Shown: one piece after another, positions 1 to 64,000 of the stretch
Layout: each line of letters starts with the position of its first letter
Position numbering within the stretch: position 1 is the first letter of the stretch
Assembly (NCBI GenBank): GCA_016748015.1
Contig: JAAOMT010000176.1
Coordinates: forward strand, 234,434-298,433
Length of the DNA: 64,000 nucleotides
Source: Geosiphon pyriformis uo1
Taxonomy: Eukaryota; Fungi; Glomeromycota
Direction: 5' to 3'
Made by a program: the position numbers and the translations under genes
The notes under the pieces: generated by a model
What the model saw: the letters and a program-made list of their open reading frames with translations, nothing else
Databases searched by the model: none
What the model was told of the DNA's origin: nothing

Positions 1-753
1 TTTTTTTTTTTTTTTTTTTGGGAAGAATTCTATCCTTGATTCCTATCTATTTCTTTTTTCATTGAAATTTCGGTGAGAATTATAATTATGATTATGATTA
101 AATTTTTTGATTTCATTATTTCACGTTTCAGGCTGAAAATCACGGATATTTTTTGAAATAATAACAACAATGTTATTCTTTTGATTTGAAAAAAGTTTTT
201 TTGAATTTCTATTAATAATAAATCAAAATTTGAAATTTAAAAGTTTTTTTTTTTATATCAATATTGATTTTTTGAAACACAGGTTTATTACGTAAAAATG
301 ATGTCATTTCATGATCTCTCAGAAATTGCAAAGAGAAAGATATTTCTAGGAATTTTTTCTTACGTTAAACTTTTTTCCCTTGAATTTTTTTTACGTGTGA
401 AATGAGCGATTTCATGATAAAAAAAAATTGTTCTAGAAGACTCGAAGAAACATCACCGATTTCCCTCTTTGAGTATATTTCAAAACTGAAAAAAAGATAA
501 TATTATTTCAATAAAAAATAAAATAAAAAAAATCTACATCAATACTTTTTGACAAAAATATTTTAGTTTCACACATCTGACCCTTCATAATATTATGTAC
601 CAAAAACGGAGAGTTTAAAGAACTTTTCATCATCATCAATGAGACAAATATTTACTTCTTTTTTAAATTTTTTTTTTTTTTTAAGGCTTTTATTATGTGT
701 ATCCGGCATGTCAGATTGACAAAAATAAATTTTTAAAATTTGTCGATTTATGA

Positions 754-789
754 TGATTATGATTATGATTATGATTATGATTATGAATT
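754..789. repeat. (GATTAT)n microsatellite
   Basis: About 6 tandem GATTAT units; a shorter copy lies at ~84-99. Confidence 0.9.
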
Positions 790-1544
790 ATGAAAAACTT
801 CAAACATGTCAATCCTTTGGGCTTACAAATCATATCATCCCTTTATATTCTTGCTAAAAATGAAAAACATAAGATACACAAGTTGAGAAAAGAATTTCTA
901 TCTTTTGTGTTACAAATTGAAAACCGGTAAAATGGCAACGACTATGATGATGATCCAAAATTTTTTTTGGTAGCAAGTGTTGCTTTTACTTTTGACGATG
1001 TATAAAGATTTTCTGATTACCCTGAAAACCCAATATTAAAATGCAGGAATTTCCAAAATTATAATGTTAATTTCAAATTGTTTTCTAGAAGGGGTCAAGT
1101 CTCATCATAAAGATCTTTTAGAAAACCATGTTGCCCTGATGATGGTAATGACCCCGATAAAGATTTTCTAATTCTTGTCAAACATTATGCTACAATGTAA
1201 AAACCGGGAAAATAACAAATTGTTTGCTAACTAGATTAAAAAAAAAAAAAGTTAAAAATTTTTGTCTTTGGATCCTTTTGCCAGGTAAACAGGATGTAGA
1301 TTACATGGATAAGGAAAATATGGTGATCAATCAATACAAAAAAAATATTCAATCGAATCTTCTTTTAAAGTTCACTGATCGTTAAAACTAATTTTCTGGT
1401 TTACTGATTTTTTGTTGCCTTATTCTTGTCACAATATAAAAAATTTGTCCGACTTTATATACATATTTTTAGTTATCTCTTATTTTAGATTTTGATAATT
1501 TACTTTTCTCTAGAAAATATCGAGATTTAAGAAATTAAACATTT

Positions 1545-1580
1545 CCCCCCCCCCCCTCCCCCTCCCCTCCCCTCCCCTCC
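1545..1580 (-). repeat. poly-C/(CCCCT)n tract, G-quadruplex-capable on the minus strand
   Basis: C12 followed by several TCCCC units. Confidence 0.8.
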
Positions 1581-2112
1581 ACTAATAATCATTTCTGATC
1601 ACAAAAATCATTTAAAAGTTATTCCCGATCTCCGAATTACCGTAACACATCAATAATAGGCAATACTAAGTATTGCTATCATTCAATGCTTCATCGATAA
1701 TATTCGCGGGCGCTTATGCAAAAAGTAACATTCCGAGAAACAACTTTTCCCTTGCGCTTTTCGCCTGCTCTGAGGCTCTCGCAGATCCCAGGCAGTTCTC
1801 CCTTCCCTGCATAAACCAGATAAAGACTGTGTTGATGCCAAGAATGTCTTGTAAGAGTTCATGCTCGTCCGAGGTCGCATCGTCCCAAGAGAATCACGAG
1901 TTTCGTAGAACGGAGGAAAAAGATATATCGGAAGAGGTCGGAGGCAAATCGGCAAAGTATATCATGCTGGTGATCACAATTTCCGAGACCATTCTACGGC
2001 TTGTTCGTTCCGAGCGTTTGGAATTCATACCTGGCCCGATATCGTCGAGGAGTTCACAGGTTGAGGACAACCTTTCTTGGTGGTGGAGGTATCAGCCTTT
2101 TCGCTGCTAATT

Positions 2113-2164
2113 TGTGACGTCACAGACGATCCGTCATATATATATATATATATACAACACGCGT
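2113..2164. promoter_or_regulatory. Promoter-like cluster: CRE palindrome, (TA)n, MCB-like ACGCGT
   Basis: TGTGACGTCACA at 2113-2124, (TA)9 at ~2136-2154, ACGCGT at 2159-2164, all in CpG-retaining DNA. No downstream gene identified. Confidence 0.3.
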
Positions 2165-2518
2165 TACCCTTTCTACTAGTGTTCTCATTATTCCGTGAAG
2201 TAAGCTACCACCAACCCTTTGTTTGACGGCTTTTGCTCAACAGCAGCTACTGAAAGGGGAAAGGTCTGCATTTCTAATTCAGGTGCAATGGAGGATTGGT
2301 TTGCACTCTGCCCAAGTGCGCCTTGGGAAAGGGTGACTGTGTCTCAAGCAAACTAGAAGAATCAGGACATATGCTCTTAAGCGTCCCTTAAGATCAGTTT
2401 GTACTCTTTTGCCAAGTGCACTATCAATCGTCATATGAACAATTCTTAACGCATTATCGCGATATCACTCTTAAAGTGCCACCATTCAATAATGATTGGA
2501 GGCACTTTGGAAGAACAC

Positions 2519-2646
2519 AGAAGGTGGCGTCCTCGCCGAGAGTTTTTAGGTGGCGCCCTAACAAAGCATTTTGTGAGTTTGCTTATATTTTGCACCACTG
2601 AGAGGAAGGTAGTTCCCTCGCCTCTCGGAATTAGGTGGCGCCCTCG
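2519..2646 (+). repeat. Four copies of an AGGTGGCGCCCT-like motif (two degenerate ~45-bp direct repeats)
   Basis: AGGTGGCGTCCT 2522, AGGTGGCGCCCT 2548, AGGTAGTTCCCT 2607, AGGTGGCGCCCT 2633. Confidence 0.7.
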
Positions 2647-4023
2647 GTGCGAAATATAGCAAGCTCTGGTGATCATTATTATATCTAGCAATTTGGCAAA
2701 ACCATGGATAACACTCCTTGGGTAATCCAGAACATTGATAACTTAGACGCTGTCAAATTCTACGAAAATTTTTCGTATTCGCACTAGAGGAAAGTGAATG
2801 CTGAACAGGATCTGAAAGTTGCTTTAGAATTCTTAAGCAACCACCAAAAACAGTCGATTCGAAGACACCGTTAATTCACATTTTACCGAATATCTCCCAA
2901 TTTTGGACAAATTTTGACCCGAAGAAAACCCTCCCGACCACACAGGTATATAATACGTTATTGATATTGTCTCTCGTTAGAATTGCGTCTAATTATTACT
3001 ATTAACCACTAACAGTCGGAGGTCATGGTCAATACACAACTCAACCCATTGGGTTGTTGAAAATGATGAAAGTCGCAAACGAACAATTAGGTTCCGTCAC
3101 TCGCCTGCCTACCAGTGGGACAGGGAACAAAGTAGAATTACTTCTGAACTTTGGAAATTTTACTATTGGATTACGTCTGTTTAATACATTAACTCTTATG
3201 TGTTATATATTATAAATATCAAAAATTCACCTATTAGATTTGCGTCAATGCCTTCTATTCCGGGGCGTGGTAAGCGGAAGTTAGGGAATTGCCGGAATAT
3301 AGTCAGGTATGGCGAAATTTTCAGATACATTGGTCAACGTTTAAATTTTTGTTTTTGCACAGAACATAAAGATTCGTCTGTTTGAATGCCAATCATCCGA
3401 AAGCGAGCGCGAGGGGGACAATGACTGTGAAGATTTCAGTAGCTCAGACGACAATGTTGCCCATTGGGACCGACTTTGATTCGAGAACAATGATGAGGTA
3501 AGGGAAAAAGTAAGGAATATCCTATGTTCTATCAGTTGTCACTAAACTTCTAGAATCTCACTGAACATCAGATTTTTCCAAAGTTTCCATGGTTCCAATG
3601 GAAACTCTCACTGGAAGAAATTTTTCACTAGACTCAATATAATAATATTAACCAATACATTAATAGCTAAAAACTAAAATTATTATAAAAACTTGTTTTT
3701 AAAACAATATACCAAATATATTATTTTGTTTTGTCATTTATTGTTAAATGTTTATACTTACTTAACAAATTACTTTTTATATTTTTATAATTATTAATTT
3801 TAATTATTAAATGTTGTTATATTTGATTTTTCAATTTATTTTATTTATTATTTGAAAGTAAAAATAATTAATTAAAACAAAAAGTAAAAAAGAAACAATA
3901 TTTAGTTTTTAATTATAAAGACAACTAAACAGCATTTTACAAAAGCAGTTTTTAACTGTTAAAAAAACATTTGGTTTTAAGTAAAAAACTTTTTTATTTA
4001 AACCAATACATTAAAAGTAGTTA

Positions 4024-4146
<123 letters not shown>

Positions 4147-5414
4147 TAAAACTTTTAACTATAAATTAGTAACCAAATTACTATTCTTTTTTTTACTGTT
4201 AATTAAAACTTTAGTTAATATTATAATATAATTTGTATCTAAATTTAATATAAATAAGAAAAAAATTAGAGCAAAAAACGAAATATTATTTTAATATTAC
4301 AAAATAAATTAAAAAAAAACATATTAAATTAAGTCAAAAAAAAAATAACTTAAATTATTTTTTTACTATTTGTTAAAATAACACAGTTTATAATAATTAA
4401 TACCAAAAAGAAATTAAATTTAATTACCAAAAATTCAAAAATTTAAATTTACAAAAAAAAAAATTAATATATTAATTAACATATTAAAAAAAATATTAAA
4501 CAATTATTAATTTTTACATATTAAGCAAAAATTACAATATATATATTTAAATTTTAATTTATAATATATTAAATAATACTATTAAAATTATATTAAATAT
4601 TTAAATATAAAAAAAAATTTTAAAAAATATTATAATTTATTTTAAATTTTATACAATTATGTTTACAAAATAAAATATTTTTTTTAAATATAAAAAACCA
4701 AATAGAATATTATTTATTAATACCAAAAAATTTAAAAAACTTAAATTAAAAACTTGGTTTTAATTTAGCAAAATATAGTTAAAAAATATTAATTAATAAT
4801 TATATAATATATATTTATTAATAAAAACAAATTTAATAAAACATTAAATTAAAACTAATAAACCAAAAACCAAAAACCAAAAAACTTGTAAAATTTTATT
4901 AATTAACTATAAAAAATATTAAAATTATAATTTAATTTTATAAATTTATAATTATTATTGGTTATATTAATTTAAAAAAAATAAAAAAATCTGTTTTTAT
5001 GTAAATTATTAAAAACTTAATAATATTATTTAAAAACTATTTAATGTTTTTAATAAAAAAATAGTTTTTTATTTTATTTTATTTTTTTATTAATGTTTAA
5101 CAAGTAAGACCCAAAAGTTTTTTATTTTAAATTTTTTTAACAATAAATATTAATAAATAAAATAATTTGTTTTACAGTTCAAATTCAAAATACATTATAT
5201 AAAAAAACATTAATTTAAATAATTTATTACAAATAAGACAAACTTAAATTACTATTTAATAAAAATTAATAATTTTTTTTTTTTTTTATTAACATATTTA
5301 ATGAGCATAGTCCAATCACTATCTAGTACATAGAACCAAACTAAGAGGCTCAAACTAAATGTGACTTACATACTTTCTACATGTGGCTAGCCACTCAGGC
5401 CAGACAAGACAACA

Positions 5415-8400
5415 CTACACATCTATAACTACCTGCACACTGCCACCCAAACCAGAAAAGAAACAATAAAGCTTCCAATGACCAAAGCTAACAGCAAAGG
5501 AATTGGCCACACCAAGCAATCTTACAACACCATCAGACAAAACCGAAGACACACCATAAGGGAGTTCAGAAACAACACCAATGTCACAGACCAAACCAGT
5601 CTTCTCCATCACCACCCGGTGGCTGGCCCTAGCCAACCATACTTTAGCACAATGTAACCCAACAACAAACCTGACATAATCAACAATCCGAGCAGTGGCC
5701 ACCTTCTTATCCTCAAAAATACCGCAAGTCCCCTCATACCACTCCTCCAGCACAAACTCTTTGCACACCAAAGTGTACAGTCCAACATCAATGGAACATT
5801 GAGACAAAACCCACAACACGGTAGAAGCAGGGGAACCACCAGCCAAAGCTGACCAACGGGCAGAAGCCTCTACCAAAATCTCACCATGGATGCCAGACTC
5901 ATGAACACAAATAAAAGCGTGGTCAGAGAACTCCACCTTACTGCAAAACAGACACAATACACTAAGGTAGCACTTATCATACAACCTCTTCCTTACCACT
6001 ACTGGCAATTTCCTGTGCACAGCCTTTATAACATAAGTACGAAGCATTGAGGACGCGCGGCTAGTGAACCCAGCAAGCATATGAGAATCAGGATGCCACA
6101 CCTTTGCTGTGACAACCCAGTTTATGCAACCAATCATTGCATCCGGAACCATGTCACAACCAGGCCCAGCTTTCCAATGAGCACAACAAATTGATTGAAA
6201 AATATTTCTGACAAAATGACAGGCATTACCAGAAACAGTGACACCCTCAGCAACCAAAAAATGTTCACGCACATCAGCACAAAGGAAAAAAAGAGACTCA
6301 GAGACAGCCCCAGCAGCCAAGTCAGCTCTCATATTACCAGGAATCCCAGAGTGTCCTTTTACTTTAACCCAACTCATGCTAAGATCCTTATCCCTGACCA
6401 AATTGAAAATATGATGCCTCTCCAGCCAGCATTGATTACGGAAATCAGGGGCAACCAAAGACATCTTAGACACACATGCGTCAATGGCAGCCTGGCTGTC
6501 AAGACGTAACACCACAGTACTTAAAGAAGGAACACACTCCAAAGCCAAAGCAATAGTCTGTAACTCAGCCATAGTAGATGACAAAAGGCCACAAACAGCG
6601 ACATCAATGCTTTTATTCAAGACCAGAAAGTATGCAGCAGCACCACAGGTGACCTCAGCAAAGCCTGCATTCCTCAAAGACCCATCCATAAAAACTTCAA
6701 AAAAGCCCGACCAAATGTCATGCACACCATTTTTTATTGCAGAAAATTCCTCAGACCCCAAAATGTCCAAACCAAGCTTTTCTGCAGAGCCAATAGAACC
6801 AGAAACTGAGTAACCCTGATTTTTCAAAAACTCAGAAGAAACCATGAACCAGTGAGGCACAGAGCCACGCGGATCCAACCTTTTCCAATGATGAAAAGTT
6901 TTCCAATCCAACAAAACGCCTTTCTTATCAAAAAGCTGATCACCAAAAGTGACACCAAAACGTTTAAGAGATTTGACCGAATCAAAATACAGAGACTTTC
7001 CAAGAACAGAAGACAATGAAAACTGACCAGGACTATGAAATGCAGTGGGGAGGTTGTTCACCAAAGCAAGCTCATTGCTCAGAAAGATCTTTACCATTCC
7101 AGCCAAAAAATTGTTCACCGGACTAACACGCAATCTGACCGAAAACTGCAAAGGATCCAAAGGAGCCCAACCAAGAACCTGTAGGTCCAAAAACCTATGT
7201 CTAAACAAATGCCCAAGAACACCAAAGGCATTAGAGAAAGCCATCAAGGCAGCAACCTTCCCTTCTGACTGCATCTGCTCAAAAGGCTTTAGGCCATACA
7301 ATGAGAGATGATGCAAAGCAGCATCAGGAAAATCACGGGAGAGACAAGTCTTGGACTTAAGACCCTTTCTAACCAAGACATCCCACTTGCAACAAACATT
7401 AGATGAGACAAAACTGAACTGAATATGATAGCTAACAATAGGCTGCAAAACAGCTGACACCAGATAAGAGAATTGTTTGTCTGTAATAGCCTTTCTAAGC
7501 ACAACATTGACGAAGAAATGCACATCCGCATGAACCTTGGCAACACTTGGCTTGGAGAGCCCTTCAGTTGACAGAAAAATACCCAGATACCGATGTGCCT
7601 CCCCTTTCTTAACAATAGAAATTGGCTGACCACAAATGTTCAGTGAAGCAACTTTAACACCCTGATTGATGGGAATAGCTACTGTTTTCTTACTATTGAT
7701 AGAGATATCATTAATCACAAAAAATTCACTGGCAATGTTCAGAGCATATTGAGTAGAAACCTGACAATTTCCAACTCAGATCGTATCATCAACAAATGCA
7801 CCAGCCGAAAAGTACAATGTCAAACCACCACCACTCTCAATTCTGCCAGATTTTGAAACAAACTTAGTATCAATCCAGTACCCACACAATTGTTTGTGCC
7901 TCTTAATCTTACACAAAAGCGGATCATAAAAAATTCTCCAAAGAAGCAGCGAAAAGACCTCACTCTGATCCAGCCCATCATGCACCTTATAACCACCAGA
8001 CAAACCAAAATCAGTCATCACCCTATTAACTCTATCCTCATGAATACTACCAAAAAACCTTATGAACCTTTCACACATCTTGACATGCTGCAAACTAGCT
8101 CTTAAATGATGCCACCCAACTAAATCGTAAGCTTTCCGCATATCTTGCAAGACCAACCATAACTCCCTATCCTTCTCAATGGCATCTTCAATCACCGATC
8201 CGACAGCAAACACCGGAGATTGTGTTGACGTACCCTTCAGCACCGAAAAGTTGTCACCCTGAAGAACATTGAACTTGTTACAAGCCATTGAAATACAATT
8301 AGACAGAATCTTGGAAAGAATCTTCCTGGCAGTCTCAATCAAAGCAATGGGCCGGGTGTTTGTAAGAACTCCATCCCAGTCATAAGGCTTAGGAATCATT

Positions 8401-10100
8401 GACACCCAAGCCTTCTTCCACAAAACAGGCACCACACCAACAGACAAACATTTATTAAACAGTGCCAACAGGCACCCCAAAACCACCTTACCACCATGTT
8501 TCCACAACTCATTAGGAACACCAGACAAACCAGCAGCCTTGCCATCAGGAAGACCACCAACAACAGAAAGTAATTCGCTCATACTGATTGCACTCATAAC
8601 ACCCGAAAAAGCATCATCCCGAACATAGTCCAAAGGCGCGTACTGACGAGCCCAAAGACCAGGAAGCACTAACTGCACAGAGTGTTTTCTTGTCTACCTC
8701 TCCATTATTCTATCCACACTGGACTTTACCTCCTCAGGCAACAAAACCAGATCATTATCAACTATCAAGTGATCCAACACAATCTTGCGAAAAGGCTTTT
8801 CCAACACACTCCTGATCATACTACTCTTATTCGAACAGAAATTATCCATGCGCTTCTCAATCGCCTTCCTAACCGAAGCTTCCTCAGCCAACCTAGACTC
8901 AAACATCTTCGATCTCCTGTAATCTCTGTGAACTAATGACAAATGCCCAACAACAACATCAGATTTAACACTCAAGCCAAACAAGTCCTTGAAAACACGA
9001 GCCTTTGTGTCATCCAAAGTCAACCATTTACTCACAAGACAATTAGCACCCAGCAAGTCACCAGAGCAAAATTTCTTGACAATCTTGGCCACCAACAATT
9101 CCAGACCAAAAAACCTAGAAAAATGTTTGTTTCTCAAACACTTGAATTCACTAAATCAAAGCCTTAAAAATGTTACATCAGCAGAATCCACCACAGCTCC
9201 CACCAAAACTGCTCACATAACATCCACATCACCACATATTTCAGCACCAGAGAACACCTCACCCAAAGACAAAAGTTTAGCTGACAAGAGATCCCTAAAC
9301 TTAGCTCATCCAATACAGTCAGCATCCTTAATTTTGAACTTCCAATGATCTCTATTCACCTGCTTGCACAAACTATTCAATTGTATATCTAAAAGCCCAC
9401 CCAAACCTACCAAAACCACAACTGCCTTGTGATTGGTGTTAAAGAAATCTGAAACAGAGACAACTTAATGACCAGCAACAGCAGAAGACAAATTACTACC
9501 AACAAAAATGTAATCAATCGTTTTCCCAACCCCTTTCGAATTGCTCCATGTATAAGAATTAGCCAAATGATGACCAACAAATGAATTGACCAAACCCAAA
9601 CTCAAACAAAATTTGAAACTGGCATTTCTACCAGATCTATTTTCATTAAAGTCTCCACTTAAGATAACAAAATTGCTGGAGTTGACCGCCTTTGCAATGA
9701 GAGAGTTAACTTCAGAAGCCTGACCAAATCTAACTTCAGAGGAGGCACCAGCATACAACCCCAAAACAGTAACCAAGAGCTTGCTCTTAAACAGGAGCCA
9801 AACAGAAATGACCTAACCAAGAATTTCCTCCACCTTAGACACATGATGGGCCAAGGAAATATTCATAATGATTGCAACCCCAGCACTCATAAAACCCTTA
9901 TCCAAGCCAGAAAAAAATACTCGCACTCCATCAAATTTGTTCTTAATCCATGATCCAGAAGAGGACCTCAACTTAGTCTCAGTAATAAAAGAAACCATAT
10001 TCCCCGAGTTCACATGCCAATGAACAACATCTGCTTGCTTCACAGGAACATTGATACCCTGAATGTTGCACGTAGTAAATTTCCAAACCAAACTACTCAT
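5415..10100 (-). pseudogene. LINE-1 ORF2: AP endonuclease - reverse transcriptase - RNase H - CCHC finger
   Basis: One frame (~1560 codons) with 6 nonsense mutations and no indel. APE motifs TCNIQG, ETKL, GDFN, IDYIF; RT motifs RPIALIE, QDMRKAYD, AFVDD; RNase H motifs DGS, AELQ, DSQAAI, WVKVKGHSGIPGNMRAD; C-terminal CLFC..HAFIC. Confidence 0.93.
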
Positions 10101-12053
10101 TGAGATGGAGAAAAAGCCAATGAACCCGAACCAGAACACAGATGATCCAATCTATCCAAAACCAAATGAACTGAAGCCTTAAGAGCCACCATATTTGATT
10201 TCAAACTGCCAATCTTGACAGTCAAAACCTTAGAACTGCTCAGACTGAAATCAACAATCGACTCACCAACATTGGGAGGAGAAGAGGCAGACAATAACAA
10301 CGTACTATTCAAAGCCAAACCTGAGTCCACATCTAAAACAACGGCAGTTGGAGACACCAAAGGAAGAGCTGAAAGAGAGAGCACCAATGACACCAAGTCA
10401 ACAAAACTTAATTTCTTTAAAATGAGTGAGACTTGATCTGAGAGAATTTCTATGGAGCATTCCAGCACAGCTAGGCAACTACCTACATCAGCAGCACCAG
10501 ACAAGGAGGAATCCATTGAGAAAGCCTTCGAACCAGAGATCAAACCAACACCAGGAGCACCTGAAAAGACAACACGAGAGGGAGAGCTGCCTGCCACTTG
10601 GGCCCATGTCTTTCCACCAAAAGAAACTGGGCGGACAATTGGTGCCTGCTTTTTCCTATAAATATTGGCCAAACGTATCCTATTCTGAGAAGTCACCGCA
10701 CGTTTCCCATGACCTCCAGACCCCCTACTCACAGAGCAATCAGCAGCAGTATGACTAAACAGTTTGCAATGAGTGCAACTGGCCAAGGAAAGACCAGCCC
10801 AACACAAACCCACACTCTTGAAAACCAGAACCAAACCAATAGCAGCCAACTTGAATGTCTCACTTTCAAAACAAACTACAGCACACTGATCACGAACATA
10901 TGAAGATGGATTACGGCCAATAAAACAAGTTTTCCTACCATAGGCCTCCACCAATGCAGACAAATCATGAGCAGTGGAGCCAACTAGAAGAGTGTAAAGC
11001 AATGCCCGATGCTGATCCCTAGATACCCACGTTTGTTTATCAACATTTGCCCTTGCCATGCGAACAGAATCTTTTCTCATGAGCACAGACTATTTAGCTG
11101 TGACCAAATCAGCTATCTCAGATGATTCATATTCCACTAGGGCCTTTTGCCAAAGACCAATAAGCTGTACTTTGATTGAAATAACCTTGCCAAACTTGGA
11201 GAACACTGCCTCAATCGCTGATTTGGGAAGATCTACTGGGATTTCCTTGACGATCACCTCCCGATCTGAACGGCTGTTTACTTTTTTTAGATCATCATTT
11301 ACCAAAATTTTTTCACTGATTGCCATTTCCCTTGCCTTAATCAAACTTTTTTCAGATGTAAATAATGACCTAATTATTCCTGGAAATTTTGAGGGGGTCG
11401 AAACCCCCCCCAAAACCATCAACGCAATAAAAAATTTTTTTCACACAAACCAACTTATCACCATTAGTTTTGCCAGGAATGGCAGATAGCTCAATATCCA
11501 ATGCAAATGATTTTAACGAATTAAAACTCCATTTCTCCAGTGCACGTGACCCGACTGGAGGAAGGTGATTGGACCCACAAAATTTAGGACTCGGAAGAGG
11601 CAAAGTGTCTTCACCATCACTTAAAATGTCAAAAGAGAAAGGTGGTGGCTTACTGTTCAGAACATAGGTGCGGGTACACGTCTTCCTTGGCGTGACATCG
11701 TTCATGTTGTCATCCAAACCTGAAACATCCAACTTTGCATAGCTAGTTTCCTCAGCAATGACATTTTCCAAGTTATCCAAGTCCGAGACGCCACTTACGC
11801 TGTCCACTTTGCTGTTGACTTCACTAGCCCACGATTGTCCAATAATAGGTCCGTCACCACTTTCATCCATAACGTTCGAGACACCAGCAGACAATTCCAC
11901 TAAACCATCAACTGCCACAGGTTTCTTCGGCTTCTTATAGGACACACTGCGAGATTGAGGACCAACCGAATGCTTATTTTTGACACCAGACCAGGTCCCC
12001 AACCCAGCCGAAACGGACCCAGAACCATCAGCAGCAAAGCCCACCAGTTTCAT
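10097..12053 (-). pseudogene. LINE-1 ORF1 (gag-like: RRM-like segments, CCHC knuckle, coiled-coil tail)
   Basis: ORF pieces 11370..12053, 11090..11422 and 10097..11086 joined by a slip in a C8 tract (~11404-11411) and a TGG>TAG stop. Motifs VIVKEIPVDLPKSAIEAVFSKFG and CTHCKLFSHTAADC. Confidence 0.88.
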
Positions 12054-12536
12054 AGTTACAAAAAGGGAAATGTCTGAAGAAATAACTGGAGAAAGTTGAA
12101 GGGGAAAGAGAAAAGGAAGGCTATTTCAATGATGACTCAATGCTCTCATTGTGACCAGGGGATCAACAAAAGAAAGAGTTTTTTATTAAGCATTAATAAT
12201 AAATAATTAAATATATTAATAATTATATTAATATTTATTGATATTTTAATTTTAAAAAAATTATCTTAAAAATTAAAACTAAATTCAAAAACAATTTTAT
12301 TTAATATAATAGATTATATTAATAATATTAATAAAATTAAAACAATATATTTAAAATAAAAATAATAAAAATAATAATATTTAATATGTATTTAAATTCA
12401 ATTTTTTTTTATTAAGTTTTTAATGAGTGAAACCCAATCACTATCTAGTACAAAAAGCCAAACTAAGTAGCCTATACTAGACATGACTCATGCATTTCCT
12501 ACATGTGGCTAGTCATTCAGGCCAGACTAGGCAACA

Positions 12537-15500
12537 CTACACATTTAAAACAACACAAGGATTACAATCTAAACCTGTGAAAAAAAGACAGAGCTGTTAA
12601 CGACCAAAACTAACAACAAAAGATTTGATGATACCAAGTATTCTAATCACTCTCTTTGATAATACAGACCTAATATAATGTGACAAACCCAAAACCAAAC
12701 TATTATTACTAACCAAACCTGCTCTTTCCATTTTCACTCTATGTTTACATCTTATTAACCAAATTTTAGAGCAATGCAACTCAACCAACCACTTAACAAA
12801 CCCAATAATTACACAGAAAGCCTCTTTTTTTTTATCAAAAATATCAACAGCTTCCTTATATCAGTCTTTAAACACAAACTCCTTGCATAAAACCAAATAT
12901 AAGCCAACATCCAAAGAGCACCAACCAAGAGCCTGCAAATCAGCAGAAGAAGATGGGCCATTGATACCCAACAAAAAAAACCAAAATGCAAAAGCTTCAG
13001 CCAAAACCTCTCCCTAAACTCCAGCATTCAATGCACAAGTAAAAACATAATCAGACAGCTCCATTTCACTACACAACAAACACAATATGCCAGAATACCT
13101 CTTATTATATAATTTTTTCTTAACTGCAATAGACAGCCATCAGTGAACAGCTTTTATCAGATATATATGCAAACCGAAAGATTCCTGACTAGTAAAGCTG
13201 GCAAACATATAAAAGTCAGAATACTATACCTTAGCCATAGCACTCCAGTCTACACACCTAACCAGATTACTTGAAACAACATCCTGGTCAGGACCAGTCT
13301 TCCAACAAGTATGGCAAATAGACTGAAACATATTCTTAACAAAATAACGGGTATTGCCAGACATGACTGTAGCTTCAGCCACTAAAAAATGTTTATGCAC
13401 TTTTATAGACAAAGAAAACTTAGAATATGTAGCATGACCAGTAGCAGCATTAGCTTCCACATTACCCACAACTCCAGAATAGCCCTTGACTTTTATCCAT
13501 CTTACAACAAGATATTTATCTTTAATCAAATTAAAAATGTAACATTTTTCTATCCAGCACGGAACATGAAAATCAGGCACAGCCAAAGACATTTTGGATA
13601 CACATGTATTAATGGCAGTCTGGCTGTCAAGATATAATACCACTGCACAAAAGGATGGAATGCACTTCAATGCCAGAGCAACTGCCTGCAACTCAAATAA
13701 AGTAAAAGACAATAGACTCCAAACCTTAACACCAACACTCAGATTCACAGAAAAAAAATACACAGCAGTACCATCAGCAACATCAGCAGTCTCAACATCT
13801 TTTAACAAACCATCTGTGTAGATGTCAAATGAACCAGACCATATTTCATGCAAACCACTTTAAATATCAGAGAATTCCATAGAATTCAGCACATCTAACT
13901 TAGGTAGAAGACTGCCCCTAACAAGAACAACCAATAAAGAATCCACATTCATCAAAAACTTTGAAACAGTCACAAACCAGAAAGGAACAGAGCCTCTTGA
14001 ATCCAATTTCTTCCAATGACAAAAGGTCTTCTAGTCCATCACATGACCCTTTTTGTCAAACAGCCTATTACTAAAAGCAACACTAAAATGTTTCAATAAG
14101 TGAACTAAGCTAAAGTAAAGAGCATTTCTTAACACAGAAGATATAGGAAACAAACCAGGACTATGAAAAGCACTTGGCAGATTGTTAGCTAAAAACAGCT
14201 TATTATCCAAGAAAATTTTAACCACACCAGCCAAAAAATTGTTCACAAGACTAATATATAACTTAACAGAGAACTGCAAGGGGTTTAGCAGAGCCCAACC
14301 CAGAACCTGCAAATCCAAAAATCTATGATTGAATAAATGCCTGAGAATGCCAGAAGCATTGAAAAATGAAACCACAGCAGCTGATTTGCACTTTGACTGC
14401 AATTGTTCAAAAAACTTCAAGCCATATAATAAGAAGTGATGTAATGTTTCGACTGGAAAATCATGTGGCAAATGCATTTTAGACCTAAAATTTTTCCAAA
14501 CCATAACATTCCACTTGCAGCAAACTCCTAATGAAACAAAACTAAACTGGGTCTTGTAATTGACAATGGGCTGTAGAACAGCCAAAACCAAATAAAAGAA
14601 CTGCTTGTTAGTAATAACTTTTTTGAGCACCACATTGACAAAAAAGTGCACATCTGAATAAGCTTTGGCTACACTTGACTTAGACAACCCTTTGGTAGAT
14701 AAAAAAATGCCCAAGTACCTATGAGCCTTACTTTTTCTAGCTATTGAAATTAGCTGACCACTTATGCTCAAAGAAGTCACCTTAACACCCTAATTAATAG
14801 AAATGGCCACAGTCTTTCCATTGTTGATAGAAATGTCATTGATTGCAAAAAACTCACTAGCAATATTCAGAGCATATTGCATCAATACTTAACAATTACT
14901 AACCCAAATTGTATTATCTATAAATGTATCTGTAACAAAAAAGGAGGATATCCCACCATTAGTCTCAATTCTACCAGTTCTTGCTACAAACTTTGTGTTA
15001 ATTTGATAATCATACAAATGCTCATGTCACTTAACTTTACATAGAAGAGGATCATAGAAAATCTTTTAGAGAAGAGGCAAAAAGATCTCACCCTGATCCA
15101 AGCCATCACAAACCCTGTATTTATCAGTAAGACTGAAATCAATCATAATCCTATTAACTCTATCACCATGTATACTACCAAAAAATTTGATAAACCTATT
15201 ACACATTTGGATCCAACATAAGCTAGCCTCTAAGTGATGTCAACTTACAGAATCATAAGCCTTGCATATGTCCTGAAAAACCAACCAAAGTTCAGGATCT
15301 TTTTCTAGAGCATCTTTGACAACTAAACCAACTGCAAACACTAGAGATTGGGTAAATGTACCTTTAAAATGGAAAAGTTATTACCATGAAGAACACCAAA
15401 CTTGTTGTATACAGAAGAGATCTTATCAGAAAGAATCTTGAAGAGAATTTTCTTGGCAGTCTCAATCAAAGCTATAGGCTGTGTATTTGTAAGAATCCCA

Positions 15501-17074
15501 TCTCAATCATAAGATTTTGGGATCATCAAGATCCAAGTCCTCCTTCACAAAACAAGAACACTACCAACCAACAAACATGCATTCAACAATCTCAAAAAAT
15601 ATCTCAACACTTTATCACTATCATGTTTCCATAGTTTATTAGGAATGCTGAACAAGCCAGCAGCTTTACCATCAGGCAGGCTATTGACAACCAAAAGCAA
15701 CTCACCCAAACTGATAATACCTATTACACTAGAAAAAGCACAATTCTGCACATAATCCAATAGAGCATACTAACAAGCCCAGAGATCAGGCACTATCAAA
15801 GACACTGCCCATTTCCTAATCCAACCTTCCATGATCCTATTAACATTGAGCTTTATTTTTTTAGGTTCTAAAATTAATTTATCATTCACCACTAAGTGAT
15901 CCAGAACCACTTTGTGAAAAGACTAATCCAAAACACTCCTGATCATGCTACCTTTGTCAAAGCAGAAATTTTTCATGCACTTTGAGACTGTTAATCTAAT
16001 AGTAGCCTTCTCAGCCAATCTTGACTTATATATCTTAGATCTTCTGTATTCTTTACAAACCAATGATAAATGTCTAAGAACCACTTCAGACTTTCCACTC
16101 AAGCCAACCAAGTTAGCAAAAGCACAAGTCTTGATGCTATCCAAAGTTGACCATGTCTTCACGAGACAATCAACTCCAGACAAGTTACCTGAACCAAACT
16201 TTTTAACAATTTTGGCAACCAACAATTCCAAACCAAAGAACTTAGAAGAAAATTTATTCTTAGAACAATAAAACTCACTAAATCAATGTCTCAAAAATGT
16301 CTCGTCAGCTGATTTCACCACCACTCTCTCCAAAATTGCTCACATAGCATCCATATTACCATGAGTTTCAGCACCAAAAAATTCATCAGTAACCACCAAA
16401 AGCTTGGCAGAAAGGCAATCCTTAAATCCAGTCCACTTGGGGCCATCAGCATCTTTGATTTTGAACTTCCAACAATCCTTGTTAGTCTGTTTGCACAAGC
16501 TATTCAACCAAACATTTAGGAGTTCACCCAAGCCAATCAAAACCAAAACAGCATTATAATCAGTGTCAAAAAAACCAGACACAGAGCAGATCTGATGACC
16601 AGTGACAGCAAAAGAAAGATTCTCACTAATAAAAATAAAATTGATTGTTTTTTCAACTCTCTGTAAATTGTTCTATGTGAGCACTTTTACTATATGATGA
16701 TTGGTAAATGAATTAATCAAACTCAGATCCAAACAGAACTTGAAGGTTGCACTCCTTTCAGACCCATTCTTATTAAAATTTCTACTCAAAACCACAAAAG
16801 TGCTAAAATTAACAGTTTCTGCAATCACAGAGTTCACCTTCAAAGCTTGACTGAATCTGGTCTCAGAAGAGACACCAGTATACAAATCCAGAACCATGAC
16901 TGAAAGCTTGTCTTTAAAAAAAAGCTGAACCAAAATAATCCGGCCAGAAATCTCCTTGATCTTAGACACATAGTGAGCCAATGAATTGTTCATAATCACA
17001 GCAACCCCAGTGCCGAGAAAATCTTTATTCAAGCCAGATGTGAAAACATACACACCTTCAAACTTATTAGCAAT
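12537..17074 (-). pseudogene. LINE-2 ORF2, 3' part (APE C-term, RT, RNase H, zinc finger)
   Basis: Fragments 16673..17053, 16340..16582, 15923..16231, 15545..15760, 14031..14780 and 13224..13853 are collinear with LINE-1 ORF2. Confidence 0.9.
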
Positions 17075-18055
17075 TGTTACCAGACGAAATTAGAGATATT
17101 ATTTAGCATGAAATTATCTTTATAATTCTTATCATTAATTAGCATATATCATTGTTTCAAATTATCACTTATTATATTAGCAAAATGTCCGAAATTATTA
17201 TTTAATTAATAACCCAATTTGTATATAATACAAATGTAACCTAATTGTGATGATTAATCATGCAATACCCCGAACTATGTAACATTCAAAAAGTTTGCCG
17301 AAATTTGTAGAAATTTGCTGAAATAATTGATAGTTCACCGAAATATCTAATAGTTTACAGAAATAACTTGTAGTTCACTGAAATGTATCTTTAGTTCAGC
17401 GAAATTGTAGAAAATAGCAAAGTTTAAGTTCATAGAATAGTGTTATGACAAGTTGTATAAAAGAAGAGCTTCTTTTTTCGAGGAAATGTATCTTACTTTA
17501 GATTTATCCCTTAGAACTGTTCCTATATACACAAAAAGAAATAAATATCAAATAATTTAAAAAACCAAATTTTTTAATTATTGCACTTGGAAAATCCCCA
17601 AAACCCAACTAACATTTCGAAATTGATTAGCTACCAATTTCAGTAAACTGTTAGTGACTCCAGGCCTGGATAGAAAATGTTTTCTTTGATAAAATTCTAT
17701 TTCTTTTACATTTCTTTTATTTTTCTTTTATTTTTTTATTACAATCATTAGGGTAATCTACAGACAAGATTCCTGTAGAAGAGTTGACTTTCACAGCAAA
17801 GTAACTACACAATTTTTAGTGAGCTTCCAGATGAGCAATTCCTGGGAAAGAGTTGACATTTACTACAACATAACTATACAAAGTAACTGGCATGGAATTG
17901 GCCATTCCATTCATAAGCCCAGCAGTTCAAATTATAGGAGATAATTTGAAGATAAATTCAGTTACTGGAGGTTCAACCACATCCAGAAAATGTGAATTTA
18001 CAACAAACAGGCATTAACAACATTTAAGAAAAGAGACCAAAAACCTCTGGTAACA
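17075..18055 (+). repeat. 5' LTR of Gypsy-A1 (981 bp)
   Basis: Begins TGTTACCAGA and ends TCTGGTAACA (10-bp terminal inverted repeat); matches 25987-26956. Confidence 0.96.
17294..17462 (+). promoter_or_regulatory. LTR U3 array of TTC-N3-GAA palindromes followed by TATAAAA
   Basis: Units at ~17294, 17304, 17314, 17334, 17354, 17374, 17395, 17404 and 17429; TATAAAA at 17456-17462. Confidence 0.6.
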
Positions 18056-18057
18056 TT

Positions 18058-18070
18058 TGGTGCTCTCTCA
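18058..18070 (+). other. Primer binding site (TGGTGCTCTCT)
   Basis: TGG begins 2 nt after the LTR CA and is complementary to a tRNA 3' CCA end; tRNA identity not determined. Confidence 0.8.
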
Positions 18071-20699
18071 TAGAAACCACACAATAAAAACAAATTCAAA
18101 GTGGCAACCACACCAGACACAACAACTCTAGAGTATTACCAGTCAATTTACACCCATTGCAAGCAAAGATTCAACATTCCAGACGGAATTGAAGTTGTCA
18201 AGAAATCAGTATACCAATACATTGAAAACCGCATCAACAATTATCTTTTTGAAAATTACAATATCTTAGAAGTTAGAAGCAACCTTTACAATAATTTAGC
18301 ACACTATTCACAGTTGGAAACTAAAGACCTTAACAGTGAAACACTTGCCACTTACTTTCAAGAACTTAATTTTAACATTATCAAGTACTGTGAAAAAACA
18401 TATCTAGTACAGTCTCAATACTCTATTGATTTTGAATTGAAGACAAAAACAAGCAACAAAGGCAAACACAAATTGAAGCAATACTCAAAAACCACCCCAA
18501 ATACTTCAATACTACCAAAAACAACTGCCAAACACTTACAAACATCTGAACAAGGAACCAGTTCAAAACTTCCACTCACCATCACACCTTTTCCAGCTTC
18601 ACTTGCACAAGCACAAACACCTAATTCACCCTTGAATCAATTTGCGAGACCAAAAGATTTTACATTACTCAGAAGTCCTACCAGACAGCAAGAACCCCTT
18701 CAAACTAGTTCCAATCTTCTTGATTTTCTAGCTGAAAATCAAAGTGAACACTCTGAGACAGCAGCAAATGAAGAAAATGACTCTGAAATAACTGAAGAAA
18801 AATCAATAGACAATGAAAATGAAAAAGATGAAATGACAGCATACATCACAAAAATTCCTGAATTTAATGGAAAAGACATTGAGACCAGTCTCCAAGAATG
18901 GCTTGACCAAGTTACTAAAGCTGGAGATGCAAATGGATGGAATGCTGCCAGAATGTTAAGAACAATTCCCTACTTTTTCAAAAGAACAGCAGGAGAATGG
19001 TTTGAAAACTTGGCCACTCCATTCAATGATTGGGATGCTTTCAAAGCAGCCTTTTTTGAACAGTTCACTGACAATAATATCTCCATCACTCTTCAAAATC
19101 GGTTTCACAATATCAAACAAGAATCCTCCGAATCTGTTATGACTTATATTGGGAAATTCAACAAACTTCTCAGATGAATTCGCCAACTCGAAACAAACAA
19201 TTATTATTCCAATGCTCAAATCTTGGATTAATTTATTGCTGGTCTAAAAGATAAACTAATTAAAAAGGTTTGCCCACATGCCTCAGAAGATTTAAACTCT
19301 GCCATACAGCATGCAAAAAGATACGAAATGGTCATGGAAGAGGCCAATTACACAAAACTTGTAAATTTGGCAATTGGAGAAACCAGCTTAGCAGCTGAGG
19401 AAAAAATTGACCAACTCACAAAGAAGGTTGAAAACTATTTCACCAATCAACAACAACAGCAACCCCAAAAATATCAACCACCCCAAAGATGAAATCAAAA
19501 TAACTTTACACCACTTTCTAATAACCAGCCTCAGGATTGCCATTACTGTGGAATCTCTGGCCACTGGAAAAGAGATTGTAGAAAGCTACAACGAGACCAA
19601 CAAAATAGGAGTAATCAATGTTACCCTCCACCACAGCAATTTTATTATCAACCACCACCACCAGCTTACTATCCACCAAGACTCCAATACCAAAGTAACT
19701 ATTATCAGCCCATCTCACAGCCAATTCAACAGCAATACCAACAACCACTCACACAACATTATCAAATATCTGCTCAAAGACTGATTACACAAAATCAATT
19801 TACACCACAAAATCGATACCAAGTAATCAACAATAGAATCAGTTCAAACAACCAATTGGTTCCCTGAAATCCCACTCAACCAAGACCCAACCATTATCAC
19901 ACTCAACCCAGTTATTTAACAATGCCAGAAGAACAGGATTTTCACCATACTGCACCCTTGGAAGATAGAGCTACAGCACAACAACAAAATCTCTCTCATA
20001 ACCACACCACTATTCCACCAGCCAGAATTGCTGAAAATGCCAATCTTTCTGATATATTCCCTTTCAAATTTGAAGCAAATGAATCACCATTCTTGCTTAG
20101 CAGTGCAGCAGCTAATGAGCAAAAAGCCATCACTACAATGTACACAGAAGCTGAAGCAGAAGGAAAGCCAGTTCGCTTGATCCTAGACAATGGATCCACC
20201 GGAAGCATCATTACCTACCAGTTGATGCAACAGTTAAAAAGAAATGTTGACCGACCAGCTCAGACAGTAATCATTACTGCTGATGGCATGAAAAAGACCC
20301 CAGTAGGAGAAATTGACAATTTTTCGTTCACTCTTGATGGAATCACCATTCCAGTCAAAGTTCTTGTAATAGATGCTCCTCAGTATTAAGCCCTTGTCGG
20401 AAACAATTGGCTCCAAAAAGCCAATGCGAAATTAGACTGGGAAACTCAAGAACTACAAATCTCTTACCAAGGACAACATGTCTGAGTACCTGCCACTTGT
20501 AATACATTCAACAAACACTCCAAAAAAGCCCCGGCTTTTGAATTCGAACCAGAAGAAGAAAAACCAATAATTGAAACATTCATGGCTCTTGAATCAACGT
20601 CTAATTGGGCTGATAAAACTGAACAAAAACATTTTACCTCACACTCTGAACCCAAAACCTCTGGATGGAATATCCCTTACTCAAAGCCTGAACCAAAGA

Positions 20700-21330
20700 A
20701 ACAATGCCCCTACATTCTCCTTAAATGTAAGGACTGCCACAAGAAACTATTGTCAATAAAAGCCTGCATTTCACCTGAAGAAAAATATAAAAATCATACT
20801 TGTTATTACTGCAAGGCTTGCCACAGAGAATGATAGGGCCATCTAATAAAAAAAAGTGGAAAATGGGACAACACTCCTTGTTTAACTTGTGGAGAGATGC
20901 TACCAGAAGAATGCAATTGGATTGATGTAGCAATAAGAGGAGGAGTCTGTGATCAAACCTGCCAATATGTTTTATCAATTTTAGAAAAAGTCAAAGGAGG
21001 AACACCCTTTGATGCAGCATACAACAGTGTTCTCAACAAACTGTACCATTATTCTTATGATGCCAAAATGATTTTCGACCTAGCAATGGCTTTAATCAAT
21101 GGAGCCACTCAAGAAAATGTTCGTCAAATGAAAGAATCAGAATACATTGCATACACCTTTGAAATTGCTGGATACAACTACAAAGATGAAATAGAAATAT
21201 ATTACCAAATTGCCAGTCACACTTATCCGACCAAAGAAGCTCAAGCTCAATGGCTAGAGCAAATGAATGTTAAATTGTGTGAAGAATGCATAATGCCCTG
21301 TGATGAGCAATGGTGCCCTGAATGCTATGC
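20700..21330 (+). other. Multi-CxxC cysteine-rich domain between protease and dUTPase
   Basis: CKDC, CKAC, CLTC, CDQTC, CEEC and CPEC; homologous remnants in Gypsy-A2 (~36370-37000) and Gypsy-B1 (~51640-52350). Confidence 0.8.
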
Positions 21331-21479
21331 TCTTAGCATTCTCCTGCCCAGTGAAAATGATGAAAACAAAATTGAATTTGAAGAACCTGAAGCAACAGAA
21401 GAAATTGAAACAACACCCATTTATCTTATTGAAAGTCAGCCTGTCTTACAACTCAAATACTTCAACAACAACAGACAAG

Positions 21480-21880
21480 GAATAAAACCTGAGAAAACAC
21501 ATAAAATTGATGCTGAATATGACCTAAGATATCCAGACAAGGATACTCTTGTTCTCAAACCCAAATCTCTCACAAAAATCAACCTCAAAATTGCACTTGA
21601 AATCCCACCAGGAGCAATGATTCAAATTGCCTCCCAGTCCTCTCTGGTAAGCAAAGAAATTAATGTCAGAGGAGAAATAATCAATGCTGGATATACGGGA
21701 GACATTATAGTGATGCTTCAAAATAAAACTGACAAATTATTCAAGATCGAACATGCTGAAAAAATTGCCCAAGCTATTTACCTATCCCTAATCAACATTT
21801 TGGGTTTGCAACTAGTTAATTAAAGAGAACAATTAGGAAAAAGTGATAGAGGAACCCAAAATTTTGGTTCAACTGGATGA
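21480..21880 (+). pseudogene. dUTPase domain within the polyprotein
   Basis: All five trimeric dUTPase motifs recognisable: DAEYDL, IASQSSL, GEIINAGYTGDI, IAQAI, RGTQNFGSTG. Confidence 0.9.
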
Positions 21881-23769
21881 TTCACAGTTCCAGTTAATAT
21901 AGCTCTTAACACACAGAATGAATTCCACCAGATTCTCAGACTTCTACAACCAATTACCATCTTATTCTTTGAAGAACATCCAGAAATCTACACCTGCCCA
22001 AAGCCAACAACCACACAACAAATTTTTGAGTCCAATGAACAAGTCTGCTTGAAACATAATATTTTGATCCCAAATATTTATATTCCAGAAGGAACAAAGA
22101 AAGTCTAAGTTACTTTTTACAATCCCAACAATTACCCCATAGTTCTATTAAATAACTTAGAAATTAGAGTCATTCACAGTAACATCTTTTAACAAGAACT
22201 ACCCCAGACAGTTCTCAATTTCTCAGAAATCATTGAACATTCACTACCAAAAATCAACCCAAACCTTAGCTCTAAAAACTACCATGTTGTCATGGAAAAA
22301 CTATCTCAAATCAACATGGGACAACTTGAACCACAACAACAAAGCCAGCTCAAAGAGCTAATTACAGAATTTGCCAATATCTTTGCTAAAAACAACAATG
22401 ACTTAGGAAGAACCAATTTGGTCCAACACCAAATTTATACAGGAGATGCCAAACTAAGAAGACAACAGGCATATCAAGTTGCTCTAGAAAGCCACCAATT
22501 CATCCAAGAAGAAGTACAACGAATGCTTAACAACAGGCTCATCCAATCCTCTATGAGTCCTTGGACTTTACCTATAGTGCTAGTTAAAAAAAAATGGAAA
22601 GATATGATTTTGTGTTGACTATCGACAACTTAACAGTATTACAATTGAAGATGCCTACCCCCTTCCCCGAATTAATGACATGTTAGATGCCCTTGGAAAA
22701 TCCAAATACTTTTCAACACTAGATTTAGAAAGCGGTTACTGGCAAGTTGCTATGGATCCCAAAGATTGCCCCAAAACAGCATTCACCATCCAAGACAGAA
22801 ATTATGAGTTCAATATAATGCCTTTCGGATTATGCAATACACCAGCAATATTTCAGAGATTAATGAATGTTGTGTACTAAGAACTTCTTTAGAAGTCAGT
22901 AGTCATTTATCTTGATGATACTGATGTTTATTCTCTATCGTTCAAATTACACTTAAAACATCTGCAAGAAGTTTTTCAACGATTATGAAAAGCAGGACTA
23001 AAACTCAACATCAAAAAATGCTACTTTGGAAAAACAAGCTTGGCCTTCCTTGATCATATTGTTAGTAAAAACGGAATCAAACCAGACCCTGGAAAAATCA
23101 GCGCTGTCAAAAACTTCAAAACTCCTCAAAACACTACAGAACTAAAAAGATTCATAGGATTAGCCTCCTACTATCAGAAGTTTATTAAAAGATTTTCAGA
23201 AATTGCAAAATCTCTCAACCAGCTTACCACCAAAAACGTCAAATACGAATGGACTGCTGAATGCCAAAATGCATTTGAAATCCTCAAAGAAAAACTAATG
23301 ACAGCTCCAATTCTCACTTACCCAGATTTCAGCAACCAATTCTGATTAGCAACAGATGCCTCTTATACTGCCTTTAGTGCTATCTTATCACAACTGGATG
23401 ACAATGGAAATGAGCGAGTAATCACCTATGCTAGCAGAACATTAAAACCAGCTGAAAAAAATTATCCTGCCACTGAATTAGAAACAACAGCTGTAATTTG
23501 GGCCCTACATTATTTCAATCTTTATCTCTGGCCAAAGAAATTCGATATTATTACTAATAATATTGGACTCAAATGGCTTCAAAACAAAAATACTCAGCTG
23601 AATGCAAAACAAATCCGATGGACAGAATTTCTAGCAAACTATTGATACATAGTATATTACAAATCAGAAAAACTCCACACCAATATTGACTGTCTCTCCA
23701 GAATGAGACAAAATTAGAAAACACAAAAAACCAACACTCAACTTAACCAACCAAAACAGCCAACAAACA

Positions 23770-25155
23770 ATGAATTCGGAAAACTACAACAATCTCAAAC
23801 AATATTTGGAAACATTAACAATCCCAACAAATTGGTCTCTAAATAAAAAACATTGACTACAACAACAAGCCAAACAATATTTTCTACACAACAACATTAT
23901 TTATCATCGAAATTTTAAAAACCCAGACAAATCACTCAGATTAATACAAAAACAAGAAAAAGAGACTATATTATATAACATGCACTCAGATTCTTCATCA
24001 GCACACTTTGGAAAAAACAGCACCACCCAAAGAACACTAGAATACTACTTTTGGCCTCGAATGAAAAAAGACATTCACGAATATGTCAAATCTTGTGATA
24101 GTTGTCAAAAAAGAGAAAGAACACACCCTACTGAACCATTAAATTCAATCAAAGTTGGACAACCCTTTGACTGAGTTGGTATCAATTTAGTCAGACCACT
24201 ATCTATCACCACTCAAGAAAACCATTATATTGCAGTAGCTGTAGATTATCTTACTAAATGGCCTGAAGCCAGAGCCATTCAATGAGCAGATGCAAAATCA
24301 GTGGCAAATTTCATCTATGAAGACATTATATGTAGACATGGATGTCCAATTGAACTTTTATCTGATCAGGGGACACACTTTGTGAACAACCTGATACAAA
24401 AAATTTGTGAACGATTCAATGTCAAAAGACCTCTGTCTTTGTCCTACCATCCACAAACAAACAGACTTGTGGAATGTTTTAACAGAACATTGTGTGAGTC
24501 ATTAGCCAAAGTTTCAACTGATTTTGAGCAAGAATGGGATATCTTTATTCCATCAGTATTACTAGCATACAGAATACTAAAACAAGATACCACAAAACAC
24601 ACACCATTTGATTTAACTTATGGAAGAACAGCAATATTACCAATTAGTTTCACAGTAGAAACATACCCAGCACAACCAATCAATGAAAACAATTTCCAGA
24701 AAATGCTTCAACAAAGAGCCTACACACTTCTCAGCACATTGAAAAGAAAACAACGAATAGCAGCCACCCATATTAAACACTCCCAAACTCAACAAAAAGA
24801 ATGGCATGACAACAAATTGCCTTCAGTTACCAATGATTTTAAAGTTGGAAACAAAATTCTCCTACACAGAACTAAAGCTGAAAAACAATGGAGTGGAAAA
24901 TTTGAAAATAAATGGGATGGACCATTCTTTATCTATGAAATACTAGGCAATAGATCATACAAGTTAAGACTTGATAACAAAATGCTAGCAAAAGTTGCAC
25001 ATGGAGATTATTTAAAATACTATCATTCCAGAAACAATTCTGAACCATTAATTCCACAAATTGGTACACATTCCCCTTTAGTCAATCCCAAAGATATTCC
25101 CTGAAACTTAGAACCAATAATTGTCATTGAACAACCTTTCAACTTGAACACTTAA
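23770..25155 (+). pseudogene. Gypsy-A1 integrase, separate ORF with its own ATG
   Basis: ATG at 23770 in a different frame from RNase H. HHCC finger (MHS..AHFG..CDSC), DDE core (LLSDQGTHF..VE.FNRTL), GPY/F motif (KWDGPF); ends NLEPIIVI..TAA. Confidence 0.92.
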
Positions 25156-25340
25156 TTTAATATTACTAGTTATTCCCTTATAATTTAAAAATAATTTCAC
25201 AAAAACAAAACAAAACAAAACACTAAAAGACAAAAATAACATAAAAATCCACATACCAAAAATAATCTCAATCTATTTTTTTTACTCAAATTTTTATAAT
25301 AACTATCCCTCAAAATATTCAACAAATATCTCAAAAATTA

Positions 25341-26018
25341 ATGCTAGCTTTAAAAACAATACCCAAATTATCTATTACTATTACAGGAAAACATATTAAT
25401 TATACCCAAACAGAAATAGTTGCCAATTTAGCCCCAAATTCACGAAATTATCACCTCTACAAAAAGAACACAAGAAGTTACTCTGGAATTCATCTACCAG
25501 AACTCTTGAAGCTTGCTTTAAGAGAAAATTTAATGTTCATTTCTATTAGTATTCCACCAAATGCTACTATTCAACAAAAAATTCAACTGTGTCTTAATGA
25601 AGAAAACCATGACTATACTCCAATATATAGATATTTCTACATTGGAAAAACACTTCATGAACAAAAATGGGAGCTTACAGCAGCAAACTTTACAAAAGAA
25701 ACTATTCAAAAACAACTTCACAATGAATTCAAAACAACAGCTGGACCTACAAACAGTCACTATAAACTAAGAGCTGCTCTTAAACTTTATAACCTATTCC
25801 ACACCTGTAAAAACGTCCTACAAAACCCAATTTTACAACCTTTGAAGATTCAATACATTGAAAAGCTCACAAAACTGAAATTTCAACAATTTTCAGACCA
25901 AATTTCTTTAATAATTTTGGATTATTATCTGGAAATTACAGACAGTACTTGGACTTCGATGAAGCTCAGTCTTGAGGAGGAGATTATGTTACCAGACAAA
26001 ATTAGAAATATTATTTAG
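25341..26018 (+). CDS. Gypsy-A1 ORF3, 225-aa accessory protein of unknown function (env position, not env-like)
   Basis: Intact ATG-stop ORF between integrase and 3' LTR, overlapping the PPT and LTR start; homologues at the same position in three other elements here. Confidence 0.8.
   Translation: MLALKTIPKLSITITGKHINYTQTEIVANLAPNSRNYHLYKKNTRSYSGIHLPELLKLALRENLMFISISIPPNATIQQKIQLCLNEENHDYTPIYRYFYIGKTLHEQKWELTAANFTKETIQKQLHNEFKTTAGPTNSHYKLRAALKLYNLFHTCKNVLQNPILQPLKIQYIEKLTKLKFQQFSDQISLIILDYYLEITDSTWTSMKLSLEEEIMLPDKIRNII
25974..25983 (+). other. Polypurine tract GAGGAGGAGA
   Basis: Ends 3 nt before the TG of the 3' LTR. Confidence 0.8.
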
Positions 26019-26956
26019 CATGAAATTATCTTTATAATTCCCATCATTAATTAGTATATATCATCGTTTTAAATTATCACTTATTACATTAGCAAAATGT
26101 CCAAAATTATCATTTAATTAATAACTCAATTTGTATATAACACAAATGTAACCTAATTGCAATAATTAATCATGCAATACCCCGAATTATGTAACATTCA
26201 AAAAGTTCACCGAAATTTGTAGAAATTTGCTGAAATAATTGATAGTTTACCGAAATATCTAATAGTTCACAGAAATAACTTGTAGTTTGCTGAAATGTAT
26301 CTTTAGTTCAGCGAAATTGTAGAAAATAGCAAAGTTCAAATTCATAGAATAGTGTTATGACAAGTTGTATAAAAGAAAAGCTTCTCTTTTCAAGGAAATG
26401 TATTTTACTTTAGATTTATCTCTTAGAACTGTTCCTATATACACAAAAAGAAATAAATATTAAATAATTCGAAAAACCAAATTTTTTAATTATTGCACTT
26501 GAAAAATCCCCAAAACCCAACTAACATTTCGAAATTGATTAGCTACCAATTTCAGTAAACTGTTAGTGACTTCAGGCCTGGATAGAAAATGTTTTCCTTG
26601 ATAAAATTCTATTTCTTTTACATTTCTTTTATTTTTCTTTTCTTTTCTTATTACAATCATTAGGGTAGCCTACAGACAAAATTCTTGTAAAAAAGTTGAC
26701 TTTCACAGCAAAATAACTACACATTTTTAGTGAGCTTTTAGATGAGCAATTCCTGGGAAAGAGTTGACATTTACTACAATGTAACTACATAAAGTAACTG
26801 GCTATTCTACTTATAAGCCCAGCAAGTTCAAATTATAGAAGATAATTTGAAGATAAATTCAGTTACTGGAGGTTCAACCACATTCAGAAAATGTGAATTT
26901 ACAACAAACAGGCATCAACAACATTTAGGAAAAGAGACCAAAAACCTCCAATAACA
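25987..26956 (+). repeat. 3' LTR of Gypsy-A1 (970 bp)
   Basis: Matches the 5' LTR apart from transitions and an ~11-bp deletion between short TGGC repeats (~26800). Confidence 0.96.
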
Positions 26957-27113
26957 CAATCCAAGGCTTGATACTGAACCTTAATTTAGTTTCCATAATA
27001 AAAGATACTATATTACCAGAATTTACATGCCAATACACAATGTCTACTTGTTTTGCAGAAACATTGATACTGTGAACATTACACACAGCAAACTTTTATG
27101 TCAAACCACTCAT
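26957..27113 (-). pseudogene. LINE-2 ORF2 N-terminus (APE start)
   Basis: MSGLT*KFAVCNVHS..; removing Gypsy-A1 and one CAAT restores KPWIANKFEG. Confidence 0.88.
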
Positions 27114-28971
27114 TGAAACAAAAAAAAACATCAGAAAATCCAAGCTAGCATACAACTGATTTAACTTTACCAAAACTAAATTTACAGAGACCTTAAGAGT
27201 TACAAATTTTGACTCCAAACTGCCCATCTTAACTGTTAGAACTTTTGAACTAGTAGGACCCAAAGCTAAAACATTAGAAACAGCATGAGATGGAGATGAA
27301 AAGGCTAATTCAGAACTATCCAAAACCATGTCTTGGCCCAAATCCAAACTGACAGTCATTGGAACAGCTGAAACATTAGAATAAGAAAGGAGAGCCAGGG
27401 GCACCAATTCCACACCACTTAATTTTTGCACAATACCAGAAACTTGATTTACTAAGAGCTCCAGAGAACATTCCAAAGAGGCCAATTGATCATTCAAAGC
27501 TGAATTATGAGCCAAAACAAGAAGAAGATCACCACCCAAACCAGAGATATTAATGGGGAGAACCAAAACCAAAACCAGAACCAGAACCAAGAGAAGAGCC
27601 ATCTAAGGCCAATTTGAGTAAGACTATCTGAGCCCAAGACTTGTTTCCAAAGGCAGCAGGACAGGAAATTGAAACACACTTTTTAGCATATAATTTAGCA
27701 AGTTGAAAGTGAGTATCTTCCAAGACAACTCTTTTATAAGATCTTTGGGAAAATGGAACTAACACATTTAAGGAGTCACACTTAAGAGCAGAATGTCCAA
27801 AACTACCACACCTTTCACAACAAACCAGATCTATCTTAGCTTATGAAAGTCTAACACCACCAAAAATTGGCTTCATGTGAAATATAGATTCCAAGTCTTT
27901 ATCTGAATTAAAACCAACCACAGCACAGCAAATCCAGTTGTCAGTAACAAGAGACCAATTAATAACACATGTTTTTCTATCAGCCTTTTCTAACAAAATT
28001 TCTAAATCATGAGCTGTTGTTCCTATAGGCAGAGTAAACAAAAACACCCTAAAGTGATCCCTAAACATTTAAGTATTCCAATCTCCCACAGTCATAGCCA
28101 TACACACTAAGTCCTTTCCAATAAGGAATGACTATCTTGATGCAAGATGCTCTGTCTGCTCCAATTTGGCAAATTCTACTATTGCTTTCTGCCACATCCC
28201 AATTAGCTGAATCTTGATCAACTTAATATCACCAAATTCAGATACTGTGACAACGATCATCTCTTTTAGCATATTTATGAGAATTTCTTTGATTACTATA
28301 ACCTAATTTAAATAAATTCCTTGTTTCTTGAAATTGTTGTTTATGATAATCCCCTTCTCTCTGGTCAATAATATAGCCTTAATCAGGCTCTCCTCAAAAG
28401 TAAATGTCAATTAGATAATCTCTTCAAATTTTAAGAGGGTAGTGGCCCTCCCAAAACCATTGATTGTTAAAAAAAAATTTTTGATGAGTTGGGTTTTTGC
28501 CGTCATTAATTTTTTTTTCACAGCTGAGAGATTAATGTCTAAAGCGAAAGATTTCCTAACTGAGACCTTCACCTGAGTCTTAATGATTTTGAAGTCGACC
28601 CACTTTTTATCTAGAAATATTAAGAGGCGAGAGAGAAAAGATACTTCTATATTATCATCCATATCAAAGTTAGGAGAACCAAGTGGAAAACCAAAAACAG
28701 CACTAGTATTAACACACTTTACTTTAGAAGTGTTGGCAGCCAAATTCAGAAGAGATCTAACATTGATGCCAGTTATATTAGTACCTTTTTCATTATTAGA
28801 CAGACTATCCACATTAGAAAATACATTGTCACCAAGCTCAAACTTGTTCAAAGAGATATTTTTTTTGTCACCAGAGTATTTAATATTTCCAAGCACAACT
28901 TTCTTCTTCTGCAAAAAGGAGCCATCTACAGAATCATGAAAAGCACCCTTTGGTGCCTTCTTCTTAAACAT
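27110..28971 (-). pseudogene. LINE-2 ORF1
   Basis: Fragments 28411..29001, 27841..28068, 27550..27765 and 27096..27602 are homologous to LINE-1 ORF1 (KSFALDINL, LFTLPIGTTAHDL, CCHC at ~27780-27820). Confidence 0.85.
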
Positions 28972-29129
28972 ATTGTTACTAGAAGCAGCCTCCAAGTTCA
29001 CAAAAAAAGGTTATTAGAAAGAGAAATTGTGAAATACTAACAAGGAAAAAATAAAAAAAACTTCTTCAGAAAAGTGCTTTTTGAGGATTTGTAGATGTAA
29101 AAGAGAAAGAAGTTTTTTAAATTCGATTA

Positions 29130-30780
29130 TAAAATATTTTATTAAGAAATAATTATTATAAAAAATAGCTAAATTATATTATTAGTTAATTAAATATAAT
29201 TAATATATATATAATTACAATTTATATTAAAAGAAAAAATTAACAATAAAACTATTAAGATTAAAGTTAAATAATTATTTAATTAAATAAAATTAATTTA
29301 ATAAAATTCTATTTATTATTATTAAATACAATTATTATATTATAATAATAATTATTTATTTTACAAAATAACCAAAAATTAAAGTTATTAAAAGAATTAA
29401 TATAACAAAATTTATATAAATTTATTCAAAAAAATTGTTATTATATTTAAATACTTTTTTTGTTAATAATATTTTAAAGTAAAAAAACTATTATTATTAT
29501 TATATTATTGATAATTTAATAAATTAATTAAATATTATATAAAGTATTTAAAATTAACAATAAAAATAAAAAAATTTTTATGTTATTAATTTTATTTGTT
29601 TATTAAACAATAAAACAAAATATTATTTAATTAATATTATTAATAAAATTAAAAGTTTTAATATATTTAAAAAACCAATAACAAAAATAATATTTGTAAA
29701 CATATTTCTAAAAAAACATATAAATTAATAAAACTTTAAAATAAAAAATAATAATTAATACTATTATTATAATTAAATATAATACATTAATGAATAATAA
29801 AAGAAAATAGTATTATATAACAATAAAATTAATAAAAAAGTAATTCAATTTTAATGAATAAATTAAATTAATAAAAATTTAATATGTGAAATTAATCTTA
29901 TAAATATTTCAATTGTTATTTTTTCTAAAAATAACAAAAAATCTAAAAATAGAAAAATAGTTTATACTATTAATAAAAAAAAATATATTAGCAATTTAAT
30001 TAATAATTAAATTAATAATTAAGTTAATAACTAAATTAATAATTACATTGTTAATTATATTAACAACTAATTCTAAAAATAAAATGGCTAATTAATAATA
30101 TTAGTAATTAACACATATAATTAACTATAATTAAGTAATTAAATAAAGCTAAAAAATAATAGTTTTAATCATAATACTATAAAAACAATACAAAAAAAAC
30201 ACAATAAATTATTAGATAAATTAATTAAATATAAAATTAAAAACAAAATATTTTTATATTACATTAAAACAAAAAACAATAAAACAAAAAATTTAATTTT
30301 AAATAAAATAAAATATTTTATATTTATTAAATACTTAATAATAAAGCATATAAATTACAATTAAAAAACAAAATTTTAAAAAAACAGCATAAAAATTATT
30401 TAAACTTGTATTATTTAAATTAATTAATATTAATTTAAATATTATAATCAAGTATATAAATATTATTAATCAAATTAAATAAGATTTTATAAAATTTAAA
30501 ACTAATATAATTATTAAATATATTTTTTTTAAGTTTAATAAGTAAAATTTAAACACTATTTAATATAATATATTAAATTAAATAATCTAAACTAAATATG
30601 AATTATGCTTTTATTATATATAACTAATTACTTAAACTAATTAAAATAATATTATATTTCTATGTAGACAGAAATCATATTATTAATATCAAAAAAAACA
30701 AACACAAAATTCATGTGCTAAAACTAATACTAAAAGTTTTAATTATATTAAGTAATTTAACAATATTTTATAACAGCACA
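29130..30780. other. AT desert (low complexity, probable end-stage TE remnant)
   Basis: Almost no G/C, no ORFs; similar tracts at 3640-5270, 12200-12400 and 63170-64000. Confidence 0.55.
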
Positions 30781-30785
30781 ATTAG

Positions 30786-31704
30786 TATTATAAGTCTTTT
30801 TTTTAAATGTGATTAATATTTGTTTACTGTTAATTTATGTTTTTTGAAAGCAGTTAAACCTCTAATAACTGAATTTATCTTCAAATTATTTTTTATAATT
30901 TAAACTGCTGGGGTTATAAGTAAAATAGCCAATTTTATGCTAGTTATTTTATGTAATTATTTTGTAGTAAAAGTCAACTCTTTCTCAAAAATTTTTCATC
31001 TAAAAGTTCACTAAAAATATATAGTTATTTTGTGGTAAAAGTTAACTTTTTTATTAGAATCTCATCTGTAGATTATCTTAATAATTATATTAAGAAAGAA
31101 AAAGAAATAAAAAAAATGTAAAAAAATTGAAATTTTATTAAGAAAATTATTTTCTATTCAGGCTTAAAGTCACTAATAAATTATTAAAATTAATAGCTAA
31201 TTAATTTTAAAATATTAATTGAATTTTGGAAAATATTAAGTATAATTATTTTAAAAATTGGTTTTTGAAATATATTTTTATTTTGAATTGTATTAATAAA
31301 AATAAATTTAAAGTAAGATATATTTTTTCACAAAGAAAAGCTCTTTTTTTATATAACTTATTATAGTACTAATTTATAAACTTAAACTTTTTTCTTTGCT
31401 ATAATTTTAACAAACTAAAAATATATTTCAGTAAATTACAAGTTATTTCGATAAATTATTAACTATTTTGGTGAATTATCTATTATTTTGGCAAATTTTT
31501 GAATATTACATAGTTTGAAGTATTGTGTAATTTAATCACTCTAATTTTTATTATACAAATTGGGTTATTAATTAAATAGTAATTTTTAATAATTTTAATT
31601 AACTAATAAGTAATAATTTAAATAATGATAATCTATGTTAATTAATAATAAAAATTATAAAAATAATTTTATGTTAATTATTGGCTAAAATTCTATTGGT
31701 AACA
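30786..31704 (-). repeat. 3' LTR of Gypsy-A2
   Basis: Reverse complement aligns with the A1 LTR and begins TGTTACCA at 31704; left end degenerate. Confidence 0.85.
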
Positions 31705-34700
31705 TAATTTTTTCCTTAAAATTAAGCTCTGTCAAAGTCCAAGTACTACCTGTAATATTGAGATAGTAGTCCAAAATAATTAAAGTAATTTGGTCTAAAA
31801 ATTGTTAAAATTTTAGTTCTGTGAGTTTGTCAATATATTAAATCTTTATTGGTTAAAGTATTGAATTTTGTAGGATGTTTTCACAAGTATTAAATAGGGT
31901 ATAAAGTCTAAAAACTGTTTTAAGCTTGTAACAAATATTTGTTGATCCAGCTACTGTTTTGAAATTGTTGTAAATTTGTTTTTGTATAGCTTCAGGAGTG
32001 ATATTGGTTGTTTCAAGTTCTAGTTTTCGTTCATAAAATGTTTTTCCAATATAAAAATATCTAAAAATAAGAGTATATTCATGTTTTATTTATTATGACA
32101 CAGTTAAAGCTTTTGTTGAGTTGTGGTATTTGGTAAAATATCAATAGAAGCAAATAAAAAATTTTTTTTTAAAGTTTGCTTTAAAAGTTTTGGTAATTGA
32201 ATTCCAAAATAACTTTTTGTATTTTTTTTATAAGAATGATAATTCTAAGAATTGTTTACTACTGGTGTTATAGTTTTTTTTTGAGTATAATTAATTTAAC
32301 TTTCATTAATTATTATGGATAGATTAGAAAGTGTTTTCAAAATTAATATTAATTTTTGGAATATTTGTTAAATATTTCGAAGAATAATTATAATAAAAAT
32401 AAGTAAATTAAGAGTGAAATTTGAAAAATAAGAAATATTTTTGGATAAAGTTTTTTTATATTTTTGGTTATGAATTTTTTTTGTAATTATTTACTATTTT
32501 TGTTTTCATATTTATATATTATTATTAAAAAATATATTATAATAACATTAAATTAAATGTTCAGATTTGGTTATTGTTTTATAATAATTATTGATTCTAA
32601 ATTTCAGAAAATATTTTCAGAATTAATTAAAGAGAAATGTATACTAATTTGTAAAATTAATGATTCAGAATTGTTTTTGAAATAATAATGTTTCAATCAA
32701 TTTTCATATACAACTTTTGTTAGAACTTTGTTATTAAGTCTTAATTTGTATAATTTATTATTTAAAATTTCATAAATATAAAATAGTTTATTTCATTTAT
32801 GTTTAAATTTTTTACTTTATTGTTTTTCAGTCTTAGTTCTATATAAAAAAACTTTGTTTTTAACTTTAAATTTGTTGATAACTAATAATAAATTGTTATT
32901 ATGCTATTTTTTTTGTTAAGCTTAAAAGTGTTTAATATGAATAACTGCAATTTGTTATTTTTTTTCTAAAATGCTTAAAAAGATATAAACTTTTTATTGA
33001 AATATTTCTTAAAAATATTTTTTTGTAATAGATTGTATTGAATATGTTTTTACAGTAAAATTAATTAGTAGTATTGCTGTTTTTCTATAAGTAAGATCAA
33101 ATAGTATGTGTTTCATAGTATTTTGTTTTAGTGTTTTATATGTTAATAACACTAATAAAATAAAAATATTTCAATTCTGTTTAAAATTAGTTAAGACTTT
33201 GGCTAATAATTCACATAATGTTCAGTTAAAATATTTTAATTATCTATTTATTTAGGAGTAATAGAGTAATGATAAGGATCTTTTAACATTGAATTGTTTA
33301 CAAATTTTTTGTATTAAGTTATTTACAAAGTGTGTTTCTTAATTAGATAAGAGTTCAATTGAACATTTATATCTACAAATAATGTCTTTATAAATAAAAT
33401 TTGCCACTGATTTTGCATTTTTTTTATTGAATAGCTCTGGTTTTGGGTCATTTGGTAAGATAATTTACTACAATTGCAATATAATAGTTTTTTTGAATAA
33501 TAATAAGTAGTAATCTAACTAAATTGATTTTTATATTGTTAAAAAGTTGTCTAACTTTGATTGGCTTTAAAAGTTTAATCAGATGAATTTCTTCTTTTTT
33601 TTGACAACTATTACATGATTCTATATATTGTTAAATGTTTTGGTACATGTATAACTAAAAATAATATTTAACTGTTTTTTGAATTGTATTATTTTTTCTT
33701 AAGTATACTAATAAAAAATCTGTGTACATATTGTATAAAATATTTTTTTTTATTTTGTTAGACTAATTTGAATAGATTTGTTGGGTTTTTGTAATTTCAA
33801 TAATAGATTTTGTTATAGTGAATAAAATATGGCTTTATTTGGTTTTGTAATTAGTGTTTTTCAATTGAAGACCAATTTTTTGGCATGTTAAAAGTTTTTA
33901 AATAGTTTTTGATGTTGTTGTAGTTTTTGGAATTCATTATTTTGTTACTAATTTGTTTATTGAGTTGTTAGATTGTTGATATAAATTTTAATATTGGCTT
34001 ATTTTGGAAAGATTATTAATGTTTATGTATAATTTTCTTGATTTGTGGTATACAATATATTTATAATTGGCTAGAAAATTAGTTTATTGGGATTGCTTTG
34101 TACTAAGTTCAAAGTTTTTTTTGTTGAGCTATTTGAGACCAATATTATTAATAATAATATCGAATTGAAATCCATTTCTGAAATATTGCTAAAAATGTTT
34201 GAAAGTTCAGATAATGGCTATTGCTTTTAATTCAGTTGAATCATATTTGAGTTTTGTTGGCTTGAGTGTTCTACTGACATATGTAATTACTTACTTATTG
34301 CCATTGTCATTTAATTATGATAAAATGATACCAAAAGCTATATGTGAAACATTAGTAACTAACTGGAATCTTTTGCTAAAGTTAGAATAAGCAAAAATTG
34401 GAACAGTAATAAGTTTTTCTTTGAGAGTATTGAATATTTGTTGTTGAGTTTGTGTTCACATCCTTATTGGTTAGATAATTGAGTGGTTTGGTAATTTCTG
34501 AAAATTTTTTGATGAATTTTTGGTAATAAAAGACTAATCCTATGAATTCTCTTAGTTTTGTAGTATTACAAAAAACTTAAAAGTTTTTAACAGCACTAAT
34601 TGTTTCTGGATTGAGTTGAACTCCATCTTTGCTAATAATATGTCAAAAGAAAATCAAACTTGTTTCTCTTAAGTGACATTTTTTAATGTTTAGTTTTAAT

Positions 34701-37700
34701 TTTACTTTTTGTAATTGTTGAAAAACTTTCTACAGGTAAATCAAATAAGCTTCAAAACTTAAAAAGTACACATTAGTATTATTAAGATAGACAACTACTG
34801 ATTGCCATAAAAGTTTTTTATAAACAACATTCACAAGTCTTTAGAATATTGTTAATATATTGCAAAGTCCAAAAAACATAACATTAAACTTGTAGTTTCT
34901 TTTTTGTATAGTAAATACTGTTTTAAGATAGTTTTTAAGATTTATTTCAACTTGCTAGTATTTGTTTTCTAAGTCTAAAGTTAAAAAGAACTTGGCTTTT
35001 TCAAGAGCATCTAACATATTGTTAATTCTTAGAAGAGTATAAGCATCTCTAATTATTATATTATTCAATTGTTAATAATCAACACAAAATCTGATTTTTT
35101 CGTTTTTTTTTTAACAAAAACTATTGATGAGGCCCATAGACTTTTTAATAATTAAATAAAACTATTATTAAGCATTTGTTGCACTTTTTCTCTAATAAAT
35201 TAATGGCTGGTAGATAAAATTTAATATGTTTAATGATGTTTTGGTGAAGTATTTTTTGTGTGAATTTAATGTTAAACAATATTAATTTTTTCTAAGTTAT
35301 TATTGTCTTTTGCAAATATATCAGCATATTTGACAATTAGTTGTTTTAATTATCTTTATTGTTGGAATTCCAAGAGACTTATATTGATTCAAAAAAGTTT
35401 CTCTTCTATTATGTGATTGTTTTCAATAGTGGAACTGATATTTGAGTTTAAAAGTAGTGTGTATTTTACAAATTTGATGAAATTAAAAACAATTTGAAGA
35501 GTTTTTTCTTAAAAGATATTACTATATATAATTTCAATTTTTAATTTATTTAATAAAATAATGAGGTGTTTGTTAAAATTTTAAAAAATAATCTGAAATT
35601 TTTTCATTTTTTTTAGAATATAAACATTTAAAATTAAGATTTTATGCTTTAAACAGATTTGTTTATTTAATTTAAAGATTTATTAGGTGGTAATAGGTTT
35701 TAAACAAATGTAAATTTTGTAATATTTTTTAAATGATAAGATAGTAATTGGTTGTAAAAGTCAAAAAATCTGGTAAGATTTATTTTGTGCCTTAAGAGTT
35801 ATGTTTACTGGAACTGTGAATTGTTTAGTTAAACCAAAACTTTGGGTTCCTCTGTTATTTTTGTCTAATTGTTCTTTTTGATTGACTGGTTGTAAACTCA
35901 AAATGTTAATTAAGACTAAGTAAATTACTTAGACAATTTTTTTAGTATGCTTTATCTTAAATGACTTTTCTGTTTTATTTTGTAACATAATTGTGATGTC
36001 TTTGGTATATCCTGTATTTATAACTTCCTTTAATATTAATTTTTTTGTTTGCCAATAATAATTGGGAAGCAATTTGAACTATTGCTTTTGGTAGTATTTC
36101 AAAAATAATTCTAAGATTGATTTTTGTTAAAGACTTGAATTAAAAGATTAGGATATTTTTGTTTGAATATTATAAGTCATATTCAACATTAATTTTATGG
36201 GTTTTTTTGGCTTGATCTCTTGACTATTATTGTCAAAATACTTGAGTTGCATGATAGATTGATTTTCGATCAAATAAACTGGTGTTGTTGTGATTTTTTT
36301 TTTGGTTTAGGTTCTTCAAATTTAATTTTGTGCTTGTTGTTTTTATTGAACAAGGAGATACTAAGAGCATAGCATTCTGAACACTATTTATTATTATAAA
36401 ACATAATGCATTTTTTGCATAATTGAATATTTATTTGCTTTAATTATTGAATTTAAGCTTTTTGGATCAGATAAGTATAGCTGGCAATTTGATGATATAC
36501 TTTTACTTCATCTTTATAGTTATATCTAATAATTTCAATGATGTATTTGATGTATTTAGTTTATTTTATCTAATAAACATCTTCTTGGATTCCTTTATTA
36601 ATTAAAATTATGGCTAGTTTATAAATTATTTCAATATTAAGTGAATAATAATAAAGTTTATTAAGAGTACTATTATAAACAGCATCAAATAAGGTTTTTC
36701 TTTTTACTTTTTCCATAATTAATAAAACATATTGGCAAGTTTAATTACAAACTCTTCTTTTCATTGTAATATTAATCCAGTTGTATTTTTCTGGTAGTAG
36801 TTTTTTACATGTGAAACAAAGAGTGTTGTCTTATTTTCCACTTTGTTTAGAGTATTTAAATTGTTTCTAGTAATATGTTTTATAGTAATAGCAAGTGCAT
36901 GTCTTATATTCTTCTTCTGGTAATATATAAGCTTTTATAGATAAAAGCTTTTTGTTGTAATTTTTGCATTTGAGTAAGATATATAGTAGTTGTTTTTGTA
37001 GTTTTGGTTTAGAATACCAAATTTTATTTCAACTACTAGTTTCTTCAAAAAATTTTTGTTCTGTTTCTTTGGCCCAATTAGATATTGATTTAAAAGCCAT
37101 ATAAGTTTTGATAATTGGAATTTCTTTCTCTTCAAATTTAAACACAAAAGCTTTTTTGATTATTTGTTAAAAGTATCACAAGTAACAAGTACTTTGGTGT
37201 ATTGTCTTTGATATAAAATCTTGAGTTTTTGGGTTTTTCAATCTAAATTTGCATTGGCTTTGAGGAGCCAGTTGTTTTCAACAAGAATTTGGTATTAGAA
37301 TATATTCATAACAAAAACTTTAACTGGAATAATGATTTCATTGATTAAAAAAGAGAAATTATTAATTTTTTTCATTGAAGTTTTTTTTATACTATTAGCT
37401 ATAACAATAATTGTTTGGGCTGGTCAGTTAATATTTTGTTTGAATTGTTGTATTAATTGATATGTAATAATGCTTTTGACAGATCTACTATTTAAGATTA
37501 GTTAAATTGATTTTTCTTCAACTTTAGTTTTAATATATATTGCTGTAATTGCTTTTTGTTTTATAACTGCTGCATTATTGAGTAAGAATAGTGATTTATT
37601 GACTTCAAATTTGAATAAAAAGATATCAGAAAAATTGGTATTTTGGATAATTTGAATTGGTGGAATAGTATTATTGAAAAGATTTTGTTTAAAACTGTAG

Positions 37701-39561
37701 CTTTACCTTTAAAAAGTGTAATTTGTTGAAAATTCGATTTTTCTGATATTATAAAATAACTAGGTTGTGTATAGTAATAATTAAGTCTTTGTTGAATTGA
37801 ATTTTAAAAAACTAATTGGCTATTGAGATTAAATCTATTGTTGTTTGTTGTAAATTAGTTTTGCAATGCAAATTGGTTTTGTTAAACTAATTTTTAAGCA
37901 GATATTTAATATTGCTAAACTGGTAGTTATTGATATTGTTGTTAATTAGATTATAAAGCAGATTAATAATAATTGTTCTAATATTGAAGCCTTGATAGAT
38001 TGTAAGATGGTGGTGAAGATTAGTAATAGATTTGTTATGATTGGGAATAATATTGATTATTTTTTTGCTGCTAGTCTTATTGTATTTTTTGGCAATTTTG
38101 TTTTCAATGTTCTGGAATTTCACAATAGTAACAGCTTTGACTTTGACTGTTTGATGATAAAAAGTTGCTTGAATTTTGTTATTGTGGTAATTAATATTTC
38201 TGTTGTTGCTATTGTTATTGGTTGGTAAAATAGTTTTTAACTTTTTTTGCAAGTTAATCAATTATTTTTTTAGCTGCTAAGCTGGTTTTGTTGATTGCAA
38301 AATTGATGAGTTTAGTATAGTTTGTTTCTTTCATTGCTATTTTATAGTTTTTTGCATGTTAAATAATTGTAGCTAAGTCTGTTAGAGTGTAGAAATAAAC
38401 TTTTTTGATCAATTTATCTTTTAATTCAGCTATAAATTAGTCCAAAATTTAAGCATTAGAATAATACTTATTGGTTTTTAATTGTTAAATTTGTTGGAAA
38501 AACTTGTTGAATTTCTTAAAATAAGTTATAACAAATTTAGAAGATTCTTGTTTAATGTTTTGAAATTGGTTTTGGAAAGTAATAAAAATGTTGTCATTAG
38601 TAAATTGTTTCAAAAAAGCATCTTTAAATGTTTGCCAGTTTTTAAACCATTTGTCTACTGCTTTTTAAAGAAAGTATAAAATTGTTTTTAATATTCTTAC
38701 TGCATTCTATTTATTTGTATTTTCTGCTTTTTGAACTTTATCAAGCCATTTTTGTGAACTAATGTCAGCATTTTTTTCAGTAAATTTAGTAATTTTTACA
38801 ATGTAAGTGGTTGTTATTTCTTTTGTATTTTTGTTTTTAGTAGTTTTTTTTTCTGTAAATTCAAAAATGTTTTTATTGTTATCAGAGTAATTGCTTTGGT
38901 TCTCTGTTAAAAAATTGAGAAAGTTAGTATTAGTAAATACTGATTTTGGTTGTTAAATAAGGCTTTTTGATAAGATAAAATTTCCTGGTTTCAAAAACCA
39001 GATAAGAGATAAATTAAGTGTTTGCAATTGAGCAAGTAAAATTAAAAATAGTGTAATAAAGAGTGGTAATTTGATACTGGTTCTTTGTTTAGGTGTTTGC
39101 AGATATTTGGCAGTTATTTTTAGTATATTGTGGATTGTTCTTAGATTTTGATTTTGTTTGTTGTTATTTTTAGGTTCTAATTCTATATTTAAAAAGAATT
39201 TGGATTGTCCTAGATATTTTTTTTCACAATATTAAATAATATTAAAGTTGAATTTCTAAAAGTAGATGTTGAGTATTTTATTGTTAAAGTCTTCTGTTTT
39301 TAAGTAAAAATAGTATAATAAATTTTTGTAAAGATTGTTTCTGATTTCTGAAATATTGTAGTTTCCAAAAAGATAATTGTTAATACAGTTTTTAATATAT
39401 TAGTATAATGATTTCTTGAAAATTTCAATTCTATCTTGAATGTTAAATTTTTGTTTACAGTAAATGTAAATTGATTAATAATACTTTAAAGTTATTGTAT
39501 TAGATATAATTATCACTTTAAAGTTGTTATTGCTGTGTTATTTTTATGAAAAAACACCAAA

Positions 39562-39820
39562 TATTACTGGAGATTTTTGGTCTTTTTTTTTAAATATGGT
39601 TAATATTTGTTTGCTGTTAATTCACGTTTTTTGAAAGCAGTTGAATCTCTAATAACTGAATTTATTTTCAAATTATCTCCTATAATTTGAATTGCTAGAC
39701 TTATAAGTAAAATAACCAATTCTGTACCAGTTATTTTATGTAGTTATTTTGTAGTAAAAATCAATTTTTTTAAGAATTGCTTATTTAAAAGCTTATTAAA
39801 AATATGTAGTTATTTTGTGG
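39562..39820 (-). repeat. Partial 5' LTR (U5 side) of Gypsy-A2
   Basis: Matches ~30790-31035, then breaks after TGTGG into a family-B LTR. Confidence 0.85.
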
Positions 39821-42800
39821 TATTACAAGTAATTATTTGGAATATTAAAACAAATAACAAACCTGTAACTTAGTGTTTAATAGCTGTTAATAATAGTGGT
39901 TTTTAAAGATTTTGGTTAAGTTTTTTGTATAATAGACAGAGATTTAATTAATGGTTTTTTCTGTGAATTTTTTTTTAGTATGGTAACTGGTTTATTCTAA
40001 CAGTTATGCTCTTTTAATGAGTTATTTTTAAGTTTTTTACCCTTGTTTCTGGGTCTTTTACCAGACTATCTTTGAGATTAATTACTTAATGGTTAATCTC
40101 TTAATCAATTAGTAAACCACAAAAAAAATAAAATAAAAAAATAAAATAAAAAATTAGTATTTGTCAATAGTCATAATTAAGAGTTATTGATTTAGTGTAA
40201 TTAAGTATTAGATTTTATCAACATGGAGTGTTGATAGTGTAGAATAAATTAATATTTCTTTAATCAAATAATGATAACATAGATTTGAATAATAATAAAT
40301 GTTTTATTAATATAAATATAATTTCACTTCAAGTTATAAAAAACTATTTTTTAAAGGAAGAAGTATTGTTATTCTGAACTAAATTGTCTGCCCTTCTTGT
40401 TTCTAATACTTTTACTATATATACATAATTTATATTATACAATATTTCTTAAAATCTTTCAATTCTTTTAAAAAAATCTTGGAATTCTAAAATTCTTCTT
40501 TTTACTATGCTTATTTCTAATTGGCTATTTTATCTACTTATTATAATTCCTAATTTCTATGAGTAATATTATTCTCTCTTTTTAATATTGAGTTCTGTTA
40601 AGATCTTCTAAATTTTTTAAATCTTCTTCTTGAATTAGCTCCATAATTTTTTTTTTAAGAATTACTTTTATAATTCTAGTCTGCAATTTTTCAAATTAAA
40701 TATTGATTAATTTTTCCAGTTAATTAATAATTATTGTACTTATTTTTGAGTGTAGCAGTATTTTTGGCCAGTTCTGAAATTCTATTTGTAGTTAATAAAT
40801 AACTTTTATATATGTAAATAAATTGTTTTTTTCCATAATTTGTTTAATTTGTTGTACTATAATTAGATCAAATATACTTTTGGTTTTATTTATATATAAG
40901 TTCTAAATATTTAGTTTCTGTTTTAACTGAAAATAACAAAAGTTTTTAAAAATTTGTTATGTCTATTGGTTTCAATTTTTTAAAACAAATTTTTCATTTT
41001 GTATTAATATTCTTGGAGTTTTCAATATTTTATTATTTTTATTATTATTTTATATACTGGATTTTCAAAAGTATAATATTTAAAGTATTGTTCTTTACTT
41101 TGTAATCTTTTAATTATTCTTTTGTCTTTAAATTATATTGTTTATTTGTTAATAATAACTTTAAAACTTGATTTCTGATGTTAAATAAGTTGTAAAAGTT
41201 ATTATGTAAATAAGTAAATATTGTTAATAATTTCTATTTTTATTATATTATATGTATTGGTTTTTTATATACTGTTCTGGTTAATCAATTTAACATGTTT
41301 GTTTCAATAATTATGATTGGTTCCAAATCTTGTAGAATCTTATCTGATTTAATTAGTATTTGTTGTACTTTTAATTATAAAATATTATTGGTAGATAATA
41401 AGCTATATTGTGATATAATTTTAGTTAATTACCATATACTGTTTTGGCTAAGATTTTATTGTCTTATCTTAATTTGTATGTTTTATTTCTTTAATATAAA
41501 ATAGATTATTTTATTTGAAATTAAAATTTCTACTCCATTGTTTTTCTACTTTGGTATAATATAAGAGTACTTTGTTTCTTATCCTGAATTCAATTGGTTT
41601 ATTTAGTAATTGGTTGTTATGTTATTTTTTTTTGTTTTGCTTGTAATTTTTGTATATTATCAACTGCTTTTTGTTTTTTATTTTTTAGAGTTTTTATTAA
41701 GTTATATGTTTTTTTTAGCAATGTTTTTTAAAAGTTGGTTTCTGTTATTGGTTTAATTAGATATATATTAATATCTATTTTAACTGGTATTATGACTGTT
41801 TTACTATAAATTAGTTTAAATAGTATTGCTTATATAATATCTTGCTTTATTGTTTAATAAGCAATAATACTAATAATATAAACAAATCCTATTTATTCTG
41901 GTTTTTTTGGCTTATCTTAGTTATTGCTTCACATAGTGTTCTGTTAAATTTTTCAACTAAATTATTAGTTTATGAATAATATAAAAATAATAATGGTTAT
42001 TTGATTCCAAATCTCTGATTTAATTCTGTTAATTTTTTGTTTACAAAGTGAGTTTTCTAATTTAATAATAATTTTTTTGAACATTTATGTCAATAAATCA
42101 AATCTTGATATATAAATTTGGCTACAGATTTTGTATTTGCTTTTTGAATTGCTTTTGCTTCTGGCTATTTTGTAAAATAATTTATAACTACTGCTATATA
42201 TTGGTTGCTTCTACTAATTATTGTTAATAATCTGACTAAGTTAATTCCAATTCAATTAAATAGTTGTTTTATTTTAATTGGTCTTAGTAATTTACTGGAT
42301 TTTATTCCTTTTTTTTTGACAAACATTACAACTTTGAACATATTAGATGATATCTAGATATATTAATAGCCAATAATATCTTTTTTTGGTCATTTCTATG
42401 ATTGTTTTTTTATAAAATATTCTGTAGTTAGATCTGAGTACATATTGAGCAATATTGTTTTTTTTCTGGTTCTATAATTACTTTGAGTGATTAATCTAGA
42501 TTTTTTTTGTTTTTCCAATATAGTATATTTTAGTATATAATAAAATATTTTGATTGTTGTTTTATATGGTTTTGTTCTTTTTAAAATAATTTTTTTTTGA
42601 ACTTTTAAGTATTAATATAATGTTAAAGTTGTTGATATTTTTGTGTATTTATCTTTTGTTATATTTTTAAATTGAAATGCTTTTAGATTTATTTTATTTG
42701 TAACAATTCTTCAACATTTCTGTTTTCTTTTTTCTTTTTATAGTGTACTGTATAATTAAATAATAAGAGTTCTATTTTTTATTTGACATAGTAATTATTT

Positions 42801-44016
42801 CCAAATTCTTGTTTTTAGATTGATGTTAATTTTTTGTAATTAGTATATATCTTAAACTTTTAATTCAAGTATTTTTTCTATTTTATAACAGCCCAATAGA
42901 TAGCTAAGTGTTTTAATACTAATATGTCATAGTTTTTTTCAGTTAATATATATCACTAAATTTTCTTGTCTATCTGCTCTTTTTTGTGATAACACAGCTC
43001 CCAATGTTTGACCAGATGTATTAGTAATGATCATGAATGGCTTACTATAATCTGAATAGATTAATATTAGAGCTTAAATAAGCTTTCTTTTTAAGATATT
43101 AAAGCTTTTTATTGAGTTTTAGTTTATTTATTATTATTTATAGAAATTAAAATTATAATAATAGATAAAATATCCAATTAGAAATAGAAATAGTAAAAAA
43201 AAAAATTCTAAAATTGTAGGATTCTTCTTAAAAAATTGCAGAATTTCAGAATTTTTTTTAAAGAAATTAAAAAATTTCAAAAAATTTTATATAACATAAA
43301 TTATGTATATATAGTAAAAGTATTAAAAACAAAAAAATAGTCAATTCAGACAAAACAATAGTTAACAATAATTACTTATTCCATACTTCTTCCTTCAAAA
43401 AATAATTTTCTATAACTTGAAATGAAATTACATCAATATTAATAAAATATCTAATTATTATCTAATCTATATTATTATTGCTTAATTAAAAATATTAATC
43501 ACTTATATATTATTAATACTTCATGTTAATAGAATTCAATATTTAACTATACTGAACTAATAGCTTTTAATCATGCTATTAATGAAATACTAATTTTTTA
43601 TTTTTTTTTCTTATTTTTTTTTATTTATTTTCTTTTGTTTTATTTCTCTATTGCTTACTAATTGATTAAAAAAATTAAGTATTGAGTATTTGAAGTCAAG
43701 AATAGCTTGATAAAAAACCTAAAAACAAGAATAAAAAACTTAAGAATAGCTTACCAAAAAGATACAATTGTCAAAATAAACTAACCACCATGCTAAAAAA
43801 AGAAATTCATAAAAAAAACCATTATTGAATCTTTTTTCATTATACAAAAGACTCAATCAAAATCTTTAAATACCAAAATCTCCAAAAATTACCAATATTT
43901 CCAGCTATTAAGCACTAAGTTACAGGTTTATTATTTGTTCCAACACCTCAAATATTTACTTGTAATATCATATTTAATGTTTTTTGCTTAAAGCTGATAG
44001 AGTAATTAAGTCAGTT
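39821..44016 (-). mobile_element. Gypsy-B2: 5'-truncated family-B element (3' LTR, ORF3, integrase, RNase H)
   Basis: 3' LTR 39821-40568, PPT 40569-40585, ORF3 remnant ~40587-41215, integrase ~41285-42652, RNase H ~42660-43050; collinear with Gypsy-B1 47090-49710. Confidence 0.85.
43132..43967 (+). repeat. Solo LTR (family B2) inserted antisense into Gypsy-B2
   Basis: Reverse complement of 39821-40568; TSD TTAT/TCAT (43128-43131 and 43968-43971); host sequence resumes after it. Confidence 0.85.
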
Positions 44017-44600
44017 ATTCTTATAAGCAAAATATAAAACAAAATTTTGTACTTATCTTTAATATTTTATAATTACTTATTAATATTAGCTTTGATTATA
44101 AAAACCATGTTTTTTTTAATAAAAATAAAAATATTAGCCTGAAATTAATTATCTAATTCCATTATTGCTTTTTGCTACAGTCTTATTAATTGTATTTTGA
44201 TTATTTTATAATATTATATTCAACAAATACAACATATATAGTTTTTACAAATATTCTTACAAAATTTTTTTTATAATAACAGTTTAATTTATACAATTGT
44301 TTACAGACTTTTTAAAATTAGTGTTTATTACAATACTTTGATTATTTGTTAAATTTATTATAATTAATATTGCCTTTTTAGAAATAAAAGACATCTAAAT
44401 TATTTTACCAAATTTTAATGAAGTAAAAGCCTCTCCAAAATTGTTTATACTAAAGAAAATATTTTTAATAATTTTTAATTTATCTTGAAAAATTTTTTTA
44501 CTAATAGTTAACAGATTTATATTTAAGATAAAAAATCTATAAACCAAAATACATACCAATAACTTCAATAAAAGAGGAAAAAAAAAGAAAAAAAATTACT
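44017..44600 (-). pseudogene. Degenerate LINE 5' fragment (ORF1 RRM region)
   Basis: Translates to ..QDKLKIIKNIFFSINNFGEAFTSLKFGKII.. and ..IKIQLIRL*QKAIMEL.., homologous to LINE-1 ORF1. Confidence 0.7.
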
Positions 44601-44604
44601 TAAA

Positions 44605-44605
44605 A

Positions 44606-44641
<36 letters not shown>

Positions 44642-44645
44642 TACT
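44605..44645. repeat. (ATT)n microsatellite
   Basis: About 11 ATT units. Confidence 0.9.
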
Positions 44646-46227
44646 AAAATTAATTATACCAAAAAATTTTTTTAATACACATTTGTTACAATTTTTTTTG
44701 GCTTTTTAAAGGTTATATTAACATTTTTATAAGTAAATTTATTATTATTTCTAAGCTAAAAACTTGTTTTTTTAATAAAATACTTCTTATTTATGTTTAT
44801 ATTTTTTGTTTTAGTAGTATTTTCAGTTTTAGAATTAGCTACTGTTATAGATAAATCTGATAAAGTAATTGTAACTTTTAGTGTTTGTAATTTGATAATA
44901 GAAGCCAATTGAATATTAATGTAATAGTTTTTTTGGTTAAGTTAGTTATTAGTCTTTGAAAATTTTTTTGTTTAAAGTTATATCTATTGAGTTTTTTTGT
45001 TATAAAGAACAAAGTTTTGGTTTTTTAATTGTAATATGCTTATTGTATTTTTTTTAAGCTAATAAGTATAGTCACTAGAGTCTGGTATTGTTTTTTTGTT
45101 TTTTTGATAAGTTAACAAAATAAAGTTAATATTTAAATTTAAAAAAAAACTTTTTTTTTTTACTAAATTATCATAAAGTCTATTTTTAGACAGTTGATTT
45201 TCAATATTATTGCTCTATAAAAGAAAAGAAAAGAAAAAATCAAGATAAATAAATAAAAAAATTAATATTGTTAATTATTATAATTAAAAGTAATTGGTCC
45301 AAATTATTAAAGTTCTAAGACTCTTTTATACAAATAGCATTTGGTCTGAAGTAAAAATAACAAAGACAATTAATTTGATTTTAATAATCAAAATATTGAG
45401 ATTATATATAAGTAATTAAAAATAAAAAGATTTTATTAAATTGATTCGAAATATATATAATAAAATTGATTTTTTTCTAAGATTAAGATATTTAAAAAAG
45501 AAGTGATTTTTGTTTTTTTTTGCTTGTTTTTTTTTTTATTTGTTAAAACTGCTTATTTTTATACATATTTTTTAATTCTACAAAATTGTTTTTAATTGCT
45601 TATTATTACTAATTATTATTTGCTATTTTTATTATTGCTTTGTTTTTTATGTTATAATTAGTTATTTTGTATTATTTTACTTTATTGTATATTAATTTGT
45701 ATTATTCTAAGTTATTTTGTATTATTTTGTATTATCATATTTTTTTTATGTTATTACATATTAATCACATTTTTTAATAATTTTCGATTGGTTTTTCTAC
45801 TTGAGTAATACTGTTTTTCCAAATAACAGAATATTTTAAAAAACACCAGTGTTAATAATCACAACAAATTTCTTTAAAATTCTATTTTTACACTTTTTTT
45901 TAGCTAACAAATTTGTAATAACTAAATTAGTACCAAATTTTTTTGGTTTTTTTATACTTAAATTGTTTTTAATATCAACAGTTTTATATTTAAATAAAAA
46001 AAATTTAAAAATATCTAATTAAATACTAAGATAAAAGATAAAACAAAAAACTTTTTTCAAAAATATATTATTCTTTTTTGGAAATTTGGAATGTAAAAGA
46101 AAAAAAAGTTTTTTTATATTTATATACAAATTATTTAATTTTGAAAAAACAATATTAAAAAAACTTGTAAGTTTAATTATTTTGGTTTTTAAACTGTTTA
46201 ATTTAAAAATAAAATTATTAAAAACAT

Positions 46228-47089
46228 TATTACAAAAGATTATTTAGGGTCTCAAAACAAATAACAAATCTGTAATTTGGTGCTCAATTGATATAATGAT
46301 GTTAATTTCTGAAGGTGTTATGGATTTAAAGGTTTTGATTGAGTTTTTTATATAATAGACAGAGATTTATTATGGTGGATTTTGGTTGATTCCTCAAGTC
46401 ATTTTCCCAATTTCCGTCTTTAGCATAGTGGCTGGTTTAATCTGGCAGTCATGCCCTTCTAGTAAGCTATCTGTTACTATATATATAATTCTATTCTTAT
46501 TTTTGGGTCTTTTACCAAGCTATTCGTGATATTAATAACTTAGTACTTTAATCCTTTTAATACAACAACTAAAAAAAAAGAAAGAAAAATAAAAAAAAAG
46601 ACAAGAAAATATAAAAAAGTTAAGCCAAGGCAATTAAGTTAGTATTTTGTCAATAGCGATAATTAAGAGCTATTGTTTTAGTGTGGTCAAATATTAATTA
46701 CTATCAACATGAAGTGTTAATAATGGAAAGTGAATTGAGATAGCAAATAATTATTTATTGATACTTGTGATTTGGAAAGATTGCTTAGATTAAATTTAAA
46801 CTAGAAAGTCTGTTTTTTTTACTTCTAATACTACTGTTATATATACACAATTGAAATTCTTCAATTCCTCAATTCTTCACACCAAGAATTCTGGAATTTT
46901 TGGAATCTTGCAATTCTTTTGAGAGGAATCCTGGAATTCTGGAATCCTGTGATTCTTTATATGAGAATCTTAAAATTCTTGAAATTCTGCAATTCCTCTG
47001 AGAAGAATCCTGGAATTTCATATTTACTACAGCTACTTCTGATTGGCTAATTTATATGTTAATATACTTCCTATATTCTATAAGTAACA
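46228..47089 (-). repeat. 3' LTR of Gypsy-B1 (862 bp)
   Basis: Matches 55388-56259 with a 10-bp deletion. Confidence 0.93.
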
Positions 47090-47106
47090 TTATTTTCTTC
47101 TTTTTA

Positions 47107-47733
47107 ATATTGAGCTCCATCAAGATCTTCTAATTCTAATTCTCTATCTTTGCATATTTCTTGAACTTTTTTTTCAAGAATTACTTGTGTTATCTTGTTC
47201 TGTAATTCTTCAAATTGAGCATTGGTTATTTTTCCTATTTGGTTAACAGTAATGAAATCCATTGCTGGATTGAATAATATTTTAAGTTGGTTTTAAAATC
47301 CAACTTGTAGTCAATAAATAGTTCGTGCTTGTGTGGTTAGATTGTTTTTTCTCACAAATTGTTCTAGTTGTTGTAATATTTCTGGGTTGAATAATCGCTT
47401 TGTCTTATCTGTATATAAGTTCTGAATATTTAAGTGTTGTTCCAAGTGAAAATAACAAAAGTTTCTTGGAAATTGTTGTGTTTACTAATTTCATGTTTCT
47501 ATTGTCAACTCTGAATATTGGGTGACTTTTGGTTGTGCTTTTATTACCAATTTCACTTTTGTGATTATTTTTCCAATAGTGTTTTTTGTTTTTCTTTGTA
47601 TTTTATCTTATGGTCTCTTTTTGGTGTTTTTGTATTTGATGGTTTGTTGATTGATTGTAATTTCTATCTCTTGTTGTTGAATCAGTTGAAAGAGTTGTTG
47701 TGTTAGTGCATAGATATCATCAGTAATTTCCAT
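47107..47733 (-). pseudogene. Gypsy-B1 ORF3 homologue
   Basis: MEITDDIY...NFCYFHLEQHL...QARTIY*L..LKILFNPAMDFITVNQIGKITNAQFEELQNKITQVILE aligns with the C-terminal half of A1 ORF3. Confidence 0.75.
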
Positions 47734-47787
47734 TTTTCTGTTGTTTTTTGTCATGTTTATCATGTCTTTATATTTTTTTAGTTGTTT

Positions 47788-49165
47788 AATTTGACATGTT
47801 GGTATCAATGATAATAATTGGTTCTAGATTTTGTGGAATTTTATCTGGTTAAACTAGTATTCTTTGTACTCTTAATTATGAAATATTACTGGTAAATTAT
47901 GATACTATATAGTAATATGATTTCAGTCAATCACCATATGCTGCTTTGGTTAAGATTTTGTTCAACCTTAATTTATAAGCTCTATTTTCAAGAATTTTTT
48001 TTATGTAAAATGGTCCATCCTATTTGGGATCAAATTTTCCACTCCATTGTTTTTCTGCTTTGGTACAATATAAAAGTACTTTGTTTTCAATCTTGAATTC
48101 AACTGGTTTATCTTGTAGTTGGTTATTATGTCTTTTTTTTTGTTTTTCTTGTGACTTTTGGATGTTATCAGCTGCTCTTTATTATTTGTTTTCTAGAGTT
48201 TCTATCAAGTCATATGTTTTTCTTAGCAATGTTTCCTAAAAATTGTCTTTAATTATTGGTTCTGTTGAATATGTATTGACTTTTATCTCAACTGGTAATG
48301 TTGCTGTTCTACCATATACTAATTTAAATAGTGTTGCTTGTGTAGTGTTTTGCTTTATTGTTTGATAAGCAAATAATACTAATGGTATGAACAAATTCCA
48401 TTTGTCTTGATTTTTTTGGCTGATTTTGACAATTGCTTTACACAATGTTCTATTGAATTTTTCAACTAATCTATTGGTTTGTGAATAATATGGTGATAAT
48501 AATGGTCTTTTAATTCCAAATTTTTGACTTAATTCTGCTAATGTTCTATTCACAAAGTGAGTTCTTTGATCTGATAATAATTTTTTTGAATATTCATATC
48601 GACAAATTAGATTTTGATAAACAAATTTGGCAATAGATTCTGCATCTGCTCTTTAAATGGCTTTTGTTTCTGGCCACTTAGTAAGATAATCTATGACTAC
48701 TGTAATATATCTGTTTTCTTTTCTGGTTATTGTTAATGATCCAACTAAGTCAATTCCAATACAGTTAAATAATTGTTCCACTTTGATTGGTCTTAATAGT
48801 TTGTTGGGTTTTGTTCTTCCTTTTTTCTGACAAGCATCACAATTTTGAACATATTAGATGATATCTGGATACATTGATGGCCAATAGTATTTTTTCCTGG
48901 TTTTTTCTATAGTTGCTTCTTTATGAAAATGTCCTGCTGTTGAATCTGAGTACATATTAAACAATATTGTTTTTTTCTCTGGTTCTGTGATTACTCTGGT
49001 TAGTTGATCTGAATTCTTTTTGTTTTTCTGATAAAATATCTTTTGGTGAGTAATAAAATATTTGAATTGTTGTTTGATATGACTTTGTTCTTTTGGAGAT
49101 AATTTTTTCTTAAACTGCTGGGTATTAATATAGTGTTGGAGTTGTTGATATTTTTGTATATTTAT
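47788..49165 (-). pseudogene. Gypsy-B1 integrase (separate ORF)
   Basis: HHCC, DDE (48236..48553 fragment), GPF motif, terminal QNLEPIIII..TAA. Confidence 0.88.
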
Positions 49166-52100
49166 CTTTTGTTATATTTTTGAGTTAAAATATTCTTAGA
49201 TTGTTTTATTTGCGACAAGCCATTGGCATTTTTATTTTTTTTTTTGTAATATACTGTATAATTAAATAGTAAAAGTTCTATTTTTCATCTAGCATAGTAA
49301 TTATTTCAAATTTTTGCTTTTGGATTAAAGTCAGTCCTTTATAATTAGTATACACATCAAACTTTTGGCTCAAATATTCTTTCTATTTCATGACTGCCCA
49401 ATAGATTGCTAAGTGTTTCAATACTAGTGTTTTATAGTTTTTTTTTAGCTGGACTCAAACTTTAGCTGGCATATGCTACTGGATGTTTTTTTCTATCTGG
49501 TTCTCTCTGCAATAGTACTGCTCTCAATGTTTGGCCTAATGCATTAGTAGTAATAATGAATAGTTTGCTGTGATCTGAATACATTAACACTGGAGCTTGA
49601 ATAAGCTTTTTTTTTAATATGTTGAAAGCTTCTTACTGGTTTTCTGTCTATTTATATTTGGTGTTTTTTGATTGGAGCTGGTGTAATAGCTAAGCCAGTT
49701 TAGAAAAATCTTTGATAAAATGCAATAGTATTTAGCAAATCCCAAAAATGCTCTTAGTTCTGTCAAGTTGGTTGGTACTAGAAAGTTTTTGATTACCTTA
49801 ATCTTGTCTAAATCTGTTTTAATACTGTCTTTGCTCACAACATGTCCCAAAAACTTGAATTCAGTTTTTCCAAAAAAACACTTGGTTGTATTTAATTTTA
49901 ATTCAGCTCTTCTTAGTTTTTCAAATACTTGTTGAAGATAGTGTAAATAATCATTAAATGTCTTAAAGAACACATTGGTGTTATCCAGATATATGACTAC
50001 TAATTTTCATAGCAGCCCAGTATAGACAATTTTCATAAGCCATTGAAATGTGGCAGGAGTATTTATCAAGCCAAATGGCATAACTTCAAATTCGAAATTT
50101 TTTTTTTGAGTTGTAAAAGCTGTTTTCTTCTTGTTTTCTGGTTTCATGGCTACTTGTCAGTAACTACTGTCTAAGTTTAAAGTTAAAAACCATTTTTTTC
50201 CTCCAAAAACATCGAAAAGTTCTTGGATTTTTGGAGTTGGATAGCTATCTCTTTTTGTTATTCTATTAAGTTTTCAGTAATTTACACAAAAGCATATTTT
50301 CCCATTCTTCTTATGAACTAGTACCACTGGTGATGACTATAGACTTATTGATAATTGAATTAACCCATTGTCTAACATCTAATTAATCTCTTGTTTGATG
50401 ATTTTATGGCTTGCTAGTGGTATTCTATATGCTTTCTGTTTAATTAGCATCATATTTTCAGTTTTTATCTGATGTTGGATTATGTCTGTTCTGCCAAATT
50501 TGTTTTCACTGGCAAAGATGTCATTAAAATTGTTAAGTAATATCTTAAGCTATATATATTGTAATGGGTCTAAATTTCTCAAGTTTATCTGTTCCAATTG
50601 TTCTGGTTGGAGCAGATAACATTCTTCTTATTCATATATTGTTTATGATGTGATATTTACATATCCACACAGTTGTGCAAAGTTTAGAATGGGATTTGGT
50701 AATTGTTCTTTAACTTCAGTGGTTAAATATCCAATGGTAGTTCTTTTTGGTATCTTGATAATATCTTCTGTGTTATTGTAAATAAAAATTTTAATGTAAC
50801 TGTGGTTTTTGGCTGGTATGTATAGATTGACTAATCCAATCTCTCCTGATTTACAAAGTTTTGCTTTTGTCTTAAAAATCTGAACCTTTTACTTTTCTCT
50901 TTATGGCTACTATGTACTAATCATATAATGGAATGGAAATTAATTGACAAGTAGAGATAATTTCTTCTTTGTTAACAATTTTTTCTTCTGCCATGTTGAT
51001 TGATACATCTATTTTATCTATAGATTCAAATTTCTGTATCCCTTTAGCTGTAATTCCTAATTTTTTCCAGTTTCCTAGTAATACTAATTGAGTCATTTTA
51101 ACCAAAAACAGGAATATTGCCTGTGCTATCTTTTTGTTTGGCTCTATAATATAGGCTTTTTCTGAGTTATTTTGTAGTATAGCAATGATATTTCCTACAT
51201 ATCTTGTATTAATTATTCTTTTTCTTATATTAATTCTTTTTTTTGCTAGACTATTTCTTGATGCTAGTTAAACCATTGTTGTTGTTGGGATTTTCAGTGC
51301 TATTTTAAGATTAATACAGATGTATGAGTGTGGTTCTAATTTGATGACATTTTTTCCTGGATATCTCAAATCAAACTCTGCATCAGTATCATGTGCATGT
51401 TCTGATATGATATCTTTATTATTATTACTGAATTATTTAAGTTTCTGCTCTTTGGTGAGATCAAAAAGCACAATATATTGTTTAGAGTTTGAGTCTAAGT
51501 TTGAATCATTGTCATTTTGGTTGCCATATTGGATGGAGCTAGAACTGGTGTTTTTATCATTCTCATTGTCAAAGTTTGAATTGGGATTGAAAATTAATTC
51601 CCGATTTGGATGCACAGCTGCTGATTGGTTTTTTTTCTTCTGGAATCATGTAGATCATACATGGTAGTAGATTGTAAATGAAATTACACTCATTACAATA
51701 TTGGAAGTCATATGGGATTAAGTAGTATTGACACAGTTGAGTATTTAACTGTTCTAAACATTGCTCTTGCTCTTTTTTTGTTAGTGCTAAACACTAGTAG
51801 TGCTCATGGAATTCTTTGGAATTATTTTCAATATTGCCAAAGACATTGAACATTGGAATATATTTAGATTCTAAAAGGATTAATAGATTGTTTTTAATTT
51901 CCAGCAACTTGCTGGTTGTAGCACCTTTTGTCTTTGCACTTACTATTCTCCAGATCTTATGTTTATTGTGAGAATATCCTTCCAAATATCACAATGTTTT
52001 TTTCTATGCATTGTTAATTGGAGTGTCTTTATATACCCAGTTATTAATTAGAATTATGTATTGACATGTCTCTTCTCTGCCAGAAATGTTGTTCCACATC

Positions 52101-55100
52101 CTCTTATTAAACAAAATAGTTCCATAGATAAGACAAGATTTATTATCCCATTTTTTTTGTCTTTTTGGTCATCCAAATTATTCTAGGACACATGGGCAAT
52201 AATAAAATTTTGTTGCCATTACATATTCCTTATTATTGCTGCAGCATGCACTTATTAACAACAATTTCTTGTCACAATTGATGTATATCAGTTTCAGTCG
52301 GTAATAGTTAGATGGTTGTGGTAGAGTGTAAGTGTATAGACTATAAATGGTAGTTGGTGTTGATTCTTCTTTTTTTTCTTCCTTTTTCTCTTATTATTAT
52401 TATTTTTCCACTCCCAATTTGGTGGCAGTTCATTATGGTTACTGTTATTCCACAATGTTTGGTCAGTGTTTTAAATAAGTTCTTCTTTCTGTTTTCCTTT
52501 CTACTATTGTTCTAAGTCAAAATTGGTGATAACTTGTTGTGGTTTTTATTGGCCCAAAAAACTTGGTAAGCTTCCCAAGTAGGTTTTTTTTTCATTATTG
52601 AACTTGATAAGTGGTGCTGGCATGTTGGTACTGGTTTTGAAATGACTACACATTGCTGGTACTTATGTGTGTTATCCATTCTGATTGAATTGCAACTCTT
52701 GGGTAGTCTAGTCAAGCATCACATTTGTTTTGAACAGTTAATTATTACCAACAAGTGCTTGATATTGGGTGGCTTCTATGACTAATACCTTGATTGATAT
52801 AATAATGCCATTGACTTCAATAAATAAGTTATCTATTTCATCAATTATAGTCTTGGTGGCTCCATCAGCTGTAATTATCCTTGTGCTGGCAGCTTGATCA
52901 ACTTGACAACCTAATTGGTCTATGAGTTGTTTTGTGATAATGCTGCCAGCTGATTTATTATCTAGAATCAGTTTAATGAGATGGCCATCAATTTTGGCAT
53001 TAGTGTACATCACAGTGATAGATTTTTTTTCAAGTATGGCTCCACTAAATAAAAGAATTTTTAACAGTTCTTTGATTTCAAAGGGAAATATAGCTGCAAG
53101 TGACTCATTTTCTATGACAGTAGCTGGTAGAATGTTGTTAGTAGGTGTTTGGTTGTAGTTGGTTTCCTAATTATTGGATAAGGCATCTTTGGAGGTTATT
53201 AGAAGACTTAAATAATGTTAAAAATTCGGGTTTTGGGTGTATTCAGTGCCCGAATTCTGCTGTCGAGATCCTGATTGTTGAATTGAAGAACTGGAGATTA
53301 GTTGATGGACTATTATCACCAATCTTTAGCTTTGTTGTATTATTCTTGGCCTTTGGATTCCATTTTGAGGTAGGTTTTGTGGCAGTATTTAAGTTGGTTG
53401 AGGCTGATATATTACTTGTGGCTGCAGTTAATATATTATGGGTGCTAGAGTTTGATATATTGGCAGTTAATATAGTAATTGCTGCATCATTAATAGGTAA
53501 TTCTGATAATACAGTTCTGAGTTTGGTTGGTATCTCAGAGTTTAAAACTGGTGATTGGGGTTTTGAACTGATTTCTCAATTATTAGTTATTTAAGCAACA
53601 GTGACAGTTGATTTGTAAGTGTTCTTGTTTCCCACAATAGTGGCAATTATGTGTTTCCTATTGTCACTATTAATTGGTTGAGAATGAGGGATACAACTGA
53701 CTTTGGAAATGATTTATGTTTCTTGAATTATTGTGTTATTGTAAAGACTAATAAATTGTGTAATTGTTAGTTAAATATCCTTCTAGTTTCTGATTAATTG
53801 AATTACTGAATTGTTTCAGTTTAGAATCCAAGTCAGATAATTCATTTATTACTAAATTTACAGCTTGAGTGTGATTGGCTTTAAGTTCAGCTGCTTTAAA
53901 ATCTCTGGTGTTTGTAATAATAGTTTGAAGCTCTGCCAAATACAATGGACATATGCATTGGAAGATGCTACTGCACAGGCCTCTAATAAATTGGTTTAGG
54001 ATTTGTGGTATTGTAAAATAATCAGTCTGTATTGCCTAAATTTGGCACAGAATTCTGTAAAAGCATCCTAAATAAGTAGTGACTGCTTTAGTTTCTCCTT
54101 GCTTAATGGTAGTAAAGATGTTGGCTAAGTGGTTAATGCTGTTATTATTGCTAAAATATTACAGGAATGCAAACTTAAATGCATTGAAATCTTGGAGTTT
54201 GTTAACCAAGCTTTAATACTATGAGTTGGCAGTATTCTAAAGAAAATATGGAATGGCTTGCATAACTCTGGTGTTATTCCATCTATTGGCTGTAATGGCT
54301 TTTTTAACATTGTTTAGCCACACTTGGGCATTATTTTCTTCGTTCATAAACTTTTCAAGTTTTGCTATTGGGACATAGACTATTGGATCCAAGTTTGGTT
54401 GTTGTTGTTGTTGCTGTTGAGATGATAACTGAATTTAAAGTTGTAATAATGGCTGTTGTTGTACAGCAACTAGTGGTAAGTTGATAATGATTACTAAAGG
54501 TAAGTGTTGTTGATTATTAATATCAGAGATTGAATCATTCTGATTTTGCTGATTATCAAGGTTAGAATTGTTCTGATTTTCCTGAGTTTGAATATTCAGG
54601 GTTTTAACTTCTGGGTTTTCTACAATCAAATTCTGGTAATTAAATTCCTGATTGTCATCTTTCTCTTCTTCTGATTCAGTTATCTCCCAAGAACTTATGG
54701 TTTCGAAATCTGGTTGAAGTAGCAGTGATTAAAATCCTGATGGAATTAGAGATCATGATTTGAATCTTTCAAAGTAATTGTCATAAGTTCCTAATAATTC
54801 TGTTTTCTTTTGTTTACTTTAAAATAGGAGTCATCCAAATGTTAATGTTACATTTAATGTAAATGTGTCTGCTAATATAATATTGATGGTACTTCTGGGT
54901 ATATAATGATATGATGGATATAATAAAAATTCAATTCTTTGTTTCTTCTATATTGGTAATTGTATTCTTTTTGGAGTTGCTGCTGGTGTTTGTAACTTTC
55001 CTTTACTCTTATCTGTATAGGTAATAGGGAATTGTTGTTGAGTGTATCTTTCAATTTCTTGATTAATTTCTCTGATGATTGGTGTAAAATTGTGATTTCA

Positions 55101-55325
55101 TAGTAAGCTGGTATGTTAGATTAATTCTGTATAGAAATTTTTTTTTGCTGATTCAATGTCAACTGGTCTTTTAAGAAAATCTGTAATTTTTTTGTTGATG
55201 TAAAAGTTGAAAACTGATTCTGCCAGATAATGGTTGTTGGTTAAGCCCAATTGTTGACTGTACTGTTAAAATAAATATTTAGTGAATTCTAAATGATTTG
55301 TCCCTATTATTTTTGATTCTGCCAC
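49162..55325 (-). pseudogene. gag-pol: Gypsy-B1 Gag-PR-Cys-rich-dUTPase-RT-RNaseH polyprotein
   Basis: Capsid PIAKLEKF..QVWL (~54370), knuckle CHYCGKQEHLQINC (~53610-53650), protease LILDNKSAG (52738..53013), Cys-rich region ~51640-52350, dUTPase HAHDTDAEFDLR..IAQAI (~51010-51420), RT YLDN (~49985), RNase H ~49200-49570. Confidence 0.9.
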
Positions 55326-55387
55326 TTTTGGATGATTGCTGTTGGTGCTGGTTCTCTGTAGAATTATACTTTACAGGAAGCACCAAA

Positions 55388-56259
55388 TGTTACAAGAGAT
55401 TATTTGGGATCTCAAAGCAAATAACAAATTCATAACTTGATACTCAATTGATATAATGATGTTGATTTCTAAAGGTATTATGAATTTGAAAGTTTTGGTT
55501 AAGTTTTTTGTATAATAGACAGAGATTTACTATGGTGAGTTTTGGTTGATTTCTCAAGTTATTTTCTTAATTTCTGTCTTCAGTATAGTAGCTGGTTTAA
55601 TCTGACAGTCTTGCTTTTCTGATAAGTTATCTATTACTATATATATAATTTTACTCTTATTTCTGAGTCTTTTATCAGGCTATTTATAATGTTAATAACT
55701 CAGTACTTTAATTCTTTTAATCAATTAGTATACAACAACTGAAAGAAAAGAAAAAATAATAAAAGAAAAGACAAGAAAATATAAAGAAGTTAAGCCAAGA
55801 CAATTAAGTTAGTATTCCATCAATAGTCATGATCAAGAGCTATTGTTTCAGTGTGGTCAAGTATTAATTATTATCAACATGAAGTGTTGATAGTAAAAAG
55901 TGGATTGAGATAGCAAATAATTATTTATTAATACTTATGATTTGAAAAGATTGCTTAGATCAAATTTAAATTGGGAGATCTGTCTTTTCTACTTCTAATA
56001 CTACTACTATATATACATAATTAAAATTCCTCAATTCCTTAATTCTTCACACCAAGAATCCTGGAATTCCTGGAATCCTGCAATTCTTTTGAAAGGAATC
56101 CTAAAATTCTGGAATTCTGTAATTTTTTATACAAAAATCCTGAAATTTTTGGAATTTTGCAATTCCTCTAAGAGAAATTCTGGAATTCCATATTTATTAC
56201 AACTACTTTTAATTGGCTAATTTATATGCTAATATACTCCCTATATTCTATAAGTAACA
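55388..56259 (-). repeat. 5' LTR of Gypsy-B1 (872 bp) with (A/T)TCCTGGAAT-type array upstream of a TATATA box
   Basis: TG...CA termini; array at ~56025-56190; TATATA at ~56008-56016 on the minus strand. Confidence 0.93.
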
Positions 56260-56468
56260 ACATTAAAACTTAAAAATAATAAATTATTATTCTTATTAAA
56301 AAAACAAAAAATTTATTTAAAATTATAATAGAACCAAAAAAAACAGTAACAAAAATCAAAAAAATAAACAAAAACAAAAAATTTAGTTTAAATATTAATT
56401 TTAAAATTTTATTTAATAAAAACTTTATATTTTTTTAATATATTTAATTTTAATTTCAAAAAACTTAA

Positions 56469-59400
56469 TTTTAAAAAAGAAGTTTTTTATTTTCTTATTG
56501 TTTTTTTTCAATATTTCTTAAGGTAATAATCTTTTTGTTGTAAATTTAGAAGCTGTTTTAAGTAGTAGTATAACTAAAAAACAGACATCTAAAAAAGCTT
56601 TTTATAATTTTGTTAATAATTTTTTTTCTTAAAGAAGAGAGTTATGCTTAATAATATCAAACATTCTAGTAATAAAAAAAAATTTTTTTAGTTAAGTTTA
56701 ATTCTAATAGTAGTATGTTCTCGGATATAGATAGTTGTCTAATAATAATAAAAGCAGTGGTTTTATAACTAATATTAATAATAGATTTTTTTTGGGTTTA
56801 GTTGCTACTATTTTTAAAGCCAATAAAGTAATTTCTAATGTAATTTGTGATTTTTTCCTTGGTTCTTTTAACTTTAATATGGAAAAAAAAATTGGATTAT
56901 TTCTATTTTCTCTTAATATTTTCTTGAACAAAAGATAAGTTGATTTTAAAATTATAAAAACTTTAGTTAAAATGACTATTAAAAAATTTTTTGTTTTGAA
57001 TATTAATCTATCAATAATAAAAGGCAAATTGAAAATAATTAAAACTTAGGTTATTAGAAAAAATTTTTTAACTGTAAATAGTTTTGGGAGATCACTACTT
57101 TTTCAAAATTTGAAAAAATTATTAAATCTATATTTATATCTAAAAGAAACATAAAAAAGACTGTAAACAACAATATTAAAAAACAAAAATTCTGTTTAGA
57201 TTAGACTGTAATAATCAAAAAAATTCCCATAAATATGTTAAAAAAAATAATTATTACCATAGTATTTAAGTTTAGTTAGATAGTGTTAATTTAATTACAA
57301 CTAATTGAATTGTGACAAAAAGCTATTATAGAGTTTGCCAAATCAGTTTAGACAGATTAGTTAATAGCTAAATAGTTGTTTTTAATCAGAAAAAATTTGG
57401 TATATATGACAAAGACTATAAAAAATTATGATATTTAAATATTTAAAAATTGTTTTAGAGCTATTTTGTTTATCTTGCCTATAGAAATAATGGCTTATAA
57501 TTTAAGCATTTTATTGGAGAAAGCAAATAAAAAAACTTGTATTATTAATTATTTATATGAAATTGACAATAAAATTTGCTGTATTGTAATTGGTTTTAAA
57601 ATTAAAAATAATTTAAAATCTGTTTTTTGTATAGAGCCAATTTTGGATAATATAAAACTTTTTTGGATTAAGTTTGGATTTGGTTTGATATGAAAAATAT
57701 AGACATATTGGGCATTTTGCTCTAAAATATAACACATCTAGTGCTTTTGTTTTTTTATTTTTAAAAGTATTTAAGAAGTCTGTTTTGAATAAAAATTGTT
57801 TTCAACCAGCCAAATTATATGTCAAAAAATGTGTTCTTATCTTTTGTTTTGTTGTTTTCAATAACAAATTATAGGCTTAAATGGTTTTGTTGACTTCTAT
57901 TTTAGATAATATATGTACTAGTTTTGAGTTTTTTTTCTTTGGTATTCTGTGATTTAATAAAGCTTTTTCTGCTTTTCTAAATAATTCTTTTGTTTGTGCT
58001 TGTTTGGTCTTTTTAAAGCATTCTTTAGAACTGCTGGCTAATTAAGTTTTTGGTATTGTAAAAAAACTAAGTAACATAAAATTGGTGTTTTTGGTTTTTG
58101 GTTTTTAGTTTACTCTTTTAACTGTTTTTGTGGCTTTAAATTTTAGTGTAAGCTTGAATATAGTTGTAGACAATTTGCAGATGTTATTTTTTTGTCTTTA
58201 TTAGTACTAATTAAAGTTTTAATTTTAGGTTTAAGTAGTTTTAAGATTTGACCACCAAGATAAGTAGTTTAAAATCAAAGATAATAGCTTTTAAGACTTT
58301 TATTAATATAATTTTAGTAAGATTAAATTAGTTGAGTGTTGGTTCAGATTTGTTAATGTTTCTTTCATCTCAATAAGTAATTTAGTTTAAAAATTTGCTA
58401 TTTACAATATTAAAAATATGAACAATAAAACTAAGCAAAATAATGTTGCTAAATAGTATAAAGACAATAGCAATTTGGTATTAATTATTATAAAAACTAA
58501 GCTAAAAACAAATACTGAGTCTTGAATTAAAAACAAATTTGATGGGATTAATATGTTTAGTTCTGGCATAGATATGGGTTTTAGAGATACAAATGTTACA
58601 TTAATAATAATAAATTTTCTGACTTATTATGTATTAAAAATCTTTGAAATTTCTGGTTGAATTATTTCTGTTTAATTTTTTTTAAGAACAAGATATTATT
58701 ATTTGTTATTAGACTGTATATTAGAGTTTTAGCTGAAACTAAGTTTTCTTAAGCTGTTAATATTAACAAATTCATAGTTAATGTTTTTAATATTAGCATA
58801 TATATAATCTTAAATAAGAATTTTAATAAAGATAGTTTTAAGTAAAGTGTTAATTTTAAGAAATATCTTGAATTAAAATTGTATAATTTTTTTTATAAGA
58901 ATATTATATTTATTTAACCAACTTAAAATAATTCAAGAAATGTAAATAAGATTATCAATTATATTTTTGTTAATAAATATCTTTTATCTGTCTTAATAAG
59001 TCAAAAAAATTTTAATATTTCTGAATTTTTTGATACCAACCACAAAACTGTCTTAGTTTTTATTTATTTAGATGGTTTTTTAAATATTTATCTAAATAAT
59101 ATTTCCAAACAGACCAACAAAAATTGGTAAAAGTTTAGATTAAAAGATATAAATTTTACCAAATAAATAAATTTCAAGAAATGTTCTTGTGCTAAGTTAT
59201 TAATAGTACAAGATAAGTTTTTAAATACAAATAATCTTGGAAATTTAAATGTAATATAAAGAGTTTTAAGTGAAATAATAGTAAATTTGACTAATAAAAT
59301 GTTTTTTAAGCAATGATTTAATGTATTTGATTGTTTAAAAAATAAACAGTTTTCTAAGTTTTACAAATTAGAATTGTTAATTGTTAAGTTAATAAGAATA

Positions 59401-62400
59401 ATAAGTTTAGATAATAAGTTATAATTTAATTATCTTGTTAAAATTTGGTTAACTATTAATAAAGTGAAGACATTTAAAATCAGCAGTATAGTTTACAACA
59501 ATATAAGTTTCATAAATATAGCCAAATATTTATTAAGAATTAAAAAAATATTAAAAAACTAAATATTATGAATTTAAAATGGCCAAAAGTATATCTGTTA
59601 AGAAAACAATTAAAAAATACATAGAAAAGTTCAGTTCTAATAAGAAAAACATAATAAGAAACATCTTGAAACAACTATTTTGAAAGATAATTTTGGATTA
59701 TTTAATAATTGGAAAAGAATTGGTTTTAGAGCCAATTAAGGTAAAGCTTAAGATTAATAAAATTATAATAAGATAAATAAAAAAGTATAATGTGTTTTTA
59801 GTTTTGTCTAATTTGTGGTTTTGCCAATATGTATCTCTAACTTATATAAATGAAAATGCCTTTTTAAGTATAATAAATACAGTCAGCATAAAAGAATTAG
59901 TTTTAATAATTAATGAACTGTTTAATAGCAAAACTACTAATTTGTTTAATATATTTAATAAACTTTAAAAACATTATAATAACAAAATATTAAAATGTTT
60001 TTTAGATTTAATGAATATTTATTTGGCTTTTGGTAATATTTTAGTGCTTTGAAAGAGAATATAAGTCTTAATAATTTTCAAGTCTTATAAGTAAAATAGA
60101 GTTTTAATAAATACTTAATCTATAGTATTTATTAAAATAACTAGAAAATTTTGTCTAAAATTCTGTTAAATTGTATTTTATTTGCTTGTAGTGTATTTAA
60201 TATTCTTTGTAATAATAACTTTTTTGTTTTAAAAGATACTTCAATTAGATTTTTTGTATTTGCTATTGATTTAATCATAAAAAATACTTTAAAAAAGGGC
60301 TAAAAGCTATAATTTCTGCAAAATATGTACAAAGTATACAATTCAGTTAAATAATACTATTTGAAAGCTAGTTTAAAGTACATTAAAATATGTAAAAAGT
60401 TTATTAATTTTTTTGTCAATATATACAAAAACAAAGTTAATAGAATAATAACTGATTTTGGTTTTTCAAATAACTACAAAATACATGATAGACTAAATTA
60501 AAATGAAATTTTTTTACAACTTTTTTAGAAAATTTTTTATAATTCTTTATTGTATAAGATAAAAAAACACAAATATTTGTATAAATATTAAATCAACACT
60601 AATTTTGTAGTAAAAATAGGCAGAATAGGGCTTAATAAAAAGAAAATTTTTTTTTTATAGTAGATGTTTTTATCAATAATATAATTTAAATAAGAAATAG
60701 TTAAGCTTTAATATAATATATTTTGAACATAGCCAGTTAGTTTTTTAAAATTAATAATAATATTATTAACAATAACAAAACAGTTGTAATTTTTATTAAT
60801 CAAAGAATTAAAAATGTTTTTTTGCATATTAGTAATTGGCCAATTTTTATTATTAAGTATGATAAAACCCATAGATACTTGAGAATTTTTCTAATAAAGA
60901 GTATGTCTAAGTCAAGTTTTGCCAAAACATATGTAAATATCAGATTTTTTTTAATATGATGCTTAGAAAAACATTATTAAATAAACAATTTTTTTATTTA
61001 GTTTTAGCAGTTTTGTATCTTATAGTTAATTATCAGACACAGTTTAGTTTTGTGTTTAAAAACACATGTTAAAAATAGAATATCTTGCTAAGAAAAAAAT
61101 TTAAGTTCAAGATCTGTTTGCCAAGAGATTTTTTTAATAAAGCTTTGTATAAATTAAAGTCTTTTAAATAGATACCAGCAAAGACCAAAATAGCTTTAGT
61201 AGTTAGGTTTTTTAATGTGACAAGTATTTTTAGCCAGTTGTTTGAGCACTTTTTTTTGAATTTACAAGTTTTGAATTGGGTGTCTATAAACTTTCTGTAA
61301 TATTTAATTAAATTAAAAGTTAATGCTATAAATAATTTTTTGGTGAATGTTGTAAAGATTTTTTGAATATTAAAACATTTTTGGCCAATAATTTGTTTAG
61401 TGCTTTTTATAATTCTGGCCACTTTTTAATACTTAAGATATTAGAAAATTCTTATTACTTTGAAATTGTTTATTCTTTAAAATATTTTAATATGGCTTTT
61501 AATAACAGATTGTTGAACAAGCATGGGTTAGTTATAAATTAAAAAACTTTTTGTTATTAAAAAAATTTAAGTTTAAGAGATCTATTATTATAGTTTAAAA
61601 AAACATTAGTTTATATTAAAAATTTTTTTGTTGAATCTAATAGTATTGGTTTCAGCTTTAAATGTTTTGATTTTTTATGTTCAAAAAAGTTTTTAGATAT
61701 TTAAAAACGTTATATAAGTTGTAAGCAGAGTCTATTAATGTTTATATAAATAATTTACTAAAATACTTAAATACTATAAAAGTAATTAGTAAGACAATGA
61801 TTTATTTTTCTGAAATTAAAATGAATATAGATGTCAAGATACATAAGTTATTGTCTTTTATAATATTAAAATTACAGACAATTGTTTTAACATTAAAGTG
61901 TATTTCTTTTTTTTGCTCAATAATTTTATATATAGACAGCCAAACTATTATTAATATGTGTATTTCAGAAATTAAGCTGTATTTTTCTGATTTTTAAAAC
62001 AAGTATTGGGCAGAAAAATTTTATGTAACCAATTTACTAAGATTAAAAAACATTTTTATTAATAGATAAAAGTCAAAAGCCATTCAAGAAATACTGGTAA
62101 TAACAGAGTGAATGCTTTTGTATATAGTATTATGTACTTTTATTTGGCTTTTTTTGTTGGAATTTATAAGAGATATATTATAACTAATAGTTTGGTTGTG
62201 TTAAAAAATGCTTATTACTTTGTTTACAACATTTATCATATTATTTGTTATGCTTATTGAAAAACAGATTCTGGTTCTAAAATTGTAGATAAATTGTTTA
62301 TTTAAAATATAAATTAGATTAATACTGTTTTAGTTTGACATTCAAACTTTCATATGCTTTCTGAATTTATCAACAAAACTTTAGCTGCTTTTTGTACTTA

Positions 62401-63164
62401 TTTTATAAAGACAGTTTATAGGAGATTACTAGTTGCAGTTAGAAAAAAACTTTATAACAAGAATTATCTAAGTATTTTGTGTTTAATATATAATAATATT
62501 AAACTGTTTAATTATGTTTTTACCTATTTAAAAAATATATTTGTGTGTTTTGATATTTTGCTAGAACATATTAAACTATAAAAGTTTTTGGTAGAGATTT
62601 GCTTTTTGTTATCTTTTTTAGTATTATGTACTTTTTACTTAGACATATTAGATATTAGAATTTATACAATTTTGTGTAAAGATTTTGTTTTTAAGAACTA
62701 ATCTGATAAGATAACATCAATCTTGGATAATAATAAAAAAACTATGTTAATAATAATTAATTTTATTTATTAATTGGCTAAAAAGTATTGTAGTAAGTTG
62801 TGATTGTTTAGATTAAAGTTCAGAATAAACATAAAGAAAAGCAGTCTGATAAATAATATAGATATAATACTTGATAATATTAGTGGCTTTTTTAATTTTT
62901 TGTTGACTAAGGTAGTATATTTACTTAATATTAATAGATTTTTTGTTATCAATTTTAAATTGTACAAAGCATGTTTTTTTTTAAGCATTAATAGTAAAAC
63001 AAAAATATATATAAGTGTATAATATTGTCTTAATTGACTTAAGTAGCTGGTTATATATAAAAAGTGTATAAACTATATTTAGTTAAGATTACTTAATTAG
63101 TTTTTATATACTAGATAGTAATTAGATTATACTTATAAAACCTAAATAAAAAAAATAAAAAAAA
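56469..63164 (+). mobile_element. LINE-3: full-length but extremely mutated LINE
   Basis: ORF1 remnant ~56570-58376 (LFILPIEIMAYNL), ORF2 remnant ~58373-63022 (APE, RT, RNase H YIDSQT, zinc finger), same 3' UTR and poly-A at ~63145-63164; possible TSD AAAAAACTTAA. Confidence 0.87.
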
Positions 63165-64000
63165 CTTAAAACTAGTAAAAAAGTCTTAATATTTGTAAAT
63201 AAATTATTATTAAAAAAAATACCAAACAAAAATTTAAAAAAAGTATTATTAACAATTTATGTTTAAGTCTTATTATCAAAAAAAATAAAAAAAATAATAA
63301 AATTTGTTTCTTAATAAGTTATTTAATTATTAATAAGTTAATTTTATTATTTTTGTGATTTTTATCAAATTATTTATAATATTATTATTTTAAAACTTAT
63401 TTTTTAATCAATTAATTTAACAAAATACAATAACAAATAAAAAAACAGAAGATAAAATAAAAAAAATAAAAAGTTAATATTTTATTATTAAAAACTATTG
63501 TTTAATATATTAAAATTCTTAGATATATGTCTTTAATAATTATTATTTTTAATAAACAAAGCAATTAGAATAAATAATTTAATAATATAAACTATAATTT
63601 ATAAATCAAAAAATTTTTAATAAATAAGTTTATTTTAAATATAGTTATTAATACAAAAAATCTGTTTTAATAATTAAATATTTAATTAGTTTTTTTAATA
63701 ATATTATTTTATATGTATAATTTTTGTAAAATAAGATATTTTAATATTTTAATATTTTAATATTTTTTGAGTTATTGTTAATATTATTGATATTTTTGTT
63801 AGTATTTTTAAAATTTCTGGCATTTTTAAAATTTTTAATATTATATAAATTTTTTTTAACATATAATTAGCTAATTTTATATTATATATATTTATAATTA
63901 ATTATTATTTTTATTTTTTTATAAGTAATACTGTTTTATTAAAAATATAAACAAAAGTTTTTCTTTTTACATTTAAACAGATTCTTATTTTATCTTTTTT

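Follow-up and report, generated by a model that had tools for sequence, protein, structure and literature searches.

A Ty3/Gypsy-derived LTR retrotransposon lineage in Geosiphon pyriformis and its relatives with integrase encoded outside the polyprotein

Does the Geosiphon pyriformis genome hold a retrotransposon lineage whose integrase lies outside pol, and how would such an integrase be made? The question arises from a 64,000-nt stretch of one contig (the window), in which a sequence-only reading had proposed two families of gypsy-like elements, A and B, with a shared three-gene plan. The element at 17075-26956 (A1) is an LTR retrotransposon of Ty3/Gypsy descent, present as a decayed copy. 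In G. pyriformis, LTR elements are reported to make up 41.2% of the genome (PMC11952901); 61,061 contigs from one run match A1, and A1-type elements appear to be a main part of the LTR mass in these fungi. The ends of A1, its LTRs and its host site are as follows.

17071-17074, plus strand: left target-site duplication (TSD) CAAT, 4 bp
17075-18055, plus strand: 5′ LTR (TGTTAC...GGTAACA), TATA-like motif at ~17456 and AATAAA at ~17540
17298-17384, plus strand: U3 direct-repeat array of six (C/T)(C/T/A)GAAAT units in 10/20-nt steps
18058-18069, plus strand: primer-binding-site (PBS)-like TGGTGCTCTCTC, putative, by sequence
25974-25986, plus strand: polypurine tract (PPT) GAGGAGGAGATTA, within ORF3
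25987-26956, plus strand: 3′ LTR
26957-26960, plus strand: right TSD CAAT, 4 bp

Three further copies lie in the window.

30794-39817, minus strand: A2, family A, more decayed than A1 (GC 0.21), 5′ LTR interrupted at the LTR of B2
39818-43131, minus strand: B2, family B, 5′-truncated, retaining the end of RT/RNase H plus integrase, ORF3 and an LTR
46230-56259, minus strand: B1, a full-length family-B copy, TSD ATGT, one LTR end decayed
47100-47733, minus strand: ORF3 of B1, by homology with the family-A ORF3

The A1 LTRs are ~92.5% identical and end in TGTTAC...TAACA; their U3, R and U5 borders are placed by the TATA and AATAAA motifs alone. The two families do have non-alignable LTRs as proposed, blastn returning only short, A/T-rich matches of at most 41 nt between them. 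The proposed 4-bp TSDs were likewise borne out at A1 (CAAT/CAAT) and B1 (ATGT, with one LTR end decayed); TGGTGCT, a putative PBS, lies 2 nt 3′ of the LTR in both A1 and B1. Transitions account for 60/61 and 115/118 of the differences within LTR pairs (C>T/G>A decay), in agreement with the strong repeat mutagenesis suggested earlier, and A1 carries 21 premature stops and one frameshift. The coding regions of A1 are listed below.

18074-19585, plus strand: Gag (Pfam), decayed, with a ~250-aa N-terminal extension
~18848-19354, plus strand: Ty3-type capsid within Gag (Pfam)
19538-19585, plus strand: CCHC knuckle of Gag (Pfam)
20147-20416, plus strand: aspartic protease (Pfam), Gag frame
20699-21349, plus strand: Cys-rich domain with 16 conserved Cys, Gag/protease frame, no fold match
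21440-21880, plus strand: dUTPase (Pfam), Gag/protease frame
22590-23717, plus strand: reverse transcriptase (RT) and RNase H, ending at a conserved TAG (23715-23717)
23718-23769, plus strand: RNase H-integrase spacer, 52 nt, A/C-rich, with 1-nt indels in other copies
23770-25155, plus strand: stand-alone integrase with a Met start and four premature stops
25299-26018, plus strand: ORF3, 239 codons, first ATG at 25341, ending 32 nt into the 3′ LTR

In a Pfam scan of A1 with stops read as X, Gag (PF19259, PF03732 and PF00098, capsid and nucleocapsid), zf-CCHC, protease and dUTPase (E = 2.8e-11) share a frame, and RT/RNase H and integrase take up the other two, one each. The frame break in an A run near 22595 and the five premature stops in RT/RNase H are decay, and B1 is in frame at the matching position. 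All 12 A1 stops between Gag and the region before RT are sense codons (mostly Q, R or W) in 12-48 other copies each, which establishes only that sense versions exist, as gene models exclude stops. We infer that Gag, protease, Cys domain, dUTPase, RT and RNase H would be made as one polyprotein with no frameshift. Within it the dUTPase would keep cDNA free of uracil in non-dividing nuclei (spore nuclei of R. irregularis are reported to be in G1; bioRxiv 10.1101/2025.09.02.673565), and the interval between protease and RT may serve as a swappable cargo slot. The domains of A1 recur in A2, B1 and B2 wherever the region is present; among 120 RT matches, a dUTPase is found in only 5 and a piece of the A1-type Cys domain in 1, and relatives carry other cargo where A1 has the Cys domain. 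The idea that the whole plan is fixed finds no support at this variable slot.

At the family-A junction, no other letter reaches 3% of depth in 274 contigs at the RNase H stop (23715-23717) or the integrase ATG (23770-23772), while in other copies the spacer lacks a base at 23725 in 23% of depth and at 23722 in 6%, and carries an insertion in 6%; these figures cover contigs at least 80% alike, and run X1 is possibly the same sample as the window. A2 has a 50-nt spacer and retains the ATG. The A1 integrase comprises a YPYY-like motif, an H2C2 finger, a DDE core and a GPY/F-SH3 module. The integrase of B1 starts at an ATA that overlaps the RNase H stop, whereas in B2, 1 nt different from B1, the frame continues through three TAA codons; because these are two decayed copies that disagree, a split in family B is not established. 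The stand-alone integrase of the sequence-only reading thus stands in family A, with its fixed stop and fixed ATG, and is ambiguous in family B; its shared plan survives as the same set of domains in both families.

Relatives extend the family-A picture. In the closest RT relatives (Rhizophagus, Cetraspora and metagenomes), Pol ends without integrase; clusters of these proteins include P0216 and P0238 of R. irregularis and P0250 of Cetraspora pellucida. Among cluster members complete at the C-terminus, 70 of 71 stop no more than 5 aa from where their representative does, and we therefore regard these ends as true stops. Both RT trees came from quick searches with SH-aLRT support and contain our own matches only, without named reference clades. 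The first covers 86 of the 120 matches, multi-RT and partial models (34) having been removed, plus A1 and B1; one of its branches (SH-aLRT 98) parts 38 rows, 32 of them fused, from 50, of which 49 are without a fused integrase; in the second (54 picked rows), a 23-row clade with SH-aLRT 96 consists of 20 integrase-less Pols, A1, the locus L079 and one fused protein, P0263. Five split integrases and P0263 also form a clade (SH-aLRT 99). The junction was seen directly, from both sides or the downstream side, at four loci outside family B, the other clade members being proteins without DNA context. At three loci (L079, L085 and L086), the first Met of the integrase ORF aligns with that of A1; L086 has the order integrase, ORF3, PPT, LTR, PBS. 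A generic RT scan of metagenome contigs gave 1 clade member among the 79 loci listed, 14 of the other 78 being broken between RNase H and integrase by ordinary decay. Among viral contigs, searches with integrase as the query brought up no member of the clade; one such scan returned five ordinary fused-type elements. The proposal of a distinct Ty3/Gypsy-type lineage with a stand-alone integrase and an ORF3 is supported. The lineage is wider than first thought, extending to R. irregularis, C. pellucida and many metagenome proteins.

On balance, we lean towards the following reading: Gag-Pol closes with RNase H, and integrase, a gene of its own with its own Met start, is likely translated by stop-restart from the same RNA. 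Ribosomes would terminate at the RNase H stop and then restart across the short spacer at the integrase ATG, a reading backed by the invariance of stop and ATG next to a spacer that tolerates indels; given the split layout, the chances are about even that integrase is made, in smaller amounts, by such reinitiation. Stop-restart translation is known for human L1 ORF2 and SART1. Against this reading, reinitiation after a frame of ~1,900 codons across 50-100 nt is unusual, the L079 spacer contains an out-of-frame ATG, family B is ambiguous, and the fused P0263 lies inside the clade. Retroviruses and LTR retrotransposons bring integrase into the particle by its fusion to Pol; here it would enter by binding RNA, RT or Gag, not within the polyprotein, and host defence would then have filled the copies with C>T/G>A changes. 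A successful free-integrase clade makes it testable how integrase gets into particles when it is not joined to Pol, and whether stop-restart translation controls its dose.

An alternative that we consider rather unlikely also takes the split layout as real and derives integrase, and ORF3 with it, from subgenomic RNAs of their own, spliced from the 5′ LTR or started at an internal promoter. Parallels are found in foamy viruses, with their separately expressed Pol and their Tas/Bet, and in rotifer ORF3s. In its favour, spacers reach ~100 nt, ORF3 is preceded by a T-rich gap of 143 nt, and ORF3s of LTR elements are described as typically spliced (PMC5408684). The A1 spacer has TTAAC and then an AG 11 nt before the ATG, but the base preceding this AG is G in 86% of depth, which makes it a poor acceptor; the L079 spacer contains no AG, and the B1 integrase start overlaps the RNase H stop.

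Fusion through a programmed frameshift or readthrough at the RNase H end, followed by a protease cut and with the Met a leftover, would solve the packaging problem, and we hold it to be improbable. A +1 shift is possible in A1, where the last 11 nt of RNase H, stop included, are already open in the integrase frame, and both B2, in frame across its TAA codons, and the fused P0263 within the clade fit such a route. The junction spacers, however, measure 50, 52, 74, 94 and 102 nt, so that all three frames are represented, and 1-nt indels are common; in L079, L085 and L086 the integrase frame opens only past the Pol stop, which rules out simple frameshifting or readthrough there. A further alternative, that the split arose by decay, as a stop and a frameshift in copies already dead in which ORF3 and the Cys domain ride as passengers, could draw on the 21 premature stops and frameshift of A1 and the 14 of 78 listed unrelated loci broken likewise, but is largely refuted and most improbable given the invariant stop and ATG, the end shared by intact open Pols in 70 of 71 members, the homologous integrase Met in four loci, and the conservation, at the protein level, of both ORF3 and the Cys domain across families whose LTRs do not align.

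That conservation bears on the claim that retention implies selection. Aligned over 184 columns, the ORF3s of the two families are 24% identical (E = 3.3e-5), and their Cys domains are 34% identical (E = 3e-28); as the LTR DNA does not align, both proteins have been kept by selection, as proposed. The absence of stops in the 239 codons of the A1 ORF3 (~2 expected) is not significant. Nine ORF3s of 188-239 aa have a maximal 19-residue hydropathy of 0.68-1.29 (soluble in 9/9), and 4/9 are basic. With no transmembrane segment and no Env Pfam match, ORF3 is not Env, and Errantivirus or other env-bearing gypsy elements are ruled out by the same values (≤1.29). Pfam gave no match for ORF3 member 1 and weak, scattered matches across 64 members (best DUF1016_N, 11/64, E = 0.003); the best PDB sequence match has E = 0.29. 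On low-confidence models (pLDDT 48 and 56), the best fold matches were Z 6.3 for ORF3, none reaching 8, and Z 4.8 for the Cys domain, which has no Pfam match; neither matched BFVD. A scan of metagenome contigs with ORF3 found no match, and the L086 ORF3 failed as a homologue of ORF3 A/B (E = 0.16, 6.0 bits, 2/500 shuffles higher). Judged by homology, the ORF3 family is demonstrated within this genome type only. The two are conserved protein families for which no Pfam, PDB or fold match was found here. Ending in U3 and devoid of a membrane segment, ORF3 may be an accessory nuclear protein; our leading, still tentative, candidate role is that of a nucleic-acid-binding regulator of the element.

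A narrower proposal, compatible with any route to integrase, gives ORF3 or the Cys domain the part of a trans-activator or anti-silencing factor, like Tas or VANC, that binds the U3 arrays; we find it doubtful. It accords with a soluble ORF3 of 188-239 aa, basic in 4/9, that ends in U3, with a three-helix core predicted at residues 108-175 (low-confidence model), with a genome that mutates repeats heavily, and with each family having its own U3 array, the array motifs having been picked after inspecting the sequences. The palindrome array proposed for both families is present only in B, where the B1 U3 has a 40-nt repeat with GAATTC-like palindromic units; family A has a direct repeat, and its LTRs show no enrichment of 6-mer palindromes (4 observed vs a shuffle mean of 7.2). 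The heat-shock-element pattern GAAnnTTC occurs 0 times in A LTRs and at most 3 times in B LTRs. Against the proposal, the L086 LTR has neither the A nor the B array motif, all copies in the window are still heavily mutated, and the Cys domain sits within the polyprotein at a place where relatives carry other cargo. The suggested Tas- or VANC-like activity found no backing in sequence, Pfam or fold searches: low-confidence models gave no link of ORF3 to Tas, and neither homology nor fold connected the candidates to DNA-binding or demethylation factors.

How, then, do these elements compare with known systems? They share with Ty3/Gypsy (Metaviridae, PMC7879559) the LTRs, PPT, capsid and nucleocapsid, and the order protease, RT, RNase H, then integrase, and have a putative PBS where canonical members carry an 18-nt match to a host tRNA; against solved structures, P0216 matches Ty3 RT best (E = 7e-102; next kinds 2e-61 and 2e-35). 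The ICTV profile, however, includes integrase in the pol gene (PMC7879559), whereas here it lies outside pol behind a conserved stop and with a separate ATG, and the third gene lacks a transmembrane segment; we therefore file the A1 lineage as gypsy-derived and gypsy-like in working, not as canonical Metaviridae. Pipelines built around a single pol gene will annotate such elements wrongly. Our literature search met no description of a separate-integrase gypsy clade; Repbase, GyDB, Dfam and supplements were outside its scope and may hold one.

The accessory domains are less distinctive than the claim that gypsy elements lack such extras implied. Basidiomycete gypsy elements have a dUTPase between protease and RT, and Postia PosPlaTy3-5, Phanerochaete and Tuber Tmt1 place it there as A1 does (PMC2864245); these come from chromovirus-type surveys, whose excerpted descriptions do not mention a separate integrase. 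A1 has no chromodomain match, and a chromovirus is ruled out: no chromo Pfam occurs in the A1 frames or the L086 integrase, both of which end soon after GPY/F-SH3. Bdelloid rotifer Juno, Vesta and TelKA resemble A1 in a dUTPase in pol and a variable non-Env ORF3, but are described with integrase within pol and with DEDDy, GDSL, TM or Env ORF3s, unlike A1 by Pfam (PMC5408684). With the YPYY integrases (Athila/Tat, Cer1, Gypsy-1-I_RO, DGLT-A1 and Ginger1; PMC2836005) A1 shares GPY/F, a 4-bp TSD and a TGT start, and its Y..P..Y/F..Y pattern just before the H2C2 finger is likened to that group by text description; Ginger1 has an integrase of this type able to work as a free protein (PMC2836005). 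As a DNA transposon with terminal inverted repeats and without RT, Ginger1 itself is ruled out by the LTRs and RT of A1, and Troyka (3-bp TSD, CG...CG termini; PMC12440569) by the 4-bp TSD and TG...CA termini of A1.

Foamy viruses, too, uncouple an enzyme gene from Gag and carry a 3′ accessory ORF into U3, but in them Pol in its entirety, and not just integrase, is a separate gene, Env is present, and RT similarity is much lower. It is possible, though we would not expect it, that these elements form an undescribed Glomeromycota-wide LTR branch with integrase out of the polyprotein, translationally coupled and packaged in trans, to which Geosiphon-type genomes add a new LTR-binding family of accessory proteins, ORF3, and a new zinc-binding Pol domain; a complex-retrovirus-like plan would then have evolved independently in fungi.

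The A1 element lies among three LINE copies in the window:

5189-12125, minus strand: LINE copy 1, nearly open, with an RRM-bearing ORF1 and an endonuclease-RT-RNase H ORF2
12308-17074 and 26957-29010, minus strand: LINE copy 2, same ORF1/ORF2 plan, its endonuclease holding A1
17075-26956, plus strand: A1 element; 5′ LTR 981 nt, 3′ LTR 970 nt, 92.5% identical to each other
56477-63072, plus strand: LINE copy 3, with an RRM-bearing ORF1 and an endonuclease-RT-RNase H ORF2

A1 interrupts the endonuclease domain of LINE copy 2, and the halves of that copy rejoin at the same residue; CAAT is duplicated at both flanks (17071-17074 on the left), and the LTRs start with TGTTAC and end with TAACA. With stops read as X, A1 gives Pfam matches in three frames: the first holds capsid, CCHC knuckle, protease and dUTPase, the second RT with RNase H, and the last integrase. 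A stop-free ORF3 of 239 codons spans the PPT and terminates 32 nt into the 3′ LTR. Gag seemingly starts directly after the PBS (18058-18075), leaving almost no leader; other copies open with METIQQ. The minus-strand copies A2, B1 (TSD ATGT) and partial B2 carry the same domains. ATGT may be a decayed ACGT, with CpG at its centre, a derivation that does not simply fit CAAT. B2 (39818-43970) is 5′-truncated, and a second B-type LTR in inverted orientation forms its end (43129-43970); its own LTR interrupts the A2 5′ LTR at 39817/39818.

Differences within LTR pairs are C/T or G/A in 60 of 61 cases for A1 (17075/25987) and 115 of 118 for B1 (46230/55390), in all dinucleotide contexts. This C>T decay, affecting CpA, CpT, CpC and CpG, is RIP-like or methylation-driven; RIP signatures are described as absent from Gigaspora and Mucoromycotina in the accessible text of bioRxiv 2021.03.30.436303. 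Each of the 12 stops from Gag to the pre-RT region of A1 has a sense residue at its place in other copies, and at the A run where the A1 frame shifts, B1 stays in frame, so Gag through RNase H would form a single frame.

The stop after RNase H behaves unlike these decay stops. Across 274 contigs aligned over 23670-23810, neither the RNase H TAG nor the integrase ATG has an alternative letter at 3% of depth or above. The 52-nt spacer in the same contigs does vary: 1-nt deletions reach 23% and 6% of depth and an insertion reaches 6%, figures for the spacer alone. A2 retains both stop and ATG, 50 nt apart. In B1 the integrase start is an ATA that shares bases with the RNase H stop, and B2, one base different at the junction, is in frame through three TAA codons; the split in family B is therefore only tentative.

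An RT/RNase H query was compared with proteins of 647-2000 aa, and removal of 34 multi-RT or partial models from the best 120 of 5,430 matches left 86 proteins, of which 35 stop no more than 25 aa past RNase H, 18 carry a further tail but no integrase, and 33 have a fused integrase. One branch of the RT tree (SH-aLRT 98) divides 38 rows (32 fused) from 50, of which 49 lack a fused integrase; A1 and B1 are among these 50 and cluster with four dUTPase-bearing proteins (SH-aLRT 92). In a further tree, built from 54 hand-picked rows, 20 integrase-less Pols form a clade (SH-aLRT 96) with A1, the outside locus L079 and the fused protein P0263. These C-termini are genuine ends of Pol: among cluster members reaching the C-terminus, 70 of 71 have their last residue no more than 5 aa from a common position, and integrase is present in 1 of 112 members, in the P0263 cluster. 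Rhizophagus irregularis and Cetraspora pellucida supply the named clade members, most others being metagenome proteins. The P0236-P0294 subclade, including an R. irregularis cluster, has an acidic, Cys-containing tail of 70-390 aa between RNase H and the stop, as does locus L086 (2-1149).

Beyond the window, L079 (one of 79 loci among the matches listed) has an RNase H stop, 74 nt and then integrase. Contigs L085 and L086 come from two bacterial MAG assemblies, one copy each, where these fungal-type LTR retrotransposons are probably fungal carry-over or contamination. In all three loci the first integrase Met aligns with that of A1, and the integrases group with A1, B1 and P0263 (SH-aLRT 99). 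L086 continues with a 146-aa ORF3, PPT, an LTR starting TGTTAC, PBS and the next Gag. Ordinary decay breaks fall between RNase H and integrase in 14 of the 78 other loci listed, none with a homologous Met. The split is clade-wide, and the free-standing integrase layout is very probably real; the original observation is largely right, holding for A1-type elements, with their invariant stop and ATG, and being tentative at the family B junction.

With junctions short or overlapping and the Met kept, ribosomes may terminate at the Pol stop and reinitiate at the integrase Met, as for L1 ORF2 and SART1; judged from sequence, this has about an even chance of being correct. The main rival is a subgenomic RNA for integrase, for which a splice acceptor within the spacer is disfavoured: the L079 spacer lacks AG, and in most copies a G stands before the single AG in that of A1. 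Frameshift or readthrough at the Pol end is argued against by spacers of 50, 52, 74, 94 and 102 nt, which cover all three frames, and by an integrase frame open only past the Pol stop in L079, L085 and L086. Under termination-reinitiation, with Gag and Pol seemingly made one to one, a coupled downstream gene would yield a lower integrase dose, and free integrase would need non-covalent entry into particles.

The Cys domain between protease and dUTPase has 16 cysteines, each kept in 77-100% of aligned copies and usually replaced by Tyr; A1 and B1 share 34% identity here (E 3e-28), and all 65 matches, the window's own protein excepted, are Geosiphon pyriformis hypothetical proteins. The five dUTPase motifs are intact in 18, 7, 5, 26 and 4 of 65 copies, respectively. 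Canonical gypsy elements had been said to lack such extras, but dUTPase between protease and RT is already known in fungal and rotifer elements (PMC2864245, PMC5408684 and PMC6431247, accessible portions). Nor is the Gag-to-RNase H plan uniform: among the best 120 of 5,430 RT matches, dUTPase occurs in 5, P0275 alone combines it with the last Cys cluster of the Cys domain, and other relatives have either another small Cys motif or a NUDIX domain preceding the protease. That NUDIX domain, in clade members P0243 and P0251, is a second nucleotide-cleaning enzyme besides dUTPase.

ORF3 of the two families aligns from Met through to the LTR (24% identity, E 3.3e-5). Apart from the window's own protein, its listed matches (120 of 203) are G. 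pyriformis hypothetical proteins. A search of 1.84 billion representatives returned 35 clusters, six of them distant (20-28% identity) and two joined to LINE sequence of the kind present in the window. The L086 ORF3 was not accepted as a homologue, its equivalence being by position only. No membrane segment was found in the ORF3s, and weak models (pLDDT 48; best-modelled part, helices at residues 108-175) matched no known fold. The proposed U3 palindrome array holds in family B; that of family A is a direct repeat. A role for ORF3 as LTR regulator is plausible, if rather doubtful.

LTR sequence makes up 41.2% of the G. pyriformis genome (accessible text of PMC11952901), and 61,061 contigs of one DNA run, possibly the window's own sample, align to A1. 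Public gene models P0121-P0185 contain Gag, Cys domain and dUTPase and almost never RT or integrase, probably through repeat masking; hundreds of 'hypothetical genes' are thus transposon parts.

No gypsy element with a separate integrase was described in the literature searched, including accessible portions of PMC2774666, PMC13524379, PMC9453076 and bioRxiv 2021.03.30.436303, 2025.09.02.673565 and 2026.05.21.726589. This gypsy-type variant with a free-standing integrase is real, apparently undescribed and wider than the window. By sequence, A1-type elements derive from, and work like, Ty3/Gypsy, although the pol of Metaviridae includes integrase (ICTV profile, PMC7879559) and theirs does not. 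They belong to none of Troyka, chromovirus, errantivirus or Ginger1, and their integrase has a YPYY-like motif, matched to the text description of YPYY in Tat/Athila, Gypsy-1_RO and DGLT-A (accessible portion of PMC2836005).

What the first reader, a model, noticed from the sequence alone, without database searches (positions are those of the whole stretch)
25341..26018. Conserved non-env ORF3 of unknown function
A 225-aa ORF with no stop, although the other A1 ORFs are peppered with stops. It has no signal peptide or TM segment, so it is not an envelope protein. Its C-terminal half (YRYFYIGKTL...ALKLYNL..KNVLQNPILQPLKIQYIEKLTKLKFQQFSDQISLIILD) aligns with family B (FCYFHLEQHL...ARTIY.L..KILFNPAMDFITVNQIGKITNAQFEELQNKITQVILE). 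It is also present in A2 (31675-32349) and B2 (~40587-41215). The pattern looks helical and possibly nucleic-acid-binding (inference). This is the best candidate for a new protein family in the window.
Basis: partly seen in the sequence, partly recalled or inferred. Interest (0 to 1): 0.85.

Follow-up and report, generated by a model that had tools for sequence, protein, structure and literature searches.

The report
Orphan accessory gene in fungal retrotransposons
A group of jumping genes, likely from a soil fungus, carries after its integrase an extra, selectively conserved gene for a soluble protein that matched no catalogued family here and that may switch on the element by binding repeats in its own ends.

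Summary
The ORF is real. It lies between integrase and the 3' LTR of a Ty3/gypsy element; named relatives are all Geosiphon pyriformis hypothetical proteins.

- Being stop-free is not significant (P 0.11-0.20).
- The frame is probably 239 codons; this copy has ATA at the upstream start.
- Homology to family B covers nearly the whole protein (hhalign E 7e-6), not only the C-terminal half.

Purifying selection is shown (transversion N/S ratio 0.27, p 2e-6). At least five Geosiphon ORF3 families and four unnamed metagenome proteins share it. One metagenome contig (L084) has the same integrase-ORF3-PPT-LTR layout. There is no membrane segment, conserved cysteine or evident catalytic residue, so it is not env.

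Side finding: integrase appears to be a separate ORF, behind a conserved stop after RNase H.

Function is inferred only. The best guess (0.35) is a DNA-binding activator or anti-silencer of the family-specific LTR repeat arrays. The scan logged orphan ORF3s of this kind on other DNA (e1-7551027, e1-7507787), with no sequence match to this one.

The parts
17075..18055 (+). 5' LTR of element A1 (TG...CA); 4-bp target-site duplication CAAT at 17071-17074 and 26957-26960
17294..17405 (+). U3 array in the 5' LTR: six 11-mers of the TTC-N3-GAA type (TTT at some first half-sites), 20-21 bp apart
18058..18070 (+). primer-binding-site-like TGGTGCTC, also next to the B1 5' LTR; tRNA not identified
18074..23717 (+). 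decayed gag-protease-dUTPase-RT-RNase H frame, ending at a stop (23715-23717) that is conserved in position
   Evidence: Pfam
23718..23769 (+). 52-nt A/C-rich spacer (93% A+C) between the RNase H stop and the integrase ATG
23770..25155 (+). integrase (H2C2, rve, SH3; no chromodomain hit) as a separate ORF with its own ATG in another frame; decayed
25156..25298 (+). A/T-rich spacer before ORF3 (1% G)
25299..26018 (+). ORF3: 239-codon frame, first codon ATA in this copy, next ATG at 25341; runs over the PPT and ends 32 nt inside the 3' LTR
25974..25983 (+). polypurine tract, inside ORF3
25987..26956 (+). 3' LTR of A1; 61 substitutions against the 5' LTR, 60 of them transitions
26206..26317 (+). 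U3 array in the 3' LTR, about 50 bp upstream of a TATA-like box near 26368
31685..32391 (-). ORF3 of A2 (221/235-aa subfamily), broken by 7 stops and a frameshift; ends approximate
40585..41215 (-). ORF3 of B2, broken; C-terminal part 41025-40585, N-terminal part in another frame
47107..47733 (-). ORF3 of B1, 209 codons with 6 stops; ends just before the PPT

Best explanation
ORF3 is a selected accessory gene of a Ty3/gypsy retrotransposon clade, and it likely encodes a soluble, mostly helical protein that would bind the short repeat array in its own LTR and activate or de-silence transcription of the element. Shown: the gene, its fixed slot between integrase and PPT, its spread over at least five families, purifying selection, no membrane segment, and different repeat arrays in different families' LTRs. 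Inferred: expression from an internal start or spliced message, nuclear location, DNA binding, the LTR array as target, and activation.
For: (1) Selection. A1 versus A2 transversions: 41 of 599 non-synonymous sites against 21 of 83 synonymous sites, ratio 0.27, p 1.9e-6. Both halves agree (0.27, 0.24), gag/pol gives 0.13-0.31, and shifted frames and LTR controls give 0.9-1.9. B1 versus B2: 0.52, p 0.014. (2) Slot conserved in A, B and the metagenome locus L084. (3) Fastest-changing gene of the element. A versus B: ORF3 about 20% identical, gag 33%, PR 53%, RT 56%, IN 52%. L084 versus A1: ORF3 28%, IN 51-61%. (4) Not env and not evidently an enzyme. The 35 positions shared by A and B include no C, H, D, R or W and only two E. 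pI is 8.5-9.5 in 5 of 5 proteins computed, with a basic patch near residues 30-70. (5) Each LTR family has its own repeat motif in U3. At up to 2 mismatches, each family's probe occurs 3-7 times in its own LTRs and 0-1 times in the others. Top repeats in 4 of 5 LTRs exceed all 8 resampled nulls. (6) CpG o/e is about 0.2 and 13 of 22 stops are TGA, consistent with methylation-driven decay; TEs are mCG-methylated in Rhizophagus (PMC8647823, passages). (7) Precedents for the logic: VANC proteins with family-specific tandem targets (PMC5735166, abstract) and foamy-virus Tas in the pre-LTR slot (PMC7828637, figure legends). (8) Weak lead: DUF1016_N in 9 of 40 members, best E 0.0028, cut-off not reached, with the same register.
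Against: No binding, localisation or activity was measured. The DUF1016_N link is not significant by profile-profile comparison: probability 0.2-5.9%, and the alignments scored against block shuffles were matched by 2 of 100 and exceeded by several of 30. It was chosen after scanning 24,736 families, and family B gave no such hit among the 25 of 33 families listed. The models are poor (mean pLDDT 47.5 and 52.9), so no helix-turn-helix is demonstrated. LTR enhancer arrays are common without any element-encoded activator (own knowledge), and TTC/GAA motifs could serve host factors. The decayed A2 LTR did not beat its nulls, and the nulls numbered only 8. The protein is only mildly basic (K+R 27, D+E 19).
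Confidence: 0.35

Rival explanations
1. ORF3 is a partner of the separately translated integrase or of the particle: it would help nuclear import, target choice or RNA handling, standing in for the missing chromodomain.
For: Integrase appears to be a separate ORF directly upstream, and both genes follow G-poor, A-rich spacers. Integrase shows SH3 but no chromodomain hit. Nuclear-import roles are proposed for additional ORFs (PMC7264820, parts 1-2 of 3).
Against: ORF3 diverges far faster than integrase, which fits a changing target better than a conserved partner. No co-expression data.
Confidence: 0.25
2. ORF3 suppresses a host defence (RNAi or methylation machinery) through protein or RNA contacts, without sequence-specific DNA binding.
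For: Fast divergence with purifying selection. Gypsy elements produce small RNAs and are methylated in Rhizophagus (PMC8647823, passages).
Against: Five divergent versions coexist in one genome, which a family-neutral suppressor would not need. No known suppressor family matched at a curated cut-off.
Confidence: 0.2
3. ORF3 is an atypical spread factor (env or movement-protein substitute) that carries particles between nuclei, hyphae or partners.
For: It occupies the env slot.
Against: No membrane segment in 148 A/B proteins or in 17 family representatives. No conserved cysteine. Predicted mostly helical, whereas 30K movement proteins have a beta core (recalled). Glomeromycotan hyphae are coenocytic (own knowledge).
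Confidence: 0.07
4. ORF3 is a neutral passenger or a frame that stays open by chance.
For: Stop-freeness is within chance. Transitions alone show little constraint (0.174 versus 0.192). The last 10-15 codons overlap the PPT and LTR and differ in frame between A and B.
Against: Transversion test p 1.9e-6 with clean frame and LTR controls. Collinear homologues at 20-30% identity, and an open 230-codon frame in L084.
Confidence: 0.03

Closest known systems
Non-env ORF3s and additional ORFs of LTR retrotransposons: bdelloid Juno/Vesta GDSL and DEDDy ORF3s (PMC5408684, passages); plant aORFs such as Grande gene23 (PMC7264820, parts 1-2 of 3); fungal 'add. ORF' (PMC2864245, figure legend)
   Same: Extra ORF between pol and the 3' LTR, family-specific and conserved. 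dUTPase between protease and RT, as in rotifer and some fungal elements (PMC6431247, PMC2864245, passages).
   Different: No Pfam match to GDSL, DEDDy or any family at cut-off. Sense orientation without a membrane segment. Family A's ORF spans the PPT into U3. Integrase is a separate ORF.
Errantivirus/retrovirus env and plant env-like ORFs
   Same: Position and sense orientation.
   Different: No membrane segment, no hydrophobic leader, no conserved cysteines; about 210-240 aa.
VANC anti-silencing proteins of Arabidopsis VANDAL transposons (PMC5735166, abstract and outline)
   Same: Proposed logic only: a fast-evolving TE protein paired with family-specific tandem motifs in a methylating host.
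   Different: DNA transposons of plants. No homology seen. Binding and demethylation are shown for VANC and untested here.
Foamy-virus Tas (PMC7828637, figure legends)
   Same: Accessory gene just before the 3' LTR; soluble transactivator.
   Different: Retroviruses with env. No homology found. No internal promoter shown here.
DUF1016_N (PF17761), N-terminal domain of bacterial YhcG; helix-turn-helix reading recalled, not from a call
   Same: Weak recurring register over about 60-100 residues of the helical core.
   Different: Far below cut-off (14 bits against 32.8 for the window protein), profile-profile not significant, no nuclease domain.

Membership tests
Ty3/gypsy LTR retrotransposon | LTRs with TG...CA, TSD, PBS, PPT | tested here: met
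Ty3/gypsy LTR retrotransposon | domain order gag-PR-RT-RNase H-IN | tested here: met
   Pfam; L084
Ty3/gypsy LTR retrotransposon | integrase as part of the Pol polyprotein | tested here: not met
   Stop after RNase H in 4 of 5 copies examined (A1, A2, B2, L084; B1 lacks it in frame). Integrase ATG in 3 of 5, ATA in B1 and B2. Readthrough is not excluded for L084, where the two are in frame.
Ty3/gypsy clade (chromovirus, Ylt1, other) | RT phylogeny with reference elements | not tested
   no reference set in session; no chromodomain hit
Non-env additional ORF3 | conserved ORF between pol and 3' LTR across copies and families | tested here: met
Non-env additional ORF3 | purifying selection | tested here: met
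Non-env additional ORF3 | expressed from its own or a spliced transcript | not testable with these tools
   needs RNA reads
Env / env-like | transmembrane anchor or hydrophobic signal | tested here: not met
   hydropathy only, no dedicated predictor: 0 of 148 above 1.6; maximum 1.29 in 17 representatives
Env / env-like | conserved ectodomain cysteines | tested here: not met
   none among 35 shared positions
Env or movement protein | fold match | tested here: inconclusive
   low-confidence models; searches
DUF1016_N | Pfam gathering score | tested here: not met
   14 bits against 32.8; best member E 0.0028
DUF1016_N | remote homology by profile-profile | tested here: inconclusive
   probability up to 5.9% (no shuffle control on that alignment); 2 of 100 shuffles reach the core-domain score
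Element-encoded LTR trans-activator or anti-silencer (works like Tas or VANC) | family-specific repeat array in the element | tested here: met
Element-encoded LTR trans-activator or anti-silencer (works like Tas or VANC) | sequence-specific binding and activation or demethylation | not testable with these tools
   needs bench work

The most novel reading that the evidence does not exclude
This is an undescribed clade of three-gene fungal LTR retrotransposons (Gag-PR-dUTPase-RT-RNase H, a free-standing integrase, and ORF3) whose third gene is a self-made, family-specific LTR activator or anti-silencer co-evolving with its own repeat array. It would be a VANC- or Tas-like system in a retrotransposon, possibly derived from a bacterial helical DNA-binding domain, and could explain how LTR elements came to fill about 41% of the Geosiphon genome.
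Probability: 0.25. Interest if true: 0.8.

Novelty: new variant of a known kind. Interest (0 to 1): 0.52.

Why it matters
LTR elements cover 41.2% of the G. pyriformis genome (PMC11952901, passages), although this element shows the CpG depletion expected of a methylated host. A conserved accessory protein with family-specific LTR repeats next to it offers a directly testable answer to how such elements stay active. It would also be a candidate sequence-specific regulator. Separately, several hundred 'hypothetical' Geosiphon gene models are this transposon ORF and not host genes. A free-standing integrase would be an unusual expression strategy for a Ty3/gypsy element.

Tried and rejected
- No own genome was held, so there is no genome-wide copy count or codon-model dN/dS.
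- Family libraries gave nothing at cut-off: Pfam, PHROGs (best phrog_23683, unknown function, 12 of 36 members, E 2.8e-4), NCBIfam (FtsQ, 16 of 36 members, 15.9 bits against a cut-off of 366 for the window protein).
- PDB sequence searches: best was importin-5 at E 0.0046, not recovered with the more diverse profile; taken as helical chance.
- Fold searches: VIA best Z 4.7 (rmsd 6.4, 48 aligned) and 4.6 (rmsd 6.3, 108 aligned); Foldseek none at E<=0.001 in BFVD or PDB. The models were poor, so this does not show a new fold. The N-terminal module was barely tested.
- ESM Atlas: top hits 0.90-0.91, unnamed, recognition below threshold; later tries gave no answer.
- Homodimer prediction: no verdict; no evidence either way.
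- No RNA holder listed; no evidence on expression.
- Laying DNA contigs: 4234 contigs laid from run X1, possibly the window's own source. The second lay showed no variant row at 25301 at low depth, so the 239-aa start rests on protein relatives and on homology of the first helix.
- Pattern scans of viral and metagenome contigs with the A+B alignment, phage tblastn and a viral scan with L084 integrase: nothing.
- An intron at the RNase H-integrase junction was considered and set aside: the A1 spacer holds one G and L084's spacer no AG.
- ARAGORN: no tRNA in the window.
- Scan look-ups by sequence and by place found no look-alike.
- Nine literature searches listed no description of this ORF or of a separate integrase in these elements.

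Full report
Setting. The window is a nest of decayed retroelements. A1 (17075-26956, +) is a Ty3/gypsy LTR element with a 4-bp target-site duplication, inserted into a LINE-like element. Its LTRs differ by 61 substitutions, 60 of them transitions; CpG o/e is 0.2. Pfam finds gag, protease, dUTPase, RNase H, integrase and SH3 pieces in order; the RT frame was read directly and matches L084's RT-RNase H at 57%. The host is inferred from protein labels. Of 203 hits among 340 candidates, the 120 listed are this protein and 119 Geosiphon pyriformis hypothetical proteins, the closest at 85-88% identity.

Observation. The 225-codon frame is there. Its lack of stops is within chance: about 2 are expected, P(0) is 0.11-0.20, and gag-pol has longer open runs. 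The frame probably starts 14 codons earlier, where this copy has ATA. The 239-aa Met-started form is the commonest class of near-full-length relatives, and the extra helix aligns with family B. ORF3 runs across the PPT and stops inside U3 in family A and in L084; in family B it stops just before the PPT. The last 10-15 residues therefore reflect cis-acting DNA more than protein constraint (inference).

It is a gene. Decay after insertion is nearly all transitions, so I tested transversions between A1 and A2. The result is 41 of 599 non-synonymous sites against 21 of 83 synonymous sites: ratio 0.27, p 1.9e-6. gag/pol segments give 0.13-0.31; shifted frames and LTR give 0.9-1.9. Transitions alone give 0.174 against 0.192, so a naive dN/dS would understate the constraint. 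B1 against B2 gives 0.52, p 0.014. These are two pairwise comparisons, not a codon model.

Family. The B1 ORF found 81 hits among 141 candidates, all G. pyriformis. A and B profiles align over 183 columns (probability 84%, E 7.3e-6). A profile search of 1.84 billion representatives gave 109 hits. Of these, 14 were already known as G. pyriformis. Of the 95 new ones, 22 were under 45% identical to A/B references. I looked up 30 of the 95, including all 22: 26 are G. pyriformis and 4 are unnamed metagenome proteins; 65 were not looked up. No other named species appeared. A tree of 17 chosen proteins resolves five Geosiphon families (A-E) with 91-100% bootstrap; the deep order is unsure because of long branches. 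C, D and E are tied to elements only indirectly, for example by gene models fused to integrase pieces (P0261, P0268). P0251's contig, L084, shows RT-RNase H, integrase, a spacer of about 315 nt, an open 230-codon ORF3, PPT and LTR. Its host is unknown. The contexts of P0248, P0305 and P0311 were not seen; P0248 ends in the same PPT-encoded residues as family A.

Protein. It is predicted as an N-terminal helix and beta-hairpin, a basic low-confidence linker, and a helical core; only residues 111-150 reach pLDDT 78-90. There is no membrane segment. The positions shared by A and B are mostly hydrophobic or N/Q/T, with no C, H, D, R or W, which argues against env and against a metal enzyme. The one recurring lead is DUF1016_N (9 of 40 members). 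I tested it against 81 bacterial domains. The same register recurs, but probability is at most 5.9% and 2 of 100 shuffles reach the core score. It remains a hint. Reading DUF1016_N as a helix-turn-helix is recalled, not from a call.

Side finding. RNase H ends at a stop three or four residues after its final motif in A1, A2, B2 and L084. Integrase begins at its own ATG 52, 50 and 24 nt later in A1, A2 and L084; B1 and B2 have ATA at that place, and B1 lacks the in-frame stop. Gene model P0209 starts at the same Met. Differing spacer lengths and frames argue against a decayed fusion. So the clade seems to have three coding units, two of which need internal translation starts or subgenomic messages (inference from five copies).

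Mechanism. Each LTR family has its own U3 repeat: six TTC-N3-GAA-type 11-mers 20-21 bp apart in A, a GAATTCCAGG-type array in B, and a TTGCCCTAG-type motif plus a second repeat in L084; cross-counts are 0-1. ORF3 is the fastest-changing gene yet is constrained. A soluble, mildly basic, non-enzymatic protein that diverges alongside family-specific LTR motifs in a CpG-depleted element is what an element-encoded activator or anti-silencer would look like. I give this 0.35. Rivals: integrase or particle partner 0.25, general defence suppressor 0.2, spread factor 0.07, passenger 0.03; the remainder is unlisted roles. No step beyond the gene's reality and anatomy is shown.

Known kinds. Non-env third ORFs are described in rotifers (PMC5408684, passages), plants (PMC7264820, parts 1-2 of 3) and fungi (PMC2864245, passages). 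dUTPase between protease and RT is known (PMC6431247, passages). VANC: PMC5735166, abstract and outline. Tas: PMC7828637, passages. Host context: PMC11952901 (passages) and PMC8647823 (passages). Also seen without bearing: PMC3248453, PMC13524379 and PMC2582038 (passages) and PMC13486581 (abstract). Nine searches listed no account of this ORF or of the separate integrase. The library lacks most subscription papers, the Geosiphon genome paper (recalled) was not among the listings, and I read no supplements. Repbase, Dfam or supplementary TE libraries may already hold these elements. The scan's own notes record orphan ORF3s of this kind in other genomes, with no sequence look-alike.

Verdict. 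A real, selected accessory gene of an apparently undescribed protein family, in a known slot, within an element of unusual layout. New variant of a known kind; interest 0.52.

Noticed in passing
window 23715-23772 (A1); 33990-33937 (A2, -); about 49200-49165 (B1, -); about 42690-42652 (B2, -); L084 772-801: Integrase appears to be encoded separately: a stop right after RNase H, a short A/C-rich spacer of variable length, then an ATG (ATA in B1 and B2). Unusual for Ty3/gypsy and worth its own study.
   Followed up: partly
window 26206-26317 and 17294-17405; B1 LTRs 46230-47089 and 55390-56259; L084 3117-3713: Family-specific repeat arrays upstream of the TATA-like box; A1 also has one inverted copy at about 26549-26559.
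   Followed up: partly
window about 21480-21800 (A1) and about 35800-36170 (A2, -): dUTPase between protease and RT in family A, after a long cysteine-rich linker (about 20600-21400) that is under purifying selection (ratio 0.15) and has no assigned family. No dUTPase hit was found in B1.
   Followed up: partly
window 5189-12125 (-); 12308-17068 plus 26978-29066 (-); 56477-63200 (+): Three copies of a LINE-like element with RT and RNase H; the first keeps a 786-codon open stretch. A1 is inserted in the second.
   Followed up: no
window 30794-63200: A2, B2, B1 and the third LINE are far more AT-decayed (mostly 16-33% GC) than A1 and the first two LINEs (29-44%), with a sharp change near 29000.
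   Followed up: no
proteins: Several hundred G. pyriformis 'hypothetical protein' gene models are this transposon ORF or chimeras of it with gag, dUTPase or integrase pieces.
   Followed up: partly
window 4023-4147: Adjacent trinucleotide microsatellites (ATA, TAT, TTG) in an AT-rich stretch.
   Followed up: no
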